DNA from: a virus
Taxonomy: Duplodnaviria; Heunggongvirae; Uroviricota; Caudoviricetes
Virus record (IMG/VR): IMGVR_UViG_2609459857_000004
Location: 1 to 31,179 of that record
Length of the DNA: 31,179 bases
Strand: one strand, 5' to 3'
Shown: piece by piece, positions 1 through 31,179 of the stretch
How positions within the stretch are numbered: the stretch's first letter is position 1
How the letters are laid out: each line of letters begins with the position of its first letter
Program-made: the position numbers and the translations under genes
Notes under the pieces: generated by a model
What the model saw: the letters and a program-made list of their open reading frames with translations, nothing else
Told to the model about the DNA's origin: nothing
Databases searched by the model: none

Positions 1-1020
1 CTACTTACTGACCACAAGCGGTAAATCCAGTGTTGGGGTGATTTTGGTTTTACGATCGTAAATCAACACCTGATTTTCTGTTTTGTGTCCACTGAAAATT
101 TGTTTGTCGCGACTGCTGCCTTCGTAATCTGAAATCCCTTTGGCTTTTATGTCATGGAAGTTGCACCCAAACGGAACGCCGGCTTTTTGCTCGGCTGCAC
201 GTTTAGCCTGATTCCACCAGTTGTTCAGCGTCTTGGCTATTACCTTCCCGCCTTTGGTTGTGTTGATCACATACTCGCATGTGCCGGAAGATACATTTCG
301 GGCTAACTGGATCGCCGTACGTAATCGCGGAGACCATTCCTTGATTTGTTTAGTGCCGGTCTTGTTTTGCTCAATGTAAATCCCTTTATCCATAATATCC
401 TGCCATTTCAGCTCGAGTACATCACCGAGCCTTGCCGCACAAAGATAGGATATCTCCATTGCAATACGTAACTGTGGAATTGCTTCCGCATATATTGCAG
501 CATACTGTTTATCGGTGATGTAAACAGTACGGGCTTTAAGTGTGAATTTTCTGACTCCTTTGCATGGATTATTTTTCACATACCCACGCTCATATCCCCA
601 TCCGTATACACGGCTCAGACTTGCCAGTTCATGGTTTGCCTGGGTCTTGCTCTCAAGTCCTCGCTTATCCATGAAAATTCTTACCTGTTCAATTTTTACA
701 TTATCAGCAAGCACTTTTCCGAATACTGCCAACAATGCCCTTTGATGTTGCCGATAATCTTTTTGGGTTCGGGGGGCCAGTTCTGTAAATGCAGGGGAGT
801 CCATAAACATGTGCCATAATTTAGCGACGGTCATTATGTCGTGGAGTTTTGCTTTTTCCAGCTCATAATTTTGCCAGACTTTAGCTACGCTGGTTTCCCG
901 CACTCTTCCGAGCCCTATAGTTCTTGTGCTTCCTTCGGGTTTCCATACGTAACTGTAACCATTCGATCTAACACGCGGTGGTAGTGCATTATCTTTTTTG
1001 TTTTTTCTTGGTCTTCCCAT
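1..1020 (-). CDS. int: phage integrase (tyrosine recombinase)
   Basis: 339-aa ORF whose stop codon is the first 3 nt of the window; C-terminal region has an LIYDR-type tyrosine motif typical of tyrosine recombinases; small xis-like ORF overlaps its 5' end. Confidence 0.8.
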   Translation of the reverse strand: MGRPRKNKKDNALPPRVRSNGYSYVWKPEGSTRTIGLGRVRETSVAKVWQNYELEKAKLHDIMTVAKLWHMFMDSPAFTELAPRTQKDYRQHQRALLAVFGKVLADNVKIEQVRIFMDKRGLESKTQANHELASLSRVYGWGYERGYVKNNPCKGVRKFTLKARTVYITDKQYAAIYAEAIPQLRIAMEISYLCAARLGDVLELKWQDIMDKGIYIEQNKTGTKQIKEWSPRLRTAIQLARNVSSGTCEYVINTTKGGKVIAKTLNNWWNQAKRAAEQKAGVPFGCNFHDIKAKGISDYEGSSRDKQIFSGHKTENQVLIYDRKTKITPTLDLPLVVSK

Positions 1021-1240
1021 TGTTCAGCGCCTCAAAATCGGGTTCAGCAGAAACCAGTTCAGATACTTTCGACATTGCTGTCAGCCCGTGCGGAACATCC
1101 CGGCGAAGAACTATTGGTTCGTTTTTAGGTCCGATTACAAACGGGATGCCGTGCAGCCTTAGCTGGTGTTGCTGTCTTGTGTATCGCTCGTATCTTGTGA
1201 TCTCTTGAATCTCTGCTGGCGATAGAGTTAATTCGTACAT
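989..1240 (-). CDS. putative excisionase / recombination directionality factor
   Basis: 83-aa basic ORF immediately upstream of int, overlapping the int start by 32 nt (classic xis-int arrangement); assigned by position and size, not lambda-Xis-like in sequence. Confidence 0.4.
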   Translation of the reverse strand: MYELTLSPAEIQEITRYERYTRQQHQLRLHGIPFVIGPKNEPIVLRRDVPHGLTAMSKVSELVSAEPDFEALNNGKTKKKQKR

Positions 1241-1306
1241 GTGGTCACGTGCCTTACAGCATGACCGCCGCCAATATAATTCGGAGGCGGCGATCAGGGT
1301 TGAACA

Positions 1307-3763
1307 TTAAAAATCAACCGGATTCGGGATCAATTTTTGCCAGATTGCTGAAACGTATTTTGCCTGGTGATTGGCGTCATCCAGTGCATTGTGGGGTACA
1401 CCTTCGAACGGGATAGCTGTTCTGGCATCAAAACCGATGGTTTTTCCCAGTTCAACAATTGTGCGCACGTCGCGATCGTTGCAGTAACGCCACGGGCAGG
1501 GGATCCCCTGCCGTTCATATGAACGGCGTAAAATTGCGTTGTCGAAAGTTGCACCATTGCCCCATACCTGCACGAATTTTTCATCTGAATGCTCGCTGAT
1601 GAATTCCCTGAATTGCAGCAGCGCATCATCTAATGGGATTTGATTTACCAAAATTGCAGATCTGACCTCGCTGGACTGCACCAGCCACCATTCGATTGTG
1701 CTTATGTCGACAGTGCCGCCACCGGTTTTTGCATCAATCGTTTTGCTGAACTCCGGCCCCATCTCTCCGGTTTCGGGATCAAAAAATTTACCGCCAATAG
1801 AGTTGATTGGTGCATCAGGGTTTGTTCCCATCGTTTCAAGGTCGACCGAAAGATGATTCCATACTCTGCTGGTGGATGTGATAACGTGATGACTGTTCAC
1901 CGTAATTAAGGGATCCGCCGTCTCGCCAGTTTCACTATCGCTGGCGTTGTCCTGAGCGCTGCCAGCATTCTCCTTGTGTGGATGTTCAGCGCCTTCCATT
2001 TCCTCCGGATCATTTTCCTGAACTTCAACCTGATTCTCTTCATTGAATGTTTCCTGGTATGTTGCGTCGCCCATCACCGCGCCACAATCAGGGCAGTTGC
2101 CGCCACCGCTCTGACCGCAGGCGGTGCAGACTTTTTCCGGTTCCTGTTGCGCTACTGGTTCGGATTGTTTCGTTTCTGGCTCGTTTTGTAACGCATTTGA
2201 GCTGTTTTGTTCCTCTTTCTGGTCGTTCTGTTCCGTTTCTTGCTGGTTCTGGTTCACAGAATCGCGGGTTTCAATCCCCTTCACCCATTTCGGATCATTC
2301 GGGTCGCTAATCCCTGCAACAAATTCACCGCGAGAGGCCGCAAGCAACTTATCGGCGTCAGGCTGGCTGATATTGGCTGCCTGCATAATTTTGTTTACTT
2401 CGTCAGCGGTAACTTTTACCTGATTAACTGGATCTATCTGTGCCTGAGCATCCAGCGATTGCGTGTCCTGGCGATGTTCAGTTGTATCCGGTTCCATTGT
2501 TTCAGCCGTTGCCTGTTCATCTGCCATTGCGTCAGACGGTTGTGATTTTTCCTCATTATTTTTTTCTTCTTCTGTCTCGCGTTCAGCAGCCAGTTCGCGG
2601 TTAACTTCTTCCAGGATATCTTTTTCCGGTGTATGTCGTGCAGCAGCGAGAGTTTCCTCGGTAGGGTTCTCGTGATCAGTCTCCGTTAAATAGGCGTTGA
2701 TATACCCCTGAAGGCGTCCCGGGTAATGATAAAACTCAGGGTGTGCGCTCCGGATAAGTGCAAAAATAGCGGCGCGGGAATAATCCAGGATACCCGGGAT
2801 TGCGCGAAGTGCTGCGGACCATTCTTTGAACGGACTTTCTTTCTTCTGGACGACTTCTTTTGCGCGACGATAAACGCTGCCCGGAATTTCATAAATATTA
2901 AAATCCATCGGAAGTGTGGCCGCTGCAATCTCCACATCCAGCGTATCGAAGGTGTGTACTAAATTCGGATTGCGATCGGTTTTGTTCCCTCCACCGGCAT
3001 TAGCGCCGGAAGCCGTGCGGGTGATACGAGAAACACGATTTCCTTTCATCCACTCTTTTGTCAGCAGACCGCGATCGGTGTAGTCAGCGCCCAGGTATGC
3101 TTCGAAAAAAGCAGTCATTAGCCCCAGGCCTGAATTGCCAGGATTAGGGAAAACTTTGTCAGTATCACGCACCAGTTTGTGGAGATCGCGAATTTCCAGT
3201 GGATCGAGCAGACTGGTTTTATGCGAAATAGCGAGGGCAGTAACAGCTGGTAGTTCTTCAGCCCGTGCAATGTGTAATGCCTGGAGTTCGTCGCGTGAAA
3301 CGTGCGTTACCGGTTTTTCGCTGCCACGTTGAGCAAGCCAGCGAATGGGCAGTTCCTGACCGGAAACCGGCAGGAGCATGTTCTCCTCAATCTCAGCCAT
3401 GTCTTCGCCGTTGACGTTGGTATTGTCAGTGCTGGCTGGTTTATCCTGAACAGAGGGCGAGGGCGCGATAAGTACCATTGTGATACCATCTTCTCCGCCT
3501 TTTTCGTATCGGTTGCAGAATTCGGTATCAAACACGCCTTCCGGAGGAAGGTCATTCACAACGGGTAAATGGACGCGAACAGGTTTTTTAAAATCCTCTT
3601 CGTCAAATCCGGCATCGTCCATTGCGACAACACCGCGTGATATTGCAACCGATAATTTTTTTGCTGTGCGCCAGTAAAAACCGCCTTTAATCCCAAGACG
3701 TTTTCTGACTTTGTCATTTTTGGCTTCGTAATATAGTGCAATTTCTTCTTTATCAGCGCTCAT
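1307..3763 (-). CDS. RecE-like prophage exonuclease with C-terminal DEDDh (DnaQ-like) 3'-5' exonuclease domain
   Basis: 818-aa ORF with RBS GAGG upstream of ATG; C-terminal ~190 aa carry Exo I (VDLETMG), Exo II ([11 protein letters not shown]) and Exo III (HNALDDA) motifs; N-terminal region recalled as RecE-like, with an acidic low-complexity E/Q/N-rich linker. Confidence 0.65.
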
Positions 3764-3853
3764 TGATAAACCTCATAACCATTTTTAGGGTGAACAAGTC
3801 CCTGCCATTGCTGGCATATAAAAATAAAACCGGATATTTATTACGGTGCTGGT

Positions 3854-4045
3854 TTAAAGCCCTGCCGGGACTTCGTTATTATCCATGCGAATAACTTTAT
3901 CGACCGGATAACAGTTACCGGGAATTTTCTGTTCCGCTGCGGCAGCCATGCATTCTTTCATTGAGCTGTATACGCCAGTAACCGTGTCAACCGGTTCGCC
4001 GGAAACAAGAAAAACCGTCAGAACAAGTGCAAATGTGGTATTCAT
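3854..4045 (-). CDS. small secreted/membrane-anchored hypothetical protein
   Basis: 63 aa from internal ATG (MNTTFALVLTVFLVSG...), hydrophobic N-terminal signal-like segment; ATGA start/stop overlap with upstream ORF. Confidence 0.45.
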   Translation of the reverse strand: MNTTFALVLTVFLVSGEPVDTVTGVYSSMKECMAAAAEQKIPGNCYPVDKVIRMDNNEVPAGL

Positions 4046-4230
4046 TGCCAGTATCCTTTTTGCATCAGACGTAAACGGGCCAGCATTGAAACAATGCATA
4101 TTTGATTTAATAACTCCCGTTCGTGTTTTCTCTTATTAATGGCATCTTCAGTAAATGCAGGGTTACTGATACTGACACCAATTTCAAAACAACCTTCAGA
4201 CGTATTAACGTTTGGTAATAATGTTTCCAT
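4042..4230 (-). CDS. hypothetical early-operon protein
   Basis: 62-aa ORF with GAGGA RBS 8 nt upstream of ATG; translationally coupled to the next ORF. Confidence 0.45.
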   Translation of the reverse strand: METLLPNVNTSEGCFEIGVSISNPAFTEDAINKRKHERELLNQICIVSMLARLRLMQKGYWQ

Positions 4231-4796
4231 TATCGCGTCCTCAACAATGAATTTTGTGATGCGGTGCCTGGTGCCTCCAGGTGACGTTAACCAGTTAACA
4301 ATTAACGCCGGAATACAGGGAAACCAACTCCATAAAACAAATACGGAGTACCGATCACTTTTTTAACTGTTCCGCGTGCGCTGAGCCGCATTCACCGCAT
4401 CACAAAATTCACTTTAAAAAGGGCGGACATCAGCCAGCAATGAAACTGATGCCGCCAAAAGGTAATCAACATGGGTTGTTGCAGCGGGGTTGTCACTTAA
4501 GCGTATGGTCAACCTGACAACCCGGTGTTATCTCGAGGAAAGGATAGCCTCGCCATACTTACCGCCGCGCCATTTCGCGGAGTGCCACAACCGGAAGCGC
4601 ACGGTCGAATTAAATTTAACGACACCGTACAGTGAGACGAACTTCGCCGTGCGCTTTCGCGTTATGCCCTGACTTTTCAGGGATATATCCTTTCAGTAAA
4701 CTGTCAGTGCCGGATGCTCACCCGTGTCCGGCGCACGACCACACGTGGCAGCGTGTTGGTCTCCATTTTTAACCCAGAACCCAAATGGAGGATAAA

Positions 4797-5027
4797 ATGT
4801 CAGAACAATTTAACCCCCTGCGGAGACCTGCCTCAGCAGCACAACAAGTCGTGCTTGAAGTTGTTCGCGCGGGTAAGTTGTACGAAAAACACAACTTTCT
4901 GAACTTTTTACACACATGCTTGACCATTACCGTGCTGAGGCGAAACGCCTGGAGCAGGAAAATAAAGCTCAATAAAAGCTGCTTTAATGATCTGAGCCAG
5001 TATGATTGCTGGCTCTTTTTGTGTTGA
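4797..5027 (+). CDS. hypothetical small protein (possible opposite-strand moron)
   Basis: ATG preceded by GGAGGA at 8 nt; ORF ends just after a plus-strand intrinsic terminator; overlaps convergent minus-strand ORF 4908..5105, so only one may be real. Confidence 0.3.
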   Translation: MSEQFNPLRRPASAAQQVVLEVVRAGKLYEKHNFLNFLHTCLTITVLRRNAWSRKIKLNKSCFNDLSQYDCWLFLC

Positions 5028-5105
5028 ATCCAGGTCTGCTAATTTTTGACGAAGACAGTCTGCAGCTATAACCTGCAAATCTGCAGGTAAATCTTTAAAT
5101 TCCAT
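4908..5105 (-). CDS. hypothetical small protein
   Basis: 65-aa ORF with GAGG RBS 8 nt upstream; N-terminal 45 aa look protein-like; 3' end overlaps the plus-strand ORF and terminator. Confidence 0.3.
   Translation of the reverse strand: MEFKDLPADLQVIAADCLRQKLADLDSTQKEPAIILAQIIKAAFIELYFPAPGVSPQHGNGQACV
4994..5022 (+). terminator. rho-independent terminator (plus strand)
   Basis: 7-bp stem GAGCCAG/CTGGCTC with 8-nt loop followed by TTTTTGTGTT. Confidence 0.5.
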
Positions 5106-5127
5106 TATTAGCCTCGTTGGTTAGCTA

Positions 5128-5346
5128 TTAACGCGGGTATGTAATCATTCTGGCAATGCTTAATGCCGCTGCTTTTTCCAGCTTGGTTATATCTTTTTCC
5201 AGAGCGGACAGATTTTCAGCCTGCTTAGCCCTGGCTTCATTGGCCCATTTCAGATCCTGCGCTGCATTAATTTTCTGGCGCATCCACTCATAAAGTTCAT
5301 CATCGGTATAGTCTGGCGCGATGATGACGGGTTCTCGTTTCTGCAT
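5128..5346 (-). CDS. hypothetical early-operon protein
   Basis: 72-aa ORF, GAGGA RBS 7 nt upstream of ATG, charged helical composition. Confidence 0.45.
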   Translation of the reverse strand: MQKREPVIIAPDYTDDELYEWMRQKINAAQDLKWANEARAKQAENLSALEKDITKLEKAAALSIARMITYPR

Positions 5347-5375
5347 ACTGATTCCTCGCGGTGCTGCTTCGCTTA

Positions 5376-5504
5376 TCAGCCGTTAGATTTTGCCGAGCTG
5401 GAAAGCGCCTGTTTAAACTCACTGAAGCTGAGAGCTTCTTCGCCTTCGGCAAGGCCTTCGAAGTATTCTTCGTAAGCCTTTTCCATGATTGCGTCGAAAT
5501 CCAT
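5376..5504 (-). CDS. hypothetical small acidic protein (42 aa)
   Basis: ATG 5504 lies 2 nt downstream of the stop of the preceding 51-aa ORF (TGATATGG junction); the track's 98-aa reading in this frame has a poorly spaced RBS. Confidence 0.3.
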   Translation of the reverse strand: MDFDAIMEKAYEEYFEGLAEGEEALSFSEFKQALSSSAKSNG

Positions 5505-5505
5505 A

Positions 5506-5661
5506 TCACTCACCTGAATTTCTTTCCAGCCAGCGACGCGCGCCAGATTCGGTTTTAAACGTTTTGCTTTTGGTATACGTCGTCGCGGTGAATGTGCCGT
5601 CCTGGTTGGGAAACACGCCACACACCAGAGATTCGTTGTTGCCAAGATCGATAGTATCCAT
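5506..5661 (-). CDS. hypothetical small protein (51 aa), first gene of leftward operon
   Basis: ATG 5661 with GAGG RBS 6 nt upstream; below the 60-aa cutoff of the track; translated manually (MDTIDLGNNESLVCGVF...). Confidence 0.35.
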   Translation of the reverse strand: MDTIDLGNNESLVCGVFPNQDGTFTATTYTKSKTFKTESGARRWLERNSGE

Positions 5662-5728
5662 GTTGACCTCATTTCCCCTTAACGCCGGGGTAGCGGAACT
5701 TTAGCCTGACAACGATGCGGTTCGTTGA

Positions 5729-5780
5729 TGGAATTACTTTACAATAATTACTTTCATTGTCAAGTGTTGATTGAAAGAAA
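5729..5780 (-). promoter_or_regulatory. candidate leftward early promoter (pL-like) with operator motif TTGAAAGAAA
   Basis: On the minus strand TTGACA (5763..5758), 16-nt spacer, TAAAGT (5741..5736); operator-like TTGAAAGAAA at 5771-5780 directly upstream. Confidence 0.4.
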
Positions 5781-5836
5781 TGCTGAAAGCAGCCGTATGA
5801 CTGCTTAGATAGATATGAGGAGACTGTGCTTAGGAA

Positions 5837-6253
5837 TTATTTCTGGTGGGACTGAATCATGCTCAAGACATCGCCTTTGAGTTGCTCCAGTTCTTCTATC
5901 TGAGATTTAATAGAAATAAGCAAGCGTAGTTTTTCTGTTTCCGGTAACTGATTGAAAAGTGAAAGCAAAAGCTTTTCATTGTCATCCAGTTCTCGTCCGG
6001 AAAAAGTCTCAGCATGAAGCTCCCCCTGTGCTGTTGAATCTGGTGACATGAAAAACCAGTGTTCTGCTTTACCTGCTGCCGCGGCTAGGCGTTTTAGCCC
6101 TTGCCCTCTGGGAAGAGATTTACCTTTAGCCCATTGCTGGACGGCTTGCGGAGATACCATCGCGTGCTTGGCTATGTCGGATAAGTTCCAGTTTTTTTCG
6201 TCCTGCAACAGCTTTAGGCGGTAAACAAGATTTGGGTGTTTTACGTTGTCCAT
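5837..6253 (-). CDS. prophage repressor, HTH XRE-family (DicA/CI-like, no peptidase domain)
   Basis: 138-aa ORF with N-terminal HTH-like segment (LSDIAKHAMVSPQAVQQWAKGKSLP); divergent from a Cro-like gene across an operator-bearing intergenic region; no strong SD. Confidence 0.75.
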   Translation of the reverse strand: MDNVKHPNLVYRLKLLQDEKNWNLSDIAKHAMVSPQAVQQWAKGKSLPRGQGLKRLAAAAGKAEHWFFMSPDSTAQGELHAETFSGRELDDNEKLLLSLFNQLPETEKLRLLISIKSQIEELEQLKGDVLSMIQSHQK

Positions 6254-6361
6254 TTAGTCATTTTACAAGCTTTGCTTTCATATGGCATTGGAATTGTTTT
6301 AATGTTGCTATTGAAAGAAAATCTTTTTTGATGTAGAAATTCTTTCAATATGGAGGTGTAA
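6254..6361. promoter_or_regulatory. immunity switch region: divergent promoters and operators
   Basis: TTGAAAGAA (6311-6319) and inverted copy TTCTTTCAA (6340-6348) flank a candidate rightward promoter TTGAAA-17-TAGAAA; GGAGG RBS precedes the Cro-like ATG at 6362. Confidence 0.55.
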
Positions 6362-6640
6362 ATGAGTCACGTTTTGAAAAGCAAGATTACGAAAATCATG
6401 AATCAATCAGAAATTGCTAAACATCTAGGAGTTAAGTCTCAGGCTGTAAGTGGATGGCTCAACTTCACTGGGGTTATACCAGCAGATCGAGTCATTCCAT
6501 TGAGTCGAGTTCTTGACTGGCAAGTTACTCCCCACGAACTTCGCCCTGACATTTATCCCAACCCAACAGATGGACTACCTTGTGAAAATAAGTGTATGTC
6601 GAATGAATCACTGGCGGTGAACAATGATATTCACTCCTGA
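6362..6640 (+). CDS. Cro-like / YdaS-family HTH regulator
   Basis: 92-aa ORF with GGAGG RBS; HTH-like SEIAKHLGVKSQAVSGW and an ELRPDI motif recalled from YdaS-type Cro proteins; divergent from the repressor. Confidence 0.65.
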   Translation: MSHVLKSKITKIMNQSEIAKHLGVKSQAVSGWLNFTGVIPADRVIPLSRVLDWQVTPHELRPDIYPNPTDGLPCENKCMSNESLAVNNDIHS

Positions 6641-7145
6641 GCAGGCTCGCGAGGCTCTGGATGCCTGGGTATGCCGACCAGGAATGACGCAGGAGCAGGC
6701 GACGATATTAATCACGGAAGCATTCTGGGCTCTGAAAGAACGCCCGAACATCGATGTTCATCGCGTCACGTTTGATGATGGCGCGGTTGATCAACGGGCG
6801 CTGGGCGTTAACAGGGTGAAGATATTCGAACGCTGGAAAGCTATCGACACCAGGGATAAGCGTGAAAAATTCACGGCGCTGATTCCGGCAATTATGGAGG
6901 CTATCCGGATCAGCGATTTCAGGTTGTATTGTGAAATTACTGACGGAAAAAGCATTACGTACATGATCGCCGGGTTAAACAAAGAATATGGCGATGTGGT
7001 GGAGTCCGGGCTGCTTTTTGCGGATCCAGCTGTTGTGGAACGTGAGACTGACGAGCTTATAGAAAAAGCCATTGCTTTCAAGCGTGCGTATCGTCAGCAA
7101 TATCAACAAAAAGTCGGATGGAATTATGAGTCTTCTTTTTGCTGA
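6624..7145 (+). CDS. hypothetical early regulatory protein (possibly YdaT/CII-like)
   Basis: 173-aa ORF overlapping the Cro-like stop; sits in the CII position; functional assignment is by position only. Confidence 0.4.
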   Translation: MIFTPEQAREALDAWVCRPGMTQEQATILITEAFWALKERPNIDVHRVTFDDGAVDQRALGVNRVKIFERWKAIDTRDKREKFTALIPAIMEAIRISDFRLYCEITDGKSITYMIAGLNKEYGDVVESGLLFADPAVVERETDELIEKAIAFKRAYRQQYQQKVGWNYESSFC

Positions 7146-8091
7146 ACGCCCACTGGTTATTAACACGCAGCTGGCGATGAAAATTGGTCTGAACGAAGCC
7201 ATCGTGTTGCAGCAGCTGCATTACTGGTTGAGAGATACCGGTTCCGGCATGGAATGTGATGGTGTTCGCTGGATTTATAACACAACAGAACAATGGCTGG
7301 AACAGTTCCCGTTCTGGTCAGAGTCAACGTTAAAACGCGCATTTGCAAGTCTGAAAGCGCTGGGGCTTTTGCGTTGCGAAAAGCTCAACAAATCAAAGCG
7401 TGACATGACTAATTTTTACACGATTAATTACGAGAGCGAGCTTTTAGATGGTGGCAAAGTGAGCGAATCCATCAGGTCAAAATGCGCCGCTCCATCAGGT
7501 CAAAATGACACGATGGAAGAGGCCAAAATGACACGCTCCATTGGTTCAAAACGACACAATGTCATCGGGTCAAAATGGCCTGATGATCTTACAGAGAATA
7601 CAACAGAGATTACTACAGAGAATAAAAACACTTCTCGTCCGGAAGCTTTGCAACCGGACATGCAGACGGCTGAACAGGATTTTTTGACCCGACATCCTGA
7701 CGCGGTTGTGTTCAGTGCGAAAAAACGCCAGTGGGGCAGCCAGGAAGATTTAGCGTGTGCGCAGTGGATCTGGGGACGAATCGTGAGTCTTTACGAGCAG
7801 GCTGCCAGCGATGATGGCGAAATCATGCGACCGAAAGAACCCAACTGGACTGCATGGGCCAATGATGTGCGCACAATGCGGATGCTGGATGGCAGAACTC
7901 ACAGACAAATTTGCGAAATGTTTGGTCGGGTGCAGCGGGATCCCTTCTGGGTAAAAAACGTCATGAGCCCGTCAAAGCTTCGCGAAAAATGGGATGAGCT
8001 GGTTATTCGTCTGGGGCGTTCGCCTGTACAGCGTTGTGTGAATCACATTTCTGAACCGGATACCGAAATTCCGCCGGGCTTCAGGGGGTAA
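7126..8091 (+). CDS. phage replication initiation protein (O-like replisome organizer)
   Basis: 322 aa from ATG 7126; N-terminus resembles phage replisome-organizer N-terminal domains; contains in-frame origin iterons, as lambda O does. Confidence 0.65.
   Translation: MSLLFAERPLVINTQLAMKIGLNEAIVLQQLHYWLRDTGSGMECDGVRWIYNTTEQWLEQFPFWSESTLKRAFASLKALGLLRCEKLNKSKRDMTNFYTINYESELLDGGKVSESIRSKCAAPSGQNDTMEEAKMTRSIGSKRHNVIGSKWPDDLTENTTEITTENKNTSRPEALQPDMQTAEQDFLTRHPDAVVFSAKKRQWGSQEDLACAQWIWGRIVSLYEQAASDDGEIMRPKEPNWTAWANDVRTMRMLDGRTHRQICEMFGRVQRDPFWVKNVMSPSKLREKWDELVIRLGRSPVQRCVNHISEPDTEIPPGFRG
7468..7640. repeat. putative replication origin: five iterons plus AT-rich repeats, inside the O-like gene
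   Basis: GGTCAAAATG-like motif at 7474, 7497, 7521, 7544 and 7568 (about 23.5-bp periodicity), followed by an A/T-rich stretch with ACAGAGAAT repeats. Confidence 0.6.
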
Positions 8092-8133
8092 GTGTTGATT
8101 TGAGGTTATGAAGTTATTTTCTCAGGAGAGTTT

Positions 8134-8535
8134 ATGGGGACTATTTATACCGAAGAACAGCGGGAAAGATTACAGCGTCATATCGTTGACCTTGTGCGTA
8201 AAAACGGGCGTATGACAATGCCACAACTGGCATCGGCAACATATGCTTCACATGATTCCATTCGCCGGTACCTGAAGATGCTGGTGAGCCAGGGCGAAGT
8301 GTATGTTGTCAGCGGAAAAGGGGTATTTCTTTCAGAGAGGGTTTACCGTGAATGGCTGGCAAGTTCGGCAAGAAAAGCAAGGGTTATCCGCAAACCAGCA
8401 CAAAAACAGGGTAAGGCAGGAGCACAACCCTACGACCGGCACCAGAACATAATTTGCCGTGAGTGCCGTCAGAGTGAGGTTATGCAGCGTGTACTGGCGT
8501 TCTATCAGGGAGATTTTCAGGAGGTGATGGAGTGA
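8134..8535 (+). CDS. hypothetical protein, possible winged-helix DNA-binding
   Basis: 133-aa ORF with AGGAGAG RBS; basic central region, CxxC near C-terminus. Confidence 0.45.
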   Translation: MGTIYTEEQRERLQRHIVDLVRKNGRMTMPQLASATYASHDSIRRYLKMLVSQGEVYVVSGKGVFLSERVYREWLASSARKARVIRKPAQKQGKAGAQPYDRHQNIICRECRQSEVMQRVLAFYQGDFQEVME

Positions 8536-8837
8536 GGGTAAGGGTTTATATCGCTGGTCCGATGACCGGGTATAAAAATTTCAACCGTGAGGCGTTCCAC
8601 AATGCGGAAGAGGAACTGAAACGGGAAGGGCATACAGTCTTAAACCCGGCAGTACTTCCAGACGGGCTGACACAGCCACACTACATGGATATTTGTATGG
8701 CAATGATTCGTTGTGTGGATGCGATTTACATGCTGAAAGGCTGGCAGCGGTCAGCAGGTGCTAAAGCAGAACTGGCGCTGGCGGAGAAACTGGGGCATGC
8801 AGTTATTTTCCAGGAGGCAACCAGTGAGCAAGATTGA
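8532..8837 (+). CDS. DUF4406-like (nucleoside 2-deoxyribosyltransferase-fold) protein
   Basis: 101-aa ORF, GTG start overlapping previous stop (GTGA) with AGGAGG RBS; N-terminal RVYIAGPMTG motif recalled from the DUF4406 family. Confidence 0.5.
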   Translation: MRVRVYIAGPMTGYKNFNREAFHNAEEELKREGHTVLNPAVLPDGLTQPHYMDICMAMIRCVDAIYMLKGWQRSAGAKAELALAEKLGHAVIFQEATSEQD

Positions 8838-9333
8838 CTATCAGGCACTGCGTGAGGCGGCAGAAGCAATAAAAATAGCAGCCACACCACAAAAATTGCT
8901 GGCATTTCGTATGAAGGTCACACCTCAGGTTGTGCTGGCATTACTGGATGAACTGGAAAGAAACCAGCAATACATAAAACGCCGCGATCAGGAGAACGAG
9001 GAAATTGCGCTAACGGTAGGGAAGCTGCGTGTTGAGCTGGAAGCCGCAGAGAAGCGCATTGCAGAACTGGAAGCACGGGAAATAAAACCAGCCAAAGGCG
9101 AAGTTCTTGTCGTTGTTTCTGGTTTTACTGGTTGCGGAAAAAGCGCCATTGCCGGGGAAATAGAAATCGCGATGAAGGCTATTGGTGTACCGGTTAAGTG
9201 GACTAATGGCGATGCAGAAAAGCGCATGACTGGCGCTGACTGGCTGACAGCAATTGAGATGTACAAACCAACTGTGCGCATTGTGGAAGTTAATGTGCCA
9301 CGCGTCGCTGGCATTCGCATCAAAGGAGAGTGA
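8824..9333 (+). CDS. Ead/Ea22-like family protein
   Basis: GTG 8824 with AGGAGG RBS; N-terminus MSKIDYQALREAAE resembles Ea22-like proteins of E. coli prophages; coiled-coil middle. Confidence 0.45.
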   Translation: MSKIDYQALREAAEAIKIAATPQKLLAFRMKVTPQVVLALLDELERNQQYIKRRDQENEEIALTVGKLRVELEAAEKRIAELEAREIKPAKGEVLVVVSGFTGCGKSAIAGEIEIAMKAIGVPVKWTNGDAEKRMTGADWLTAIEMYKPTVRIVEVNVPRVAGIRIKGE

Positions 9334-9334
9334 C

Positions 9335-9691
9335 GTGGAAATAAATCCAGAAGATGAGTTAAGTAATATTGTTTTATTTCCGGTAAAAGAGGATGACCCA
9401 CGTAATCAGGTTAATTTTCTTTATGAGCCATCGGAAAGACCATACTGCCATCACGCTTCTGTCCGGGTTGACGAAAAAGAGCGTCAGGTCCGCTGTAAAA
9501 ACTGCGGTGCAGTTGTGGAGCCGTTTGACTGGATGCTCTCAGTGGCGAAAAGAGAAACCAGACTGGCAGATGATGTAAGGCTATTGCGCCAGGAGGAACA
9601 GGAAAGGCGGAAAAATATAGAAAAGTTAATTCAGATTGAGCGTAACGCGAAAGCGCGGATACGCAGGGCGACAAAATCCAGAACTGAATAA
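9335..9691 (+). CDS. hypothetical zinc-ribbon protein
   Basis: GTG 9335 two nt after previous stop, AAGGAGAG RBS; C/H-x-x-C pairs (CHHAS...CKNCG). Confidence 0.4.
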   Translation: MEINPEDELSNIVLFPVKEDDPRNQVNFLYEPSERPYCHHASVRVDEKERQVRCKNCGAVVEPFDWMLSVAKRETRLADDVRLLRQEEQERRKNIEKLIQIERNAKARIRRATKSRTE

Positions 9692-9741
9692 ATAAATTTA
9701 GCACTGTAAATAAAATCAAATCCTTAACTGGAGGTATATCT

Positions 9742-9954
9742 ATGTTAAATACACAGAAAACCATTAATGCGGAAAAATATAACGAGTGGGTGAGGAAATT
9801 TTCTGAGCAGATTTTTAAAATTACTGGCGACGAGAATGCGGCAAAAAATGAATTAGAGCCGTGGACACCTGAAGGAGCCGACCCAAATTATTGCTGGTGG
9901 GATGTTGATCCAGTTGATGCTGCAAATGAAGCTATGAGTTATCACAACGATTAA
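9742..9954 (+). CDS. hypothetical small protein
   Basis: 70-aa ORF with GGAGG RBS 8 nt upstream of ATG. Confidence 0.45.
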   Translation: MLNTQKTINAEKYNEWVRKFSEQIFKITGDENAAKNELEPWTPEGADPNYCWWDVDPVDAANEAMSYHND

Positions 9955-9986
9955 TGTCAGGAGGCCGCCCGAAAGGGCGGTAAGAA

Positions 9987-10205
9987 ATGACTACATTATT
10001 CAGAAAAAAATATCCGCGAAAAAGTAGAACAACAGAATTTCTGTTTCTCATTCTGTTTATCGTGTTAATGATACCGATATCCCCTCTAATTTTTGTCTGG
10101 GCAATCGGGAAAATAATTGAGCCAGTTATTGAATTGTATAACGACGTGGTATGGGCGTCGTTCAACACACTGCACAACAAAATCAACCCATATAAGGAAA
10201 GCTGA
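9987..10205 (+). CDS. small membrane protein (one hydrophobic helix)
   Basis: 72-aa ORF, basic N-terminus then hydrophobic segment FLFLILFIVLMIPISPLIFVWAIG; preceded by a hairpin that may affect RBS access. Confidence 0.4.
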   Translation: MTTLFRKKYPRKSRTTEFLFLILFIVLMIPISPLIFVWAIGKIIEPVIELYNDVVWASFNTLHNKINPYKES

Positions 10206-10206
10206 T

Positions 10207-10530
10207 ATGACCACTATTACCAGAGAAAACGCGGAGATTAAATCATTTATCACTGGTTTCCTGAGCGACCCGGCGCACGATATCCAATCTTCAGACAGCC
10301 TGCTTGCCAATGTGTTTCGTATCGCACTGGCATCGCTGGAAGCAGAGCCAGTGGCGTGGAAGGCAACCTTCACGCAAATTGACAATGAATATAATACGTT
10401 CACTGCTCTGTATTCTGACAAAGCAGAAGCCGAACGGTGGGTGCGACTGCATGAAATAGGTGACTTTCGGGCGGAAATAACACCGCTTTACGCAGCGCCG
10501 TCAGCGCCGGTAATTCCGGCTCTACGGTAG
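10207..10530 (+). CDS. hypothetical protein
   Basis: 107 aa from ATG 10207, two nt after the previous stop; AAGGAAAG RBS. Confidence 0.4.
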   Translation: MTTITRENAEIKSFITGFLSDPAHDIQSSDSLLANVFRIALASLEAEPVAWKATFTQIDNEYNTFTALYSDKAEAERWVRLHEIGDFRAEITPLYAAPSAPVIPALR

Positions 10531-10588
10531 GAATTGCGATGGCGGTGGCGCTGGTGGCGTATTCGATTTGCCGCTGGGGATAACAAAC

Positions 10589-10619
10589 AAAAACCCCGGA
10601 TTGATGGTCCGGGGTTTTG
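10589..10619. terminator. bidirectional rho-independent terminator between convergent transcription units
   Basis: A-run, 7-bp stem CCCCGGA/TCCGGGG with 7-nt loop, T-run; lies between the plus-strand block and the minus-strand antitoxin gene. Confidence 0.7.
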
Positions 10620-10639
10620 CTATTCATGGTGAATTTTTA

Positions 10640-10957
10640 TTAACAGATTGACTGAATTCCGTTTTTCTCAACCACAGAAAGCAAACGAAGGGCAGGGCCA
10701 CCAGGGCGCTTTATTCCCCTTTCCCAGTCTGAAATGAGGTTTTTACTGACATTAAGATATCTGGCGAAAACAGGTTGAGACAGATGCTCGCGCTCGCGAA
10801 GTGCCCGGATTCTTTCTGGCGACATTGTTGGCGCTGGTTGCAGACAAAGTTCATCAAACTCTCTCATAGTTTGTTTTGTTACTGCGCCAATATCCTGAAG
10901 TGACTCCATCATTTCATGTACGGATGCAAGCGCATCACTGCGGTAATTTTTACTCAT
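10640..10957 (-). CDS. higA: HigA-2-like antitoxin (C-terminal HTH)
   Basis: 105-aa ORF; C-terminal HTH (LSQPVFARYLNVSKNLISDWERG); ATG overlaps the toxin stop (ATGAGTAA), GGAGGT RBS inside the toxin 3' end; toxin-first gene order. Confidence 0.7.
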   Translation of the reverse strand: MSKNYRSDALASVHEMMESLQDIGAVTKQTMREFDELCLQPAPTMSPERIRALREREHLSQPVFARYLNVSKNLISDWERGIKRPGGPALRLLSVVEKNGIQSIC

Positions 10958-11333
10958 TGGGTACCTCCGTAAACTGACCCTGCAGGATCAATTGCGCCAG
11001 TTGTTCATCAGTAAGATTGAGAACGTGATGCGCAGCTTTTCGAAATGCGTTTTCCTCGATGGTTGTAATATTTTCTCTCTCATTCTTTGCGTACGCATAG
11101 ATGAAAAAAGCCTTTTCTGCGACGCGGTAAAAAATTATTGTCCTATAACCGCCTGATTTACCGCCACCTCTTCGGGCTAATCGCTGCTTAATGACACCAC
11201 TACCCAAATCTGCGGATATGAGTCCCTTATCAGCTAGTTCCACGACTTCTCGCAGAGCTTTATTGGAAATCCGATTTTTTCGTGCGAAGCGTTCAAACCA
11301 GGCATTTTTGAAAATGCGCATGTTTGGTTCCAT
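10950..11333 (-). CDS. higB: HigB-2 / RelE-like type II toxin
   Basis: Motifs GSGVIKQRLARRGGGKSGGYRTIIFY...FFIYAYAKNE match the recalled HigB-2 family pattern; start ambiguous (GTG 11360, ATG 11333, ATG 11321), none with a clear SD. Confidence 0.7.
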   Translation of the reverse strand: MEPNMRIFKNAWFERFARKNRISNKALREVVELADKGLISADLGSGVIKQRLARRGGGKSGGYRTIIFYRVAEKAFFIYAYAKNERENITTIEENAFRKAAHHVLNLTDEQLAQLILQGQFTEVPNE

Positions 11334-11423
11334 ATCGTTGTGTAATACATAGTGTGACACAATTAAATAGGATGGGCAATATACATACAGGGGGGCTTGC
11401 TAAGGGATGGCAGCTCAAAAAAC

Positions 11424-11439
11424 ACTCTATTTTTAGAGT
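11424..11439. promoter_or_regulatory. palindrome ACTCTA-TTTT-TAGAGT upstream of the toxin-antitoxin operon (candidate operator)
   Basis: Perfect 6-bp inverted repeat with 4-nt spacer, 65-90 bp upstream of the toxin start. Confidence 0.35.
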
Positions 11440-11563
11440 ATACAAATGACAGAAAGAAAAAGTCATTGTTTTTTCTCATGAAATACGCATTTTTGGGGAG
11501 TGAAATCGTTATTTGTAGTGGATATATTCCAGCCATGTTTTATCCAATACCAGAGGTTTTACA

Positions 11564-11776
11564 ATGCAGAAGTTGATCGCCGCGAATTGTAAGTACGCAG
11601 TTATTCGTTGTGACGATATGTCGGTTGTAGCTGAAATGGATTGTTTTCCGGATGGGGCCAGGGCTGTATGGCATCGAAAAGGGGGCATACTTAGGGTAAG
11701 AGCTTTGCGGCCTGATGAGCGAATTGTATCGAAAACAGTGCTCAGGGAGATCGTGTATCAGTTTATGCGGACTTGA
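11564..11776 (+). CDS. hypothetical small protein
   Basis: 70-aa ORF, AGAGG RBS upstream of ATG. Confidence 0.4.
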   Translation: MQKLIAANCKYAVIRCDDMSVVAEMDCFPDGARAVWHRKGGILRVRALRPDERIVSKTVLREIVYQFMRT

Positions 11777-11840
11777 ACAAGTTGCATGTATCAACAATAA
11801 TGCCAACCAAAATGGCTGAACACCATTTTACCTGACAAAG

Positions 11841-12140
11841 ATGCGCCAGCAGAGAAAACAGATGGCGCACAAGACCAAATTACACAATTCTGATAATTCA
11901 GCCGTCTTTGCCAGCAGGCACGGGCGGCGTTCTCATGTATTCAAATATGACTGGTACCAGCATGACCCATGCACTGAAGAACAGGCCGAATGGCTGATTC
12001 AGAACTACCGCAGGCGTGGGTATGAGTTTAGGAAAGCCCTCAGCCTCGATTATCGTCACTGGATAATCTACGTCAGGCTCCCTTATTCCGAACGCCCACC
12101 GCGTCCGTCCCGCACATTCCAGCAACGCATCTGGAGGTAA
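11841..12140 (+). CDS. hypothetical basic protein
   Basis: 99-aa ORF ending 1 nt before the DUF968 gene start; start codon choice uncertain. Confidence 0.35.
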   Translation: MRQQRKQMAHKTKLHNSDNSAVFASRHGRRSHVFKYDWYQHDPCTEEQAEWLIQNYRRRGYEFRKALSLDYRHWIIYVRLPYSERPPRPSRTFQQRIWR

Positions 12141-12141
12141 T

Positions 12142-13191
12142 GTGAGGGTATTAGTGACTCCTGAAATTGCTCACCGTCTGGGGATTGTACTTTTCAGGCC
12201 CGGTCCTGATGCGATGCCTTTGTTTATGCAGGGGCGTGTGCTGGTGGAGCCGGAACCAAAAAGCATGCGAGGTCTGCCATCCGGAGTCGTTCCTGCCGTT
12301 CGCCAGCCGCTGGCGGAAGACAAATCTCTGCTGCCATTTTTCAGCGATGAGCGGGTGATTCGCGCTGCTGGCGGTGCTGGTGCACTGTCTGACTGGCTAT
12401 TGCGCCACGTTAAATCCTGCCAGTGGCCTCATGGTGACTACCATCACAGCGAAACCGTCATACATCGTTATGGTGCTGGCGCGATGGTGTTGTGCTGGCA
12501 CTGCGACAACCAGCTGCGTGACCAGACATCCGAATCACTCGGGCAACTTGCTCATCAAAACCTGTCTGCATGGATGATTGACGTCATCCGTCACGCAATG
12601 AATGGCACACAGGAGCGGGAATTATCGCTGGCTGAATTGTACTGCTGGGCTGCTGTAAATGATGTAGTGGATGCCATGACCGAAAATATGGCGCGTCGAA
12701 TCCTGAAGCTTCCGGGGGAAAAAATCCACTCAGTATACCGCGAATGCGACATCATACCGGGAGAACAGACAGCCACCAGCATACTGAAGCAGCGCACAAA
12801 AAATATTGTGCTACCGCCTCACGCCCACCAGCAACAGAACCCACCACAGGAAAAGACGGTGGTCAGCATTGCCGTTGATCCGGAGTCTCCTGAATCTTTC
12901 ATGAAGCGACCTAAACGTCGCCGCTGGGTTAACGAAAAGTACACGCGCTGGGTTAAGACACAGCCGTGTGCATGTTGTGGTAAGCCAGCCGACGATCCCC
13001 ATCACCTGATTGGTCACGGTCAGGGAGGGATGGGGACAAAAGCCCACGATATTTTCACGCTACCGCTGTGCCGGGAGCATCACAATGAACTTCATGCTGA
13101 TCCGCTGGCATTTGAAGAAAAGCATGGTTCCCAGATTGATTTAATTTTTCGTTTTCTTGATCACGCCTTTGCAACCGGCGTGCTCGGGTAA
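12142..13191 (+). CDS. DUF968 (YdfU-like) protein with C-terminal HNH/zinc-finger-like motif
   Basis: 349-aa ORF, GTG start with GGAGG RBS; C-terminal CACCGK...HHLIGHG...CREHHNELH motif; NinG/YdfU-position gene upstream of rusA. Confidence 0.6.
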   Translation: MRVLVTPEIAHRLGIVLFRPGPDAMPLFMQGRVLVEPEPKSMRGLPSGVVPAVRQPLAEDKSLLPFFSDERVIRAAGGAGALSDWLLRHVKSCQWPHGDYHHSETVIHRYGAGAMVLCWHCDNQLRDQTSESLGQLAHQNLSAWMIDVIRHAMNGTQERELSLAELYCWAAVNDVVDAMTENMARRILKLPGEKIHSVYRECDIIPGEQTATSILKQRTKNIVLPPHAHQQQNPPQEKTVVSIAVDPESPESFMKRPKRRRWVNEKYTRWVKTQPCACCGKPADDPHHLIGHGQGGMGTKAHDIFTLPLCREHHNELHADPLAFEEKHGSQIDLIFRFLDHAFATGVLG

Positions 13192-13203
13192 AAGAGGTTA
13201 CTG

Positions 13204-13563
13204 ATGCGTATAGAGTTTGTTTTGCCTTACCCGCCGACGGTGAACACCTACTGGCGACGTCGTGGCAGTACATATTTTGTATCAAAAGCCGGTGAGCGTT
13301 ATCGCCGTGATGTGGCGCTCATTGTTCGCCAGCAGCGACTGAGATTAAACCTGTCCGGAAGGCTGGCAATAAAAATTACTGCAGAGCCACCGGATAAGCG
13401 CCGCCGTGACCTGGACAATATTCTGAAAGCACCACTGGATGCGTTGACGCATGCGGGGTTGCTTATCGACGACGAGCAGTTTGATGAAATCAATATTGTG
13501 CGCGGTCAGGTCGTTCCTGGTGGTCGGTTGGGCGTGAAGATTTACAAAATTGAAAGTGAGTGA
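13204..13563 (+). CDS. rusA: Holliday junction resolvase RusA
   Basis: 119 aa; matches recalled RusA features (LPYPPTVNTYW, DRRRRDLDN, GGRL...) and size. Confidence 0.85.
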   Translation: MRIEFVLPYPPTVNTYWRRRGSTYFVSKAGERYRRDVALIVRQQRLRLNLSGRLAIKITAEPPDKRRRDLDNILKAPLDALTHAGLLIDDEQFDEINIVRGQVVPGGRLGVKIYKIESE

Positions 13564-14126
13564 GCGTAAATATGATATACCCGGAAATTACAGGCAAAAG
13601 CGGTGAGCATTTACGCCTGAAAACGCTGGAAAGTGTCTGGCTCCAGGGGAAACTGCGTATGTGGGGGCGTTGGTCGTATATTGGCGGCGGTAAGACGGGA
13701 AATATGTTCAACCAATTACTGACCTCTAAAAAGCTGACAAAAACGGCAATTAACGAGGCGCTCCGGAGGATGAAAAAAGCGGGTCTGGACAAACCTGAAC
13801 TTGAGGCTTTTTTGCGGGATATGATCAACGGCAATCAAAAAAGCTGGCTGGCACATTGTACCGATTCAGAGGCGTTAATAATCGACAGGGTTATTGGTGA
13901 AGCCCTGGCCGGTTATCCCGGGCTGCTCAATGTCCTGAGTCAGCGTTATGTGGGGCGGGGGATGACTAAGCGCAAAATGGCTGAACTGCTGAATGATGCA
14001 CACCCGGAATGGAGTTTAAGAACCTGTGAAAGACGCATTGAGCATTGGCTAAAGGTGGCAGAATTTATTTTGTACAAACCAATGGTTATGGCTTTTGGTA
14101 TAGAGAAAAAAGTTATTGCTTTTTGA
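13560..14126 (+). CDS. putative late-gene antiterminator (Q-like by position)
   Basis: 188-aa ORF after rusA, followed by a promoter-like TTGACG and an intrinsic terminator; no lambda-Q zinc finger; start GTG 13560 or ATG 13572. Confidence 0.4.
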   Translation: MSVNMIYPEITGKSGEHLRLKTLESVWLQGKLRMWGRWSYIGGGKTGNMFNQLLTSKKLTKTAINEALRRMKKAGLDKPELEAFLRDMINGNQKSWLAHCTDSEALIIDRVIGEALAGYPGLLNVLSQRYVGRGMTKRKMAELLNDAHPEWSLRTCERRIEHWLKVAEFILYKPMVMAFGIEKKVIAF

Positions 14127-14203
14127 CGTAAAAACTGCTTCAATGCCGGTACGCTTCGCAAAGCTGTACCGCGAGGCGAATAGCAGACATGGACATTTGA
14201 AAG

Positions 14204-14229
14204 AGCCCGCTTTTTGCGGGTTTTTTTTA
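14204..14229 (+). terminator. rho-independent terminator (tR'-like, downstream of Q-like gene)
   Basis: Stem GCCCGC/GCGGGT with TTTTT loop followed by a 9-T run, about 80 bp past the Q-like stop. Confidence 0.7.
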
Positions 14230-14351
14230 TGCCTGAAAAACGGTACAGGACGTTAAACGCGCTGATGGTTGCGAATACCGGTCTTTCAGCTTGCTGGCTT
14301 TTTCGACAAGAGCTATTGGTATGTCACGTTAACCAGAAAAGGGAAAAAGAC

Positions 14352-14549
14352 ATGCTAAAACAGCAGGATATGACCGAAACTGCCAGAGTGGTGTTTAATG
14401 AATTAAGCGTCACCGAACCGGCGACCGTCGGGGAAATTGCGCAGAATACGTACCTTTCACGCGAACGCTGCCAGTTAATACTGACTCAGCTTGTTATGGC
14501 GGGTCTGGCAGATTATCAGTTCGGTTGTTACAGACGCCTTCCGCAGTGA
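14352..14549 (+). CDS. hypothetical small protein (possible winged-helix)
   Basis: 65 aa from ATG 14352 (MLKQQDMTETARVVF...); stop codon lies in the loop region of a second terminator. Confidence 0.35.
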   Translation: MLKQQDMTETARVVFNELSVTEPATVGEIAQNTYLSRERCQLILTQLVMAGLADYQFGCYRRLPQ

Positions 14550-14563
14550 AGGCTTTTTTATTT
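14536..14563 (+). terminator. rho-independent terminator
   Basis: Stem GCCTTC/GAAGGC, loop CGCAGT (contains the upstream ORF stop codon), then TTTTTTATTT. Confidence 0.6.
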
Positions 14564-14699
14564 GTGGTAATGGGCGGCTGGTGGGTGTTAGCGGCACCTG
14601 CCAGCCATCTGCTCATGCGTTGGGGTCACAAGCAAACCTCAGGCCCATCTGCTTTGCGCAAAAGCGGTATGAGCCTATCAGAGAAGTGCTTATTGATCT

Positions 14700-15746
14700 A
14701 TGGCTAATACTGTAAAAATATCCAGTCGTGAGTTAATCAACGCTGATTGCCTGGAATTTATCCAGACCTTACCGGAAAACTCTGTCGATCTGATAGTCAC
14801 AGACCCGCCATACTTTAAAGTGAAGCCCGAGGGCTGGGATAATCAGTGGAAGGGTGACGATGATTACCTGAAATGGCTGGACCAGTGTCTGGCGCAATTC
14901 TGGCGGGTACTGAAGCCTGCCGGAAGTCTTTATCTGTTCTGTGGTCATCGCCTGGCATCTGATATCGAAATCATGATGCGTGAACGCTTTAATGTGCTGA
15001 ACCACATTATCTGGGCGAAGCCGTCCGGACGCTGGAACGGATGCAACAAGGAAAGCCTGCGGGCGTATTTCCCGGCAACAGAACGCATTCTGTTTGCAGA
15101 ACATTATCAGGGGCCATACCAGCCCAAAAATGACGGCTATGCGGCAAAGGGGCGCGAGCTAAAACAGCACGTCATGGCCCCGCTGATTTCTTACTTTCGT
15201 GATGCGCGTGAATCACTGGGAATAACGTCAAAACAGATAGCGGAAGCCACCGGAAAGAAAAACATGGCTTCGCACTGGTTTGGTACCAGTCAGTGGCAGT
15301 TGCCGAACGAAGGCGATTATCTGAAATTACAGGCGTTGTTTGCGCGTGTTGCAGCAGAAAAACATCAGCGCGGTGAACTGGAAAAGCCACACCACCAGCT
15401 GGTCAGCACATACAGTGAACTGAACCGGCAATATGCCAGCCTGCTGGATGAGTACAAATCTCTGCGGCGTTATTTTTCCGTATCGGCTGCCGTTCCGTAT
15501 ACGGATGTCTGGACGCACAAGCCTGTGCAGTATTACCCCGGCAAACATCCCTGTGAGAAACCGGCGGATATGTTGCGTCAGATAATTACCGCCAGCAGCC
15601 ATCCGGGAGATTTGGTTGCTGATTTTTTTATGGGGTCGGGATCAACAATAAAAGCAGCATTATCGCTGGGACGGCATGCAATAGGTGTGGAGCTGGAAGA
15701 AGAGAGATTTAACCAGACTGTAAGCGAAATAAAAGAAAATAGTTAA
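14700..15746 (+). CDS. orphan DNA methyltransferase (N6-adenine/N4-cytosine amino-MTase, beta-class order)
   Basis: 348 aa; DPPY catalytic motif near N-terminus and FxGxG (FFMGSGST) AdoMet motif near C-terminus; no adjacent restriction endonuclease gene. Confidence 0.8.
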   Translation: MANTVKISSRELINADCLEFIQTLPENSVDLIVTDPPYFKVKPEGWDNQWKGDDDYLKWLDQCLAQFWRVLKPAGSLYLFCGHRLASDIEIMMRERFNVLNHIIWAKPSGRWNGCNKESLRAYFPATERILFAEHYQGPYQPKNDGYAAKGRELKQHVMAPLISYFRDARESLGITSKQIAEATGKKNMASHWFGTSQWQLPNEGDYLKLQALFARVAAEKHQRGELEKPHHQLVSTYSELNRQYASLLDEYKSLRRYFSVSAAVPYTDVWTHKPVQYYPGKHPCEKPADMLRQIITASSHPGDLVADFFMGSGSTIKAALSLGRHAIGVELEEERFNQTVSEIKENS

Positions 15747-15825
15747 ATATGTGTGTGATTATTTGTAATTAATCACGAGTGATAGAAATTTATACATATG
15801 TTTACTAATATTGACACTATGTTTA

Positions 15826-15853
15826 TTGAAATAGTGTTTGCCCTCATTAATAT
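15826..15853 (+). promoter_or_regulatory. candidate promoter for the tRNA genes
   Basis: TTGAAA (15826-15831), 16-nt spacer, TAATAT (15848-15853), about 75 bp upstream of the first tRNA. Confidence 0.3.
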
Positions 15854-15927
15854 CGATAGTCGGTTCCGAGGAGATGACAGGGAAATAATGCATATATCGG
15901 TCGTTTTATTTTTTCCGAGGAACCGTT

Positions 15928-16000
15928 GCCGATTTAACTTAGCAGACAAAGCAACTGACTTGTAATCACCGGGTCGCCAGTTCGATTCCGGTAATCGGCA
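15928..16000 (+). tRNA. tRNA-like gene, anticodon UGU (Thr) with weak D and anticodon stems (possible pseudo-tRNA)
   Basis: 7-bp acceptor stem GCCGATT/AATCGGC, T-loop TTCGATT, anticodon loop CTTGTAA at canonical positions 32-38; anticodon stem only 3 of 5 pairs; followed by CTA not CCA. Confidence 0.4.
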
Positions 16001-16006
16001 CTATAT

Positions 16007-16081
<75 letters not shown>

Positions 16082-16442
16082 GCATTTGAAATAAGCCTTA
16101 TTGTATTGCAGCACTGGCGTATTTTTATTACGTGGGAGCAGGTTGTTTTGAAAAAGCATTCTGTTCTCTGGCTATGATTTGAGGCCAGGTTAGCCTCAGT
16201 GCTGATTTTTTTACGGCAGCAGAATGGTGCATTGCTGGTTGGGATTTTGTATTTCCTGGCAGGGTCGGTGATGCATCATTCTGGTGTTGTAAATAACACC
16301 ATCGGGGCGCTCCTCAGGGCGAGGGTGGTTAAAAGAGTCGGTTTAGCGGGAAACCACAGTATTCATACAGGACGGAATACTTCGGGAGGCACCCGACGCC
16401 TCGATTTTATTACAATTAAAAAATTCATTCCTTGCATTGACC

Positions 16443-16469
16443 AACCGCCGTATCTGGCGGTTTTTTTTA
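16443..16469 (+). terminator. rho-independent terminator
   Basis: 7-bp stem AACCGCC/GGCGGTT, 6-nt loop, 8-T run. Confidence 0.65.
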
Positions 16470-16480
16470 TTCTTAATTCG

Positions 16481-16515
16481 AAAAAAGAAAACACGGACAC
16501 TGATAATGTCCGTGT
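16481..16515 (-). terminator. rho-independent terminator (minus-strand orientation)
   Basis: Perfect 9-bp stem ACACGGACA/TGTCCGTGT with 7-nt loop; A-run on plus strand gives a U-tract on the minus strand. Confidence 0.5.
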
Positions 16516-16790
16516 GGCAATGCCATGTAAGTCAGCGATGAATATGGCGCAAAAAAAGCGCGGCTGTCGGATTAACGCCGCGGGACAAAGTCCATGAAGA
16601 ATAATAAGTATTGGCCCCCTTCCGGGGACATGTTCATACTACCAAGATTCAGAAGTGGTTTAAATCCTCAAATTAACTTTAATTTCCGATAAGTCTTATT
16701 TCATTTCTTTGCGCCACATCTGGAGCTCATCAAATAACGCCACGCAAAGGGCGTCTGCGGATGCCGGTGCTTTTGACGGGGTGTTTTTTA

Positions 16791-16816
16791 CGGGCCGCTG
16801 GTGGCCCTTTTTTTAT
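16791..16816 (+). terminator. rho-independent terminator immediately upstream of the holin gene
   Basis: Stem GGGCC/GGCCC with 6-nt loop and 7-T run, ending 14 nt before the holin RBS. Confidence 0.6.
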
Positions 16817-16833
16817 TTACAGGAGAAAAAAGT

Positions 16834-17226
16834 ATGTCTGAACCCTTATCCGGTTCCGGCACGGCTGCGGCGCTCGGCGGGGCGACGGTGTACGGGCTGT
16901 TTACCGGGACGGATTTCGGGATTGTGTTTGGTGCGTTCGCCGGGGCGTTATTTGTGGCAACGATGCCGCAGGCGCTTTCAGCCTGGCGTGTGGCGGCGCA
17001 TTTTCTGGTGTCGTTCATTATCGGCGTGCTGGGGGCAGAGGTTCTGGCGTCATGGCTGGTAAAGCATACAGGGTTTGACGGTGCACCTGTCGACGCACTG
17101 TGTGCAGTGCTGGTGTCAGTGGTGTCGGTGAAGATTCTGTCGTTCATCCACCAGCAGGATATTGCATCACTGGTGTCCGGTGTGTTCTCCCGCCTGCGGG
17201 GCGGAGGAGGCGGCAATGTTAAGTAA
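16834..17226 (+). CDS. putative holin (multi-pass membrane protein)
   Basis: 130 aa from ATG 16834 with AGGAG RBS; Gly/Ala-rich hydrophobic segments; first gene of the lysis cassette. Confidence 0.55.
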   Translation: MSEPLSGSGTAAALGGATVYGLFTGTDFGIVFGAFAGALFVATMPQALSAWRVAAHFLVSFIIGVLGAEVLASWLVKHTGFDGAPVDALCAVLVSVVSVKILSFIHQQDIASLVSGVFSRLRGGGGGNVK

Positions 17227-17491
17227 CCTTCCCGGATTGCTGAATGTGGCGTTATGCACGGTTATCGTGCTGACGCTCTTTTTTTATCGTCGTCGTGACT
17301 CCAGACACAAACCGCTGATGTCATGGCTGGCCTGGCTGCTGATGCTGCTGTATGCCTTTACGCCCCTCAGCTATCTGTGCGGTCGCCCGTTAGCGGCGAA
17401 CTGGCTGGCGGTGGGGCTTAATCTGCTGTTCTGCGTGCTGGTGATACGTGCACGCGGGAACGTTTCAAAAATCCTTTCATTCCGGAGGTGA
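17216..17491 (+). CDS. second lysis-cassette membrane protein (holin/antiholin-like)
   Basis: 91 aa from ATG 17216 with GGAGGAGG RBS; two hydrophobic helices and a charged C-terminus; overlaps neighbours on both sides. Confidence 0.5.
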   Translation: MLSNLPGLLNVALCTVIVLTLFFYRRRDSRHKPLMSWLAWLLMLLYAFTPLSYLCGRPLAANWLAVGLNLLFCVLVIRARGNVSKILSFRR

Positions 17492-17871
17492 GCATGTCGG
17501 GTAAATTCAGATTCAGTCGTCGCAGTGAAAAAAATCTGGGGGGCGTCAAACCACAGCTGGTTGCTGTCGTTCGCCGTGCCCTTGAGCTGACGGAGGTTGA
17601 TTTCGGTATTACGGAAGGCCTGCGCAGTAAGTATCGCCAGAAACAGCTGGTTGCAGAAGGTAAGAGCCAGACCATGAACAGCCGCCACCTGACCGGTGAT
17701 GCGGTGGATGTTGTGGCCTACGTTGGCAGCCAGGTGTCATGGGACTGGCCTCTGTACGAGAAAATCGCACAGGCATTTAAGCAGGCTGCCGCAGAGCTGG
17801 GAGTCGCCATCGAATGGGGCGGGGACTGGAAAACGCTGAAGGACGGGCCGCACTTCCAATTGAAACGCTGA
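17488..17871 (+). CDS. endolysin, peptidase M15-like (L-alanyl-D-glutamate peptidase type)
   Basis: 127-aa ORF overlapping the preceding gene; H...D...H signature (SRHLTGDAVD ... GPHF) recalled from M15/VanY-like endolysins. Confidence 0.6.
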   Translation: MSMSGKFRFSRRSEKNLGGVKPQLVAVVRRALELTEVDFGITEGLRSKYRQKQLVAEGKSQTMNSRHLTGDAVDVVAYVGSQVSWDWPLYEKIAQAFKQAAAELGVAIEWGGDWKTLKDGPHFQLKR

Positions 17872-17885
17872 TAGCCGGGCGAGTT

Positions 17886-18068
17886 ATGAGTCGAAAACAC
17901 TGGACACATAGAATGCCGCGAACGGCAGCGAAATGGGCACTGGTAGCGATACTGGTGCCTTTTTTATTGGTGGGATGCGTCAGCCTGGATAAGGCGCGCC
18001 AGCTTTTCGATACAGCTTCTCAGGTCTGTGAAATTGTCGACGGTGTCCGGCAGTGTATGCAGAACTGA
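17886..18068 (+). CDS. lysis-associated lipoprotein (spanin-like)
   Basis: 60 aa from ATG 17886; lipoprotein signal with LLVGC lipobox; follows the endolysin; no separate Rz-like ORF seen. Confidence 0.4.
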   Translation: MSRKHWTHRMPRTAAKWALVAILVPFLLVGCVSLDKARQLFDTASQVCEIVDGVRQCMQN

Positions 18069-18097
18069 TCGCCTGATAATTGTTTTACTAAGGAGAA

Positions 18098-18289
18098 ATG
18101 ATGGAATCGCCAATTATGAAATATTTCAATTATGAGCATCTTCCGACTTCGTTAAAGGAAGTGAGTAAGCCAATTGGTGATCTGGCAAGAGTAATGGATG
18201 AATCTTTGCCAGACGGTCCGGAAAAGTCGGCTGGGTTACGTAAATTGCTTGAAGCAAAAGATGCTCTGGTGCGAGCGAAACTGGGTTAA
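18098..18289 (+). CDS. hypothetical small protein
   Basis: 63-aa ORF with AAGGAGA RBS. Confidence 0.4.
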   Translation: MMESPIMKYFNYEHLPTSLKEVSKPIGDLARVMDESLPDGPEKSAGLRKLLEAKDALVRAKLG

Positions 18290-18298
18290 GGCATTACA

Positions 18299-18322
18299 GC
18301 AGCCCTTCAGCTGAGGGGCTGC
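18299..18322. terminator. near-perfect palindromic hairpin between convergent genes (no U-tract)
   Basis: GCAGCCCTTCAGC/GCTGAGGGGCTGC-type palindrome between the 18289 plus-strand stop and the 18332 minus-strand stop. Confidence 0.35.
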
Positions 18323-18331
18323 AATAATGCT

Positions 18332-18538
18332 TTAGTTGTCTTTCATAAATCCTTTAATGACCCATCCCACAAGCCTGGTGATGCTGTACACAAACAAGGC
18401 AATTATCAGAGATACAAGGATATCAAACAGTGAGAATCCTTGCGTATCCGTTGTTGAAAATAAAAGACTAAAGATGAACACCAGAATGGCCAACAGAATA
18501 CCTACCCGGTGAAAGCCTTTAGAAATCATGTTTTTCAT
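18332..18538 (-). CDS. small two-helix membrane protein (opposite-strand moron)
   Basis: 68-aa ORF with GGAGG RBS 7 nt upstream of ATG; two hydrophobic segments; only minus-strand gene in the late region. Confidence 0.5.
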   Translation of the reverse strand: MKNMISKGFHRVGILLAILVFIFSLLFSTTDTQGFSLFDILVSLIIALFVYSITRLVGWVIKGFMKDN

Positions 18539-18599
18539 TTGTCCTCCATATTTGTTTTTTTAAAGGGTGGGCATTTTAACATCAGAAGGGTGAAGTTCT

Positions 18600-18950
18600 A
18601 TGCCATCACGAATCCCCCGCACATGCCGTAAACGTGGATGTGCAGGTACAACCACAGACAGTTCTGGTTACTGCGATAAACATCGTGGTGAAGGATGGGC
18701 ACAGCATCAACGCGGACTGAGCCGCCACCAGCGCGGCTATGGCTCAAAATGGACGGTGATTCGTGCCCGTCTTCTGAAGCGCGATAAAGGTCTGTGTCAG
18801 TTGTGTCTGCGTGTCGGTGTGGTGAGCGAGGCGAAAACCGTCGACCACATCATCCCGAAAGCGCATGGCGGGACAGACGCAGACAGCAACCTGCAGAGTC
18901 TGTGCTGGCCCTGCCACAAAGCGAAAACAGCGCGTGAACGAATAAAGTGA
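18600..18950 (+). CDS. HNH endonuclease (packaging-associated)
   Basis: 116 aa; HNH motif DHIIPKAHGG...N...CWPCH; sits immediately upstream of the terminase genes. Confidence 0.8.
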   Translation: MPSRIPRTCRKRGCAGTTTDSSGYCDKHRGEGWAQHQRGLSRHQRGYGSKWTVIRARLLKRDKGLCQLCLRVGVVSEAKTVDHIIPKAHGGTDADSNLQSLCWPCHKAKTARERIK

Positions 18951-19096
18951 TAATTATTCTCACTTGTGGGGAGGGCGGGTCAAATCCCTGCAGCCCTGGC
19001 TGTCCGGGACCGCCCGCCAACCCTTCTTCGCATCGCCGCAGGTTCGAAAACTTTTTTTTGGGAATGCGATCAAACGATTGATAGGTAAAACCGATT
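18951..19096. other. candidate cos / packaging-site region
   Basis: GC-rich element with inverted GGCGGG...CCCGCC arms, then a T-run, between the HNH and small terminase genes. Confidence 0.3.
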
Positions 19097-19579
19097 ATGT
19101 CAGGACCCCCGAAAACCCCGCCACGCCTGCATTTGATACGAGGCAACCCCTCAAAGCGGCCAGTTAAAGACCCCAAAAAAACCGCTAAAAAGGATGAAAA
19201 AGGTCTCCCTAAAATTCCGCAACATTTAGGGGCGCAGGGGAAGTACTGGTTCAGGCGAATGGCGGAAGAGCTGAATGCGGAAGGGATCATTTCTCAGCTT
19301 GATGCGCGTGCACTCGAGTTACTGGTGGAAGCCTACACCGAATACCGGCATCACTGCGAAACACTCGATGTTGAGGGGTATACCTACCGCACGGAAACGC
19401 AGAATGGCGATGTGATGATCAAGGCACATCCGGCTGCGGCGATGAAAGCGGATGCCTGGAAGCGGATTCGGGCGATGCTTGCAGAGTTTGGTATGTCACC
19501 GGCAAGCCGGGCGAAAGTAAATATCGCCGGACCGGATGATGTTGATCCGCTGGCAGAGCTTTTAAAAGCGAGAGACTGA
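19097..19579 (+). CDS. terminase small subunit (P27-family-like)
   Basis: 160-aa basic ORF directly upstream of and overlapping the large terminase start. Confidence 0.65.
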   Translation: MSGPPKTPPRLHLIRGNPSKRPVKDPKKTAKKDEKGLPKIPQHLGAQGKYWFRRMAEELNAEGIISQLDARALELLVEAYTEYRHHCETLDVEGYTYRTETQNGDVMIKAHPAAAMKADAWKRIRAMLAEFGMSPASRAKVNIAGPDDVDPLAELLKARD

Positions 19580-21336
19580 TGGCAAAAGTGGCTGACGGGA
19601 TCCGCTACGCCGAACGTGTTGTTGCAGGAGAAATTGTTGCTGGCGAATTTGTCCGTCTGGCCTGCCAGCGTTTTCTTGATGATCTGAAGTACGGCGAAGA
19701 GCGGGGGATTTATTTCAGTGAACCCCGTGCGCAGCACATCCTGAATTTCTATAAATTTGTGCCCCATGTGAAAGGGGCGCTGGCAGGCCAGCCCATTGAG
19801 TTGATGGACTGGCATGTTTTTATCCTCATTAATATTTTTGGTTTTGTCATTCCGCTGGTGAATGAAGAGACCGGGGAAGTTGTCATGCGCAGCGATGGCA
19901 GCGGACGCCCGGTGATGGTGCGCCGGTTCCGGACAGCGTACAACGAAGTCGCCCGTAAAAACGCAAAATCAACCCTGTCATCGGGTATCGGTCTGTATAT
20001 GACGGGGGCAGATGGTGAAGGCGGGGCTGAGGTGTATTCAGCCGCAACCACGCGTGACCAGGCCAGAATCGTGTTTGAAGACGCCAAAAATATGGTCAGA
20101 AAAGCCCGGTCGACACTCGGGCGATTGTTTGATTTCAACAAGCTGGCGATTTACCAGGAGCAGAGCGCATCAAAATTTGAACCGCTTTCCTCGGATGCAA
20201 ACAACCTGGACGGTCTGAACATCCACTGCGCCATTATTGATGAGCTGCATGCACATAAAACCCGCGACGTGTGGGACGTTCTGGAAACGGCAACCGGTGC
20301 TCGTCTGCAGTCCCTGTTATTTGGTATCACCACGGCTGGCTTTAACAAGGAAGGGATTTGTTACGAGCAACGCGATTACGCCATCAAGGTATTGCGTGGC
20401 TATAACAGCGACGTGGAGGGCGCGGTAAAAGACGACTCCTACTTTGCGATTATTTACACCCTCGATGAGGGAGATGATCCGTTTGATGAAACGGTCTGGC
20501 AGAAAGCGAATCCCGGACTGGGCATCTGTAAACGCTGGGATGATCTGCGTCGTCTGGCGAAAAAAGCGAAAGAACAGGTCTCTGCGCGGGTGAATTTTTT
20601 TACCAAACACATGAATGTGTGGGTAACAGCAGAGTCTGCCTGGATGGACATGATTAAGTGGGAGAAGTGCGAATACATTGCCCCACGACATGAGCTGAAA
20701 ACGTATCCCATGTGGGTCGGCGTTGACCTTGCTCATAAGATTGATATCTGTGCGGCGGCAAAACTCTGGCGAACGGATAACGGGCATGTTCATGCCGATT
20801 TTAAATTCTGGCTTCCGGAAGGACGGCTGGAACGATGCTCGCGGCAGCAGGCAGAACTTTACCGGAAGTGGGCGGAGATGGATAAGCTCATCCTGACGGA
20901 TGGTGATGTTATCGATCATGCTCAGATAAAAAGTGACTTACTGGAATGGATTGGCGGTGAAAACCTCAGGGAACTGGGATTTGACCCGTGGAGTGCAATG
21001 CAGTTCAGTCTGGCTCTGGCTGAAGAAGGGATATCGCTGGTGGAAGTTCCGCAGACGGTCCGCAATCTGTCAGAGGCCATGAAGGAAACGGAATCACTGG
21101 TCTATGCCGGGCGTTTCCATCACAGCAATCACCCGGTCATGAACTGGATGATGTCTAACGTTACGGTAAAACCGGACAAAAACGACAATATCTTCCCGAA
21201 CAAATCCACGCCTGAAGCCAAAATCGACGGCCCTGTTGCGATGTTTACAGCAATGAGCCGGATGCTGGTCAATGGCGGTGAACCGGAGCCGGATCTGTCT
21301 GAACACCTGATTAGTGTTGGTATCCGCTCGCTTTAA
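19579..21336 (+). CDS. terminase large subunit
   Basis: 585-aa ORF with N-terminal ATPase-like and C-terminal nuclease-like regions; located between small terminase and portal. Confidence 0.85.
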
Positions 21337-21347
21337 CCGAGGGCATT

Positions 21348-21530
21348 ATGTTTCTGATAATTCTCACGCCACTGGTGGGCGTGCTGGGGGCGCTTTTGCT
21401 GTCGTATGGCACATGGATGATTTATCCCCCGGCAGGTTTTGTTGTTGCCGGGGCGCTGTGTCTGTGCTGGTCGTGGCTGGTTGCGCGTTATCTCGATCGC
21501 GGTCACCGGGTCGCCTCCGGAGGTGAGTAA
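21348..21530 (+). CDS. small hydrophobic protein between terminase and portal
   Basis: 60-aa ORF, GAGGG RBS, stop overlaps the portal ATG (TAATG). Confidence 0.4.
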
Positions 21531-22771
21531 TGTTTTTCCAGGGGCTTTTTCAACGCAAAAATAACACCCCCGTCACAACGCCCGGGATGCTTGCGGAAGA
21601 ACTTGGATTGTCATACGACACCTATACCGGAAAGCGGATCAGCAGCCAGCGGGCCATGCGGCTGACGGCGGTCTATTCCTGCGTCAGGGTGCTGGCGGAG
21701 TCTGTTGGTATGCTGCCCTGCAGCCTCTACAAAATCACCGGTACCCTTAAAACACGGGCGGTGGATGAACGACTGCATAAGCTGGTTTCGGCAAAACCTA
21801 ATGGCTACATGACGCCGCAGGAATTCTGGGAGCTGGTCATTGTCTGCCTGTGTCTGCGGGGTAATTTTTACGCCTACAAGGTAAAGGCACTGGGGGAAGT
21901 GGTGGAGCTTCTTCCGATAGATCCGGGCTGTGTGGAACCGAAGCTGAACAGCCAGTGGCAGCCGGTTTATCAGGTGACGTTTCCGGATGGTTCCGTGGAT
22001 GTGCTGACCCAGAATGAAATCTGGCATGTGCGCACTCTGACGCTGGATGGACTTGTCGGGCTGAATCCCATTGCGTATGCGCGTGAGGCCATTTCACTGG
22101 CAGCGGCAACTGAGGAGCACGGCGCCAGGTTGTTTGGTAACGGCGCTGTGACATCCGGTGTGTTGCGTACGGATCAACAACTTTCTGATCAGGCTTATGC
22201 GCGTATCAAAAAGGACTTTGAGGAACGGCATGTCGGGCTGGGAAATTCTCATCGTCCGATGATTCTGGAAATGGGGCTGGACTGGAAAACGGTGGCACTG
22301 AATGCCGAGGACAGCCAGTTCCTGGAAACCCGCAAGTTTCAGCTGGAAGAAATCTGTCGCCTGTTCCGCGTACCGCTGCATATGGTGCAGAACACCGATC
22401 GCGCCACCTTCAACAATATTGAAGAGCTGGGGCTTGGTTTCATTAACTATTCCCTTGTGCCGTATCTGACCCGTATTGAACAGCGGATCAATACAGGGCT
22501 GGTCAGGGAGAGCAAACAGGGGAGGTTTTACGCCAAATTTAATGCCGGAGCATTGTTGCGTGGCGACATGAAATCCCGTTTTGAAGCGTATGCCACGGGG
22601 ATCAACTGGGGGATTTATTCCCCTAATGACTGCCGTGATCTGGAGGATATGAATCCCCGACCGGGCGGTGATGTGTATCTGACACCGATGAACATGACCA
22701 CCAGTCCCTCTGCTGGCGATGATAACGGTAAGAAAAAGGAGAGTGGAGATGCAGACAAAACAGCGTCTTGA
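21530..22771 (+). CDS. portal protein (HK97-family-like)
   Basis: 413-aa ORF with GGAGG RBS, positioned between terminase and prohead protease. Confidence 0.85.
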   Translation: MFFQGLFQRKNNTPVTTPGMLAEELGLSYDTYTGKRISSQRAMRLTAVYSCVRVLAESVGMLPCSLYKITGTLKTRAVDERLHKLVSAKPNGYMTPQEFWELVIVCLCLRGNFYAYKVKALGEVVELLPIDPGCVEPKLNSQWQPVYQVTFPDGSVDVLTQNEIWHVRTLTLDGLVGLNPIAYAREAISLAAATEEHGARLFGNGAVTSGVLRTDQQLSDQAYARIKKDFEERHVGLGNSHRPMILEMGLDWKTVALNAEDSQFLETRKFQLEEICRLFRVPLHMVQNTDRATFNNIEELGLGFINYSLVPYLTRIEQRINTGLVRESKQGRFYAKFNAGALLRGDMKSRFEAYATGINWGIYSPNDCRDLEDMNPRPGGDVYLTPMNMTTSPSAGDDNGKKKESGDADKTAS

Positions 22772-23399
22772 TATACCGCTGAACCTGAAATCCGTCAGTG
22801 ATTCCGGGGAATTTGAAGGTTACGGTTCTGTTTTTGGTGTTAAGGACAGCCACGATGATGTGGTGGTCCCCGGAGCCTTTACCACAACACTCCAGAAATG
22901 GAGCGAAAAAAAGGCGCTGCCTGCGTTGCTCTGGCAGCACCGCATGGATGAGCCCATCGGTGTGTACACCGAAATGAAAGAAGATGATGTCGGGCTTTAT
23001 GTCAGGGGACGATTACTCATTGATGATGATCCCCTGGCAAAACGTGCACATGCCCATATGAAGGCCGGTTCTTTAACCGGCCTTTCTATTGGCTACATCC
23101 TGAAAGACTGGGAGTACGACCGGGAAAAAGGGGTATTCCTGCTGAAAGAGATCGACCTGTGGGAGGTCAGTCTGGTGACGTTTCCTTCCAATGATGAAGC
23201 ACGCATCAGCGATGTGAAAAATGCGCTGGCGCGTGGGGAGATCCCTGATCAGAAAATCATTGAGCGGGTCCTGCGCGATGTTGGACTCTCGCGAACCCAG
23301 GCCAAAGCATTCATGGCCGGGGGATATGGCGCTTTATCCCTGCGTGATGCTGAGGATGTGGATGCCGCACTGAATGCACTGAAAAATCTTAAATTTTAA
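22749..23399 (+). CDS. prohead protease (HK97-family-like)
   Basis: 216 aa from ATG 22749 with AGGAGAG RBS; overlaps the portal 3' end and precedes the major capsid gene. Confidence 0.7.
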   Translation: MQTKQRLDIPLNLKSVSDSGEFEGYGSVFGVKDSHDDVVVPGAFTTTLQKWSEKKALPALLWQHRMDEPIGVYTEMKEDDVGLYVRGRLLIDDDPLAKRAHAHMKAGSLTGLSIGYILKDWEYDREKGVFLLKEIDLWEVSLVTFPSNDEARISDVKNALARGEIPDQKIIERVLRDVGLSRTQAKAFMAGGYGALSLRDAEDVDAALNALKNLKF

Positions 23400-23413
23400 C
23401 CAGGAGAAAAATA

Positions 23414-24637
23414 ATGGCTGACATTAAAGATGTGGAGCAGGTCGCGCAGGAGCTGCAGCAGAAGTTTGACGATTTTAAGGCAAAAAACGACAAGCGCATT
23501 GACGCGATCGAACAGGAAAAAAGCAAGCTGGCCGAACAGGTGGAAAGCCTGAACGGGCAAATCAGCGAGCTGGAGAACCTGAAAAGCGACCTGGAAAAAG
23601 AGCTGGCAGACATCAAGCGTCCGGCAGGCGGCACGCAAAATAAAGTTGCCGGTGAACACAAAGAAGCGTTTATCGGATTTATGCGCAAGGGGCGTGAAGA
23701 CGGTCTGCGTGAACTTGAACGTAAGGCGCTTCAGGTAGGTAATGATGAAGATGGTGGTTATGCCATTCCGGAAGAACTGGATCGTACCATCCTGACGCTG
23801 CTGAAAGATGAGGTGGTGATGCGCCAGGAAGCCACTGTGATCACCCTCGGTGGCTCGGATTATAAAAAACTGGTGAATCTGGGCGGCACTAAGTCCGGAT
23901 GGGTGGGGGAAACGGATACGCGTCCGGAAACCGCCACCTCAAAACTGGGGCTGATTGAACCCTTTATGGGGGAAATCTACGGCAACCCGCAGGCTACCCA
24001 GAAAATGCTCGATGATGCTTTCTTCAATGTGGAAGACTGGATCAACAGTGAACTGGCGCTGGAATTTGCCGAACAGGAAGAAATTGCCTTTACCAGTGGC
24101 GACGGCAGCAAAAAACCAAAAGGTTTTCTGGCTTATGAGTCCACCGATGAAGATGACAAGACCCGTGTGTTTGGCAAACTTCAGCACATTGCTTCCGGCG
24201 CGGCTTCTGGCGTGACCGCTGATGCGATCATTAAACTGATTTACACCCTGCGCAAGGCGCACCGCAGCGGCGCGAAGTTCATGATGAACAACAGCAGCCT
24301 GTTTGCCATTCGCCTGCTGAAGGATAACGACGGAAATTATCTGTGGCGTCCGGGTATTGAGCTGGGTCAGCCTTCTTCTCTGGCAGGGTATGGCATCGTT
24401 GAGAATGAGCAGATGCCGGATATTGCTGCCGATGCAAAAGCCATTGCGTTTGGTAACTTCAAACGCGGCTATACCATTGTTGATCGCATCGGTACCCGTA
24501 TCCTGCGTGACCCGTACACCAACAAACCGTTTGTGGGCTTTTATACCACCAAGCGAACCGGCGGTATGCTGGTGGATTCTCAGGCGATTAAGCTGATGAA
24601 AATTGGGGCTGCAACCCGCCAGAAAGCCGCTGCGTAA
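23414..24637 (+). CDS. major capsid protein (HK97-fold) with N-terminal coiled-coil delta domain
   Basis: 407 aa; N-terminal ~100 aa strongly coiled-coil, followed by a capsid body; strong RBS; terminator directly after the stop. Confidence 0.85.
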   Translation: MADIKDVEQVAQELQQKFDDFKAKNDKRIDAIEQEKSKLAEQVESLNGQISELENLKSDLEKELADIKRPAGGTQNKVAGEHKEAFIGFMRKGREDGLRELERKALQVGNDEDGGYAIPEELDRTILTLLKDEVVMRQEATVITLGGSDYKKLVNLGGTKSGWVGETDTRPETATSKLGLIEPFMGEIYGNPQATQKMLDDAFFNVEDWINSELALEFAEQEEIAFTSGDGSKKPKGFLAYESTDEDDKTRVFGKLQHIASGAASGVTADAIIKLIYTLRKAHRSGAKFMMNNSSLFAIRLLKDNDGNYLWRPGIELGQPSSLAGYGIVENEQMPDIAADAKAIAFGNFKRGYTIVDRIGTRILRDPYTNKPFVGFYTTKRTGGMLVDSQAIKLMKIGAATRQKAAA

Positions 24638-24650
24638 TGCGGTTTTTTTG
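24626..24650 (+). terminator. rho-independent terminator after the major capsid gene
   Basis: Stem GCCGC/GCGGT around the TAA stop, followed by 7 T; a second related hairpin (24651-24670) precedes the next RBS. Confidence 0.5.
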
Positions 24651-24682
24651 TGCCCGCGTAATGGCGGGCACAGGAGGAAAAT

Positions 24683-25006
24683 ATGCTCCTGAAAGAAGAG
24701 GAAATTAAATCTCACCTCCGGCTCGATGATGGTTTGTACAGTGACGGCGATTTTCTGAAATTGCTGGCACAGGCGGTACAGAAAAGAACAGAGACATACC
24801 TGAACAGGAAGTTGTATGCACCGGAAGAGACGATTCCGGAAGACGATCCTGACGGGATGCATCTGACTGATGATGTTCGTCTGGCAATGCTGATGCTGGT
24901 CAGTCATTTTTATGAAAATCGCTCAACGATCACCGATGTGGAGAAACTGGAAACGCCAATGAGTTTCAGATGGCTTGCTGGCCCTTACAGGATTGTCCCA
25001 CTATGA
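24683..25006 (+). CDS. head-tail connector protein (gp6-like)
   Basis: 107-aa acidic ORF with AGGAGG RBS, first gene after the capsid gene. Confidence 0.55.
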   Translation: MLLKEEEIKSHLRLDDGLYSDGDFLKLLAQAVQKRTETYLNRKLYAPEETIPEDDPDGMHLTDDVRLAMLMLVSHFYENRSTITDVEKLETPMSFRWLAGPYRIVPL

Positions 25007-25419
25007 AAATCAGGCAAAGTCAGACCAGTGCCACTTACCTTTTACCGGATCCCGGAGAGCTGAATCGCCGGATAAAGATCCGCCTTCGTGTGGATGAACC
25101 CACCGCTGATTTTGGTACGGAGCCAACGTATCCGGAGTCGTTTGATGTCTGGGCAAAGGTGGCTCAGCCAGGCGCTGCCGCTTATCAGGGCTCAGTGCAG
25201 ACAGAAAATATCGTTACGCATTATTTTACGATCCGTTTCCGTCACGACATCACGGCAGATCATGAGGTGGTTTATTACGGTCAGGAGTACCGGATCCGGC
25301 GAATACGCGACCTGAACGGTCAGCGGCGTTTTTTATTGCTGGAATGTGAAGAACTGCGTACAGCGCGACGACGGGGTGAATGCCATGAATCAGACAGCAT
25401 TTTTACACGTCGACTTTAA
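25003..25419 (+). CDS. head closure / head-tail joining protein
   Basis: ATG 25003 overlaps previous stop (ATGA); 138 aa; assigned by position in the head-completion cluster. Confidence 0.45.
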   Translation: MKIRQSQTSATYLLPDPGELNRRIKIRLRVDEPTADFGTEPTYPESFDVWAKVAQPGAAAYQGSVQTENIVTHYFTIRFRHDITADHEVVYYGQEYRIRRIRDLNGQRRFLLLECEELRTARRRGECHESDSIFTRRL

Positions 25420-25909
25420 ACAACCAAAGGAGCTGGAGTTTAATCGCGCCCGTCTGCGTCGGGCATTTGTGCAGATCGGGCGCGTTTACATGCGTGACGC
25501 CAGACGTCTGGTGATTAAACGCGGGCGTTCTGGCCCGGGAGAGAACCCGGGGTATCAGACCGGGCGTCTGGCCCGCTCCATCGGTTATTACGTTCCCAAA
25601 AAAACGACGCGTCGCCCCGGACTGATGGTGAAAATTTCCCCTGACCAGAAAAACGGGCAGGGGAATCGCCGTTTCCCTGAAGGCGCACCCTATTATCCGG
25701 CATTTCTGTATTACGGTGTTCGCCATTCAGCTTATGGAATGGATAAAAAGGATAAGCGGCAGAAGAAGCACCATTCTTCGACTTTTCGGCTGGCCCCGCG
25801 TAATAACTTTATGGCTGACGTTATTGAGCGGCGGCGTCACTGGACGCAGGAACTGTTGTCCCGTGAGTTGCAGCGTTCGTTACGTCCGGTAAAAAGGAAG
25901 CATAAATGA
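25385..25909 (+). CDS. tail completion protein (HK97 gp10-like)
   Basis: 174-aa very basic ORF from ATG 25385; overlaps both neighbours. Confidence 0.45.
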   Translation: MNQTAFLHVDFKQPKELEFNRARLRRAFVQIGRVYMRDARRLVIKRGRSGPGENPGYQTGRLARSIGYYVPKKTTRRPGLMVKISPDQKNGQGNRRFPEGAPYYPAFLYYGVRHSAYGMDKKDKRQKKHHSSTFRLAPRNNFMADVIERRRHWTQELLSRELQRSLRPVKRKHK

Positions 25910-26469
25910 AACTGACAACAATAATTGCGGCGTTGCGTGAGCGATGCCCGCGTTTTGAGAATCGTGTTGGTGGTGCGGCGCAGTTTAAGGCGATCCCTGA
26001 TGCCGGAAAACTGCGTCTGCCTGCTGCCTATGTTGTCCCCTCTGACGATGCGCCGGGGGAACAAAAATCACAGACCGATTACTGGCAGGATTTGACAGAA
26101 GGCTTCTCCGTTATTGTTGTGCTCAGCAATGAGCGTGATGAAAAAGGGCAGTGGGCAGCCTATGACGCCGTTCATGATGTCCGTAGAGAACTCTGGAAAG
26201 CCCTGCTTGGGTGGATGTCGGACCCGCAGGGGGGCGAGATTGTTTATGCCGGTGGCACCCTGCTGGATCTGAACCGTTACGAACTGTATTACCAGTTTGA
26301 TTTTACGGCGAAGCATGAAATCACGGAAGAAGACACGCGACAGGCAGAGGACGTGAATGCTCTGCCGGATTTATCCCTGCTGAGTATTGATGTGGATTAC
26401 ATCGATCCTGGTACTGGCCCGGATGGTGACTTTGAGCACCATCTGGAAATGCGTTTCCCTCAGAAATAA
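25906..26469 (+). CDS. tail-associated structural protein (tail terminator/completion-like)
   Basis: 187-aa ORF with AAGGAAG RBS, ATGA overlap with upstream gene, upstream of the sheath gene. Confidence 0.45.
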   Translation: MKLTTIIAALRERCPRFENRVGGAAQFKAIPDAGKLRLPAAYVVPSDDAPGEQKSQTDYWQDLTEGFSVIVVLSNERDEKGQWAAYDAVHDVRRELWKALLGWMSDPQGGEIVYAGGTLLDLNRYELYYQFDFTAKHEITEEDTRQAEDVNALPDLSLLSIDVDYIDPGTGPDGDFEHHLEMRFPQK

Positions 26470-26478
26470 GAGTCCTTC

Positions 26479-26640
26479 ATGTTTGTGAAACCCCTGAAAG
26501 GGCGGTCGGTTCCTGACCCTGCCCGTGGAGATCTTTTGCCTTCTGACGGGCGAAATGTGGAAGAAAACAGCTACTGGCTCCGCCGTATAGCGGCGGGTGA
26601 TGTGGTACGTGTTAAACAGGATAAGGCTAAAGAATCATGA
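26479..26640 (+). CDS. small protein preceding the tail sheath gene (DUF2635-like)
   Basis: 53-aa ORF below the track cutoff, translated manually (MFVKPLKGRSVPDPARGDLLPSDG...); stop overlaps the sheath ATG. Confidence 0.4.
   Translation: MFVKPLKGRSVPDPARGDLLPSDGRNVEENSYWLRRIAAGDVVRVKQDKAKES

Positions 26641-31179: not shown

Follow-up and report, generated by a model that had tools for sequence, protein, structure and literature searches.

The window analysed here (the whole stretch of 31,179 nucleotides of IMG/VR virus record IMGVR_UViG_2609459857_000004) carries near its left end a long open reading frame (ORF) on the minus strand, which starts with ATG and encodes a protein of 818 amino acids according to the ORF list. 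This ORF, referred to below as the fusion gene, joins a RecE-type N-terminal module to a DEDDh exonuclease domain. It is flanked by the following features.

1..1020, minus strand: integrase ORF, prophage left end (ORF list and annotation of a related prophage)
989..1240, minus strand: excisionase-like ORF, directly downstream of the fusion gene (ORF list)
1307..3763, minus strand: the whole fusion ORF, RecE-type N-terminal module plus DEDDh exonuclease domain (ORF list; Pfam PF06630 and PF16473)
3854..4230, minus strand: upstream genes of the leftward operon shared with the fusion gene (Pfam)
3854-4099, minus strand: DUF1482/YdfD-like ORF (Pfam DUF1482, E 1e-22)
4042-4230, minus strand: dicB (Pfam DicB, E 2e-38)

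The same order of excisionase and exonuclease is found in the annotation of a related E. coli prophage. The position occupied by recT in the Rac prophage is vacant in the window, next to the excisionase-like ORF, and RusA is also encoded in the window. Rfam at gathering thresholds made no call for dicF, and promoter and terminator scans of positions 900-6500 gave results that were not above those of shuffled sequence. Within the fusion gene the following parts can be distinguished.

3197..3598, minus strand: Exonuc_VIII (PF06630) segment, aa 56-189
2654..3196, minus strand: aa 190-370, the part of the N-terminal module most widely kept in distant relatives (cluster representatives)
1904..2653, minus strand: acidic Q/N-rich region common to RecE, aa 371-620 (composition; alignment to RecE aa 347-592)
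2264-2383, minus strand: conserved island inside the acidic region, aa 461-500 (conservation)
2084..2128, minus strand: CxxC-x7-CxxC knuckle, putatively zinc-binding, aa 546-560 (also in K-12 RecE)
1901..1906, minus strand: mosaic junction at codons 620/621, end of the Rac recE homology (protein and DNA homology)
1340..1858, minus strand: DEDDh (DnaQ-like) exonuclease domain of the Rv2179c/DexA family, aa 636-808 (Pfam PF16473)
1835-1843, minus strand: Exo I, D641/E643 (alignment to T4 DexA)
1541-1543, minus strand: Exo II, D741 (alignment to T4 DexA)
1376-1393, minus strand: Exo III, H791/D796 (alignment to T4 DexA)

An earlier note, made from the letters alone, had proposed a RecE-like N-terminal region for this protein, and this is borne out by the Pfam match of aa 56-189 to Exonuc_VIII (PF06630, E 7.6e-35) and by 59% identity to K-12 RecE over aa 58-621 (RecE 50-592, BLASTP). 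Beyond aa 621, BLASTP finds zero similarity to K-12 RecE. NCBIfam NF007259 (exodeoxyribonuclease VIII) covers only profile positions 1-603 of 877 and scores 940 bits, below its equivalog cutoff of 1269, so that the protein as a whole falls outside this definition of RecE. For many 50%-identity cluster representatives the best-matching stretch lies within approximately aa 190-400. Residues 190-370 have neither a Pfam family nor a solved homologue, and a profile of the conserved core (aa 190-400) matched nothing below E 0.2 among PDB sequences. The role of the first ~600 residues of RecE has remained unexplained since the description of the enzyme (PMC11611040).

The earlier note had also described a long acidic low-complexity linker between the two halves. 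The acidic nature of aa 371-620 stands, with 24% D+E, 7% K+R and a net charge of -41, while its reading as a low-complexity spacer does not, since the region is homologous to RecE and contains both the conserved island and the knuckle. The knuckle aligns with the RecE sequence CNACGQTGGDNCPDC; among 24 sampled sequences its cysteines C549, C557 and C560 do not vary, and 21 of them have C546. A dN/dS of 0.39 was obtained for aa 371-620. As judged from these alignments, the supposed linker is a piece of the conserved RecE N-terminal region and not a spacer made by the fusion. The junction itself is sharp: protein homology stops at aa 621, equivalent to RecE 592, where the nuclease region of RecE starts, and at the DNA level the homology ends 2 nt before codon 621 in each of the 80 Rac-type loci.

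The C-terminal part matches PF16473 over the full profile (positions 1-177 of 177; E 2.1e-63; 213.6 bits, cutoff 27). T4 DexA (8KEL), another PF16473 member, is the best solved relative of this part with 31% identity, and residues D641, E643, D741, H791 and D796 align with DexA D7, E9, the Exo II aspartate, H186 and D191. The five catalytic residues are invariant across 24 sampled homologues and the domain has a dN/dS of 0.17, indicating purifying selection. A complete set of Exo I/II/III motifs in place of a lambda-exo-type nuclease was therefore read correctly from the sequence. The domain search returned DEDDh, and PF12684, the PD-(D/E)xK nuclease family which in K-12 RecE matches aa 615-850, gave no Pfam match in the fusion protein. 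In a PDB sequence search with E up to 1, T4 DexA was the sole exonuclease chain and no Rv2179c-type chain appeared. An AlphaFold2 model of the full protein reached a mean pLDDT of 32.7 and a pTM of 0.23, from an alignment of 27 sequences whose homologues were all at least 89% identical to the query, and is too poor to be used. From its family membership the exonuclease domain is predicted to act with 3'-5' polarity.

The fusion protein resembles Rac RecE in its homologous N-terminus of ~600 aa, and both genes lie at the distal end of a leftward early operon near xis-int. Rac RecE, however, carries a C-terminal PD-(D/E)xK 5'-3' nuclease (RecE aa ~600-866) where the fusion has DEDDh, and it has a partner in RecT whereas the fusion gene is without recT. 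RecET and Red carry out 5'-3' resection, which leaves a 3' tail, while the domain family of the fusion predicts the opposite polarity. Moreover, a two-component system of the RecET/Red type requires an adjacent annealing-protein gene, and none of a recognised family lies at the fusion locus.

Recognised annealase families, to which the reach of the search was limited (Pfam, and queries with RecT, Bet and Erf), were absent from the window: Pfam found none among 30 candidate ORFs tested from 3854 to 21336, and RecT, lambda Bet and P22 Erf queries had no tblastn match anywhere in the 31 kb. This agrees with the earlier note, which had seen no annealase partner nearby and had named an annealase elsewhere in the operon as evidence to the contrary. 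RecT, Bet, Erf, lambda Exo, Gam and Abc2 are likewise absent from the window, from related IMG/VR loci (present in 0 of 80 and 0 of 51), and from HannyBb and Tritos, two complete phages with the same fusion, so that the survey for a distal annealase, which the note had called for, also came back empty. The partnership does differ from that of RecET, as had been claimed: recT is present at 84 of 86 loci of the PD-(D/E)xK (Rac-type recE) kind vs none of the 80 and none of the 51 DEDDh loci.

The window contains 13 Chi sites against 1.08 expected, a number which none of 100 shuffles reached. With no annealase, Gam or Abc2 and a high Chi density, it fits the Rec- Inh- Chi-rich lambdoid class. Such a class, without recombinase and without RecBCD inhibitor, has already been described (PMC3784561, PMC12315714), and an annealase is missing in about half of lambdoid prophages (Bobay 2013, as summarised in PMC12315714). 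The absence of an annealase is thus ordinary among lambdoid prophages. The phage lacks both annealase and RecBCD inhibitor and is Chi-rich; it probably relies on the host RecBCD-RecA pathway for recombination.

The novelty implied by the earlier note was overstated, because the RecE-N/DEDDh architecture is already catalogued and E. coli databases hold 818-aa proteins that are 100% identical over a 620-aa N-terminal query, where they are called 'exonuclease' or '3'-5' exoribonuclease'. A 2025 report in Genome Research drew attention to this gene class by describing DnaQ-type nuclease genes close to int in lambdoid phages (PMC12315714). We found no functional work on prophage Rv2179c-type genes or ydfE in the literature, and no biochemical work on the fusion protein or other RecE-N/DEDDh fusions. 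The K-12 pseudogenes exoD (DLP12) and ydfE (Qin) were considered as remnants of the fusion gene and rejected, as BLASTP similarity is absent.

Of the complete E. coli genomes, ~78% contain the DEDDh domain, often in multiple copies, and 88 different full-length, intact sequences of the gene were collected. One protein (P0088) has an N-terminus 96% identical to that of the fusion protein and a PD-(D/E)xK tail, suggesting that the tail swap is recent and modular. Cluster representatives with a length of 450 aa or more comprise 14 with DEDDh tails and 21 with PD-(D/E)xK tails, and N-terminal identity down to ~32-47% among representatives suggests that both architectures are long-lived.

Other forms of the RecE N-terminal module are also seen. 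A form without nuclease sits directly upstream of gamS-bet-exo (L175), and truncated versions of 418 aa are present at ~10 related loci. In a third kind of tail on the RecE-like N-terminus ('class X'), one member, of 265 aa, has a Pfam Rad52_Rad22 match of E 0.005 and 17.2 bits, below the cutoff of 20.3; hhalign comparisons with RecT, Bet, Erf and the Rad52-like protein of mEpX2 showed no relationship, and a profile search of the PDB was equally empty. The heads observed on the RecE N-terminus are PD-(D/E)xK with RecT, DEDDh, possibly a Rad52-like one, or none (upstream of gam-bet-exo).

Stand-alone relatives of the DEDDh domain offer a view of its setting. Lambdoid phages encode stand-alone DnaQ-type exonucleases (mEpX2 gp32, Salmonella phage c341 gp29 and the epsilon34-type 'DnaQ' nuclease of PMC12315714), which are early-left genes like the fusion gene but have 182 aa and no RecE N-terminus. 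mEpX2 gp32 is 58% identical to the fusion domain over 179 aa and begins exactly at the start of that domain (NHLMVDLETMG). At 73 of 80 loci the closest stand-alone homologues lie between SSB and Abc2, beside an Erf/Rad52-type annealase, in annealase-SSB-exonuclease-Abc2 modules; this setting links the clade to DNA recombination, although the fusion gene itself is without such neighbours. T4 DexA, the nearest relative that has been characterised, is a 3'-5' DNA exonuclease (PMC12153337). Unlike the fusion tail, it stands alone, has 227 aa and extra loops, and belongs to a virulent phage.

Taken together, the gene is best explained as an early-left gene of mosaic make-up, in the dicB operon of a lambdoid E. 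coli prophage of the Qin/Rac-like kind. It retains the RecE N-terminal module of ~620 aa and has a DexA/Rv2179c-family DEDDh domain at the point where the PD-(D/E)xK nuclease of RecE would begin. The product would be a metal-dependent exonuclease that shortens DNA from its 3' ends and has no cognate annealase, with the RecE-type N-terminal module possibly bringing the exonuclease to its substrate. Phage recombination would then proceed via host RecBCD-RecA, and the fusion enzyme may act as an accessory in processing DNA ends. To the central claim, that the protein is a stand-alone 3'-5' DNA exonuclease on a RecE N-terminal module and not a RecET/Red-type recombinase, we assign a probability of roughly 0.6. 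It should be mentioned that 3'-5' DNA exonucleases as a rule inhibit homologous recombination instead of promoting it (PMC12315714), and a positive role beside RecBCD-RecA is therefore not obvious.

One alternative is a 'HREX'-like nuclease serving in exclusion or defence, which would degrade incoming phage DNA, for example 5hmC-modified DNA, and so protect the lysogen. A role in phage protection has been described for dicB, which lies in the operon of the fusion gene, and this counts for a defence function, as does the frequent and often multicopy presence of the gene in complete E. coli genomes. EcD ('HREX'), which is homologous to DexA and like the fusion is encoded in E. coli, reportedly degrades T4 DNA and protects the cell (PMC12153337). 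However, EcD is a different, stand-alone protein, whose sequence starts with MIDTET and ends with TIPETY. The defence form is dimer-only and is marked by loss of the equivalent of DexA D90 (PMC12153337) with W152 and D169 kept, whereas the fusion retains the D90 equivalent as D713, and W152 and D169, proposed to recognise 5hmC, align to C761 and F778 in a part where the alignment is uncertain. PADLOC gave no defence-family match, the gene sits distally in the leftward early operon, by xis-int, and would normally be repressed in the lysogen, and the nearest stand-alone homologues reside in recombination modules. We therefore consider a defence role unlikely. DEDDh enzymes commonly degrade both RNA and DNA, and the protein could instead be an exoribonuclease of 3'-5' direction, as M. 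tuberculosis Rv2179c is, and act in lytic growth by trimming or degrading RNA such as small RNAs or transcripts of host or phage. Rv2179c is the founding member of the family matching aa 636-808, the Pfam family is named for this activity and NCBI often uses the name '3'-5' exoribonuclease'; there are further bacterial DEDDh enzymes, equipped with auxiliary domains, that destroy phage RNA (PMC13344964). Unlike the fusion, Rv2179c is encoded on the chromosome and has a single domain, an RNA exonuclease. The sole relative of solved structure that sequence searching turned up is a DNA exonuclease, the N-terminal partner derives from a DNA recombination enzyme and the stand-alone homologues lie among SSB, Abc2 and annealase genes, all of which point to a DNA substrate and make an exoribonuclease slightly less likely still.

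A role as a recombination exonuclease with an unrecognised or distal annealase, or with an N-terminal module that itself pairs or bridges DNA, would amount to a recombination pathway whose resection polarity is opposite. Such a possibility is raised by the sub-threshold Rad52/22 match on the 265-aa tail, by the nuclease-free form next to gamS-bet-exo, by the RusA gene of the window and by the report that RecE in full-length form stimulates linear-linear recombination (PMC11611040). On the other side, the window, the related loci and the two whole phage genomes yielded no annealase, hhalign gave no confirmation of the Rad52-like match, and 3'-5' resection would produce 5' tails, which are used neither by any known annealase nor for RecA loading; we give this reading somewhat lower odds than the exoribonuclease. 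That the gene is merely a decaying, non-functional leftover of inter-prophage recombination is very improbable. Truncated copies exist and many carrier prophages are defective, but the large set of distinct intact sequences, the low dN/dS and invariant catalytic residues of the nuclease domain, and the occurrence of the gene in HannyBb and Tritos, both records of complete phage genomes, speak against it, and the selection analysis already largely refutes it. The stand-alone DNA exonuclease on a RecE module thus remains our preferred reading.

A wider idea is that the RecE N-terminal region is a portable DNA-end or recombination targeting module with interchangeable heads, of which the DEDDh fusion would represent annealase-independent end processing of opposite polarity that cooperates with host RecBCD, Chi and RecA in Chi-rich lambdoid phages without a recombinase of their own. 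This idea is tentative, and we would bet against it, if less firmly than against the alternatives above. Apart from what it tells about the module and its use for annotation, the finding is an ordinary one. It presents the RecE N-terminal region as an independent conserved module, joined to nucleases of predicted opposite polarity and to non-nuclease tails, and makes a natural domain-swap set available for probing this module. It also means that E. coli prophages contain thousands of genes which bear the label 'exodeoxyribonuclease VIII' without being equivalents of RecE, and such mislabelled genes should not be tallied as RecET in recombination surveys or in searches for recombineering tools.

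Family searches of both halves of the fusion protein placed PF06630 (Exonuc_VIII) at residues 56–189 (Pfam, E 7.6e-35) and PF16473 (Rv2179c-like DEDDh) at residues 636–808 (Pfam, E 2.1e-63), the latter a complete domain covering profile positions 1–177 of 177. K-12 RecE aligns with 59% identity over residues 58–621 (RecE 50–592) and no further on (BLASTP), and the NCBIfam exodeoxyribonuclease VIII equivalog is matched at profile positions 1–603 of 877 only, scoring 940 bits where the cutoff is 1269. K-12 RecE itself combines PF06630 with the PD-(D/E)xK family PF12684 at residues 615–850, whereas the window protein carries the PF16473 DEDDh tail instead. A review assigns the RecE nuclease domain to residues 564–866 and describes the N-terminal part as a domain 'of unknown function' (PMC11611040). 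T4 DexA (8KEL), also a member of PF16473, is the sole solved relative detectable by sequence, and in a pairwise alignment at 31% identity D641/E643, D741 and H791/D796 fall on its catalytic residues. The earlier note had read the gene as a RecE-like front joined to a DEDDh exonuclease, and both halves of this reading are borne out; no PD-(D/E)xK nuclease was found in the tail. Its acidic linker is real in composition (residues 371–620, 24% D+E, net charge −41), but belongs to a region common to RecE, which holds a conserved island (residues 461–500) and a CxxC-x7-CxxC knuckle (residues 546–560), the latter also present in K-12 RecE.

DNA homology of the gene to Rac-type recE ends 2 nt before codon 621 in 80 of 80 IMG/VR loci, which are near-identical to K-12 Rac and therefore count as roughly one event. 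A database protein of 895 aa (P0088) pairs an N-terminus 96% identical to that of the window protein with a PF12684 tail, so the tail exchange is recent and modular.

The fusion gene belongs to the early leftward operon of a lambdoid prophage of the Qin/Rac-like kind, in the following setting.

1–1020, integrase ORF, after the fusion gene (ORF list)
989–1240, excisionase-like ORF, after the fusion gene (ORF list)
1307–3763, minus strand, fusion ORF of 818 aa (ORF list)
3854–4099, DUF1482/YdfD-like ORF, before the fusion gene (Pfam)
4042–4230, dicB, before the fusion gene (Pfam)
5837–6253, HTH repressor, beyond dicB and small ORFs

A divergent YdfS/cro-YdaT-replication region follows beyond the repressor, and the same gene order is annotated in a related E. 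coli prophage. A dicF-like region (4426–4480, minus) lies between dicB and the small ORFs upstream. Its alignment to the K-12 dicF locus is good, and its terminator hairpin is kept (a terminator-like hairpin at 4453–4426); 10 nt are missing from the 5′ part of DicF, the stem differs, and Rfam makes no dicF call in the window at the gathering threshold.

Partner genes were sought by tblastn with RecT, lambda Bet, P22 Erf, lambda Exo, the RecE C-terminus, Gam and Abc2. The window itself gave no annealase or related match, and Pfam, applied to 30 candidate ORFs in the interval 3854–21336, detected no annealase family. All 80 loci from a scan with the DEDDh domain carry a RecE-like N-terminus, and none has an annealase, lambda Exo, Gam or Abc2 within 10 kb upstream or on to the prophage end. 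Partner genes are likewise absent from the 51 loci forming the DEDDh subset of an N-terminal-region scan, which partly overlaps the first (some contigs are in both); recT is present in 84 of 86 PD-(D/E)xK loci. HannyBb (45 kb) and Tritos (46 kb), complete phage genome records with the same fusion and a C-terminal domain 76% identical to the window's, lack RecT, Bet, Erf and lambda Exo genome-wide. The absence of an annealase partner, first claimed for the immediate neighbourhood, thus holds for the operon, both sets of loci and the two phages. At three further loci (L173, L185 and L203), genes of about 1044–1050 aa join a RecE-like N-terminus to a divergent PD-(D/E)xK region with an insert, and no K-12-type recT was detected near them.

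Chi octamers (GCTGGTGG) number 13 in the 31-kb window, where shuffled sequence gives an expectation of 1.08, and 0 of 100 shuffles reach 13. The plus strand carries eight and the minus strand five; of the 13, one falls within the DEDDh-coding region.

Chi sites: 1868, 9893, 10550, 12240, 12773, 12825, 14577, 15392, 16797, 17148, 18725, 21036, 24568

A 2025 survey (PMC12315714) puts lambdoid phages without a Rec module at 22% of its panel, and cites 134 of 275 lambdoid (pro)phages as being without an annealase, all 134 also without a RecBCD inhibitor (Bobay et al. 2013, PMC3784561). The window fits the Chi-rich lambdoid class having no recombinase of its own, and the phage would rely on host RecBCD-Chi-RecA.

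Other genes observed in the window are as follows.

10640–11360, minus strand, RelE-family toxin (PF06296, E 3e-46) and adjoining HTH_3 protein, likely a toxin-antitoxin pair inside the early-right region
12142–14126 and 14700–15746, DUF968 (weak HNH-like match), RusA resolvase and Q-like antiterminator in series, then an N6/N4 DNA methylase (PF01555, E 4e-45)
15928–16000 and 16007–16078, plus strand, two tRNA genes by Rfam, flanked by methylase and lysis genes; ARAGORN confirms only one, tRNA-Gly(UCC) at 16007–16081
18600–18950, plus strand, HNH endonuclease ORF (E 2e-16) immediately before the terminase genes (small and large), an order known for HNH-assisted packaging

Relatives of the DEDDh domain occur in 710 phage records of many genera. 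The closest of the stand-alone kind, in mEpX2 and Salmonella phage c341 (182 aa, 56–58% identical), begin exactly at the domain boundary of the window protein and lie in the order annealase (Erf/Rad52-type), SSB, exonuclease, Abc2, a neighbourhood kept in 73 of 80 IMG/VR loci of stand-alone homologues. This ties the clade to DNA recombination. By this analogy the neighbourhood favours a DNA substrate over RNA and speaks against an exoribonuclease, although '3′-5′ exoribonuclease (domain-containing protein)' is among the names given to relatives of the fusion protein, beside 'exonuclease' and 'exodeoxyribonuclease VIII'. A defence nuclease is a further alternative: the study that solved the DexA structure reports Escherichia as the genus in which bacterial homologues of DexA are commonest, and ascribes protection against T4 to one of the stand-alone kind, EcD (NAR 2025, PMC12153337). 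However, EcD differs in sequence from the window protein, which, unlike the defence form with its signature loss of the D90 equivalent (PMC12153337), keeps that residue as D713. Recombination with an unrecognised annealase is another of the rival readings. The survey distinguishes four nuclease types in lambdoid Rec modules, DnaQ-like 3′-5′ nucleases being one of them, and states that these nucleases 'usually inhibit homologous recombination' (Genome Res 2025, PMC12315714).

A decaying remnant is essentially excluded, being contradicted by the selection analysis. From viral loci 88 distinct full-length sequences were recovered, and in 24 sampled the median dN/dS is 0.31 for the N-terminal region (residues 1–370), 0.39 for the acidic region (371–620) and 0.17 for the DEDDh domain (621–818), with all five catalytic residues invariant. 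The DEDDh domain is therefore maintained by selection. A recurrent 418-aa form with the same stop after about residue 415, containing the N-terminal part only (L176, L177, L182, L184, L186, L189, L191, L192, L196 and similar loci), may be a pseudogene allele common to these loci or a short version that still functions.

The best-supported reading is therefore a mosaic gene, in which a RecE N-terminal module carries a DexA-type 3′-5′ DNA exonuclease in place of the 5′-3′ nuclease, without recT; its polarity and substrate are those we infer from its relatives. The enzyme is not a RecET-type recombinase. It would probably trim DNA 3′ ends, either as an accessory to the RecBCD-Chi-RecA pathway or for degrading linear DNA. 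The overall observation and interpretation of the earlier note were thus correct.

The fusion is ordinary in frequency and already catalogued. Its DEDDh-domain DNA is present in 4222 of 5426 complete E. coli genomes (median 2 copies, maximum 8), with whole-gene matches at ≥80% coverage in 1273 genomes. Close relatives number more than 8000, with PF06630 and PF16473 precomputed for them; E. coli proteins of 818 aa with 100% identity across the N-terminal query (620 aa) are known, and PHROGs holds full-length families (phrog_2082, phrog_20376). Among finished genomes the window allele is rare: no complete E. coli RefSeq genome matches the whole gene at more than 93% DNA identity, and the proteins identical over the N-terminal query come from draft assemblies. 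The gene class was noted in the 2025 survey; in a limited literature search, no paper turned up with an explicit description or test of the fusion. The architecture is thus already known, with a function predicted from sequence.

The N-terminal region has just 259 relatives among 1.84 billion cluster representatives (50% identity) and is therefore a narrow family, with varied tails.

Tails of RecE-like N-terminal regions in 79 representatives of at least 450 aa
PD-(D/E)xK: 21/79
DEDDh: 14/79
Class X, about 265 aa, without Pfam family (phrog_2489/7838): 11/79
Class Y, shorter (phrog_26058): 8/79
RecT-like stretch: 1/79
Unclustered long tail: 1/79
Little or no tail: 23/79

Class X tails (cluster representatives outside the window, e.g. 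P0128, P0182, P0198, P0203, P0206, P0227, P0256, P0261) share the motif KKSLTDAxKKALSxLGFxAD, which in one member gives a Rad52_Rad22 match below threshold (E 0.005; 17.2 bits, cutoff 20.3). Class X might represent an annealase to which the RecE N-terminal module has been joined; profile comparisons gave no confirmation of a Rad52-like identity. At another related locus (L175:9671-13449), a 680-aa RecE-N-terminal protein without nuclease domain, whose class Y-like tail reads ...LDWKRQVVIAAVYGLCANP..., immediately precedes gamS, bet and exo, which are 80–97% identical to those of lambda. 'RecE-2' proteins without nuclease domain, described in the 2025 survey (PMC12315714), may correspond to these nuclease-free forms.

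These findings indicate that the label 'exodeoxyribonuclease VIII' is often misapplied, and they provide a natural domain-swap series for study of the unexplained RecE N-terminal region.

Follow-up and report, generated by a model that had tools for sequence, protein, structure and literature searches.

The window, by which we mean the whole stretch of 31,179 bases analysed here, contains an operon with a repressor, ydfA, ydfB, ydfC, a 65-aa ORF, a gap, dicB, a DUF1482 gene and an exonuclease VIII gene, and the same order is found in E. coli K-12's Qin prophage and in phage Tritos. The repressor is an HTH protein, upstream of which comes a divergent Cro/YdaS-like gene, YdfA belongs to DUF1391, and on the minus strand downstream of dicB the DUF1482 protein occupies the position of YdfD, ahead of the exonuclease VIII-like protein. 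The segment from 4231 to about 4745 aligns over its full length with the minus-strand, non-coding ydfC-dicF-dicB segment of Qin. By its sequence, the interval is the non-coding ydfC–dicF–dicB processing region of the dicBF cell-division-inhibitor operon, which is real but ordinary and already known. The DicF/dicB processing region, to which the inverted repeat described below belongs, has been known since 1990.

In comparison with the K-12 Qin dicBF operon (ydfABC-dicF-dicB-ydfD; Faubladier 1990; Balasubramanian 2016; Ragunathan 2023) the gene order is identical, and over the non-coding block identity among related loci amounts to 85-96% (about 85% for K-12 itself). A long helix upstream of DicF is common to both. 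However, the window has about 330 bp extra between ydfC and the conserved block, with the 65-aa ORF remnant, and the central arm of the RNA junction described below differs as well. At genome scale, the stretch has BLAST matches in 4,728 of the 5,426 complete E. coli genomes, and every time dicB is annotated beneath the match. For the finer comparisons we used 8 genome loci and 80 viral-contig loci that encode DicB relatives. The features of the region are collected in Table 1.

Table 1. Features of the ydfC-dicF-dicB interval, in window coordinates
Feature	Position	Strand	Basis
dicB, 62-aa cell-division inhibitor	4045..4230	-	Pfam DicB PF05358, 130 bits, full length; named dicB in related RefSeq/phage records
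dicB leader, Shine-Dalgarno GAGGA 4242-4238	4231..4245	-	directly after the 3' arm of the repeat; read from sequence
Helix 3' arm (repeat arm 4248-4266 plus 2 nt)	4246..4266	-	folds, pair counts
STnc100-like four-way-junction domain	4259..4400	-	Rfam RF02076, consensus fold
Helix 5' arm	4393..4413	-	folds; inferred RNase III cut ~4402
DicF-slot sRNA/intrinsic terminator, allele B; hairpin 4455-4422, U-run 4420-4416	4416..4471	-	Rfam and terminator scan
DicF-precursor hairpins 4487-4523, 4536-4550, 4565-4580	4484..4580	-	consensus fold (42 distinct sequences) and single-sequence fold
Upstream RNase III helix, ~23 bp with small bulges, arms 4666-4644 / 4608-4586	4586..4666	-	consensus fold
Upstream end of the K-12 Qin-conserved block, 3' UTR of the upstream genes	4667..4745	-	alignment with K-12 and Tritos

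An earlier reading made from the sequence only had described 4231-4790 as gene-free. This is right for proteins, for which the gap in fact extends from 4231 to 4910, and the view that 4231-4790 holds no credible ORF was borne out on both strands, none being conserved among relatives. It is not right for RNA: a DicF-type sRNA gene lies at about 4421-4471 on the minus strand. At the upstream end of the interval, the conserved 3' UTR block folds into small hairpins (4711-4724 and 4669-4680 in the consensus fold). As to the insert at 4797-5105, PHROG matches suggest that its minus-strand ORF is the N-terminal remnant of a longer protein, and its plus-strand ORF has weak N-terminal PHROG matches only; for the coding strand as read from variation, two near-identical copies were compared. 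A tblastn search of the insert against phages gave no match, and a gene on the opposite strand at the position of the insert in SLK172 is unrelated.

The DicF-type gene takes exactly the place of dicF in K-12, between the conserved ydfC 3' UTR block and dicB. It matches the Rfam model DicF (RF00039) over its full length (model positions 1-52; 34.1 bits, E 3e-5), and lies under the gathering threshold of 48 bits, where K-12 scores 76.7 and Tritos 72.5. At gathering thresholds Rfam reports only two tRNAs in the window, and both DicF and the STnc100-like domain need a permissive E-value search. A terminator scan finds a Rho-independent terminator at the same place, with a stem at 4453-4426 followed by CGCCCTTTTT and a folding energy of -21.0 kcal/mol. 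This allele, which we call allele B, retains the GGCGG/CCGCC base of the hairpin and the U-run, whereas the 5' single-stranded part, the upper stem and the loop differ from K-12; its 13-bp stem is more stable and it does not have the ACUCCG anti-ftsZ loop. With a crude whole-molecule duplex method, allele B paired with ftsZ (-60..+30) at -27.2 kcal/mol against a shuffle mean of -30.4, giving no sign of anti-ftsZ pairing, whereas K-12 DicF reached -38.5 kcal/mol against a shuffle mean of -33.3. Allele B may be either a DicF paralogue with other targets or a mere terminator.

Allele B occurs in 108 of the 5426 complete E. coli genomes, and in the 12 records listed no feature is annotated beneath it. 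Among the 88 loci the slot holds at least five alleles: the K-12 type in 29, the window type in 19, a third type in 36, and two rare ones. The nucleotide diversity of the slot is 0.30. This hypervariable DicF slot, with at least five alleles, is possibly new.

Directly downstream of the slot stands the most conspicuous structure of the interval, for which a perfect 19-bp inverted repeat with arms 126 bp apart had been claimed. Its coordinates and exact complementarity were verified: TGAATTTTGTGATGCGGTG at 4248-4266 recurs as its exact reverse complement at 4393-4411, with a spacer of 126 nt. It had also been judged to be beyond chance, and when the sequence was shuffled 100 times with its dinucleotides preserved, two matches did not appear in any shuffle, even at a tolerance of 3 mismatches. 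No other inverted repeat in the whole window reaches 16 nt with its arms no more than 400 nt apart. In the minus-strand transcript a G·U pair and an A-U pair prolong the repeat to 21 continuous base pairs (4413-4393 with 4266-4246), which start 3 nt past the U-run of DicF and end 3 nt ahead of the Shine-Dalgarno sequence of dicB. The 21-bp helix is recovered in the single-sequence MFE, the centroid and the consensus folds, and the region 4225-4480 has a folding energy of -99.8 kcal/mol (z = -6.3). Pairing of the DicF U-run with the dicB Shine-Dalgarno sequence, which also appears in the consensus fold, consists of three G·U pairs and one A-U pair and was judged too weak.

All 86 loci that hold both arms form the 21-bp helix. 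It is also formed in two further loci (L035 and L079), where a Rha-like gene of 284 aa has been inserted right behind the 3' arm, ahead of the dicB Shine-Dalgarno sequence, and a locus without DicF (L021) still has the helix beside dicB. Nine types of substitution were seen in the arms, and none is a double change. Six of them, found in 39 loci, turn a Watson-Crick pair into G·U, and the three that abolish pairing are singletons; nearly all arm changes are from G-C to G·U. In K-12 Qin the arms are identical to those of the window except for two positions, which are G-C pairs in the window and wobbles in K-12. Nucleotide diversity is 0.013 and 0.028 in the two arms and 0.023 in the dicB leader (85 loci), as compared with 0.043 at codon positions 1 and 2 and 0.081 at position 3 of dicB. 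No double-compensatory change was found in the outer 13 bp of the helix among the prophage copies, because these copies are too alike; support for the outer helix therefore consists of conservation and wobble tolerance. Absence of the repeat from related prophages, lack of conserved pairing and a conserved coding frame had been named as refuting findings, and the RNA reading survives these: the repeat is present, its pairing is conserved, and a reading frame is not.

How does this helix relate to the known processing of DicF? According to the accounts given in later papers (Balasubramanian et al. 2016, PMC5069750, and a review of 2022, PMC9438474, both citing Faubladier 1990), RNase III makes the 3' end of the 72-nt DicF in K-12. 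The ends of the 72-nt and 190-nt species used here come from such summaries, and the cut coordinates are accurate to a few nt only because these ends were mapped by length. Counting 19 nt from the annotated 3' end of K-12 DicF leads to the point between GUGAAUUUUGU and GAUG, which is window position ~4402, in the middle of the 5' arm. As the end of the 72-nt DicF falls there, the repeat is to be read as the helix between dicF and dicB on which RNase III acts. The downstream site was looked for as some two helical turns (at least 20 bp) of continuous double-stranded RNA in the read-through transcript, just 3' of the DicF terminator, and this is what the 21-bp helix provides. By sequence and position, the repeat helix is orthologous to the downstream RNase III site of K-12. 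A partner cut at ~4257 would leave dicB with a leader of about 27 nt. By analogy with K-12, the same cuts would be expected in this prophage, as would their consequences for dicB expression. In the accessible part of a transcriptome-wide RNase III map (PMC6212723) DicF appears only as a citation.

The sequence-only reading had further noted a second, imperfect stem of 14 bp. Its first arm (4595-4609) holds, but 4633-4646 is not complementary to it, and the true partner is 4645-4659. The pairing extends to the longer upstream helix of Table 1, with a hypervariable loop (4609-4643) and two double-compensatory pairs among 42 distinct sequences (4651/4600, CG to UA; 4648/4603, GC to AU). Ragunathan et al. 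2023 (PMC10448788) showed that a 190-nt DicF species is lost in an rnc mutant and that RNase III makes its 5' end. In the window, the 5' end of this precursor maps to ~4597-4592, within the 3' arm of the upstream helix; the helix stands ~137 nt 5' of the DicF 5' end and contains the mapped end, as the upstream site should. Hence both structures that had been flagged are the two RNase III sites that bracket DicF. Between them lie the precursor hairpins, which are conserved and one of which (4536-4550) shows one compensatory pair, A-U to G-C.

The RNA enclosed by the 21-bp helix has a structure of its own. It matches the Rfam family STnc100 (RF02076) at model positions 21-154 with 33.7 bits and E 3e-5, which is under the 47-bit gathering threshold; model positions 1-20 and 155-206, of which ~165-206 form the terminator, are unmatched. 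In the consensus fold an inner closing helix of 8 bp leads into a junction from which three hairpins (4374-4389, 4283-4309, 4267-4281) and a hypervariable arm (4313-4360) branch off. Its parts are a GCGGC/GCGC hairpin, a GGA/UCC stem that carries the hypervariable arm, a hairpin formed by GGCGUUAAUUG and UGGUUAACGUC, and a CCUGG-AGGCA-CCAGG hairpin. The nested palindromes seen earlier, CCTGGTGCCTCCAGG at 4267-4281 and GTTAAC at 4286 and 4294, are indeed there and turn out to be two of these hairpins. Nucleotide diversity is 0.27 in the variable arm as against 0.016-0.022 elsewhere in the junction.

More distant BLAST matches extend the comparison beyond dicB. Junction copies of 75-79% identity occur in ~165 plasmids, mostly of ~90-97 kb and non-mobilizable. 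The three plasmids that we fetched are P1-type phage-plasmids, two of them typed IncY, and here the unit lies 38 nt 5' of a TerB-family gene that matches P1 tciA; these copies score 39-43 bits against STnc100. As in the dicB leader, the junction domain is found directly upstream of a small gene of the host-interference type. However, in the tciA leader the closing helix stops at 8 bp and a DicF-type sRNA is missing upstream, for which reasons it would not be an obvious RNase III substrate. With the P1-type copies included, 98.4% of cells in the alignment are paired, compared with 29-40% for slid controls. With these copies three pairs carry double changes, among them a switch from A-U to U-A in the closing helix and one from U-A to G-C in the CCUGG hairpin; beyond the inner 8 bp and a single hairpin the copies are not informative.

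The relationship to STnc100 also holds in the opposite direction. A reciprocal covariance model (R1), built from dicB-leader and P1-type units only, recovers all genuine STnc100 copies full-length (34 loci, fetched with a published STnc100 primer) with 48-66 bits and E values of 1e-11 to 1e-16, and a scan of the window with the same model gives one copy. In a genuine STnc100 copy, which scores 132 bits and is located in the late region, a terminator belonging to the RNA itself comes after the same junction. STnc100 and the window unit share the GAAU junction, three or four hairpins radiating from it and, without variation, the CCnGGAGGCACCnGG hairpin, and their 8-bp closing helices compare as xxGCGGUG / CACCGCxx in the window unit and GCAUGGUG / CACCAUGC in STnc100. 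STnc100, however, stands alone as an sRNA of the late (Q / stx / lysis) region and brings its own terminator, whereas the window unit is internal to an early operon, has no terminator, and has its closing helix extended to 21 bp so that it runs into the dicB ribosome-binding site. Because the defining terminator and the late-region context are missing, we regard the window unit as a relative of STnc100 and PasD and not as a member of the Rfam family. Only in the dicB context does the closing helix reach 21 bp instead of 8, and it is this lengthening that turns the unit into an RNase III substrate. PasD, a relative of STnc100, has been described as a prophage sRNA from RIL-seq on Hfq and a northern blot (Zhu, Shabalina & Storz 2026, 10.64898/2026.05.13.724894), and STnc100 has been detected by RT-qPCR in outer-membrane vesicles (PMC12370729). 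The homology of the RNA enclosed by the helix to STnc100, as indicated by these model searches, is possibly new.

Taken together, the interval is very probably the non-coding part of a lambdoid prophage's early-left operon, of dicBF type, in which the transcript is processed; it is made up of a DicF-slot terminator, a 21-bp duplex cut by RNase III and a second RNase III helix. Transcription would run from right to left, from a repressor-controlled promoter upstream of ydfA/B/C. The transcript would carry ~270 nt of conserved structured RNA and then the DicF-slot hairpin, which would serve both as sRNA body and as intrinsic terminator. Where polymerase reads through, the transcript would at once fold the repeat into the perfect 21-bp duplex that closes the four-way junction, and cleavage of this duplex by RNase III would detach the sRNA and the upstream RNA from the dicB-ydfD message. 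Such a cut would leave dicB with its leader of ~27 nt and free a junction RNA of ~145 nt. At the upstream helix, RNase III would generate the 190-nt DicF precursor, which RNase E would then trim. In K-12 RNase III, as well as RNase E, is known to process DicF (PMC10448788).

This arrangement has a general parallel in the early mRNAs of other phages. RNase III sites are found in lambda, in the N-leader and at sib, and in the T7 early transcript (R1-R5). Like these, the structure proposed here is a long intergenic double-stranded RNA in an early operon, whose cleavage would separate RNAs and reset the 5' end of the downstream message. Unlike in lambda and T7, a trans-acting sRNA would be among the products, and the substrate is not a bulged hairpin but a perfect 21-bp duplex that closes a multi-branch junction.

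Three explanations had originally been offered for the repeat: a structured ncRNA, a MITE-like remnant bounded by terminal inverted repeats, and a site for a recombinase or invertase. The first is right in essence, the region being transcribed, non-coding and highly structured, with a DicF slot and two RNase III helices, and the other two fall. To a DNA-level element of either kind we give next to no credit, although the perfect 19-bp repeat does bound a 126-bp segment whose centre varies between prophages, and the Rha-like gene has gone in precisely where the 3' arm ends on its outer side, with a duplication of CAAAATTCA flanking it. A MITE should have duplicated its target site, but the flanks of the unit differ (AAAG versus TTGT) and the window holds one copy only. 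In E. coli prophages the unit is always located in the dicB 5' leader, and its P1-type and STnc100 relatives have no long arms. As for an invertase, the ~88 loci are all collinear and no inverted variant was found among them; in one of them DicF is missing, and in two a gene is inserted after the 3' arm. The operon encodes no recombinase-like protein, the neighbours being DicB, DUF1482, exonuclease VIII, YdfA/C and HTH regulators. Moreover, the helix coincides with the RNase III cut mapped in K-12, and the variation in the arms tolerates G·U, which is a signature of RNA. The collinear loci, the absence of inversion and of flank duplication and the G·U-tolerant variation are why both the MITE and the recombinase site were rejected. 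Hardly more credible is a small protein starting from a conserved AUG inside the unit (4391-4389; MRLSARGTVK...), where no other AUG recurs. The AUG and the first 10 codons are found in all 42 distinct spacers, two of which have one amino-acid change there. However, the products would be only 12-30 aa long and, taking the conserved 3' block as reference, their ends are spread over all three frames, no suitably spaced Shine-Dalgarno sequence precedes the AUG, and the AUG lies at the foot of the 21-bp helix. We attribute the invariance of the AUG to RNA structure.

At the level of RNA it might be possible, though we hold it to be somewhat unlikely, that helix and junction mainly serve the downstream gene in cis and that cleavage is secondary; they could stabilise the 5' end, offer ribosomes a standby or decoy platform, or couple translation. 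This overlaps with the processing region proposed above and does not exclude it. The junction precedes the start codon by 31-38 nt in two unrelated contexts, dicB and tciA, and it stays with dicB in the locus where DicF is missing; one hairpin shows an invariant loop containing GGAGG, and junction and loops are conserved as strongly as the arms. But the Rha-like gene inserted in two loci sits between the element and the dicB Shine-Dalgarno sequence, so close spacing to dicB is not obligatory, and in genuine STnc100 copies the same domain is followed by a terminator and not by a gene. It is unlikely, on the other hand, that the ~145-nt junction RNA accumulates after excision by RNase III and acts in trans, by Hfq/ProQ base-pairing or protein binding, in which case the hypervariable arm would set the specificity. 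The STnc100 homology in both search directions, the description of STnc100 and PasD as prophage sRNAs, and an invariant scaffold with a single hypervariable arm would all fit such a role; yet the unit lacks the STnc100 terminator and the 5' and 3' extensions, and RNAs that RNase III leaves with a 5'-monophosphate are usually short of stability. Equally doubtful is the wider idea that the two RNase III helices form a fixed scaffold around two exchangeable cassettes, namely the DicF slot and a junction RNA excised as a second dicBF regulator. In this idea, the hairpin and seed alleles of the DicF slot would be mutually unrelated and mostly missed by Rfam and by annotation. If the scaffold idea were true, the junction module would have been recruited three times, once each for a stand-alone late sRNA (STnc100/PasD), for the leader of dicB and for that of tciA in P1.

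In conclusion, we assign a structured region of this prophage to the dicBF processing region; what possibly remains as novelty, the kinship of the dicB leader with STnc100 and the hypervariability of the DicF slot, are side observations. Standard annotation is blank over the region even in a RefSeq genome that is 99% identical (L093), because allele B lies below the Rfam cut-off, so that counts of DicF-type sRNAs in E. coli prophages come out too low. The comparison links three prophage RNA elements that were formerly treated apart: the dicF-dicB spacer, the STnc100/PasD family and the P1 tciA leader. With its invariant helices and hypervariable inserts, the region offers a natural system for phage sRNA seed swapping in a constant processing frame.

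The DicF slot, where a DicF-type small RNA or terminator hairpin is found, is hypervariable, and at least five distinct hairpin alleles occur there. Only a GGCGG/CCGCC base and a U-run are common to these alleles, of which the K-12 type was found at 29 loci, the type of the window at 19 and a third type at 36, while two others are rare. Diversity reaches 0.30 in the slot versus 0.013-0.028 in the flanking arms of the predicted 21-bp RNase III helix. The allele of the window lacks the anti-ftsZ loop and scores below the Rfam DicF threshold. Among 5,426 complete E. coli genomes, 108 carry this allele, and in the 12 listed records no annotated feature coincides with it.

Coordinates of the features discussed
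Feature	Position	Strand	Location
DicF slot	4416-4471	-	window; compared across loci L011-L090
Promoter-like site	4769-4798	+	window, moron slot
Strong SD+ATG	4787-4799	+	window, moron slot
Annotated 65-aa ORF	4911-5105	-	window, moron slot
Good terminator	4994-5015	+	window, moron slot
Two adjacent tRNA genes	15928-16078	+	window
Rha-like gene insertion	612-1490		L035; also L079 and E. coli hit H26
Junction domain copies	~2000-2120		L094-L096, P1-type phage-plasmids
Tandem STnc100-like domains	2326-3350		L100; also L103, L111, L118, L128

Certain prophages have a Rha-like gene of 284 aa inserted precisely where the helix 3' arm gives way to the Shine-Dalgarno sequence of dicB, and the gene is flanked by a duplication of CAAAATTCA; this placement marks the outer edge of the helix as a recombination or mosaic junction. 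At another dicB-region prophage locus, L021 (~1325-1345), the DicF hairpin is wholly absent and coding sequence stops just 5' of the helix 5' arm, yet the complete 21-bp helix and the junction are retained upstream of dicB. Hence the element travels with dicB and not with DicF.

Window positions 4745-5130 form a variable 'moron' slot, with ydfC on one side and the conserved block of non-coding sequence on the other. Its annotated ORF looks like a remnant, since it matches longer PHROG families over their N-terminal ~50 aa only. The plus-strand start, promoter-like site and terminator together suggest a small opposite-strand gene or antisense transcript of ~200 nt, and in strain SLK172 the same place holds an unrelated opposite-strand gene. 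The tRNA pair presumably belongs to the tRNA cluster of the prophage late region, and in this window it is not followed by a genuine copy of STnc100.

The repeat-enclosed RNA (window 4259-4400, minus strand) shares homology with the junction domain found in the prophage sRNAs STnc100/PasD. On several viral contigs, two to five STnc100-like junction domains follow one another in tandem within ~1 kb, and the second, higher-scoring copies may be PasD-type paralogues. About 165 plasmids hold a copy that is 75-79% identical; in the three fetched from among these, P1-type phage-plasmids of which two were typed IncY, the domain lies 38 nt 5' of a TerB-family gene, at the position of P1 tciA. As the dicB leader, STnc100/PasD and the P1 tciA position share this domain, they represent one RNA module in three contexts.

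Follow-up and report, generated by a model that had tools for sequence, protein, structure and literature searches.

Several described systems share parts of the architecture considered here. In hok/sok and similar type I toxin-antitoxin loci, a small open reading frame (ORF) follows a structured leader, and sense and antisense sequences overlap. The OOP transcript of phage lambda is a 77-nt non-coding RNA, whose geometry permits antisense pairing and cleavage by RNase III. The morons of lambdoid phages form another well-known class (Juhala et al. 2000, reviewed in PMC3594210), and independently transcribed, antisense-oriented loci mark the accessory genes of prophages (PMC7067206). [quoted passage not shown]

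The window, i.e. the whole stretch of DNA analyzed here (31,179 nucleotides of an IMG/VR virus record), carries at the locus under study the minus-strand early-left operon, of the dicBF type, of a lambdoid E. coli prophage. As in Qin, the operon proceeds from a DicA-like repressor through ydfA, ydfB and ydfC to a DicF-like sRNA and dicB, with a further minus-strand ORF between ydfC and DicF, and it continues with a DUF1482 gene and a RecE-like exonuclease. The members that are needed below are as follows.

5837-6253, minus strand: DicA-like repressor, operon member
5506-5661, minus strand: ydfA, operon member
5128-5346, minus strand: ydfC, operon member that precedes the minus ORF
4908-5105, minus strand: the minus ORF or minus gene, 65 aa, third small operon gene after ydfB and ydfC
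4421-4471, minus strand: DicF-like sRNA (Rfam match), downstream in the operon
4042-4230, minus strand: dicB (annotated in relatives), downstream of the DicF-like sRNA

The flanks of the locus are 95-96% identical to E. coli prophages annotated with ydfB, ydfC, a hypothetical protein and dicB, and nine complete E. coli genomes share the same 1.2 kb at 95-97% identity. DicF is represented by a divergent variant, whose score of 34.1 bits lies below the Rfam gathering score of 48. The minus ORF follows ydfC after a gap of 22 nt, and its position, strand and ribosome-binding site agree with membership in a dicBF-type operon. Unlike the window, K-12 Qin lacks the cassette at 4738-5100, and therefore both ORFs discussed here, such that its ydfC runs directly into the dicF leader; the adjoining positions 4472-4737 of the window align to the ydfC-dicF untranslated region of Qin, including the -10 element and the first hairpin described below. 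The GC content of the cassette is 41-46%, versus 50-52% in the flanks. Of 5426 complete E. coli genomes, only 9 have the cassette with the plus and minus ORFs, and one relative (L002) has a different cassette, with a different gene pair, between the same flanks.

The best explanation of the cassette is probably that it holds two real, overlapping small protein genes, i.e. an operon gene on the minus strand and, opposing it, a moron with its own terminator on the plus strand. The elements of the plus unit are the following.

4674-4702, plus strand: predicted sigma-70 promoter, with -35 TTTTCA at 4674-4679, a 17-nt spacer and -10 TAAACT at 4697-4702
4709-4796, plus strand: predicted structured 5' leader of 88 nt, with hairpin 1 at 4709-4732, hairpin 2 at 4737-4761 and hairpin 3 at 4762-4789
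4797-5027, plus strand: plus ORF as the window stands, 76 aa (listed from 4785 or 4797 to 5027, 76-80 codons)
4797-4975, plus strand: plus gene as restored to its native frame; relatives have 59 codons (MSEQ...ENKAQ), ending at the stop codon TAA at 4973-4975
4885-4889, plus strand: run of five A's, site of a 1-nt deletion; six A's in relatives, seen as an alignment gap
4908-4975, both strands: segment shared by the two coding frames where the alleles are intact; its length is 68 nt in this case and 29-71 nt in relatives
4994-5020, plus strand: predicted intrinsic terminator of the plus unit, with a stem-loop at 4994-5015 and a T-run at 5016-5020

An earlier, sequence-only reading of this DNA had drawn attention to a plus ORF at 4797-5027 and a minus ORF at 4908-5105, and both are indeed present and conserved. 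The two ribosome-binding sites that it named can also be read in the sequence: GGAGGA (4787-4792) lies 4 nt ahead of the plus ATG at 4797, and GAGG (plus-strand CCTC at 5112-5115) lies 6 nt before the minus start codon at 5105-5103. The overlap of about 120 bp is likewise borne out, at 120 nt (4908-5027) for the window as it stands.

The end of the plus ORF, however, is not the native one. In alignment with a 99%-identical relative (L001), the window has five A's at 4885-4889 versus six, and a query of 321 nt covers 322 nt in all nine complete E. coli genomes that carry the cassette. Restoration of the sixth A yields a plus ORF of 59 codons, which stops at the TAA at 4973-4975, 18 nt before the terminator; the end at 5027 is thus caused by the 1-nt deletion in the A-run, which shifts the frame through the unit's own terminator. 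Without the repair, the plus protein keeps no more than its first 30 or so residues, and the sequence downstream of the frameshift (FTHMLDHYRAEAKRLEQENKAQ) is the conserved C-terminal motif of the plus-protein family, which identifies the repaired frame as native. The repaired protein (P0001) is found on 149 contigs, with close variants on many more, and its residues 5-62 match profile positions 1-58 of 59 of phrog_17494 (E 1.2e-17), while the exact 76-aa product of the window is absent from a collection of 15 billion proteins. The annotation of the region can be corrected in this sense: a conserved gene of 59 codons lies opposite the minus ORF, and the ORF of 76-80 codons in the window is a frameshift product. 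Where the minus ORF has 61 aa, the native overlap amounts to 56 nt.

Judged from the alignments, the window's copy of the plus gene would either be a pseudogene or contain a homopolymer sequencing error. That the run of five A's is an assembly miscall, and that the source strain has an intact plus gene, is possible but less likely than not. The difference is a single base inside a homopolymer, the exact five-A allele was found nowhere else, and the remaining cassette is 99% identical to intact copies; yet genuine frameshift and nonsense alleles of the plus gene do circulate. One of them, an independent 1-nt deletion in a second lineage, occurs on at least 11 contigs with further substitutions of its own, and Salmonella loci L004-L007 carry the gene with two nonsense codons, alongside intact Salmonella copies (P0026, 29 contigs). 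Examples of E. coli strains with the intact allele are VTB97432v (NZ_CP178694.1, 2152700-2153020) and STEC316. The plus gene has been disrupted several times, and selection on it is therefore not strong everywhere. Programmed slippage at the A-run was considered and rejected, because a run of only five A's is not known to suffice for slippage and the relatives encode the protein in a single frame.

Among more distant relatives, a HMMER scan of 1.84 billion representatives (50%-identity library) returned 13 hits to the plus protein at E <= 1e-3, which comprise ten new family members and three frameshifted close variants (P0004-P0006). The new members (P0041-P0050) are 38-52% identical, nine of them 57-64 aa in length and one 76 aa. 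DNA was fetched for seven distant plus homologues, and two further loci (L107 and L108) came from a pattern scan with the leader. These deep loci are lambdoid or P22-like prophages, where the neighbors encode the N peptide, gp17, recombinases of the ERF, Rad52 and RecE types, KilR and YdaE. [quoted passage not shown]

The minus protein is also widespread in its own right, being present on several hundred contigs. Its conserved domain of about 50 residues (codons 1-51, ~5105-4953) has the motif M.F.ELP...EP..LA...AFI.LY and heads proteins of up to 216 aa in other prophages, whereas codons 49-65 form a tail that is antisense to the plus gene. Residues 1-53 match profile positions 1-56 of 64 of phrog_9419 (E 9.8e-17), and the N-terminal 50 residues also match phrog_1363, 33007, 2151 and 6937. 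In the window, the minus protein has exactly the sequence of WP_033873263.1 of E. coli, and it is 52% identical over 52 aa to its homologue in L107 (E 6e-16). In RefSeq relatives the minus ORF is annotated as a hypothetical protein; the plus gene is missing from the RefSeq (PGAP) annotation of L001, the relative that was read.

Evidence for coding was sought in substitutions at two depths. Five close lineages, with 80-93% amino-acid identity, gave omega values of 0.15-0.31 in pairwise comparisons over the 37 non-overlapping plus codons, versus 0.7-3.1 in the other plus-strand frames, with substitution counts that are small (at most 13 per comparison). In intact lineages, codon position 3 of the plus gene holds 10 of the 15 variable sites (p = 0.0085). 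For the minus gene these close relatives suggest a weak signal of constraint: omega over the 43 non-overlapping codons ranges from 0.2 to 1.1 (small counts), and codon position 3 holds 10 of 22 variable sites (p = 0.16). Within 4908-4975, all six sites that vary among close relatives alter the minus protein, and two of them are silent in the plus frame.

The deep relatives appear to decide that both frames are genes. At residues conserved in at least seven of nine lineages, the plus gene uses three or four synonymous codons for conserved P, A, R, G and T residues (four each at P10, A30 and T44, three at R29), and synonymous codons are similarly diverse at conserved F, L, P, I and A residues of the minus protein (three each at P7, A14 and L18); such variation at conserved residues argues for selection on the amino acid in both frames. 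Over eight deep lineages, the mean pairwise identity of the plus protein is 0.41 outside the overlap and 0.38 inside it, and that of the minus protein is 0.40 in the domain and 0.25 in the tail. The plus frame dominates inside the overlap, and the last ~17 minus codons are an unconstrained passenger tail with a drifting stop position. The suggestion of the sequence-only reading that at most one frame may be real does not hold: the two proteins match phrog_17494 and phrog_9419 (E about 1e-17 each), and both frames are intact in 11 of 11 lineages with diverse synonymous codons in each. Its proposed comparison of codon substitutions, which might have singled out one frame, found both of them conserved, the exception being the unconstrained minus tail of ~17 codons.

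These data bear directly on the idea that only the plus ORF is a gene, the minus ORF being a functionless stump left by the decay of a longer early-left gene, which encodes 212 aa in L002. The minus ORF does correspond to only the N-terminal domain of longer proteins, its omega nears 1 in some close comparisons, and its last ~17 codons are unconstrained, such that the stop moves and the length varies between 52 and 68 aa. The short form is nevertheless intact in all 11 lineages at ~40% identity, and is therefore far too diverged for a stump to have stayed open by chance. Together with the synonymous-codon diversity at its conserved residues, its own ribosome-binding site, its register in the operon and its presence on several hundred contigs, this renders a stump improbable.

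The hairpin of the predicted terminator adds a further layer to the overlap. The stem-loop at 4994-5015 has nine pairs (five of them G-C) and a 4-nt loop, and is followed by TTTTTGTGTT; it is the strongest of six sites in 3700-6500, where shuffles average 3.1. On the plus strand, 4994-5020 thus has the sequence features of a Rho-independent terminator, which provides the plus unit with the predicted terminator of its own that is expected of a moron. On the minus strand the same hairpin lacks a U-tract, being followed by AGAUCAUUAAAG, and the terminator should therefore stop only plus-strand transcripts, so that transcripts of the operon can read on to DicF and dicB. The earlier statement that the terminator sits inside the overlap is correct for the window as it stands; in the native frame, the plus stop precedes the terminator by 18 nt, and the terminator thus follows the plus gene instead of lying within it. 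It does sit within the minus gene, where it occupies codons 30-37 (residues EPAIILAQ).

A hairpin of the form G(A/G)GCCAG...CTGGCTC lies downstream of the plus stop, at a distance of 17-20 nt, in each of the 12 loci compared, and 95.2% of cells are paired across 14 related sequences. The changes consist of A-U to G.U in three sequences, G-C to G.U in one and a single compensatory change from G-C to A-U, and the G.U pairs are valid in the plus-strand RNA only, since they are C.A mismatches in the minus-strand RNA. The sole broken core pair occurs in the Salmonella lineage, where the plus gene has already become a pseudogene. The codons in the arms, which encode E-P and L-A of the minus protein, are nearly fixed (GAG in 8 of 8, CCA in 8 of 9 and CTG in 8 of 9). 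Conservation of the hairpin as a side effect of the EP..LA peptide was rejected on the grounds that synonymous positions are fixed in the arms and vary elsewhere, that one locus (L138) keeps the hairpin although the codon register is shifted, and that the G.U pairs are specific to the plus strand. The predicted terminator hairpin thus appears, on comparative grounds, to be under a constraint of its own. The terminator scan recovered the same site in L140, L132 and L138 and missed it in L135, which has a short T-tract; L136, L107 and L135 all show a poor T-tract behind the hairpin.

The other end of the plus unit is marked by its leader. Transcription would start at about 4709, downstream of a predicted promoter (4674-4702) that has the second-best position weight matrix score in 4380-4830 (9.8). 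A -10-like hexamer (TAAACT, TAAAAT, GATAAT or TGnTATTAT) precedes hairpin 1 by 6-7 nt in several upstream sequences that are otherwise unrelated. A strict consensus scan did not call the promoter at 4674-4702 and called TTAACC-18-TAAAAT at 4769-4798 instead; the latter overlaps the start codon, and its RNA would therefore be devoid of the plus ORF. The predicted fold of 4709-4815 has a minimum free energy of -37.2 kcal/mol (z = -3.57), and none of 200 shuffles was as stable. In hairpin 3, CUCCAUU pairs with AAUGGAG, by which part of the Shine-Dalgarno GGAGGA would be covered, and similar hairpins are predicted in several relatives.

A 23-mer from the leader occurs on at least 119 IMG/VR contigs, and the leader's per-base conservation of 80-99% across 78 distinct sequences ends at the ATG. 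In other prophages, the ATG behind this leader opens at least eight unrelated ORFs, which are 57-101 aa long. Each of them tends to have its own type of convergent minus ORF as a partner, and in many cases the partner combines a common MEFKDLP domain with a different C-terminus.

Leader and terminator are features that could equally serve an RNA or an mRNA, which fits the converse view that only the minus ORF is a gene and that the plus strand produces a non-coding antisense RNA, as OOP does against cII in lambda, with an incidental ORF. The plus ORF is broken here as well as in another E. coli lineage and in Salmonella L004-L007, PGAP leaves it unannotated, and a transcript from the consensus-like promoter at 4769-4798 would begin downstream of the ATG. 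Against this, its length (mostly 57-64 codons) and frame are kept at 38-52% identity, conserved residues are encoded by three to four synonymous codons, omega of ~0.2 is the lowest among the three plus-strand frames, the GGAGGA Shine-Dalgarno is correctly spaced, and at least eight unrelated ORFs start at the same ATG after the shared leader. An OOP-type RNA has no conserved coding capacity, whereas the plus strand, with its omega of ~0.2 and its synonymous-codon diversity, does; a purely non-coding role is accordingly quite unlikely, slightly more so than a decaying minus stump. A type I toxin-antitoxin-like module, in which a leader-silenced plus mRNA would encode a small toxin under antisense RNA control, is the least credible proposal and very improbable: in its favor, the ORF is small, the highly structured leader ahead of it is predicted to cover the ribosome-binding site with its third hairpin, sense and antisense sequences overlap extensively, and the repeated inactivating mutations are as expected of a toxic gene. 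The plus protein, however, is hydrophilic, its two helices are soluble and it lacks a membrane segment; no gene for a dedicated antisense sRNA was found, PADLOC, Pfam and NCBIfam gave no match, and the same leader drives many unrelated ORFs.

The properties of the plus protein itself are those of a soluble polypeptide. Its GRAVY value is -0.76 and its maximum 19-residue hydropathy is 0.45, and in the AlphaFold2 model (pLDDT 78) it forms two soluble helices; it is thus not the hydrophobic, membrane-active peptide by which type I toxins are recognized. No meaningful match was obtained in Pfam, NCBIfam or PADLOC for the plus protein, the minus protein or the proteins of sister cassettes, nor in the PDB, either by sequence search or by Foldseek with the AlphaFold2 model of the plus protein.

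The preferred reading, that of an operon gene overlapped by an opposing moron, can be formulated as a mechanism. The minus gene would be an ordinary gene of the early-left operon, and the plus unit would be a self-contained moron, consisting of the predicted promoter, the 88-nt leader, the 59-codon ORF and the terminator at 4994-5020. In the lysogen, while the operon is repressed, the plus unit may be transcribed from its own promoter, its transcript ending at the terminator inside the minus gene. Upon induction, transcription of the operon would pass the hairpin in the opposite direction and proceed to DicF and dicB. Convergent transcription, together with an RNA complementarity of ~115 nt, could then render the expression of the two genes mutually exclusive. 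The sequence-only reading had also suggested a sense/antisense pair, and this stands as regards geometry only: the last ~115 nt of the plus transcript (4908-5022) would be complementary to the minus mRNA if the transcript ends at the terminator.

Its suggestion of an opposite-orientation moron is supported, in that the plus unit has a conserved -10-like hexamer, a ribosome-binding site, a coding ORF and its own predicted terminator, opposes the operon and is absent from K-12 Qin. Like a moron, it is an independent unit, with predicted promoter and terminator, located between genes that are adjacent in K-12 Qin, and it is present in some and absent from other related phages at that position. 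Its GC content is lower than that of the flanks, and its orientation against the lytic operon is typical of such loci (PMC7067206). It is unlike other morons in that its 3' end and terminator lie within the coding sequence of its neighbor instead of in intergenic DNA, with a deeply conserved overlap, and in that its 5' leader is common to at least eight unrelated ORFs. The likeness to lambda OOP and cII lies in a convergent transcript that overlaps the 3' end of a gene in the phage's regulatory region, with a terminator hairpin within the coding sequence (PMC7067206); here, however, the predicted transcript is ~310 nt in length and contains a conserved coding ORF, and the operon is early-left, not early-right. 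With type I toxin-antitoxin loci the plus unit shares a small ORF, a structured leader predicted to cover the ribosome-binding site and the sense/antisense overlap, yet its product is hydrophilic without a membrane helix, and its partner is the gene and mRNA of an operon protein. The arrangement adds one more case to a known kind of phage add-on gene and does not amount to a new mechanism. In the literature that was searched, no description of this gene pair was found.

One sequence would here satisfy three constraints, in that each strand encodes a protein and one of the two coding regions also contains an RNA hairpin, and the locus may therefore be useful for testing methods that score overlapping genes. 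The locus also points to a site that varies among lambdoid and Stx-type prophages, where a shared leader drives many different small proteins opposite the lytic operon. The spot adjoins cell-division inhibitors, and such sites often hold exclusion or defense functions that are expressed in lysogens.

A more speculative proposal, which we regard as rather doubtful, concerns the promoter and the 88-nt leader as an expression socket at one place of lambdoid prophages, with a constant job and swapped accessory ORFs. Such a socket would point against the early-left operon, just upstream of host-killing genes, which are DicF and dicB in this prophage and KilR or YdaE in others, and recombination at the start codon would exchange the small ORFs that it carries. 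Its constant job would be to block, by means of convergent transcription and antisense RNA, leaky read-through into kil-type genes in lysogens, and the variable ORFs may be accessory factors expressed in the lysogen, e.g. for exclusion or defense, or neutralizers of the type-matched minus proteins. The pair of 59 and 65 aa would then be the most compact form, interlocked via a terminator that encodes a conserved peptide motif.

Further searches were directed at the cassette as a whole. In isolated phage genomes, nothing was retrieved by tblastn with the plus protein or with a distant homologue, nor by blastn with the cassette, and a cassette pattern scan of genome contigs gave no match. Two metagenome pattern matches (L130 and L131) were rejected as chance, as they showed no alignment beyond the 22-mer. 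Rfam contains no family for the leader or the terminator and none that matches at 4700-5110, a RyhB-like match at 4974-5021 being rejected as noise (18 bits, E 1.8). The Pas sRNAs and the anti-sRNAs of EHEC were likewise set aside, since they map to the late or nin regions and not here. Among the family libraries, the sole lead was a sub-threshold match to GhoS, which concerns an unrelated cassette ORF of 94 aa.

The 88-nt leader and start codon of the plus gene (leader at 4709-4796, plus strand) recur in IMG/VR prophage contigs (L009-L127) ahead of at least eight unrelated small ORFs, 57-101 aa in length, and a particular convergent ORF tends to accompany each leader-linked small ORF. Judged from sequence, the leader site is a variable cassette site, with ydfC-like genes on one side and DicF or kil on the other. 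About 60 nt from the beginning of the leader are also present in Stx-converting phages, where they carry no annotation. One of the cassette ORFs, of 94 aa (MAKFTVRIELRD...), follows the shared leader in loci L017, L022, L037, L056 and L111, and gives a weak match to Pfam GhoS (E 1.2e-3; 19.2 bits, just below the cut-off of 21). GhoS, an endoribonuclease, acts as the antitoxin in a type V toxin-antitoxin system.

The minus protein shares its N-terminal part with other proteins:
5105-4953, minus strand (also within 2308-2946, minus strand, of L002, which has a different gene pair at the same place): MEFKDLP...LY domain of ~50 residues (phrog_9419, 1363, 6937, 33007 and 2151)
Proteins ranging from 52 to 216 aa begin with this domain and continue into unrelated C-termini; it looks like a constant N-terminal module whose C-terminal parts are swapped.

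Further transcription signals are predicted around the pair:
4769-4798, plus strand: consensus-like promoter (TTAACC-18-TAAAAT), overlapping the plus start codon
4828-4812, minus strand: weak terminator-like hairpin just 3' of the minus ORF, within the plus gene's 5' portion
2870-2890 of L132, minus strand: strong predicted terminator, directly 5' of the -10 predicted for the plus gene
The consensus-like promoter recurs in another relative, L140; if used, it would yield an antisense RNA without the plus ORF. In the P22-like L132, operon transcripts that have passed the module would at once reach the predicted terminator.

E. coli K-12 Qin (L128; NC_000913.3, about 1649030-1649460) was aligned to window 4472-4737. 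TAAACT, the predicted -10, is retained there together with leader hairpin 1, and the cassette has been lost; K-12 Qin may therefore hold an orphan promoter, firing antisense into ydfC.

Two RNA matches lie in the adjoining DicF and dicB region:
4421-4471, minus strand: DicF-like sRNA (Rfam, 34.1 bits versus a gathering score of 48)
4253-4409, minus strand: sub-threshold STnc100 match in the dicB 5' UTR (33.7 bits versus 47)
Because its score falls under the gathering score, the sRNA is classed, at the sequence level, as a divergent DicF variant.

Elsewhere, the following were recorded:
1307-3763, minus strand: RecE-like protein of 818 aa
15928-16000, plus strand: tRNA gene (Rfam, 45.9 bits)
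16007-16078, plus strand: second tRNA gene (Rfam, 65.6 bits)
Both tRNA genes lie inside the prophage window. In the closest E. coli relative, the homologue of the RecE-like protein is annotated as 3'-5' exoribonuclease domain-containing.

Follow-up and report, generated by a model that had tools for sequence, protein, structure and literature searches.

The analysis shows a lambda-style replication origin embedded in the initiator gene of a lambdoid phage, in the part that codes for an interdomain linker; its role as an origin is predicted from this architecture, and as an origin it is ordinary, belonging to a known kind. What is new is the composition of the protein, because one and the same initiator joins a RepA_N/DnaD-like N-domain, a lambda-O-type C-domain and a tail resembling the C-terminus of DnaT. 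The explanation that we prefer, with a probability of roughly 0.55, is that the initiator acts at an iteron origin while its tail docks a helicase loader of the DnaC family, so that at this locus the host DnaB-DnaC complex would be used. Two open questions meet here: how the helicase is loaded in the O-only lambdoids, which make up about 10%, and by what contact DnaT is joined to DnaC, a question still open in papers of 2024-2026. If docking by the tail is true, one short peptide offers a simple and testable hypothesis for both. If it is wrong, the locus still offers a clean and well-delimited origin of the lambda style whose initiator differs in its N-domain.

The window, i.e., the whole stretch of 31,179 nucleotides that was analysed, represents an E. 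coli lambdoid phage or prophage with an immunity region of the Rac/CP-933O type. Among annotated sequences, it is nearest to E. coli prophages and to the isolated phages PhiR42_1, HannyBb and mEp460. The initiator gene sits 3′ of the YdaS/Cro-like and YdaT/CII-like genes, all on the plus strand (Table 1). Chi sites are frequent in the window, 13 against 1.1 expected.

Table 1. Genes, protein-coding segments and DNA elements in and around the predicted origin (positions in the window)
Feature	Position	Strand	Evidence or remark
Repressor gene	5837-6253	-	Immunity region (5837-7145), 5′ of the initiator gene
YdaS/Cro-like gene	6362-6640	+	Immunity region
YdaT/CII-like gene	6624-7145	+	Immunity region
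Replication initiator gene, "O-like", 321 aa	7126-8091	+	phrog_391 "replication initiation O-like", E 7e-96
N-terminal winged-helix domain, predicted origin-binding (aa 7-108)	7144-7449	+	
Degenerate "iteron 0" (sixth copy)	7447-7469	.	In register, 23 nt 5′ of iteron 1
Segment coding for the disordered interdomain linker (aa 109-174), housing the predicted origin	7450-7647	+	AF2 pLDDT ~25
Five 23-bp iterons, dyad-symmetric, consensus CATCAGGTCAAAATGACACGATG	7470-7585	.	Repeat search and TRF
AT-rich tract with three 12-bp ACAGAGAATACA repeats; presumed unwinding element	7590-7627	.	GC 0.35, A-rich top strand
Lambda-O-type C-terminal domain (aa 175-297)	7648-8016	+	tblastn, phmmer; AF2 helical, pLDDT 67-85
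Inverted iteron-like element, 18-mer	7675-7692	.	83% complementary to iteron 5
DnaT-like tail (aa 301-321), VQRCVNHISEPDTEIPPGFRG	8026-8088	+	BLASTP, PDB and NCBIfam matches; predicted disordered
DUF977 winged-helix protein, 133 aa	8134-8535	+	PF06163, E 1e-26; HTH_24; phrog_142 "Ren-like"
DUF4406 protein (nucleoside 2-deoxyribosyltransferase-like)	8532-8837	+	PF14359, E 1e-37; phrog_355
Ead/Ea22-like protein (ORF limits)	8758-9333	+	PF13935, E 7e-21

How is this initiator built? Phage HannyBb and E. coli prophages have initiators that are 94-98% identical to this protein. In an AF2 model of modest confidence (mean pLDDT 61), residues 7-108 fold as the N-domain and residues 175-297 form a helical C-domain; the linker between them (109-174) and the tail (298-321) are disordered. 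The N-domain has the fold of a RepA_N/DnaD-like winged helix. A Pfam search of the initiator gave no match, the N-domain of lambda O (Phage_rep_O) included, and alignment to lambda O brought out no similarity in the N-terminal part. The C-domain shares 40% identity with that of lambda O over residues 183-294 by tblastn (phmmer E 4e-24), and by these alignments it is a true homologue. Since the homology to lambda O lies in the C-domain and not in the N-domain, the label "O-like" is right for the C-terminal half only.

The first-pass annotation had described five iterons with neighboring AT-rich repeats inside the O-like gene, and both were found again. A repeat search and TRF agree on five direct copies of 23 nt, at 7470-7492, 7493-7515, 7516-7538, 7539-7561 and 7563-7585, so that the spacing is 23, 23, 23 and 24 nt. 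Their core, GGTCAAAATG, has four matches with at most one mismatch inside 230 bp, while the largest cluster across 300 Markov-1 randomisations of the window was two. The consensus of the iterons is an imperfect palindrome in which 16 of 23 positions are self-complementary, against 5.4 ± 2.9 in the null, where a score of 15 or more is reached by 0.18% of random 23-mers. Such dyad symmetry is as would be expected, by analogy, of sites for an initiator dimer. In homologues, the degenerate iteron 0 is nearer to the consensus, and it reads AGGTCAAAGTGA in two of them (L453 and L454). Because of this additional copy, the array begins about 20 nt before 7468, where the first-pass annotation had placed its start. 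All of the origin elements fall inside the initiator ORF. The inverted iteron-like element was considered as a counterpart of a lambda-like palindrome and discounted as probably not functional, as the homologues do not conserve it. No DnaA box was found within 7000-8200 at one mismatch or less.

It is to be noted that direct repeats inside a gene might also be regarded as merely repetitive coding DNA. The stretch of iterons and AT-rich tract, nucleotides 7468-7640, encodes residues 115-172, which lie within the linker that AF2 leaves disordered. When the gene was compared among five homologues whose initiator proteins are 69-94% identical, 63% of the DNA columns were invariant in the part encoding the N-domain, 55% in that encoding the C-domain, 72% in the iterons and 89% in the segment 7587-7660. 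The DNA of the gene is thus most constrained where the protein is least so. Moreover, where the same C-domain is joined to another N-domain, different repeats stand at the equivalent position of the initiator gene. As these repeats change along with the N-domain, they show the co-variation that is expected of an initiator and its iterons. The likeness to the lambda origin that had been claimed from the sequence therefore holds in its iterons exceeding chance, its dyad symmetry, its AT-rich tract and its position over the linker.

The comparison with the ori/O/P system of lambda can be carried further. In both, dyad-symmetric iterons are followed by an AT-rich tract inside the linker-coding part of the initiator gene, the C-domains are homologous, and the operon position is after cro and cII. 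Unlike lambda O, the initiator in the window has an N-domain of the RepA_N/DnaD winged-helix type, its five or six 23-bp iterons are of unrelated sequence, and no P gene is present. The two proteins also differ at their very ends: the one in the window terminates with IPPGFRG, which is of the DnaT type, whereas lambda O terminates with ...NTDWIYGVDL.

Beyond the account of the first-pass annotation, the DnaT-like tail of the initiator is an informative feature. The protein ends in ...RCVNHISEPDTEIPPGFRG, and its last 20 residues, QRCVNHISEPDTEIPPGFRG, are identical to residues 160-179 of E. coli DnaT at 14 positions (70%; BLASTP E 7e-8). The tail also matches the PDB entries 2ru8, 6aep and 9zbt. 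The match to NCBIfam NF002770 covers positions 160-179 only and reaches 16.5 bits against a cut-off of 201, so the initiator does not qualify as a full-length DnaT. In a profile-profile comparison by hhalign, just nine terminal columns of the C-domains of DnaT and of the O type could be aligned, and the three-helix ssDNA-binding C-domain of DnaT is not found in the initiator. The extended motif common to DnaT and the phage tails can be written as R-D/C-[VIL]-N-x-[IV]-S-x-P-D-x-x-I-P-x-G-F-R-G, and the initiator carries its terminal part, S-x-P-D-x-x-I-P-x-G-F-R-G, at the carboxyl end.

This tail is portable between initiators, as judged from the proteins on which it occurs. O of phage LLS has an unrelated C-domain, yet ends in ...DTKIPEGFRG; the initiator of Shigella phage VIT_AJPSC, built on another N-domain, terminates with ...QIPAGFRG; and a minority of phage initiators possess a complete DnaT C-domain together with the tail. 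Among representatives of the O C-domain family taken at 50% identity, about 20 of 149 have the tail; conserved tails of other kinds, the lambda-like NTDW[IA]xG[VL] among them, also occur in the family.

Which protein, then, delivers the helicase? No homologue of P, DnaC, YdaV or DnaB was found at E<1 by phmmer among the six-frame ORFs of 40 aa or more over the whole 31 kb, a window which may not span the entire prophage. Phage HannyBb, which forms plaques and has a 94% identical initiator, was likewise devoid of a loader or helicase homologue when its complete 45-kb genome was searched by six-frame phmmer. Both therefore have an O homologue and no helicase or loader gene, i.e., an O-only module, and farther homologues in E. 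coli, Citrobacter and Salmonella are O-only as well, with non-loader genes next. The genes downstream of the initiator in the window encode the 133-aa DUF977 protein, the DUF4406 protein and the Ea22-like protein, as had been read from the sequence, and none is of the P/DnaC type by Pfam, PHROG and phmmer. The domain searches likewise gave no supporting domain for any of the three as a loader, and these candidates were rejected. The absence of a loader is not new in itself, since O-only modules have been reported before: an O homologue stands alone in 34 of 314 Enterobacterales lambdoid phages, and their replication was called not understood (Genome Res 2025, PMC12315714).

In another E. coli strain (NZ_CP123329), a 98% identical initiator is followed by ydaV 7 nt to its 3′ side, and nearly identical (98%) initiators are found with ydaV inserted 4-7 nt 3′ of them. 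The ydaV product shares 50% identity with host DnaC. Of 80 IMG/VR loci with a C-domain at least 95% identical to that in the window, 32 have ydaV and 45 pass directly to DUF977. The same initiator thus occurs with or without ydaV, which makes the loader an optional accessory. The first-pass annotation had suggested that helicase recruitment may be non-canonical at this locus. That part of the suggestion stands which says that no loader is encoded in the window; as to the route, the 98% identical initiators with ydaV make the ordinary host DnaC-DnaB the likely one, rather than a loader-free mechanism.

To see how the tail is distributed relative to loader types, IMG/VR was searched for sequences that code for D-x-x-I-P-x-G-F-R-G and continue with T, as every stop codon begins, and 120 stretches were sampled. 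Genuine terminal tails were present in 114 of them, in about 20 or more initiator clusters. For 106 tail-bearing initiators that could be scored, a DnaC-like gene was next in 57 and no loader was found within 3 kb in 49, while neither a lambda-P-like gene (0/106) nor a DnaB-like gene (0/106) followed in any case. In the clusters with no loader, the next genes were Dam, RuvC-like, Rha, ParB-HTH and PerC-like ones. The relation was also examined in reverse, starting from the loader or helicase. The ORF upstream of YdaV-like (DnaC-type) loaders carried the tail (IPPGFRG) at 79 of 79 loci, that upstream of lambda P at none of 79, where 74 O proteins end in DWIYGV[DE]L, and that upstream of the DnaB-type helicase gp12 of P22 at none of 80. 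These three samples consist of the best 80 matches per query, mostly close relatives at least 90-99% identical to the query; because of this near identity they are narrow and not phylogenetically independent, and the pattern-based IMG/VR scan is the sole roughly unbiased sample.

The same arrangement is seen on host chromosomes. In a sample of 120 stretches from GTDB, about half of the matches were chance short ORFs in unrelated phyla, and the genuine tails all came from Enterobacterales, mostly from chromosomal dnaT followed directly by dnaC. The layout of the host dnaT-dnaC operon is like that of a phage tail-bearing gene followed by a DnaC-type gene. E. coli DnaT and the initiator in the window are therefore alike in the last 20 residues and, for phage modules having a loader, in gene order; they are unlike in that the initiator is without the DnaT N-domain and the three-helix C-domain.

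Taken as a whole, the mechanism that we propose would run as follows. The 23-bp iterons, five or six in number and dyad-symmetric, would be the binding sites for dimers of the N-terminal winged-helix domain, and the nucleoprotein complex formed in this way would open the adjacent AT-rich tract of 12-bp repeats, both steps by analogy with lambda O and the RepA_N initiators of plasmids. It is from gene co-occurrence that we infer a link between tail and DnaC, with the disordered tail as a docking peptide for loaders of the DnaC family. In phages that encode the DnaC paralogue YdaV, it is YdaV-DnaB that the tail would bring; in those without it, such as the one in the window, the tail would deliver host DnaB6-DnaC6 to the opened origin, so that this phage may use host DnaB-DnaC directly. 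The same tail in DnaT may link the PriA-PriB-DnaT preprimosome to DnaB-DnaC. Docking of this kind would explain helicase loading in O-only lambdoids, the coming and going of ydaV behind one initiator, and the different tail of lambda O, which uses P, on a homologous C-domain.

For a wider proposal we would give somewhat less than even odds: the terminal peptide ...S-x-P-D-x-x-I-P-x-G-F-R-G-COOH may be a portable docking motif for the DnaC family, carried on at least three unrelated C-domains (lambda-O-type, Phg_2220_C-like and DnaT-CTD-type), that recruits host DnaB-DnaC in O-only phages and a phage DnaC paralogue in the others, and that serves in DnaT as the link of the preprimosome to DnaB-DnaC. 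The various tails of the O family (IPxGFRG, NTDWIYGVDL, HWNSxExWxxxL and others) could then be interchangeable adaptors which set the helicase-delivery system.

Could the partner of the tail be something other than DnaC? Many iteron initiators touch DnaB directly, as pSC101 RepA, R6K pi and DnaA do. The tail might likewise bind the DnaB helicase itself, in the manner of DnaA domain I and the plasmid initiators, with DnaC or YdaV merely accompanying it. As judged by co-occurrence, DnaC and a composite surface of DnaB-DnaC look alike, and a similar pattern would arise if the tail touched DnaB directly or touched some other host factor. However, initiators paired with lambda P never have the tail in our sample, though P also delivers host DnaB; the tail thus tracks the type of loader and not the helicase, and we regard direct binding to DnaB as unlikely. 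About as unlikely, in our judgment, is recruitment by the tail of the restart machinery (PriA, PriB or PriC), where the initiator would be a DnaT surrogate and would assemble a PriA-type primosome, either where the origin has opened or on recombination intermediates. The tail does derive from a restart protein, DnaT contacts PriA and PriB, and the abundance of Chi sites in the window, which resembles that in the O-only, RecBCD-aided phage LLS, hints at recombination-linked replication. Yet the reported contacts of DnaT are with PriB via its acidic linker and with PriA via its folded C-domain, not via the tail, and such recruitment would not explain why every sampled phage DnaC paralogue is accompanied by the tail and P- and DnaB-type genes never are.

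Two further explanations would make the tail irrelevant or the module dead. Behind the replication gene or genes there is very often a gene for a small winged-helix protein (about 130-165 aa), so that DUF977, or a similar winged-helix or PerC-like protein, might be a loader of a new type. The first-pass annotation had found the 133-aa protein unlike P or DnaC-type loaders, and this was confirmed: domain search gave the DUF977 winged helix and neither an ATPase nor a known helicase-binding domain. DUF977 is, moreover, equally present behind ydaV in modules that contain a loader, and it is missing from the LLS-type modules, in which a Dam methylase gene is directly next. A loader in this position is thus quite improbable. 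The module might also be a decayed prophage remnant that lost ydaV by deletion and replicates no longer, as the near-identical initiators with ydaV 4-7 nt to the 3′ side could suggest. But the loader-less arrangement also occurs in the isolated, plaque-forming phages HannyBb, PhiR42_1, mEp460 and LLS, about half of the sampled tail-bearing modules are without a loader, and the origin DNA is strongly conserved among homologues. We give decay hardly any weight.

Docking of DnaC-family loaders by the tail, which we prefer, has also to be set against what is published on DnaT. The contact between DnaT and DnaC is stated as unidentified (PMC13377028, PMC11087952, PMC13220808), and the way in which DnaT recruits DnaB-DnaC as unknown (PMC13377028). 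A cryo-EM study of 2026 proposed the N-terminal domain of DnaT, not the tail, as the recruiter of DnaB-DnaC, which counts against docking by the tail. Another case to be considered is DopC of Cellvibrionales, a domesticated initiator described as having an O-like HTH N-terminus and a "DnaT C-ter motif" (or "DnaT_C motif") and paired with the lambda-P-like DopE (PMC5509034). DopC resembles the initiator in the window in this combination, and differs from it in being chromosomal, in having no iterons and in having a lambda-P-like partner; if its terminus carries the tail, DopC is a counter-example to docking of DnaC-type loaders.

Among phages, the modules of the Rac type with YdaU and YdaV share with the window the initiator tail, the YdaS/YdaT-like genes on the 5′ side and DUF977 on the 3′ side. 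They differ in that a DnaC-like AAA+ gene lies directly 3′ of the initiator, where the window has no ydaV. Phage LLS has, like the window, a single O-homologue gene without helicase or loader and a terminus of the same kind (...IPEGFRG), while its O differs in both the N-domain and the C-domain. LLS is the one O-only lambdoid that has been studied experimentally, and its DnaT-like tail is unmentioned in the paper on it, which contains the word "DnaT" nowhere (PMC12315714). In the open-access literature, we found no paper describing the motif at the terminus, its portability between initiators or its co-occurrence with loaders of the DnaC type; only papers on collagen and on the structure of DnaT came up. 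The similarity to DnaT had been touched on before by automated annotation, under the name "primosomal protein I", and by the paper on DopC.

Besides the IPxGFRG peptide, the DnaT-like tail of the window's initiator that is proposed as a docking site for DnaC-type loaders, other C-terminal tails recur among representatives of the O C-domain family (P0121-P0269), namely NTDW[IA]xG[VL].., HWNSxExWxxxL and G[IV]xVPxxEVx[LF], and the tail of lambda O itself is of the NTDW[IA]xG[VL].. type. This recurrence suggests that the tails may be interchangeable adaptor peptides serving different helicase-delivery partners. Some phage initiators, a minority, have the complete DnaT C-terminal domain as well as the tail (DnaT HMM positions ~83-179, E 1e-25 to 1e-44); these are the initiators of the IMG/VR loci L158, L178, L190, L097, L095, L143 and L125. 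The gene next to these initiators is DnaC-like in some cases and not in others. It is to be noted that such initiators bear on whether dnaT-dnaC was domesticated from a module of this kind, or the reverse.

A small winged-helix or PerC-like protein of ~130-165 aa is very often encoded directly 3' of the replication gene or genes, and it occurs with or without a DnaC paralogue in the module. Its DUF977 version is labeled 'Ren-like exclusion protein' in PHROGs.

At the equivalent linker position, the initiators of phages LLS and VIT_AJPSC have repeats (GTCAAAATCTGAYG) with a 15-bp period. The N-domain of these two initiators differs from that of the window's initiator, and a TCAAAAT core is common to their repeats and the window's iterons. 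When the whole window was scanned for DnaA-box-like 9-mers (TTATCCACA, <=1 mismatch), none was found at its origin. The window has 14 of them as a whole, where 6.9 are expected, and this count was reached in none of 100 shuffles; eight of the 14 are clustered at 24937-28949, in the structural-gene region.

Chi (GCTGGTGG) occurs 13 times in positions 1-31179 against 1.1 expected, a count that was likewise reached in 0/100 shuffles. This abundance fits the 'Chi-rich lambdoid' class, which has been described alongside the O-only phage LLS (PMC12315714). The density, ~1 per 2.4 kb, exceeds that of the E. coli chromosome.

Features of the window and of compared loci
Feature	Locus	Position	Strand
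15-bp-period repeats	L010 (phage LLS)	6516-6589	
15-bp-period repeats	L008 (phage VIT_AJPSC)	3127-3249	
Small winged-helix/PerC-like follower	window	8134-8535	
Same	L453 (initiator homologue)	3990-4484	
Same	L454 (initiator homologue)	3987-4430	
Same, downstream ORFs	L093, L113, L169		
Chi, examples (GCTGGTGG match)	window	1868, 9893, 10550, 12240, 14577, 16797, 21036, 24568	+
818-aa ORF	window	1307-3763	minus
HTH antitoxin ORF	window	10640-10957	minus
RelE/ParE-family toxin ORF	window	10950-11360	minus
Toxin-antitoxin pair	window	10640-11360	minus

The 818-aa ORF of the window sits at the position of a recombination module, and the annotations of relatives call its product an exonuclease or a '3'-5' exoribonuclease domain' protein. 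The RelE/ParE-family toxin and its partner HTH antitoxin form an opposite-strand insert within the nin-like region; the related prophage L001 has this pair among its annotated genes as well.

Follow-up and report, generated by a model that had tools for sequence, protein, structure and literature searches.

The window analysed here is a stretch of 31,179 nt (positions 1 to 31,179 of IMG/VR record IMGVR_UViG_2609459857_000004) and is an E. coli lambdoid (Rac/Qin-like) prophage. Between plus-strand neighbours on either side it carries two overlapping minus-strand open reading frames, one at 10950–11360 (136 aa when read from a GTG) and one at 10640–10957 (105 aa). A first-pass annotation, made from the sequence, had described these as a toxin-first pair on the minus strand amid a plus-strand block, and both the frames and the neighbours were found as described. 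The features of the locus that are used in the following are these:

10950–11321, minus strand: toxin gene, 123 aa, of the HigB2 type of the RelE superfamily (PF06296), from the PF06296 match at 2.8e-46, the starts of homologues and RefSeq WP_001217946.1.
10640–10957, minus strand: antitoxin gene, 105 aa, HigA2-like, from HTH_3, HTH_31, PDB HigA-2, phrog_2104 and RefSeq WP_000042399.1.
10964–10968, minus strand: Shine-Dalgarno sequence GGAGG of the antitoxin, within the 3′-end of the toxin gene and six nt before the ATG, read from the sequence.
10590–10618, minus strand: intrinsic terminator hairpin AAAACCCCGGA-loop-TCCGGGGTTTT, then TGTTTGTTAT on the minus strand, from a hairpin scan.
11340–11360, minus strand: probable operator, an imperfect inverted repeat GTGTCACAC-TAT-GTATTACAC, from allele conservation and family-wide enrichment.
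11374–11379, minus strand: candidate −35 hexamer TTGCCC, 16 nt upstream of the left half-site, its geometry inferred from upstream sequences.
11424–11439, no strand assigned: palindrome ACTCTA-TTTT-TAGAGT, from the first-pass annotation, overlapping the −10 of a distal promoter-like site.

The RefSeq chromosome NZ_CP182387 matches window positions 10400–11700 at 99.2%. Its gene order runs through integrase, excisionase, dicB, repressor/cro-like genes and replication genes to the minus-strand pair, which is followed by DUF968, RusA, a tRNA cluster, lysis genes, terminase and portal. RefSeq names the toxin (WP_001217946.1, 123 aa, 372 nt) a 'type II toxin-antitoxin system RelE/ParE family toxin', and gives the antitoxin (WP_000042399.1) the generic name 'helix-turn-helix domain-containing protein'. 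The toxin is already annotated there, and the pair is intact and belongs, itself uncharacterised, to a well-understood family; our literature search found no experiment on the enteric prophage pair or a close relative. A search of Rfam gave no RNA family in or around the toxin-antitoxin module, only sub-threshold chance hits. The same search placed two tRNAs at 15928–16078.

The toxin matches Pfam PF06296 ('RelE', 'PF_RelE') over the whole of the model (positions 1–120 of 120), with an E value of 2.8e-46 and 157.1 bits against a cut-off of 27, which puts the gene pair far beyond chance. PF06296 has been reviewed as HigB2, a toxin-first family of ribosome-dependent mRNases with about 6,000 entries (Gerdes, 2025; PMC11980606). 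By profile score it is the family that contains the V. cholerae toxin HigB2 (VcHigB2), of which a 55-aa fragment, taken from the PDB alignment, scores over the PF06296 cut-off on its own. In a search of 5.8 billion proteins the toxin had 1447 relatives, with lengths of 121–130 aa; the 120 relatives listed all have PF06296. NCBIfam gave no model for the toxin. The first-pass annotation had called the pair HigB-2/HigA-2-like and had proposed a profile search of both proteins as a check. That search put the toxin inside PF06296 and found HTH_3 in the antitoxin, and among solved structures the toxin is best matched by HigB-2 and the antitoxin by HigA-2, all of which bears the designation out.

The same annotation had left the start of the toxin ambiguous. 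The PF06296 match begins at residue 14 of the 136-aa frame, and all 24 aligned homologues, as well as the RefSeq protein, start with MRIFKNAWF (MRIFKNAWFERF). As both the Pfam model and all aligned homologues begin at MRIF, we place the start at ATG 11321, which gives a protein of 123 aa and resolves the ambiguity. The 136-aa GTG-initiated frame (10950–11360) was rejected on these grounds and because its GTG at 11360 falls within an inverted repeat that is conserved.

The last 8 nt of the toxin gene (ATGAGTAA, 10950–10957) are also the first 8 nt of the antitoxin gene, and the antitoxin has the Shine-Dalgarno sequence listed above. The toxin start is preceded by only a GGA (11331–11329), in agreement with the earlier remark that the toxin lacks an obvious Shine-Dalgarno sequence. 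As read from the sequence, this is a toxin-first operon with its own terminator at the end, in which the toxin has a weak ribosome-binding site and the antitoxin, with its strong GGAGG, is translationally coupled through the 8-nt overlap. The same layout recurs in related loci. Of 120, 119 have an antitoxin homologue behind the toxin; of 60 family loci, 55 have an antitoxin start that overlaps the end of the toxin and 54 a good antitoxin Shine-Dalgarno sequence; and in 44 of 69 unique family loci the toxin starts with a codon other than ATG (GTG, TTG or CTG). As the overlap, the antitoxin Shine-Dalgarno sequence and the non-ATG toxin starts are found family-wide, the predicted weak translation of the toxin, next to coupled and efficient translation of the antitoxin, characterises the family as a whole and is no oddity of this copy.

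The hairpin at 10590–10618 has 11 pairs, of which 6 are G-C, and had been described as a bidirectional terminator. On the minus strand this description stands, since TGTTTGTTAT follows the hairpin; on the plus strand it is not supported, as that side has TTTT only and the terminator scan called the minus strand only. The hairpin lies outside the conserved core of the cassette, and different hairpins are found at the same position in other alleles.

Among solved structures the sole credible matches of the toxin are HigB-2 chains, with an E value of 1e-3 for the single sequence and 5e-5 for the family profile. Identity between the toxin and VcHigB2 is about 25%, over an alignment that spans residues 40–92 only and thus the toxin core only. 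Alanine substitutions of VcHigB2 R51, R64, Y82 and K84 cut activity by orders of magnitude (PMC5416850), and these four residues align with R47, R60, Y77 and K79 of the toxin. R47, R60, Y75 and K79 are invariant in 24 homologues, so that the active-site Arg, Arg and Lys are conserved and a Tyr is kept on the same strand. Position 77, which aligns to VcHigB2 Tyr82, is Y or F, and the invariant Y75 lies two residues ahead of it on the same strand. Most family members have Phe at position 77, and the role of catalytic tyrosine may therefore fall to Y75 and not to Y77. A basic Gly/Lys-rich beta2-beta3 loop is also common to the toxin and VcHigB2. Judged from the alignment, the toxin retains the residues needed for VcHigB2 activity.

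An AlphaFold (AF2) model of the toxin from the 24-sequence alignment has a low-confidence pLDDT of 63, and its order of secondary-structure elements is compatible with the RelE/BECR fold. A Foldseek search with this low-confidence model gave HigB2 chains as its top matches, which were too weak to prove the fold (E 0.018, probability 0.85, TM 0.37–0.40). The window toxin is 13 residues longer at the C-terminus than VcHigB2, and the model predicts two extra helical or strand elements there.

The antitoxin begins with an extension of about 43 residues and has its XRE helix-turn-helix in the C-terminal part (about residues 44–99). It matches Pfam HTH_3 (8e-8) and HTH_31 (1.3e-7), phrog_2104 (1e-40) and the PDB HigA-2 chains 5jaa/5j9i (9e-8, with residues 44–99 against VcHigA2 38–93). 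Membership of the MqsA or NadS families was rejected, since NCBIfam gave only sub-cut-off HTH matches (MqsA, DicA, NadS). The antitoxin resembles VcHigA2 in its size (105 against 104 aa), in having an N-terminal extension of similar length (about 43 residues, against about 35–40 expected for a neutralising segment of the HigA2 type) and in the C-terminal position of the XRE HTH. The extension is well conserved within the family, and residues 50–81 are nearly invariant across enteric alleles. Unlike these features, the N-terminal sequence has no detectable similarity to the neutralising segment of VcHigA2 in a PDB sequence search, and the contact residues of the recognition helix differ as well. 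VcHigA2 contacts bases through R68, E71, N72 and R77 (PMC11006873), in place of which the antitoxin has N73, S76, D77 and I82. As these contact residues are replaced, a different operator sequence is to be expected, and the DNA specificity of VcHigA2 is not transferable.

The V. cholerae pair HigB2/HigA2 (VCA0468/0469; PDB 5JA8, 5JA9, 5JAA, 5J9I, 8A0X) thus has the same toxin family and the same toxin-first order as the window pair, although it is found in a superintegron whereas the window pair is found in a lambdoid prophage. HigB/HigA of Proteus vulgaris Rts1 (PF05015) is likewise toxin-first, with a RelE-superfamily toxin and an HTH antitoxin, and Rts1 HigB is a ribosome-dependent mRNase. 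However, Rts1 HigB belongs to another Pfam family and has a different active-site layout and neutralisation mode (PMC5416850), and the Pfam search gave no match of the window toxin to PF05015. With RelE/RelB of E. coli K-12 the likeness is in the active-site chemistry and the A-site mRNA cleavage, which the structural work on VcHigB2 describes as RelE-like (PMC5416850). RelE/RelB differs in being antitoxin-first, in that RelE is in PF05016 (PMC11980606) and in that RelB is a ribbon-helix-helix protein and not an XRE HTH protein.

On this evidence we consider it very probable that the two genes make up a type II toxin-antitoxin operon, with a PF06296 toxin and an XRE-HTH antitoxin, which belongs to the HigB2/HigA2 family and lies, as a self-contained cassette in reverse orientation, in the nin region of an E. 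coli lambdoid prophage. By analogy with the V. cholerae system, the free toxin would enter the ribosomal A site and cut translating mRNA, and the N-terminal residues of the antitoxin, about 43 in number, would fold onto the toxin and neutralise it. An antitoxin dimer could bind the repeat at 11340–11360 through the HTH and in this way repress the operon. Loss of the labile antitoxin would then free the toxin and lead to growth arrest.

The module is present in 217 of 5426 complete E. coli genomes (about 4%), always on the chromosome and in prophages. Three allele groups can be told apart in E. coli. The first (identity of 99% or more) accounts for 10 genomes, the second (about 84%) for 173, among them O26, O103, O111 and O145 strains, and the third (about 80%) for 34, O104:H4 included. 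The module was also found in 40 IMG/VR viral contigs, in phage PhiR12_3 and in Salmonella prophages, and an identical toxin protein occurs in at least 10 complete genomes and four IMG/VR contigs. Wherever an annotated context was inspected, the cassette faces against its neighbours and lies between replication genes and DUF968/NinB/Q.

The first-pass annotation had called the pair a moron in reverse orientation. The O104:H4, PhiR12_3 and Salmonella copies are homologous to the window only over 10652–11361, which takes in the two genes and the putative operator box, and the prophage backgrounds are otherwise different. Going by this limit of homology, we take 10652–11361 as the mobile unit. In relatives the same slot is filled by other genes, among them hokD, a Doc-family toxin and ORF6N genes; O26 and O104 prophages have other cassettes there, and Stx phage ArgO145 has a different pair of RelE/ParE type, which is antitoxin-first and has the same reverse orientation as the window cassette. 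These other nin-slot cassettes have the genomic position and the accessory character in common with the window pair, whereas their protein families are unrelated and hokD is a type I system. As homology is limited to the cassette and the slot is filled by other cassettes in relatives, we find 'moron' a fair description. The cassette lies in reverse orientation between plus-strand genes and has a terminator, a conserved predicted promoter/operator box moves with the genes, and the slot is variable. The slot would seem to be one at which lambdoid phages exchange their toxin cassettes.

What the prophage gains from such a cassette is a matter of conjecture; the element might be stabilised, or other phages excluded. 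One suggestion is that the cassette is primarily an anti-phage module for abortive infection or superinfection exclusion, in which an infecting phage stops host transcription or degrades the antitoxin and the mRNase is thereby released. This proposal concerns the biological role and is compatible with the HigB2/HigA2 mechanism. It would fit a reverse-oriented accessory unit carried in the prophages of the 217 genomes, in a slot that in relatives holds hokD, the Doc-family toxin and the ArgO145 RelE/ParE pair. On the other hand, the toxin has no match among the models of PADLOC-DB v2, where the antitoxin has only generic HTH matches of 1e-5 or weaker, both PHROG families are annotated as 'unknown function', and our literature search found no report of a defence phenotype for the PF06296 pairs of enteric prophages. 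We therefore regard a primarily anti-phage role as possible, though on the unlikely side.

For the HigB2/HigA2 operon itself, we suggest that the imperfect inverted repeat at 11340–11360 is probably the operator of the antitoxin. In this repeat 7 of 9 positions pair, and its core 7-3-7 unit (11342–11358) ends 18–20 nt before the toxin ATG and overlaps the −10 region of a candidate proximal promoter. The repeat is kept in the O26, O104:H4, PhiR12_3 and Salmonella alleles, with the counterparts TGTAACAC-TAT-GTGTTATA and TGTAATAC-TAT-GTGTTACA, despite differing flanks or unrelated sequence further upstream, and it forms the outer edge of the homology between alleles. The recognition region of the antitoxin is invariant across the alleles that have the repeat in common. 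An inverted-repeat search of the region at a minimum length of 12 reported none, the arms being only 6–9 bp.

The repeat is also enriched in the family at large. When 7-3-7 repeats with at most one mismatch were enumerated by script within 100 nt upstream of the toxin, in 77 unique loci from Proteobacteria, Acidobacteriota, Cyanobacteria and other phyla, 39 loci had one, against 8.4 ± 2.6 in shuffles (maximum 16). The repeat starts 31–54 nt before the start codon in 34 of these 39 loci and at −84 to −95 in the other five. The family consensus is ATAACAC-N3-GTGTTAT, with the half-site A-T-A-A-C-A-C. In V. cholerae, the footprinted operator of HigA2 is a single inverted repeat, TGTACGC-N5-GCGTACA, which reaches from just past the −35 across the −10 (PMC11006873). 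The predicted operator of the window is thus of a different type from that of VcHigA2, and is like it in being a single inverted repeat of about 19 bp at the promoter. As for the candidate −35 hexamer, the TTG of TTGCCC is conserved in the four-allele alignment, and many family members have the geometry TTGnnn, 16–17 nt, TAAYAC.

Alternatively, the operon could be transcribed from the distal promoter-like site at 11466–11437, with the antitoxin repressing it through the palindrome at 11424–11439, which the first-pass annotation had put forward as a regulatory site. The distal site is sigma-70-like (−35 ATGACT at 11466–11461 and −10 TATACT at 11442–11437, score 9 of 12), and its −10 overlaps the perfect 6-4-6 palindrome. 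The 84%-identical O26 allele retains both hexamers, with TACAAT as its −10, and the proximal promoter of the window allele has only poor −10 candidates, TCACAC or CACTAT. The palindrome is indeed present at 11424–11439, but its proposed role does not hold up. It is absent from the O26 allele although the antitoxin HTH is identical there, and it lies outside the conserved core of the cassette; the O104:H4, PhiR12_3 and Salmonella alleles lack the whole segment upstream. When the AT-rich intergenic region of 242 nt was shuffled by dinucleotides, 53% of the shuffles had a perfect inverted repeat with arms of 6 bp and a spacer of 0–10 nt. The palindrome is also unlike the family-wide half-site. 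Since it is at chance level, is lost in O26 where the recognition region is the same, and lies outside the segment common to the alleles, the palindrome is probably not the operator of the antitoxin and was rejected as the main one. Transcription from the distal site under control of the palindrome is accordingly quite unlikely, and we favor the repeat at 11340–11360.

Of 51 enteric copies, 17 have a frameshift in the toxin, at three different sites, whereas at least 50 have a full-length antitoxin; the toxin copy in the window is intact. These recurrent frameshifts in the toxin but not in the antitoxin suggest that the toxicity is real, as far as it can be read from such a pattern. That the pair is a decaying or inactive remnant, with a toxin that has lost its poisonous effect and an antitoxin that persists as an orphan transcription factor, such as one that gives anti-addiction protection against related toxins, would agree with the third of enteric copies that combine a frameshifted toxin with an intact antitoxin, and with the antitoxin being better conserved than the toxin across phyla (70.8% vs. 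57.5%), but is highly improbable, given that the toxin frame in the window is full length with every invariant and catalytic position intact and that the identical protein recurs in the genomes and contigs counted above.

Returning to a functional HigB2/HigA2 operon, its position and the frameshifts could be drawn into a wider proposal. The nin-region slot, bounded by a conserved 60-nt small-ORF sequence that 1063 E. coli genomes carry, would be a dedicated exchange site for toxin cassettes (HigBA2, other RelE/ParE pairs, Doc and HokD), HigBA2 would be an abortive-infection or exclusion module that is expressed in the lysogen and directed against competing phages, and the frameshifts in the toxin would reflect the cost of carriage. 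We consider this combination doubtful.

In conclusion, the cassette is an intact, uncharacterised member of the HigB2/HigA2 family in E. coli lambdoid prophages, and it carries little weight beyond annotation. Such a member is present in the prophages of about 4% of complete E. coli genomes, including O26, O103, O111, O145 and O104:H4 lineages. There are useful by-products: the corrected start of the toxin, a predicted operator consensus for the whole family, ATAACAC-N3-GTGTTAT, which indicates which DNA to use in binding assays, and the finding of various toxin cassettes in this prophage slot and of frequent inactivation of the toxin gene. Should the cassette protect lysogens from other phages, the PF06296 pair would join the prophage-borne defence modules, which would be an incremental addition.

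The module's two genes fare differently. Among 51 enteric prophage copies (including the compared loci L003, L004, L010 and L117–L130), 17 have a toxin gene broken by a frameshift, and the frameshifts fall at three different sites, near codons 15–17, 32–33 and 95–96, at least one of them at a G-run; at least 50 of these copies keep the antitoxin at full length. The antitoxin is also the better conserved across phyla, with a median identity to the window protein of 70.8% against 57.5% for the toxin over 80 genome loci from many phyla (L014–L093). It is unusual among toxin-antitoxin pairs for the antitoxin to be more conserved than the toxin.

Three other features of the window were noted:

11455–11476, second inverted repeat, AGAAAAA-N8-TTTTTCT, overlapping the distal −35-like hexamer
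11564–11776, plus strand, ORF of 70 aa in the interval separating the toxin from the following annotated gene
15928–16078, plus strand, two tRNA genes (Rfam), 3′ of the DNA methyltransferase gene

The inverted repeat is of low complexity, consisting of A/T runs, and is kept only in part by the O26 allele, the 84%-identical version of the module; we regard it as probably a chance match. The 70-aa ORF matches phrog_1813 (E 3e-15) and no Pfam family, and the RefSeq relative with 99% identity carries no annotation for it; it probably represents a genuine small gene of the phage. The two tRNAs correspond to part of a cluster for which the RefSeq annotation of the relative gives four tRNAs. The early region of the closest RefSeq relative carries an IS1A insertion (L001 10298–10995, corresponding to window position about 9800) that is absent from the window.

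The module occupies a variable nin-region slot, for which the following were located:

10524–10583, plus strand, conserved stretch of about 60 nt (counterparts L011 3477–3560 and L002 2553–2636)
L002 3731–3886, L003 2890–3938 and L011 3685–4196, alternative slot cassettes in related prophages

The conserved stretch is the left boundary of this toxin-cassette slot. Of 5426 E. coli genomes, 1063 contain it at 95–99% identity, and it is never annotated. In the Stx phage ArgO145 and one O26 prophage, the stretch codes for a hydrophobic peptide of 27 aa, MTWPEAFTTVGIAMAVALVVYSICRWG, whose ORF has a coupled start/stop (ATGA) with the gene upstream. Most of the changes that separate the copies are synonymous or conservative. 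The 5′ third of the window copy has been replaced, so that the in-frame remainder is only ...TVGIAMAVALVAYSICRWG*. As the slot holds differing toxin cassettes in related prophages, namely hokD (a type I toxin), a Doc-family toxin or another RelE/ParE-type pair, our comparison suggests that this nin-region position is a hotspot for toxin-cassette exchange.

Follow-up and report, generated by a model that had tools for sequence, protein, structure and literature searches.

The closest described relative of the locus reported here is M.EcoGII, which together with M.EcoGI is carried by prophages of E. coli O104:H4 C227-11. According to Murray et al. (2018, PMC5778455), M.EcoGII is a non-specific enzyme encoded by a prophage, is not expressed in the lysogen and does harm if made constitutively, and its proposed function is anti-restriction; an EcoSal review (PMC12707154) agrees on all of these points. 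According to the SUPREM study (PMC11551740), sequence specificity remains largely absent from M.EcoGII and from the engineered variants that were tested. The enzyme is a widely used tool for chromatin footprinting and RNA engineering, and we found no account of its natural regulation. Another set of prophage non-specific m6A methyltransferases, Hin1523, Nma1821 and Hia5 (Drozdz et al. 2012, PMC3299994), is undetectable in lysogens; their genes lie 3' of a small regulator gene, and regulator-binding sites have been proposed at the gene 5' end. In phage Mu, com/mom (Hattman; Wulczyn & Kahmann; PMC6483171) provides a toxic adenine-modifying anti-restriction enzyme made late, in which mRNA structure occludes the translation start of mom and the small protein Com is encoded immediately 5' of the modifier. 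In lambdoid phages, genes beyond tR' are expressed only after Q antitermination (PMC7547250), and short PR'-tR' transcripts such as StxS (PMC7547250) and IsrK of Gifsy-1 terminate directly after the Q gene.

Here we analyse a unit of this kind in a window of 31,179 nucleotides (the whole stretch of phage DNA considered). We think it likely that this is an M.EcoGII-family unit that is silent in the lysogen, released by Q, switched by its leader RNA and used late for broad anti-restriction. What goes beyond known M.EcoGII is a small gene, which we call wH, and a conserved folded leader, neither of which is described in the literature searched. The methyltransferase and its upstream antiterminator are as follows.

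13560-14126, + strand: Q-like late antiterminator gene, 188 aa (DUF1133, Phage_antitermQ, PHROG 753)
14700-15746, + strand: methyltransferase ORF, 348 aa, predicted M.EcoGII-family beta-class N6-adenine DNA (and RNA) methyltransferase
14802-14813, + strand: catalytic DPPY, residues 35-38 of the methyltransferase
15627-15641, + strand: AdoMet-binding FxGxG (FMGSG), residues 310-314 of the methyltransferase

The methyltransferase matches PF01555 (N6_N4_Mtase) over residues 29-340 with E=3.7e-45 and 155 bits against a cut-off of 26.7. Its motif order, an N-terminal DPPY, a central TRD and a C-terminal FxGxG, places it in the beta class; the same order is given in PMC5778455, and M.EcoGII has the same DPPY-TRD-FxGxG arrangement. 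The full-length alignment to M.EcoGII (349 aa, about 50 substitutions) has 296/347 identical residues and 92% positives, an identity of 85% that is approximate as the reference is machine-read supplementary text with visible errors. The TRD (residues about 160-237) aligns throughout, and the two gaps, of a single residue each, both fall where the reference is visibly corrupted. The enzyme of phage 1720a-02, which Murray et al. name a close relative, is 86% identical to ours. A PDB sequence search returns core-domain homologues only and no solved M.EcoGII-family structure; the best matches are the beta-class 9c3u and 8urk, followed by RsrI, MboIIA and CcrM (E<=1e-16). Judged by these alignments, the enzyme is an ordinary lambdoid-prophage copy of the M.EcoGII family and not a new enzyme. 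From homology we infer non-specific activity, that is, adenine N6 methylation expected in essentially any sequence context, with the caveat that a few TRD substitutions can change specificity and that our enzyme departs from M.EcoGII at about 15% of residues. The earlier note on this DNA had looked to a new methylation motif; with about 85% identity to M.EcoGII, TRD included, any-context methylation is expected instead, so a result without a motif would confirm the M.EcoGII assignment and not count against it.

The genomic setting is that of a late operon. The Q-like gene matches Pfam DUF1133 (E=4.8e-105), Phage_antitermQ (29.3 bits, cut-off 26) and PHROG 753, 'anti-termination protein Q-like' (E=4.8e-80), and its relatives bear the name 'antitermination protein Q' in phage records. 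On the 3' side of the methyltransferase, the window continues with two tRNA-type genes, two holins, an M15 endolysin, HNH and terminase genes, portal and capsid. No restriction endonuclease gene or remnant lies beside the methyltransferase in the window. At about 180 related loci, the ORF clusters that recur 3' of the gene, read by eye, look by sequence like lysis genes and Stx2A, and none resembles a restriction endonuclease. The placement of an orphan DPPY...FxGxG amino-methyltransferase in the late operon, downstream of a Q-like gene, thus holds as the earlier note had it, and the adjoining restriction gene in related prophages that it had named as counter-evidence was not seen in these loci. 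A promoter consensus scan of 14100-14200, between the Q gene and the first terminator, finds no late promoter; by eye there is a weak candidate, TTGCTT-17-TTCAAT with an upstream TG.

Two intrinsic terminators separate the Q-like gene from the methyltransferase.

14199-14229, + strand: intrinsic terminator T1, AAAGAGCCCGC-UUUUU-GCGGGUUUUUUUU, with 8 U
14536-14563, + strand: intrinsic terminator T2, GCCUUC-CGCAGU-GAAGGC (hairpin 14536-14553) followed by UUUUUUAUUU

T1 has a folding energy of -16.9 kcal/mol (z -5.4), and 0/200 shuffles are equally stable. It is not called by a simple terminator scanner, probably because an A-U extension of the stem uses up the U-tract. T1 would be the tR'-type terminator of a short late-promoter transcript, terminated directly after the Q gene as in StxS and IsrK; the Rfam isrK model itself matches 14153-14226 weakly (19.8 bits, E=0.33, below the gathering score of 50). 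Of 139 distinct related upstream regions, 116 have a T1-like hairpin with a U-run; where rows were inspected, it mostly ends near -129 from the wH ATG (range about -83 to -130). In Megablast, phages with other Q types begin to match at about 14216-14223, which points to T1 as the upstream boundary of a mobile module of wH, leader and methyltransferase. T2 is called by the scanner, which reports 18 terminator-like sites in the region against 5.7 +/- 2.6 expected; its dG is -8.9 (z -2.05), with 7/200 shuffles equally stable. The wH stop codon TGA (14547-14549) sits within the T2 hairpin. An equivalent hairpin, with different but complementary stems, occurs in most Enterobacteriaceae loci, wH-less ones included, and its U-tract ranges from 0 to 8 U and is weak in many relatives. 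These hairpins and U-tracts bear out an earlier description of a 65-aa ORF flanked by two intrinsic terminators (given there as 14204-14229 and 14536-14563). Both precede the methyltransferase gene, and the claim that its expression would need read-through is supported as well.

Between the two terminators lie the wH gene and a conserved block upstream of it.

14352-14549, + strand: wH small ORF, 65 aa, predicted winged-helix protein, PHROG 331
14290-14327, + strand: conserved block CTTGCTG-N11-(C/A)AGAG(T/C)TAYnTGTrTGTCA, upstream of the wH ORF

The conservation of wH and its linkage to the methyltransferase had been overlooked. It has 334 homologues at E<=1e-3, and 95 distinct versions of 62-71 aa across genera have the motifs MLKxxDMT and RCQL(I/L)LTQ in common. 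Its AlphaFold2 model (pLDDT 89.8) has an H-H-H-beta-hairpin topology, and by Foldseek it resembles generic winged-helix domains only (E about 2e-3, TM 0.6-0.83). The NCBI pipeline names wH a TrmB-family regulator, a name we reject: the match to Pfam TrmB (PF01978) has 18 bits (E=0.0026), under the cut-off of 25.6, and the fold search gives generic similarity only. A search of NCBIfam finds no match, the gene's own profile is PHROG 331, labelled 'unknown function', and no Com-like profile matches wH in Pfam, PHROGs or NCBIfam. The leader is preceded by wH in 107 of 116 viral-contig copies and about 60 of 78 genome loci (about 77-92%), with wH at a near-constant distance 5' of the methyltransferase across genera and Q types. 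In about 10-20% of loci, other, unrelated genes fill the wH slot, and leader and methyltransferase are intact there, which rules wH out as an obligatory activator. Conversely, Xenorhabdus and Photorhabdus retain wH with a leader reduced to a single hairpin (P2 below).

The block at 14290-14327 lies at about -60 to -25 of the wH ATG; it is kept in genera from Escherichia through Xenorhabdus and Proteus and is missing where other cargo replaces wH. We take it as a putative expression or operator signal of the wH gene itself. A sigma-70 consensus scanner calls no promoter in the block, where the best -10 candidate, TAYnTG, is without the final T, and a sigma-54 promoter was set aside for its unconserved spacing and flanks. 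We also discarded a shared 'CAGAGTTA' site 5' of both wH and the methyltransferase, the two having just CAGAG in common, which is not significant.

The second new element, likewise missed by the earlier note, is the structured leader that connects T2 to the methyltransferase.

14563-14699, + strand: structured 5' leader RNA of the methyltransferase, 137 nt, no Rfam family
14570-14616, + strand: leader domain I, long hairpin P1a+P2 with the invariant AUG 14570 at its start, as seen when 6 diverse leaders are folded by minimum free energy (MFE)
14608-14636, + strand: alternative helix P3, UCUGCU (14608-14613) with AGCAAA (14631-14636)
14623-14634, + strand: 5' strand of the sequestering helix, GGGUCA (14623-14628) and AAGCA (14630-14634), whose partner is 14687-14699
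14641-14676, + strand: hairpin P4, AGGC...GCCU enclosing GCUUU...AAAGC
14687-14699, + strand: methyltransferase translation-initiation region, UGCUU-AU-UGAUCU, the 3' strand of the sequestering helix

The leader has a mean column identity of 83% across loci whose methyltransferases are just 60-87% identical, and it is conserved more strongly than the methyltransferase coding sequence. A covariance model of the leader (R1) has one match per locus, directly 5' of the methyltransferase gene, at 103-170 bits, and a pattern scan of IMG/VR places a methyltransferase about 130 nt 3' of the leader in 118 of the 119 copies with room for one. In both searches the leader is seen only with an M.EcoGII-type methyltransferase gene. 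An Rfam 15 search of 13500-17000 leaves the leader without a match at E<=1, and a search of 14540-14720 alone returns chance-level miRNA and frameshift-element matches only (E 3.7-4.7). Neither leader nor wH gene is characterised in Rfam 15 or PHROGs. Both go unmentioned in the searched passages of Murray et al. (PMC5778455), in which the word 'upstream' occurs 0 times.

The leader has two mutually exclusive folds, both with covariation. In one, domain I and the sequestering helix form together; in the other, P3 takes residues from both P1a and the sequestering helix and cannot form simultaneously with either. The sequestering helix is present in the MFE folds of all 6 diverse leaders, each of which hides UGAUCY; it is 91.3% paired in 94 leaders, and 5 of its pairs are changed on both sides. 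P3 has five pairs altered on both sides, one of them occurring as UA 34, CG 30, AU 20 and UG 5. P2 has compensatory changes in 6 pairs, P4 is 87-91% paired with 3 pairs altered on both sides, and P1a is 99% paired with one-sided changes only. The structure as a whole is 84-90% paired, against 29-46% in slid controls. For P1a and the sequestering helix, part of the support is conservation and not covariation, as both have a near-invariant 5' strand. None of 500 shuffles matches the observed level of covariation, a statistic inflated by the many closely related sequences amongst the 94 leaders. Three other proposals were set aside. The long-range UGGGC/GCCCA helix that RNAalifold predicts by default has invariant strands and clashes with the covarying P4. 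A local hairpin P5 (AUCAG/CUGAU) at the start region is 82% paired without compensatory change, and we prefer the long-range helix. Attenuation by a leader peptide with tandem Trp codons (MGGWWVL) we reject as the conserved feature, since the Proteus-type peptide is wholly different while the RNA pairing is kept.

The region that the sequestering helix hides, 14687-14699, has no canonical Shine-Dalgarno sequence, and TGATC(T/C)ATG is kept in nearly all loci. UGAUCY complements GGAUCA at the 16S rRNA 3' end. The GATC at 14695-14698 had been described as overlapping the methyltransferase start region; the site is there, but it ends one base 5' of the ATG and adjoins it without overlap. As a bare 4-mer, GATC is at chance level in the window (102 sites against 114 +/- 9.5 expected). 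In the 94 distinct leaders, the A, T and C of this particular site are invariant and the G is at least 90% conserved, which is better explained by a conserved RNA-level signal for translation initiation and sequestration than by a Dam site.

Silence in the lysogen would fit with the two terminators and the start-sequestering leader, and the wH gene and folded leader probably keep a toxic methyltransferase off until the phage goes lytic. We infer the following course. In the lysogen, late-promoter transcripts would end at T1, and any leakage past it would then meet T2. In mRNA that reaches the gene, GGGUCA-AAGCA would pair with UGCUU..UGAUCU and hide the non-canonical ribosome-binding region, and this burial of the start region 5' of the AUG would keep the harmful methyltransferase off. 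On induction, RNA polymerase modified by Q would pass T1 and T2, and the leader would flip to its alternative fold, P3 displacing P1a and the sequestering helix. The methyltransferase would be made late and hypermethylate progeny phage DNA, which may then be broadly shielded from the adenine-sensitive restriction systems of the next host. Between tR' and the leader, the slot is filled most often by wH; this gene is a candidate regulator here, and the best one specific to the cassette, possibly as a Com-like translation activator or a DNA-binding autoregulator.

Tentatively, and with slightly less than even confidence, we read the leader jointly as an uncatalogued bistable cis-regulatory RNA dedicated to M.EcoGII-type methyltransferases, in which an anti-ribosome-binding mimic (GGGUCA/GGAUCA, resembling the 16S rRNA 3' end) would block UGAUCY until a late trigger flips the fold. 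In that joint reading the trigger might be wH acting like Mu Com (convergent and non-homologous), translation from the invariant AUG, or feedback by the RNA-methylating enzyme.

The arrangement resembles Mu com/mom in that a small protein (62 aa for Com, 65 aa for wH) is encoded immediately 5' of an adenine modifier whose start is occluded in the mRNA, an occlusion that here is predicted from folds and covariation. Com, however, is a CCCC zinc finger, whereas wH is a predicted winged helix with only two conserved cysteines, and about 10-20% of loci do without it. Nor is Mom a methyltransferase, whereas the window enzyme belongs to a methyltransferase family, and the Dam sites of mom act at its promoter while no promoter is evident at the GATC here. 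Hin1523, Nma1821 and Hia5 share with our unit the prophage location and the small upstream gene, but they are alpha-class enzymes with the motif order reversed, and they reside in Mu-like phages with a Com homologue as regulator, whereas our unit is lambdoid and its regulator candidate is wH. The relative in phage 1720a-02 has the same wH gene, leader and post-Q position as the window.

It is possible, though we lean against it, that wH is an independent moron, served by a promoter-like block (14290-14327) and a terminator (T2) of its own, which merely shares the slot of the methyltransferase; it would then be expressed from the prophage for an unrelated purpose, for instance to act on host or other phage genes, and the leader alone would control the methyltransferase. 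Upstream terminator, conserved block, wH ORF and downstream terminator make up the classical moron layout, the block travels with wH and disappears under other cargo, and the leader and methyltransferase do without wH where unrelated genes occupy the slot. Yet the near-constant spacing in those 107 of 116 viral copies is a tighter linkage than unrelated cargo predicts, and the block contains no recognisable sigma-70 promoter. We think it unlikely that a ribosome translating a short upstream ORF from the invariant AUG 14570, and not a protein, works the leader switch; its entry would melt P1a/P2, free UUCGCU for P3 and release the methyltransferase start region. This would account for leader function without wH, AAUGGGCG is invariant in the 94 leaders, and the AUG sits at the base of P1a, which excludes P3. 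Against it, pairing of AUGGGC explains the invariance equally well, no convincing Shine-Dalgarno precedes the AUG, which would itself be buried within P1a, and the encoded peptide is unconserved: most loci have 7 codons (MGGWWVL), Proteus has about 18 and the window 45.

Two further explanations concern the enzyme. That it is a sequence-specific orphan with a Dam/CcrM-like epigenetic role, the adjacent GATC being a Dam-sensitive control site, we consider very improbable. CcrM and other site-specific beta-class enzymes are indeed detectable homologues, a GATC adjoins the start codon, and the leader loop has a further GATC or GGTC, but the site-specific homologues match the catalytic core only, with E-values between about 1e-16 and 1e-25, while M.EcoGII is 85% identical over the full length in the approximate alignment above. 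No promoter that methylation could affect is called near the GATC by a consensus scan, the GATC count in the window is that of chance, and the two GATC-like elements are complementary as RNA, in a helix with compensatory changes. Of the two functions that the earlier note had offered, anti-restriction, the proposed function of M.EcoGII, is supported; epigenetic control is not, given the homology with a non-specific enzyme. We give almost no credence to the methyltransferase being what remains of a Type II restriction-modification system that has decayed. Such systems commonly include beta-class N6/N4 methyltransferases, but no endonuclease gene or remnant adjoins this one in the window, none was seen in the approximately 180 related loci read by eye, and its flanks are conserved phage late-operon elements. 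The sole HNH gene (18600-18950) lies 2.9 kb off, beside the terminase small-subunit gene, presumably in the position of the packaging-associated HNH of HK97-like phages.

The M.EcoGII-type module is found in 2178 of 5426 complete E. coli genomes (about 40%), often in several copies per genome, so the enzyme itself adds little, as one more copy of the family. Those annotating such loci should expect non-specific adenine methylation, not a motif, which alters how methylome and restriction experiments are designed and read. The leader and wH gene offer a concrete, testable account of how phages might silence and then release a genome-wide methylator. The module also occurs in Stx2-converting phages, with matches to Stx2a, 2c and 2d phage and phiP27 records, where it is annotated 'DNA methylase' or 'hypothetical protein'. 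In phage 1720a-02, wH, leader and methyltransferase lie 3' of the antiterminator Q gene and directly 5' of stx2A. Stx2 phages have the cassette after the Q gene and ahead of stx2, so it may influence the transcription that reaches the toxin genes.

Gene and profile scans of the window describe a lambdoid prophage with the following genes, all on the + strand:

12142-13191, +, DUF968/HNHc gene
13204-13563, +, RusA
13560-14126, +, Q-like antiterminator (DUF1133, E=5e-105; Phage_antitermQ, 29.3 bits; PHROG 753)
15928-16000 and 16007-16081, +, two tRNA-type genes downstream of the methyltransferase
after the tRNA-type genes, +, in order: two holins, M15 endolysin, HNH gene beside the terminase small subunit, terminase large subunit, portal, capsid

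This order, from the antiterminator through the region studied here to the tRNAs, holins, endolysin and packaging genes, therefore puts the methyltransferase (14700-15746, 348 aa) at the head of the late operon. The ORF matches PF01555 in a Pfam profile search (E=3.7e-45) and has both motifs, DPPY (residues 35-38) and FMGSG (residues 310-314), which bears out the late-operon DPPY...FxGxG amino-methyltransferase of an earlier note. By BLASTP, 296 of 347 residues (85%) are identical to M.EcoGII over the whole protein, target-recognition domain included, with the reference read by machine from the supplement of PMC11551740, a text with a few obvious errors. Matches of solved structures, from a structure-database search, are confined to the catalytic core. 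The enzyme of phage 1720a-02, 86% identical to ours, is called "very similar" to M.EcoGII by Murray et al. (PMC5778455). The family assignment is strong. As the earlier note had it, there is no endonuclease gene adjoining the methyltransferase in the window. None was seen by eye in the recurrent downstream ORF clusters of about 180 related loci either. The methyltransferase, M.EcoGII-like over its full length and with no endonuclease adjacent, therefore counts strictly as an orphan, and as one of a known kind, another family member in the usual place. An HNH endonuclease gene (18600-18950) adjoins the terminase small-subunit gene on its upstream side, which we take to be the packaging-associated HNH position of HK97-like phages; the methyltransferase therefore does not have a restriction partner in this gene.

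According to the M.EcoGII papers, the enzyme methylates adenine whatever the surrounding sequence, in dsDNA, ssDNA, DNA:RNA hybrids and RNA (PMC5778455), is unexpressed in the lysogen, slows growth when expressed constitutively, and has a proposed role in defeating host restriction (PMC5778455; PMC12707154). In the SUPREM study, M.EcoGII and its engineered variants remain largely non-sequence-specific (PMC11551740). The activity to be expected is hypermethylation without any motif rather than at a new one. The anti-restriction function suggested earlier stands, as proposed for its relative M.EcoGII, and the epigenetic one with a new motif does not. As stated, that finding is real but ordinary; the part worth follow-up is the leader RNA ahead of the gene together with the small upstream ORF.

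The leader, 137 nt from terminator T2 to the ATG (14563-14699), is conserved above its flanks and above the protein: mean column identity is 83%, while the methyltransferases of the same loci share 60-87% amino-acid identity. Our covariance model of the leader, R1, finds one match per locus, always immediately upstream of the methyltransferase gene, and retains it at >150 bits where the small ORF is replaced. A pattern scan of IMG/VR found the leader in at least 120 contigs; among the matches listed, the methyltransferase lies about 130 nt downstream in 118 of the 119 copies with room. No family in Rfam 15 matches it. Across 94 distinct leaders, on which the fold statistics were computed, there is support for each of two architectures that exclude one another. 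Fold 1 is made up of hairpins P2 and P4 and of helix P3 (UUCGCU/AGCGAA), in which one pair covaries (UA 34, CG 30, AU 20, UG 5). With a 6-bp sequestering helix added as a pseudoknot, it is 84% paired versus 29-44% in slid controls, and 15 pairs are changed on both sides, which none of 500 shuffles equals. In Fold 2, P2 is lengthened by P1a (AUGGGC/GCUCAU, 99% paired), and a long-range helix joins (A/G)GGUCAC-AAGCG to CGCUU-AC-UGAUCY right before the AUG. This helix is 91% paired. Five of its pairs have both sides changed, and some of these changes are compensatory ones in the Proteus/Morganella lineage. Fold 2 is the minimum free energy structure in all six diverse leaders folded separately (z -1.4 to -4.2). 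The leader is thus an uncatalogued, covariation-supported bistable RNA, and its modelled off state, a start-sequestering fold, is well supported by computation.

The methyltransferase start region has no canonical Shine-Dalgarno sequence. The conserved UGAUCY complements the 16S rRNA 3'-end GGAUCA, at the right distance from the AUG, and the upstream GGGUCA/GGAUCA would then be a putative anti-ribosome-binding mimic. The GATC remarked on earlier is present at 14695-14698, but it ends one base ahead of the ATG and does not overlap it; this is the one correction to the earlier note, whose other elements are all present. On this reading the GATC would form one side of an RNA helix and would not serve as a Dam switch. 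GATC occurs in the window at chance level (102 observed, 114 expected).

The ORF between terminators T1 (14199-14229) and T2 (14536-14563), at 14352-14549, has exactly 65 aa and its stop codon within the T2 hairpin, confirming the bracketed arrangement; it is a genuine gene. By tblastn it lies roughly 345 to 155 nt ahead of the methyltransferase in some 60 of 78 genome loci, with any Q type, and it is present in 107 of 116 viral-contig copies among the IMG/VR matches listed. The 95 distinct versions (62-71 aa) have MLKxxDMT and RCQL(I/L)LTQxxxAGL in common. AlphaFold2 confidently predicts a winged helix of three helices and a beta-hairpin (pLDDT 89.8), for which Foldseek returns generic winged-helix domains only (IclR and MarR N-termini, O-methyltransferase dimerisation domains, Z-alpha, SelB). 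The Pfam TrmB match is under threshold; the protein belongs to PHROG 331, a family without assigned function. Ahead of the ORF, every lineage compared has a conserved block, CTTGCTG-N11-CAGAGTTAYnTGTrTGTCA (14290-14327), with no recognisable sigma-70 promoter, and it is lost together with the ORF where other cargo occupies the slot. In such loci (L006-L010, L013, L018, L019, L023, L035, L049, L057, L072, L078), unrelated cargo lies between the upstream terminator and the leader, about -900 to -150 of the methyltransferase start. By sequence it includes 220-231 aa proteins (L009, L010, L049), a 79-aa Cys-rich ORF (L013, L018), a 219-aa protein (L023) and, in L057, a transposase-like ORF. This makes the slot look like a hotspot for cargo.

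T1 folds at -16.9 kcal/mol (z -5.4) and T2 (14536-14553 plus UUUUUUAUUU) at -8.9 kcal/mol (z -2.05). Alignments to phages with other Q types start at about 14216-14223, the T1 U-tract, and 116 of 139 distinct upstream regions carry a terminator-like hairpin and U-run, ending close to -129 from the start codon of the winged-helix ORF in most rows inspected. T1 is thus the predicted tR'-type terminator of the upstream Q/PR' system, whatever its type, and the mobile unit starts just past the T1 stem. The T2 hairpin is kept in most Enterobacteriaceae loci, including those lacking the ORF, with stems that differ yet stay complementary; its U-tract ranges from excellent (the window and E. coli relatives) to poor. 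As a terminator, T2 is canonical in the window and perhaps only partial in other loci. The short transcript predicted to stop at T1 has a sub-threshold Rfam match to isrK (14153-14226, 19.8 bits, E=0.33), a Gifsy-1 sRNA located after an antiterminator Q gene. This transcript may correspond to StxS or HnrS, which are PR'-tR' sRNAs.

Most likely, the cassette works through three barriers that together would hold a genome-wide adenine methylator silent in the lysogen. Transcripts from the late promoter would stop at T1, T2 would end leaky transcription, and any mRNA passing both would fold into the start-sequestering form. Upon induction, Q-modified polymerase would pass T1 and T2, the leader would open, and the enzyme would methylate progeny DNA. 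Established lambdoid biology supplies the transcriptional logic. The closest functional precedent is Mu com/mom: Com, 62 aa, encoded just upstream of mom, binds the mRNA and melts a structure that inhibits translation (PMC6483171), and com homologues likewise precede the alpha-class non-specific adenine methyltransferases found in Mu-like prophages (PMC3299994). Our winged-helix protein holds the same position but is not homologous to Com, and a minority of loci dispense with it; it may accordingly act as a modulator or as a DNA-binding autoregulator, or be an unrelated moron. Xenorhabdus and Photorhabdus (L044-L071) keep it and the methyltransferase with a leader shortened to about 90 nt (about -140 to -1), in which the P2 hairpin remains with covarying stems and the P3/P4 domain is absent; the start context is CGAU(G/U)UAUG in place of UGAUCUAUG. 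This hints at P2, or the DNA block upstream of the ORF, as the common target, if there is one.

The comparison set of 80 genome loci, with methyltransferase relatives 60-87% identical, runs from Escherichia to Proteus, Morganella, Xenorhabdus and Photorhabdus. The 1.7-kb module of winged-helix ORF, leader and methyltransferase is matched at 4723 places in 2178 of the 5426 complete E. coli genomes searched, at most 7 in any one genome; many strains thus carry several presumably silent copies of a non-specific methyltransferase that could be harmful. Stx2a, 2c and 2d phages and phiP27 match the module as well, under the annotation "DNA methylase | hypothetical protein". In phage 1720a-02 it sits between the antiterminator Q gene and stx2A, the gene after the methyltransferase. 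One IMG/VR contig (L149) has the ORF and leader twice on the minus strand, about 3 kb apart (344-422 and 3330-3408); the methyltransferase match of the inner copy is short (residues 1-57) and the outer extends past the end of the stored locus. Either a tandem rearrangement or the decay of a copy may lie behind this.

Downstream in the window, both tRNA-type genes are called by Rfam (45.9 and 65.6 bits), and ARAGORN calls just the second, as tRNA-Gly(UCC). The first gene is therefore perhaps atypical or degenerate. The roughly 700 nt ahead of the holin (16100-16800) have no Pfam-matching ORF and contain several terminator-like hairpins (for example 16179-16199, 16386-16402 and 16443-16462), as well as a weak match to the STnc100 sRNA at 16276-16472 (22 bits, E=0.069).

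What the first reader, a model, noticed from the sequence alone, without database searches (positions are those of the whole stretch)
16082..16833. Gene-free, terminator-dense 750 bp at the cargo position between the tRNAs and the holin
In Stx-type lambdoid phages the toxin genes occupy this position. Here no ORF has a credible start/RBS, yet there are at least three plus-strand intrinsic terminators and one minus-strand terminator. The only long ORF (16199-16597) reads through two terminators. Could be a cargo-loss scar, a Q-antitermination read-through region, or a small RNA locus.
Basis: partly seen in the sequence, partly recalled or inferred. Interest (0 to 1): 0.5.

Follow-up and report, generated by a model that had tools for sequence, protein, structure and literature searches.

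The report
Conserved non-coding RNA and terminator spacer
The 750 bases between the phage's tRNA genes and its lysis genes hold no gene for a protein and are not a deletion scar: they are a conserved block of folded RNAs and transcription stop signals, found in about 7% of complete E. coli genomes, in a slot where other prophages carry known small regulatory RNAs.

Summary
Window 16082-16833 has no conserved protein gene. It carries ten terminator-like sites in the 15700-17000 scan, where shuffles give 1.6. The "cargo-loss scar" reading does not hold. The stretch recurs at 80-95% identity in 385 of 5426 complete E. coli genomes, after a phage tRNA-Gly and before a holin, and is mostly unannotated.

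It is built from modules:
- **A-B-C (16082-16475)** is the trailer of a tRNA operon that has its own promoter. It folds into plus-strand structures supported by covariation and ends in a strong terminator.
- **D-E (16476-16720)** is an optional cassette. It has a conserved minus-strand promoter and two minus-strand terminators, and I predict a 79-nt antisense small RNA.
- **F (16721-16833)** puts two tandem terminators just before the holin ribosome-binding site.

The Q-dependent late promoter and its own terminator lie 2 kb upstream, directly after Q.

Best reading: serial terminators shield the lysis genes from constitutive transcription in the lysogen, and Q-modified polymerase reads through them. 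The module probably also yields stable small RNAs.

This is the slot of the known PasA/PasC/PasD/STnc100 sRNAs, but membership in those families was tested and not met. I rate it a new member of a known kind, of moderate interest. Transcription was not tested.

The parts
14124..14229 (+). Context: the late promoter region and its terminator (tR'-like; GCCCGC-TTTTT-GCGGGT followed by T8, about 14205-14229), directly after the Q-like gene (13560-14126).
   Evidence: Read directly from the sequence. The same block lies directly after Q in loci L005, L006 and L002. Q is identified as DUF1133/PF06530. Promoter function is inferred.
15826..15853 (+). Context: a sigma-70-like promoter for the tRNA operon (TTGAAA, 16-nt spacer, TAATAT). 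A leader hairpin CGGTTCC...GGAACCG follows it.
   Evidence: Found by the promoter scan. Both hexamer positions are conserved in 7 of 8 aligned relatives, whether Q or the methylase gene lies upstream. Activity was not tested.
15928..16000 (+). Context: a degenerate tRNA-Thr(UGU)-like gene.
   Evidence: Rfam tRNA match at 45.9 bits with mismatched pairs. ARAGORN does not call it. Relatives carry an intact tRNA-Thr at 73.8 bits.
16007..16081 (+). Context: tRNA-Gly(UCC) with an encoded CCA end. The spacer begins immediately after it.
   Evidence: A tRNA-Gly lies directly upstream of the module in 85 of 90 IMG/VR loci.
16082..16212 (+). Module A: the 3' trailer of the tRNA operon. Helix 16109-16116 with 16197-16204 closes a three-way junction and is followed by A and then U7 (16206-16212). 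I predict it is the first terminator, which would release a trailer RNA of about 130 nt.
   Evidence: Fold energy -41 kcal/mol, z = -2.7 on the plus strand against z = -0.8 on the minus strand. Helices 1-4 are 98.5-100% paired in 43 distinct sequences.
16148..16178 (+). Weak internal promoter candidate: TTGAAA, 19-nt spacer, TATGAT.
   Evidence: Present in 40 of 43 variants. The 19-nt spacer is poor, and the -10 hexamer degrades to TGTGAT in divergent variants. Low confidence.
16210..16293 (+). Module B: a very stable 84-nt hairpin with a stem of about 38 bp and many G-U pairs. It is a candidate double-strand RNase (RNase III-type) processing site or a stabilising element.
   Evidence: Fold energy -44.1 kcal/mol, z = -7.9 on the plus strand, against -18.6 kcal/mol on the minus strand. 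Compensatory AU-to-GC changes occur at two of its pairs. Its weak matches to microRNA-precursor models only reflect its hairpin shape.
16301..16475 (+). Module C: a closed, structured domain of about 100 nt (outer helix roughly 16304-16309 with 16397-16402), then an A/U-rich single strand, then a strong intrinsic terminator (16443-16462 followed by U8). This 3' end has the architecture typical of Hfq-binding sRNAs.
   Evidence: Covariation at alignment pair 233:325 (CG in 22 sequences, UA in 20), at 284:306 (GC 27, AU 16) and at 289:301. Terminator. Weak full-length STnc100 match of 22.1 bits.
16476..16720 (-). Modules D-E: an optional cassette that is transcribed, by prediction, on the minus strand.
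   Evidence: Among 66 relatives with enough downstream sequence, D-E is contiguous with C and F in 35, replaced by other sequence in 17, and absent in 6. D-E also occurs on its own in some genomes (hit H49).
16636..16664 (-). Minus-strand promoter candidate: -35 TTTAAA (16664-16659), 17-nt spacer, -10 TAGTAT (16641-16636). The predicted start is near 16629.
   Evidence: Present in 34 of 37 variants. Divergent variants keep it with the -10 changed to TAATAT.
16551..16629 (-). Predicted 79-nt antisense small RNA. It has a 5' hairpin with a GGAA loop (16629-16614), an A/U-rich single strand, a small hairpin (16593-16583), and a terminator (16582-16559) followed by C and U7 (16557-16551).
   Evidence: Fold. 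The 5' stem shows CG-to-UA covariation, and U-G pairs favour the minus strand. Not shown to be transcribed.
16481..16515 (-). Second minus-strand terminator (stem 16515-16491, then a U-run to 16481). It would end a longer form of about 150 nt.
   Evidence: The stem sequence differs completely in the M19-type variant, yet the hairpin and U-run are kept. The 150-nt fold has z = -4.3.
16594..16692 (+). A 32-codon ORF antisense to the predicted small RNA. Probably not a gene.
   Evidence: Open in 17 of 21 variants, with a frameshift in 3 variants. No Shine-Dalgarno sequence. Variable sites fall 16/13/16 across codon positions.
16736..16814 (+). Module F: two tandem plus-strand terminators just upstream of the holin. 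They are a compound hairpin 16736-16783 followed by U6 (16784-16789), and hairpin 16792-16807 followed by U7 (16808-16814).
   Evidence: F is present in 65 of 66 relatives with enough downstream sequence. It lies in front of the PF16931-type holin in 51 of these and in front of another gene in 14, which is the S/EssD-type holin in the annotated examples.
16822..17226 (+). Context: the holin ribosome-binding site (GGAG, 16822-16825) and the holin gene (ATG at 16834).
   Evidence: PF16931, E = 7.7e-22.

Best explanation
The spacer is a conserved, modular, non-coding part of the phage late region. It has two roles.

First, it acts in cis as a serial terminator barrier. The two tRNA genes just upstream have their own sigma-70-type promoter, separate from the Q-dependent late promoter. 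That late promoter lies 2 kb upstream and is stopped by its own terminator right after Q. In a lysogen, ordinary RNA polymerase that starts at the tRNA promoter, or at any promoter inside the spacer, meets four to five plus-strand terminators. These are the end of A, the end of the closed C domain (weak), the strong terminator at the end of C, and two in F. Little or no transcription should therefore reach the holin and endolysin genes. After induction, polymerase modified by Q at the late promoter ignores all of them and transcribes the lysis and morphogenesis genes.

Second, the transcripts that stop here are probably stable, folded RNAs. On the plus strand these are a tRNA-trailer RNA (A), a long hairpin (B) and a structured RNA with a terminator like those of Hfq-binding sRNAs (C). 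On the minus strand, an independent cassette (D-E) has its own promoter and two terminators and would give a small RNA of about 79 or about 150 nt, antisense to the late-mRNA leader. These are candidates for regulatory small RNAs of the kind already known from this slot.

What is shown: conservation, modularity, absence of a conserved ORF, strand-specific structural constraint, and hairpin-plus-U-tract anatomy.

What is inferred: promoter activity, termination efficiency, Q read-through (from established knowledge of lambdoid Q proteins), RNA stability, and any function in trans.
For: - Terminator excess: 10 sites against 1.6 +/- 1.4 expected. Further terminators come from folding.
- Conservation: the stretch occurs in 385 of 5426 complete E. 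coli genomes at 80-95% identity, on chromosomes only, and is mostly unannotated. It also occurs in phages SerU-LTIIb and vB_EcoS-683R6 and in Escherichia ruysiae.
- It appears with different Q genes, with or without the methylase gene, and with two unrelated holin types.
- The late promoter and its terminator sit directly after Q, and a separate conserved promoter precedes the tRNAs.
- Consensus fold of A-B-C in 43 distinct sequences: -95.9 kcal/mol, 90 pairs, 9 of them with compensatory changes.
- 99.0% of pair cells are paired, against 40-52% when the partners are slid. 65 cells carry a change on both sides, against 21.9 +/- 5.1 in shuffles (0 of 500 shuffles reach the observed value).
- The same pairs read on the minus strand are only 80.7% paired.
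- Paired columns show transitions:transversions of 64:16, against 79:88 in unpaired columns. 87.8% of variant cells stay paired.
- Hairpin B has z = -7.9 on the plus strand only.
- The minus-strand promoter is conserved in 34 of 37 variants. The minus-strand terminator hairpin is kept despite complete turnover of its stem sequence.
- Modular behaviour: tRNA-Gly is adjacent in 85 of 90 loci, D-E is optional, and F is present in 65 of 66.
- Literature: PasA, PasC, PasD, STnc100 and StxS are Hfq-binding sRNAs encoded between Q and the lysis genes of lambdoid prophages. Sources are bioRxiv 10.64898/2026.05.13.724894, PMC8550237 and PMC7547250.
Against: - There are no expression data of any kind. 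Every promoter and terminator is a prediction.
- Prophage modules spread by recombination, so 80-95% identity alone does not prove selection. The shuffle control does not correct for relatedness among sequences.
- No convincing promoter was found for B-C. The only candidate has a 19-nt spacer, so B-C may exist only as read-through or processing products.
- Module C alone folds only modestly better than shuffles (z = -1.6).
- Strand discrimination for D-E is weak: 99% paired on the minus strand against 94% on the plus strand.
- No Rfam family reaches its gathering score apart from tRNA.
- The first "terminator" in A is atypical, because its stem closes a three-way junction.
Confidence: 0.6

Rival explanations
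1. The spacer is a purely cis-acting element. The hairpins serve only as terminators, insulators and RNA-processing or stability elements for the tRNA operon and the late mRNA. None of the RNAs has a function in trans.
For: The terminator anatomy and its position before the holin explain much of the conservation. No seed-like match to the known Pas sRNAs was found. No independent promoter for B-C was found.
Against: Terminators alone do not need a 100-nt closed domain with covariation, or an 84-nt hairpin. D-E has its own conserved minus-strand promoter and points away from the lysis genes, so it cannot be an insulator for them. All characterised RNAs from this slot bind Hfq and act in trans (PMC8550237, PMC7547250).
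Confidence: 0.25
2. Module C (about 16276-16472) is a divergent member of the PasD/STnc100 sRNA family (Rfam RF02076).
For: It gives a full-length match to STnc100 (model positions 1-206) ending exactly at the strong terminator, E = 0.006-0.026 in the local searches. It has the same strand and the same region (Q to holin) as PasD1 and PasD2. My own model of module C places its best plus-strand hits in the PasD loci over the PasD genes.
Against: The score is 22.1 bits against a gathering score of 47, while PasD1 and PasD2 themselves score 38-41 bits. The reciprocal hits are not significant (9.4 bits, E = 1.7; 6.0 bits, E = 9.4). MAFFT finds no sequence similarity. The PasD seed UGUGAG is absent. 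The position relative to the cargo genes differs: C lies upstream of TerB/DUF3927, and PasD lies downstream of DUF3927.
Confidence: 0.15
3. The spacer encodes one or more small proteins. Candidates are the 32-codon ORF 16594-16692, perhaps paired with the antisense RNA as a toxin-antitoxin-like pair, and the 132-codon ORF 16199-16597 that PGAP annotates as hypothetical in a few genomes.
For: The 32-codon ORF is open, with a conserved stop, in 17 of 21 variants. The predicted antisense RNA covers its start codon. PGAP calls the 132-codon ORF in ETEC1732.
Against: The 132-codon ORF is disrupted in 37 of 42 relatives and runs through terminators. It has no Pfam match. The 32-codon ORF has no Shine-Dalgarno sequence and no third-position bias (16/13/16). 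Three variants are frameshifted. Its peptide is not hydrophobic, unlike typical type I toxins.
Confidence: 0.07
4. The spacer is a cargo-loss scar or decaying pseudogene remnant with no function, kept similar across genomes only by recent shared ancestry and recombination.
For: It lies in a known cargo slot, and relatives carry TerB/DUF3927 or other inserts here. The modules are mosaic.
Against: Base pairs are maintained in a strand-specific way. Paired columns are half as variable as unpaired ones and change almost only by transitions. Compensatory changes occur. Terminator hairpins are kept despite sequence turnover. No relative shows a longer intact ORF of which this could be a remnant.
Confidence: 0.04

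Closest known systems
PasD1/PasD2 and STnc100 (Rfam RF02076): Hfq-binding sRNAs of lambdoid prophages (EPEC E2348/69; Salmonella Fels-1)
   Same: They are plus-strand RNAs of about 200 nt, encoded between the Q antiterminator and the holin. They end in an intrinsic terminator with a U-tract. Module C gives a weak full-length match to the STnc100 model.
   Different: Module C scores far below the family threshold, and the reciprocal model search is not significant. It shares no sequence similarity or seed with PasD. It lies on the other side of the TerB/DUF3927 cargo genes. It is linked to a tRNA-Gly, which PasD is not.
PasA/PasC: sRNAs of EPEC prophages encoded just upstream of the holin on the strand opposite to the late operon
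   Same: The predicted D-E RNA has the same orientation (antisense to the late transcript), the same place (between the cargo and the holin), a similar size (about 80 nt) and its own terminator.
   Different: There is no sequence similarity and no PasA seed. The expression of D-E is only predicted.
Lambda 6S RNA and StxS: the short transcript from the late promoter PR' that stops at tR' and is read through by Q
   Same: The logic is the same. A constitutive promoter is followed by an intrinsic terminator in the late region. The terminated RNA can become a regulatory sRNA, and Q-modified polymerase reads through.
   Different: Here the real PR'/tR' pair lies 2 kb upstream, directly after Q. The spacer's terminators instead stop transcription from a separate tRNA promoter. 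They come in series and are independent of the Q type.
3' external transcribed spacer RNAs of tRNA operons (3'ETS-leuZ in E. coli) and the small stable RNAs C and D of the phage T4 tRNA cluster (both from my own knowledge)
   Same: Modules A-C are a structured RNA encoded directly downstream of the last tRNA of an operon. They are presumably co-transcribed with it and released by tRNA 3' processing.
   Different: No processing or sponge activity was tested. There is no sequence relationship to these RNAs.
Morons of lambdoid phages: cargo genes with their own promoter and terminator, inserted between late genes
   Same: D-E behaves as a self-contained, optional insert with its own promoter and terminators. 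It alternates with TerB-type cargo in the same slot.
   Different: Its product appears to be RNA, not protein.

Membership tests
PasD/STnc100 sRNA family (Rfam RF02076) | Match to the Rfam covariance model at or above the gathering score of 47 bits. | tested here: not met
   Window 16276-16472 scores 22.1 bits. PasD2 and PasD1 score 41.4 and 37.7 bits.
PasD/STnc100 sRNA family (Rfam RF02076) | Reciprocal detection: a structure model of the window's element finds bona fide PasD genes significantly. | tested here: not met
   Model R1 hits L009:3153-3339 at 9.4 bits (E = 1.7) and L010:2756-2943 at 6.0 bits (E = 9.4). The hits fall over the PasD genes but are not significant.
PasD/STnc100 sRNA family (Rfam RF02076) | Conserved PasD seed UGUGAG, complementary to the CUCACA motif in its targets (PMC8550237 supplement). 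| tested here: not met
   UGUGAG does not occur on either strand of 16082-16833.
PasD/STnc100 sRNA family (Rfam RF02076) | Located between Q and the holin of a lambdoid prophage, on the late-operon strand, with a 3' intrinsic terminator. | tested here: met
PasA/PasC sRNA family | Sequence similarity to PasA/PasC, including the terminator-overlapping seed GCCAGCACCU. | tested here: not met
   The alignment with the E2348/69 PasA region shows no similarity. The seed is absent.
PasA/PasC sRNA family | A minus-strand RNA gene immediately upstream of the holin, with its own intrinsic terminator. | tested here: met
   Minus-strand promoter and terminators at 16664-16481. This is anatomy only; transcription was not tested.
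Hfq-dependent trans-acting sRNA (general class) | The RNA is expressed, binds Hfq and base-pairs with target mRNAs. | not testable with these tools
   Only the 3' architecture (a stem-loop followed by U7-U8, preceded by an A/U-rich single strand) can be seen.
Intrinsic (Rho-independent) terminators | A G+C-rich hairpin immediately followed by a U-tract, conserved in relatives. | tested here: met
   16443-16462 with U8, 16792-16807 with U7, and on the minus strand 16515-16491 and 16582-16559 with U7. They are conserved, with compensatory changes. Termination efficiency was not tested.
Q-utilisation (qut) site / PR'-tR' unit of the late operon | Lies immediately downstream of Q, contains the late promoter, and is specific to the Q type. 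| tested here: not met
   That unit lies at about 14124-14229. The spacer is found with DUF1133-type Q, with a different "antitermination protein Q", and with no adjacent Q at all.
Protein-coding gene | An ORF conserved in relatives, with a start signal and a codon-position substitution bias. | tested here: not met
   ORF 16199-16597 stays open in 5 of 42 relatives. ORF 16594-16692 is open in 17 of 21 variants, but without a Shine-Dalgarno sequence or third-position bias. There is no Pfam match.
tRNA-operon 3' external transcribed spacer RNA | Directly follows the last tRNA of an operon, on the same strand, upstream of the operon's terminator. | tested here: met
   Module A starts at the base after the CCA end of tRNA-Gly and ends at a helix followed by U7. 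The link to tRNA-Gly holds in 85 of 90 loci. Co-transcription and processing were not tested.

The most novel reading that the evidence does not exclude
The tRNA-linked A-B-C unit and the antisense D-E cassette are previously unnamed families of prophage regulatory RNAs carried by roughly 5-7% of E. coli genomes. On this reading, a trailer RNA processed from the tRNA operon and a structured RNA of about 175-290 nt act on host or phage mRNAs in the lysogen. The antisense RNA pairs with the late-mRNA leader just upstream of the holin and tunes lysis timing or leakiness.
Probability: 0.3. Interest if true: 0.55.

Novelty: new member of a known kind. Interest (0 to 1): 0.35.

Why it matters
The interval between Q and the lysis genes in lambdoid prophages is where Shiga toxin and several characterised regulatory sRNAs reside (StxS, PasA, PasC, PasD, STnc100, AgvB/AsxR).

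This module adds a widespread set of structured RNAs to that slot. It occurs in 385 of 5426 complete E. coli genomes and has no Rfam family or name that I could find.

It also gives a concrete reason for the clustering of terminators. The tRNA genes have their own promoter, separate from the Q-dependent one, so the lysis genes must be shielded from it in the lysogen.

In practice, genome annotation pipelines leave the region blank or call a spurious ORF in it. The coordinates given here make the RNAs directly testable by Northern blot, Term-seq and Hfq/ProQ crosslinking.

It does not change the current understanding of how lambdoid late regulation works.

Tried and rejected
- **Rfam at gathering thresholds over the whole window.** Only the two tRNAs were found.
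- **Permissive Rfam search.** It gave a weak STnc100 match, noise matches (isrK, STnc240, and microRNA-precursor models that only reflect hairpin B), and nothing for AgvB, AsxR or Esr41.
- **Direct alignment with the PasD1, PasD2 and PasA regions of E2348/69.** No similarity.
- **My own covariance model of module C searched against the PasD loci.** Not significant.
- **Scan of one genome per species for an 18-base conserved core.** Only Escherichia ruysiae matched, plus seven chance hits in unrelated phyla. The element therefore looks restricted to Escherichia, but this scan is shallow.
- **The 132-codon ORF as a gene.** Rejected.
- **The 32-codon ORF as a gene or type I toxin.** Judged unlikely.
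- **Repeat element (REP/ERIC-like) for hairpin B.** Rejected. Copies number 1-5 per genome, the median genome has one, and all 474 lie on chromosomes.
- **The hairpin 16386-16402 reported by the scan as a local terminator.** The covarying position supports the long-range helix instead. The local hairpin would be broken in about half of the sequences.
- **Looking for a well-studied strain with published RNA maps.** E. coli W carries the module, but I found no paper describing RNAs from it.
- **A first full MAFFT run.** It timed out and was repeated with faster settings.
Full report
**Setting**

The window is a lambdoid prophage. Pfam identifies these genes in order:
- a DUF968 protein (12142-13191);
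- RusA (13204-13563);
- a Q-like antiterminator of the DUF1133/PF06530 type (13560-14126);
- a small ORF (listed from a TTG at 14214; the likely ATG start is 14353; ends 14549);
- an N6/N4 DNA methylase (14700-15746);
- after the finding, a PF16931 holin (ATG at 16834), a second holin and an M15 endolysin.

tRNA-Gly(UCC) lies at 16007-16081. A second, degenerate tRNA lies at 15928-16000 and is seen by Rfam only (45.9 bits). In relatives it is an intact tRNA-Thr. The finding covers the 752 bases between tRNA-Gly and the holin.

**Check of the observation**

The terminator scan of 15700-17000 gives 10 sites against 1.6 +/- 1.4 in shuffles. Folding refines and extends this list.

Plus-strand terminators:
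- Helix 16109-16116 with 16197-16204 closes a three-way junction and is followed by U7 (16206-16212).
- Hairpin 16443-16462 followed by U8 is strong.
- A compound hairpin 16736-16783 is followed by U6.
- Hairpin 16792-16807 is followed by U7, 20 bases before the holin start codon.

Minus-strand terminators:
- Hairpin 16515-16491 with a U-run.
- Hairpin 16582-16559 with U7.

The long ORF 16199-16597 has no Pfam match. It is open in only 5 of 42 distinct relatives, and 33 of 42 have frame-shifting indels. A 32-codon ORF (16594-16692) is open in 17 of 21 variants. It lacks a ribosome-binding site, and its variable sites are spread evenly over codon positions (16/13/16).

**The spacer is not a scar**

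The 752 bases recur in 385 of 5426 complete E. coli genomes at 80-95% identity. They occur only on chromosomes, with a median of one copy per genome, and are almost always unannotated. Modules B-C alone are found in 252 genomes, including E. coli W.

The stretch is also present in phages SerU-LTIIb and vB_EcoS-683R6 and in Escherichia ruysiae.

It occurs with different Q genes, with or without the methylase, and in front of two unrelated holin types. It is therefore not a Q-specific or a holin-specific element.

**Modules**

I collected 100 IMG/VR loci with a conserved 18-base core. Segment-wise BLAST against them shows a mosaic:
- Modules A (16082-16210), B (16211-16300) and C (16301-16475) usually travel together, directly after tRNA-Gly. 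The tRNA is adjacent in 85 of 90 loci.
- Modules D-E (16476-16720) are optional. Of 66 loci, they are contiguous with C and F in 35, replaced by another 0.6-0.7 kb in 17, and absent in 6. Two loci carry an insert between E and F.
- Module F (16721-16833) is present in 65 of 66.

Some replacements and inserts encode a 141-residue TerB-like protein and a DUF3927 protein.

**Transcription logic of the neighbourhood**

Directly after Q the window carries the same block that follows Q in relatives. It ends in a clear terminator, GCCCGC-TTTTT-GCGGGT followed by T8, at about 14205-14229. This is the expected place of the Q-dependent late promoter and its terminator.

A second promoter-like site lies upstream of the tRNAs: TTGAAA at 15826, a 16-nt spacer, and TAATAT at 15848-15853. 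Both hexamers are conserved whether Q or the methylase lies upstream.

The tRNA genes are therefore probably expressed on their own in the lysogen. Whatever polymerase starts there must be stopped before the holin. This gives the serial plus-strand terminators a clear role. Read-through by Q-modified polymerase after induction follows from established knowledge of lambdoid Q proteins and was not tested here.

**RNA-level constraint on A-B-C**

I aligned 43 distinct sequences. The results are:
- The consensus fold has 90 pairs at -95.9 kcal/mol, and 9 pairs show compensatory changes.
- 99.0% of pair cells are paired, against 40-52% when the partners are slid.
- 65 cells carry a change on both sides, against 21.9 +/- 5.1 in shuffles (0 of 500 shuffles reach the observed value).
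- The clearest covarying pairs lie in module C: CG in 22 sequences against UA in 20 at one pair, and GC in 27 against AU in 16 at another.
- Read on the minus strand, the same pairs are only 80.7% paired, because 18.6% of cells are G-U.
- Paired columns are half as variable as unpaired ones. They change almost only by transitions (64:16), against 79:88 in unpaired columns. 87.8% of variant cells remain paired.
- Hairpin B (16210-16293) is exceptionally stable on the plus strand (-44.1 kcal/mol, z = -7.9) and far less so on the minus strand (-18.6 kcal/mol).

Together these results argue for functional plus-strand RNA. One caveat applies: the shuffle control does not account for relatedness among the sequences.

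**The D-E cassette**

A promoter-like site on the minus strand is present in 34 of 37 variants. It has -35 TTTAAA at 16664-16659, a 17-nt spacer, and -10 TAGTAT at 16641-16636. Divergent variants keep it with the -10 changed to TAATAT.

A start near 16629 would give an RNA that begins with a GGAA-loop hairpin, continues with an A/U-rich single strand and a small hairpin, and ends at the terminator with U7 at 16551. That is 79 nt. It would be about 150 nt if it ended at the second terminator.

The 5' stem covaries (CG to UA), and its U-G pairs favour the minus strand. The second terminator keeps its hairpin and U-run even where its stem sequence is entirely different.

This RNA would be antisense to the late-mRNA leader. 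It is a prediction only.

**Comparison with what is known**

Pearl Mizrahi et al. (PMC8550237) and Zhu, Shabalina and Storz (bioRxiv 10.64898/2026.05.13.724894) describe PasA and PasC (minus strand, next to the holin) and PasD1 and PasD2 (plus strand, related to STnc100). These are Hfq-binding sRNAs in this same interval of EPEC prophages. Sy et al. (PMC7547250) describe StxS, which is made from the late promoter and its terminator.

I located PasD2 and PasD1 in E2348/69. They score 41 and 38 bits on the STnc100 model. The tests of membership gave these results:
- Module C scores only 22 bits against a threshold of 47.
- A covariance model built from module C lands on the PasD genes, but without significance (E = 1.7 and 9.4).
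- Alignments show no similarity to PasD or PasA.
- The Pas seeds are absent.
- Module C lies upstream of the TerB/DUF3927 cargo, and PasD lies downstream of DUF3927.

The module therefore works like these systems and occupies their slot, but it is not shown to belong to their families.

**Verdict**

The feature is real, conserved and non-coding. Its most likely role is two-fold. It is a serial terminator barrier that keeps the lysis genes silent in the lysogen and is overridden by Q. It is also a source of stable structured RNAs, including a tRNA-trailer RNA and an independently transcribed antisense RNA.

The general phenomenon is known. These particular RNAs are not in Rfam, and I found no name for them in the papers I read. 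I rate it a new member of a known kind, interest 0.35.

The main uncertainty is the complete lack of expression data. The experiments listed under next steps would settle it quickly.

Noticed in passing
window 15928-16000: The first of the two phage tRNAs is degenerate here. Rfam gives 45.9 bits with mismatches in the D and anticodon stems, and ARAGORN does not call it. Relatives have an intact tRNA-Thr(UGU) at 73.8 bits, or a tRNA-Arg or tRNA-Ile at this place. It is probably a decaying tRNA gene.
   Followed up: partly
window 14124-14229: The late promoter region with a strong terminator (GCCCGC-TTTTT-GCGGGT followed by T8) sits directly after the Q-like gene. This transcript is the true counterpart of lambda 6S RNA and StxS, and it could itself be a small RNA.
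   Followed up: partly
window 14353-15746: A 65-residue ORF with a weak winged-helix (TrmB-like) match and an N6/N4 DNA methylase lie between the late terminator and the tRNA promoter. Relatives lack both genes and have the tRNAs about 350 bases after Q. This looks like a separate cargo insertion.
   Followed up: partly
L001 (KU052038.1, phage SerU-LTIIb) 1122-4127: The block of tRNA, tRNA-Gly, spacer and holin is tandemly duplicated in the LT-IIb toxin phage. The first holin copy is truncated ("holin1a"). The toxin genes sit after the endolysin, not in this spacer.
   Followed up: no
L008 (NZ_CP054662.1) 2277-2366, minus strand: The covariance model of module C gives a second, partial hit in inverted orientation (24.9 bits, E = 0.0007). 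It lies next to an IraM pseudogene and an IS21 element, just upstream of the truncated module. It may be a rearrangement remnant.
   Followed up: no
window 16495-16593 and the M19-type variant (L004, about 2900-3010): In the M19-type variant the motif "G+C-rich hairpin followed by GGGACAAAGTCC" occurs twice in tandem. This suggests that the two minus-strand terminator units arose by duplication.
   Followed up: no
E. coli genomes record NZ_CM135829.1 (labelled strain DH5alpha), about 816567-816828: An assembly labelled DH5alpha (4.83 Mb) carries this prophage module. As far as I know, K-12 strains do not carry it, so the label or the assembly may be wrong.
   Followed up: no
L009 and L010 (E2348/69), and window 16792-16814: A hairpin of the form CTGGYGGC followed by a T-run lies just upstream of the holin in unrelated prophages too. 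A terminator immediately before the holin may be a general feature of lambdoid lysis cassettes.
   Followed up: no

Follow-up and report, generated by a model that had tools for sequence, protein, structure and literature searches.

The window analyzed here, a 31,179-nucleotide stretch of viral DNA, is a phiP27-like E. coli prophage that carries, between its lysis genes and its HNH/terminase packaging genes and antisense to the late operon, a small accessory gene of the ordinary moron type, which we call tm68. The explanation that we favor overall, at a probability of roughly 0.55, is that tm68 is a moron for an inner-membrane protein that would be expressed in the lysogen and would block entry of superinfecting phage genomes. 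The parts of this explanation differ in strength: the architecture of a moron that encodes a membrane protein is quite probable, expression in the lysogen with a lysogenic-conversion phenotype is plausible only, and superinfection exclusion as the specific function is our leading guess, a tentative one made by analogy. The features of the locus are as follows.

Positions 18101–18289 (the open reading frame opens at 18098), plus strand: orf63/62, a late-operon accessory gene for a 62-amino-acid soluble protein modeled as three helices.
Positions 18287–18334, both strands: hairpin, an inverted repeat with 24-nucleotide arms running from stop codon to stop codon.
Positions 18331–18599, minus strand: inserted cassette of 269 bp, comprising the predicted promoter, the Shine-Dalgarno sequence, and tm68.
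Positions 18332–18538, minus strand: tm68 coding sequence, 68 amino acids plus stop, a predicted helical-hairpin membrane protein.
Positions 18543–18547, minus strand: Shine-Dalgarno sequence GGAGG, 4 nt before the ATG (CCTCC on the plus strand).
Positions 18573–18581, minus strand: extended −10 element TGTTAAAAT, with a predicted transcription start near 18566 and a leader of about 28 nt.
Positions 18595–18600, minus strand: −35-like hexamer TAGAAC, with 3/6 matches to TTGACA and a 16-nt spacer.
Positions 18600–18950, plus strand: HNH endonuclease gene (PF01844, E 1.7e-16; also by the annotation of relatives).

The 68-amino-acid minus-strand open reading frame proposed in a first-pass annotation of this DNA is present at 18332–18538, and its length of 68 codons alone is not beyond chance, given that 54 ORFs of at least 30 amino acids overlap the 4 kb around it. 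What identifies tm68 as a genuine gene is its pattern of divergence. The ORF is intact in all of the loci found, about 25 in Escherichia and Citrobacter (E. coli, E. albertii, Citrobacter, and IMG/VR contigs), at 60–100% protein identity and with conserved start and stop positions. It stays unbroken up to about 27% DNA divergence and up to 40% protein divergence, while most of the changes are at third codon positions and dN/dS lies between 0.12 and 0.33 in all well-diverged pairs, which indicates that tm68 is a real protein-coding gene under purifying selection. As to conservation in related prophages, on which the earlier proposal partly depended, the outcome is divided: tm68 is rare (16 of 5426 complete E. 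coli genomes), but it is intact and under purifying selection wherever it is present. In the lysogens E. coli C311 and 401651, a tm68 stretch of 229 bp has the same sequence as in the window. Its rarity implies that the gene is dispensable for the phage. That rarity, together with the lack of a family assignment and the fact that PGAP left tm68 unannotated in six genomes, would also suit a decaying remnant or an annotation artefact without function; this reading, already disfavored, is highly improbable in the face of the dN/dS values, of an ORF that survives 40% protein divergence, and of a start, stop, promoter-like element, and Shine-Dalgarno sequence that are all conserved.

The prediction of a two-helix membrane protein was borne out, with hydrophobic stretches at approximately residues 12–28 and 35–54. 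An AlphaFold2 model (mean pLDDT 88.7) places helices at residues 2–28 and 37–67. The N-terminus contains three Lys/Arg and no Asp/Glu residues, the loop none and two, and the C-terminus three and one, respectively. tm68 is thus probably a helical hairpin of the inner membrane whose two ends lie in the cytoplasm (N-in/C-in). The first transmembrane segment could in principle be a cleaved signal peptide, a possibility against which the conserved N-terminal motif described below speaks.

tm68 occupies a discrete insertion. Comparison of the junctions showed that in phiP27 and locus L029 the hairpin is separated from the HNH start codon by 19 bp (CGGTATTAAGGAGATTCCA) in place of the 269-bp cassette, and GC content over the cassette is 0.365–0.41 versus 0.54–0.60 in the flanking lysis and packaging genes. 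A moron, in the term of Juhala et al. 2000 and the definition summarised in PMC3594210, is recognized by extra DNA relative to close relatives, a differing base composition, its own promoter, its own terminator, and expression from the repressed prophage; the additional DNA and the low GC content of the cassette correspond to the first two of these. The HNH gene opens the packaging module and points away from its neighbor tm68; it lies outside the cassette, whose right border it marks.

Comparison across loci indicates that the cassette also carries its own conserved promoter-like element. The arrangement TAGAAC-N16-TAAAAT with an upstream TG is kept in 12 loci from two different genomic contexts; these loci, in which the Shine-Dalgarno sequence is conserved as well, extend to a lambda-type terminase context that lacks HNH and has different surroundings. 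Within this element, TGnTAAAAT is invariant and at the same distance from the ATG in 12/12 loci compared, including L003 and L004 with their otherwise unrelated flanks, and TAGAA is invariant in all loci compared. TGNTAAAAT matches once in the whole window, where 1.65 matches are expected by chance, so that the single match alone is not significant. A generic consensus promoter scan did not report the tm68 promoter, which we attribute to the weak −35 hexamer (3/6); this hexamer shares one base with the HNH gene, the first of its start codon. The strong ribosome-binding site of the first-pass annotation is likewise present as GGAGG, 4 nt before the ATG; P27-type loci carry GGAGG or GGAGA, and L003 and L004 carry GGAAA.

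A strong palindromic hairpin had been described as separating the two convergent ORFs, and the structure itself is real, lying at 18287–18334 with folding energies of −31.3 kcal/mol on the plus strand and −25.3 kcal/mol on the minus strand (z of about −5.7; 0 of 200 shuffles fold as well), but it is not specific to the tm68/orf63 pair. The hairpin stretch matches 183 E. coli records, all but 16 of which match the hairpin part only, and the hairpin is found in phiP27, L029, L030, L031, and L039, all of which are without tm68; prophages that have neither tm68 nor orf63, phiP27 included, still carry it. Its stem is conserved while the loop varies, with compensatory change in three pairs. By these comparisons, the hairpin is a general element at this boundary, present upstream of the packaging genes in more than 160 prophages, both lambdoid and P27-like; it probably terminates the two converging transcripts or structures their RNA ends. 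A simple terminator scan did not report it, and Rfam returned nothing in 17600–19200. Since no clear U-run follows the hairpin on the minus strand and the hairpin also occurs without the gene, it is a candidate rather than an established terminator of tm68 itself. The presence of the hairpin in prophages without tm68 also ruled it out as a part of the tm68 cassette. The hairpin does not imply a unit: hairpin and orf63 are independent of tm68.

The convergent 63-amino-acid ORF is found at 18098–18289 on the plus strand, but its start is most likely the second ATG, at 18101, because the resulting 62 amino acids are the usual length in its family and a Shine-Dalgarno sequence, AAGGAG at 18090–18095, is then appropriately spaced, 5 nt upstream. 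orf63 matches phrog_1761 (E 1.3e-32) and phrog_5120. The match covers positions 77–138 of the 148-position phrog_1761, and the idea that orf63 is a truncated fragment was rejected, as the normal family length is 62 amino acids. More than 3400 protein clusters match the family, typically at 62 amino acids, as do 346 phage records, among which the aligned copies of Vibrio and Mycobacterium phages show 58–81% identity and those of Acinetobacter phages about 76%; the AlphaFold2 model has a pLDDT of 91. By these matches orf63 is a member of a very large and strikingly conserved phage family and is unrelated to tm68. The two genes occur together in only two of the 16 tm68-positive complete E. coli genomes and hence are not a conserved pair. 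orf63 may eventually prove the more rewarding of the two to study.

The description of tm68 as the sole minus-strand gene of the late region agrees with a relative that aligns to about 70% of window positions 1–24000 at 95% identity: in its PGAP annotation, no other CDS between cro and the tail genes lies on the minus strand. In another prophage the same place is taken by an unrelated gene for 65 amino acids, also on the minus strand, so that this is a recurrent slot for add-on genes that face backwards. Relatives of this prophage carry Shiga toxin 2e and an LT-II-like enterotoxin in nearby slots around the lysis genes, and one relative has a Hok/Gef gene elsewhere. On the lambda map, bor lies downstream of the lysis genes, ahead of the packaging end, and is read against the late transcript. 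The first-pass annotation had compared the position of tm68 with that of bor, and the comparison is sound for the slot, after the lysis genes and against the late operon, but does not extend to the protein. tm68 has no Lambda_Bor match in Pfam at E up to 1; it contains no cysteine, and thus no lipobox, and has no signal-peptidase II site.

On the lysis side, tm68 adjoins holin, endolysin, and lipoprotein genes, which raises the question of whether it is a lysis-timing component of that cassette, such as a holin, antiholin, or pinholin-like protein. The pinholin S21-68 of phage 21, which is encoded beside the lysis cassette, has the same format of 68 amino acids and two transmembrane helices, and the best holin/antiholin match of tm68, to phrog_126, has an E value of 0.19, which is not significant. 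Unlike S21-68, tm68 is in the opposite orientation with its own putative promoter, so that it is not co-transcribed with the lysis genes, and it has no sequence similarity to S21-68 and different conserved motifs. The prophage already has two holin-family genes. Moreover, phiP27 has no tm68, nor do about 99% of the prophages with this lysis cassette, and in all P27-type loci tm68 keeps its place beside HNH, whereas the genes that separate it from the lysis cassette differ. A role in lysis timing is therefore quite improbable, and assignment as a holin or antiholin was rejected.

Homology and structure searches, which the first-pass annotation had suggested as a check, assigned tm68 to no named family but did place it in an unnamed one. 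A profile search revealed a wider family of proteins of about 70 amino acids with two transmembrane segments and the motifs GFHRxG and RxxGWxxxGF. As defined here, members have about 65–90 amino acids, two transmembrane helices, an N-terminal [RK]-x-x-G-F-H-R-x-G, and a C-terminal Y-x3-R-x2-G-W-x3-G-F; tm68 has GFHRxG at residues 8–13 and RxxGWxxxGF at residues 55–64. Profile matches that share the motifs number 62 among 1.84 billion representatives and 90 in a larger database. Across 60 sequences, F9 is invariant and G8, H10, R11, G13, Y51, G58, W59, G63, and F64 are at least 90% conserved, and both motifs adjoin charged ends. Family members are found alone on mobile elements, where no partner gene recurs, and an all-against-all BLAST of the neighbors at 11 loci of distant members detected no conserved neighbor gene. 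In L035 a member lies behind a gene for a 112-residue HTH_3 CI-like repressor, with a 4-nt overlap, and divergent from a Cro-like gene; in L021 and L022 an operon of overlapping genes begins with an HTH_3 gene and has the family member in third place, beside ParA. These layouts suggest that family members are co-transcribed with maintenance genes. A large part of the wider family lies outside phages: several members have ordinary chromosomal or IS-rich surroundings, members are often chromosomal or plasmid-borne (for example, beside a fimbrial operon on E. coli contigs), and the MRAQRIKTGFHR subgroup has no relative in IMG/VR. This distribution argues for a more general membrane role. Domain fusions in longer members (tRNA_anti-like, DUF2569) gave no coherent functional hint.

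Searches with tm68 itself found no match to a Pfam, PHROG, NCBIfam, PADLOC, or PDB family. The best Pfam hits (E up to 1) were DUF6526 and PspG at E of about 0.2; Phage shock protein G (PF09583) was rejected at 12.3 bits and E 0.22, below its gathering threshold of 25 bits. The best PHROG match (E 0.012) is a family of unknown role, NCBIfam gave only sub-threshold pilin and SecE noise, the 5027 defense-protein models of PADLOC-DB gave no match at E up to 1, and the PDB sequence profile gave only matches of E 0.087 or worse. Fold searches with the tm68 model returned generic membrane hairpins, none at E of 0.001 or below in BFVD or PDB. tblastn against 50,697 phage genomes found no match and against plasmids two weak ones (E 0.01). 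Scans of 36 family members against Pfam and of 60 against PHROG likewise produced scattered sub-threshold matches only. YebO was also rejected, as tm68 has no match to it in Pfam (E up to 1) and it is not among the 25 most frequent Pfam families for the 36 members. A literature search on phiP27 morons and on the identifiers of both genes found nothing about tm68 or orf63. As tm68 has no homology to known exclusion, defense, toxin, or holin families, its proposed function is an argument by analogy.

The distribution of the family bears on an alternative in which tm68 would be a lysogenic-conversion or host-physiology factor that modulates a host inner-membrane protein (a sensor kinase, transporter, or protease), in the way that the small E. 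coli membrane proteins MgrB, AcrZ, and MgtS bind and modulate such proteins. A moron architecture is equally expected of such a factor, the frequent chromosomal or plasmid location of the family fits a general cellular target, and the two conserved motifs beside charged ends suggest a specific binding surface; furthermore, lambda bor, cited above for its slot, is a factor of this kind (PMC3594210). We nonetheless consider this alternative rather unlikely. tm68 shows no homology to known small regulatory membrane proteins, no conserved host-gene neighbor hints at a target, and tm68 diverges faster than its flanks (60–85% identity versus 90–97% for the HNH and endolysin genes), which is more typical of conflict with other phages. 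This alternative would entail a lysogen altered in how it tolerates stress or colonises, which is equally doubtful.

The size, hydrophobicity, and solitary occurrence of these proteins on mobile elements also resemble membrane-toxin peptides. tm68 might then, once its level rises, act as a small toxin depolarising or permeabilising the inner membrane in abortive infection or prophage stabilisation, controlled by the antisense late transcript or the hairpin; convergent transcription over tm68 is built into the locus, and the Hok/Gef gene elsewhere in a relative shows such cargo to be common. We regard this as improbable, since a constitutive-looking promoter combined with a strong GGAGG is unusual for a lethal peptide, and type I toxins do not typically have two transmembrane helices with conserved motifs at either end. 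In addition, there is no conserved antisense promoter or antitoxin-like partner, and no match to Hok/Gef, Ldr, TisB, or other toxin models in Pfam or NCBIfam.

In the moron explanation that we prefer, a sigma-70 promoter independent of the phage late regulator would transcribe tm68 in the repressed prophage, and the transcript would end at the shared hairpin. The protein would insert in the inner membrane with both ends cytoplasmic, where, as a protective factor of the lysogen, it would keep superinfecting genomes from entering, in the manner of HK97 gp15. In the lytic cycle, the Q-antiterminated late transcript, coming from the opposite direction, would run over the gene.

Backwards add-on genes of prophages are where lysogens keep helpful traits such as phage exclusion, serum resistance, and toxins, and with the present analysis what had been an anonymous 'hypothetical protein' becomes a candidate, small and cheap to test, for a new protein of phage exclusion or membrane modulation. 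Even if tm68 proves inert, its locus still marks a place, defined by a conserved hairpin, where morons insert recurrently. A bolder proposal, which we offer as speculation and think unlikely as a whole, is that tm68 is the phage-borne member of an unrecognised, widespread two-helix family (GFHRxG ... RxxGWxxxGF) forming a new class of exclusion proteins against phage or plasmid DNA, each acting alone by a new mechanism at the cell envelope and repeatedly captured by prophages; independently, the orf63 family, at 58–81% identity between proteobacterial and actinobacterial phages, could be a broad host-takeover or counter-defense factor directed at a universally conserved target.

Among known systems, T4 Imm and P22 SieA are inner-membrane proteins that block phage DNA injection. 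Imm is similar to tm68 in size and has two predicted transmembrane helices, and it is an early gene of a virulent phage. SieA is larger than tm68, with more transmembrane segments. Like both, tm68 would be a small integral inner-membrane protein predicted to act alone; no homology to either is detectable in Pfam, PHROG, or tblastn against the 50,697 phage records. Lambda Bor is a prophage-expressed accessory lipoprotein that confers serum resistance (PMC3594210). It differs in kind from tm68, as Bor is an outer-membrane lipoprotein of about 97 amino acids with a lipobox, whereas tm68 is a two-helix integral membrane protein. A further parallel is HK97 gp15, a YebO-family inner-membrane moron protein that the repressed prophage expresses and that keeps superinfecting genomes out (PMC3594210). 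The two proteins have no sequence relationship, tm68 being without a YebO match, and gp15 lies in the tail operon, whereas tm68, whose expression and exclusion activity are putative, lies antisense between lysis and packaging genes. Like gp15, tm68 is a small protein, predicted to lie in the inner membrane, encoded by an add-on unit inside the late operon of a lambdoid-type prophage, and, also like gp15, it has relatives in bacterial chromosomes outside phages.

The window is an E. coli prophage resembling phiP27. Two E. coli chromosomes match the 1.8 kb around the minus-strand 68-aa ORF (tm68) in full at 96–97% identity, and phiP27 matches it in part at 93% identity. PGAP annotated one relative that matches about 70% of window positions 1–24000 at 95% identity, and there tm68 (WP_033873286.1) is the sole CDS on the minus strand between cro and the tail genes.

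Features around tm68 in the window
about 16801–17491, two holin-family genes
17488–17871, M15 endolysin
17886–18068, plus strand, 60-aa lipoprotein gene
18098–18289, plus strand, orf63, 63-aa ORF
18287–18334, hairpin between orf63 and tm68
18332–18538, minus strand, tm68, 68-aa ORF
18573–18581, -10 element with TG
18595–18600, -35-like TAGAAC
18600–18950, HNH endonuclease
19097–19579, P27-type small terminase
19579–21336, large terminase

The lipoprotein gene directly after the endolysin (lipobox LVGC, phrog_7528) encodes a mature part of only about 30 residues with three cysteines, and its product looks like an outer-membrane spanin component; no ORF for an inner-membrane partner was identified. 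Upstream of the holins lies a tRNA-Gly(tcc) (16007–16081), and the roughly 700 bp after it are low in GC and contain no convincing ORF. TerB-family and DUF3927 genes are found near the same position in close relatives, and stx2e in phiP27. The 16007–16800 region may be a cargo slot that has been emptied or has decayed. A related prophage with a tm68 homologue (L004) holds LT-II-type heat-labile enterotoxin A and B genes between holin and endolysin (L004:1976–3121).

The first-pass annotation had described a 68-aa ORF with a strong ribosome-binding site and an ORF convergent with it, and all of these are present as described, the site being GGAGG 4 nt before the ATG. The length of the ORF alone is not significant. 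Homologues occur in 16 of 5426 complete E. coli genomes, in E. albertii and Citrobacter braakii, and on eight IMG/VR contigs. The reading frame is unbroken in every one at 60–100% protein identity, and start, stop and length (65–70 aa) are kept with one length exception; even six E. coli copies that PGAP leaves unannotated are intact. Substitutions fall mostly at third codon positions, and dN/dS (Nei-Gojobori) is 0.12–0.33 in every well-diverged pair (dS 0.4–1.5). Judged by these comparisons, tm68 is a real gene. The length exception (L006:2937–3185; E. coli STEC306-308) lies in a prophage remnant fused to hyaA, where the deletion end-point within the last tm68 codons yields an 82-aa variant with a foreign C-terminus.

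Close homologues always lie after the lysis region and always oppose the late direction. tm68 is divergent from the HNH gene in every P27-type locus found by tblastn, with about 60 nt between the two starts in all those inspected. A second prophage lineage has no HNH gene at this locus; there tm68 is placed some 400 nt ahead of a small terminase of lambda type. In phiP27 and a prophage without tm68 (L029), the hairpin is followed by 19 nt (CGGTATTAAGGAGATTCCA) and then the HNH start codon. In the window those 19 nt are replaced by 269 nt (18331–18599), with a GC content of 0.365–0.41 versus 0.54–0.60 in the flanks. On this alignment the tm68 cassette is an insertion. It has also diverged more, tm68 showing 60–85% identity versus 90–97% for HNH and 92–98% for the endolysin. 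In a prophage of E. coli U90 a different, unrelated minus-strand gene stands right after the same hairpin (L030:1597–1794), encoding a 65-aa, Cys-rich, zinc-ribbon-like product and having a terminator-like hairpin of its own; hence the slot after the hairpin repeatedly takes backwards add-on genes.

The strong palindromic hairpin noted earlier between tm68 and its convergent neighbour is borne out: its 24-nt arms span exactly from stop codon to stop codon (18287–18334), the predicted folding energy is -31.3 kcal/mol on the plus strand and -25.3 kcal/mol on the minus strand, and none of 200 shuffles folds equally well (z about -5.7). We considered whether the hairpin is part of the tm68 cassette; this is ruled out, as it occurs in prophages without tm68. 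With 18290–18600 as query, its first 40–50 nt were found in 183 E. coli records, only 16 of which also have tm68, and copies elsewhere lie at L002:3089, L029:1494, L030:1494, L031:1494 and L039:2686 of the comparison loci. It comes after the last plus-strand accessory gene before the packaging genes, whichever gene that is. In the window and L039 that gene is orf63; in phiP27, L005, L029 and L030 it is a 98-aa L33-like gene. Comparison of 11 distinct versions shows an almost invariant 17-bp stem, with one compensatory change in each of three stem pairs, and a loop that varies in length and sequence. The conserved stem and the varied flanking genes therefore identify the hairpin as a general late-operon boundary element. 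More than 160 E. coli prophages of differing terminase types have it immediately before their packaging genes, and no Rfam family matches it. It may serve as a late-operon terminator, an RNA-end structure or a recombination joint, and in either of the first two roles may be read through by antiterminated polymerase. tm68 adjoins the hairpin, with its stop codon within the outer 3' arm; termination of its transcript there is only plausible because the minus strand lacks a good U-run, which leaves the status of a terminator of its own ambiguous.

Upstream of the tm68 ATG, all 12 loci printed carry TAGAA(C/T), a variable spacer and GATG-N-TAAAAT, the last an extended -10 (TGnTAAAAT); 16 nt separate the -10 hexamer from the -35-like TAGAAC. 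The block is retained in the lambda-type lineage despite otherwise different surroundings. TGNTAAAAT occurs once in 31 kb against an expected 1.65, so that by itself the match is not beyond chance, and it is position and conservation that support a putative promoter. The weak -35 explains why a generic promoter scan did not report the element. Transcription is predicted to start near 18566, giving a leader of about 28 nt.

The protein has two hydrophobic segments (about residues 12–28 and 35–54), a positive N-terminus (three K+R, no D+E), a short acidic loop without K or R and a positively charged C-terminus, from which the positive-inside rule predicts that both ends are cytoplasmic and about 8–10 residues periplasmic. 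An AlphaFold2 model from a 60-sequence alignment is a helical hairpin (helices 2–28 and 37–67; mean pLDDT 88.7). Lacking cysteine, tm68 is not a lipoprotein. No significant match was found in Pfam, PHROGs, NCBIfam, PADLOC, PDB sequences, 50,697 phage genomes, BFVD or PDB folds. An HMM of the close homologues, run against 1.84 billion representative proteins, recovered 62 family members, most of 66–80 aa, and a second profile search 90. Two sharp motifs adjoin the charged ends: [RK]-x-x-G-F-H-R-x-G precedes helix 1 and Y-x3-R-x2-G-W-x3-G-F closes helix 2. The loop is freely variable. Members bear only generic labels in any source and none has a Pfam domain; a few are fused to extra membrane or soluble domains with no coherent theme. 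tm68 founds a recognisable yet unnamed protein family.

Distant members are solitary, with no neighbour common to 11 loci. Many have mobile surroundings: integrases, a resolvase, a P63C phage domain and, next to a fimbrial operon on E. coli contigs, IS elements and Tn3 remnants. The L035 member comes directly behind a gene for a 112-aa HTH_3 (CI-like) protein, overlaps it by 4 nt and is divergent from a Cro-like gene, and in L021 and L022 a member is the third gene of an overlapping operon headed by an HTH_3 gene, with SWIB and ParA genes following. At such positions temperate elements carry genes that are active during the maintenance state. Because the MRAQRIKTGFHR subgroup has no relative in IMG/VR and some distant members sit among ordinary metabolic genes, the family is not phage-specific.

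The convergent ORF, orf63, is a bona fide gene, in some ways more remarkable than tm68. Annotated earlier as 63 aa, it is present and convergent, and a start at 18101 (62 aa) agrees better with AAGGAG at 18090–18095 and with family length. It co-occurs with tm68 in only two complete genomes and so is not linked to it. orf63 belongs to a huge family, still without a name, of three-helix proteins of about 62 aa. It matches phrog_1761, phrog_5120 and more than 3400 protein clusters; among the matches listed, almost every one is 62 aa long. It is also found in 346 phage genomes with Vibrio, Acinetobacter, Erwinia, Mycobacterium, Gordonia, Brevibacterium and roseobacter hosts. Identity to the window copy is 81% in a Vibrio phage, up to about 76% in Acinetobacter phages, 58% in mycobacteriophage Phayonce and 40% in an N4-like roseophage, around a conserved core of F-x-Y-x-H-L-P...V-S-K-P-I-G-D-L-A...G-L-R-K-L-L-E-A-K-D. 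An AlphaFold2 model is a confident three-helix protein (pLDDT 91); neither sequence nor fold gave an informative PDB match, and Pfam and NCBIfam gave none. In enterobacterial prophages and Brevibacterium phages the gene follows the lysis genes, Acinetobacter and Gordonia phages have it inside head or tail modules, and in others it lies close to DNA-metabolism genes; it is annotated hypothetical throughout. Such cross-phylum conservation suggests a universally conserved target. Strain 401651 (L028, NZ_CM129040.1, and L039) has two copies in two prophages with different terminases. The window's copy and the one that is not in the P27-like prophage are 100% identical, indicating that this small gene was recently exchanged between the co-resident prophages.

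Morons, self-contained accessory transcription units, are recognised as extra DNA relative to related phages, with deviant GC and their own promoter and terminator, which serve expression from the repressed prophage (PMC3594210). By its sequence features tm68 fits this description: it is extra DNA of deviant GC, and conservation supports a candidate promoter. Homology yields no function. We rank superinfection exclusion at the inner membrane first, tentatively (probability roughly 0.3), because tm68 is a small integral membrane protein that acts alone, is predicted to be expressed outside the control of the lytic programme, evolves faster than its neighbours, and has one distant relative directly behind a CI-like repressor gene. 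A host-modulating role, proposed earlier as lysogenic conversion, is favoured by the non-phage relatives and comes second, as a more doubtful reading. That tm68 is a membrane toxin appears unlikely, and that it regulates lysis more unlikely still. tm68 belongs to an ordinary class of object, being a new, uncharacterised moron-encoded small membrane protein; the initial interpretation was broadly sensible and the finding real. Its chief value is as a clean, cheap experimental target, together with the side observation of orf63.

The comparison with lambda bor made in the first-pass annotation holds as a positional analogy; tm68 is not Bor, and the likeness is one of position only. Exclusion is further favoured by HK97 gp15, the best-studied moron of this format, which does exactly that. 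gp15 derives from the chromosomal YebO family (PMC3594210), and the tm68 family likewise extends beyond phages.
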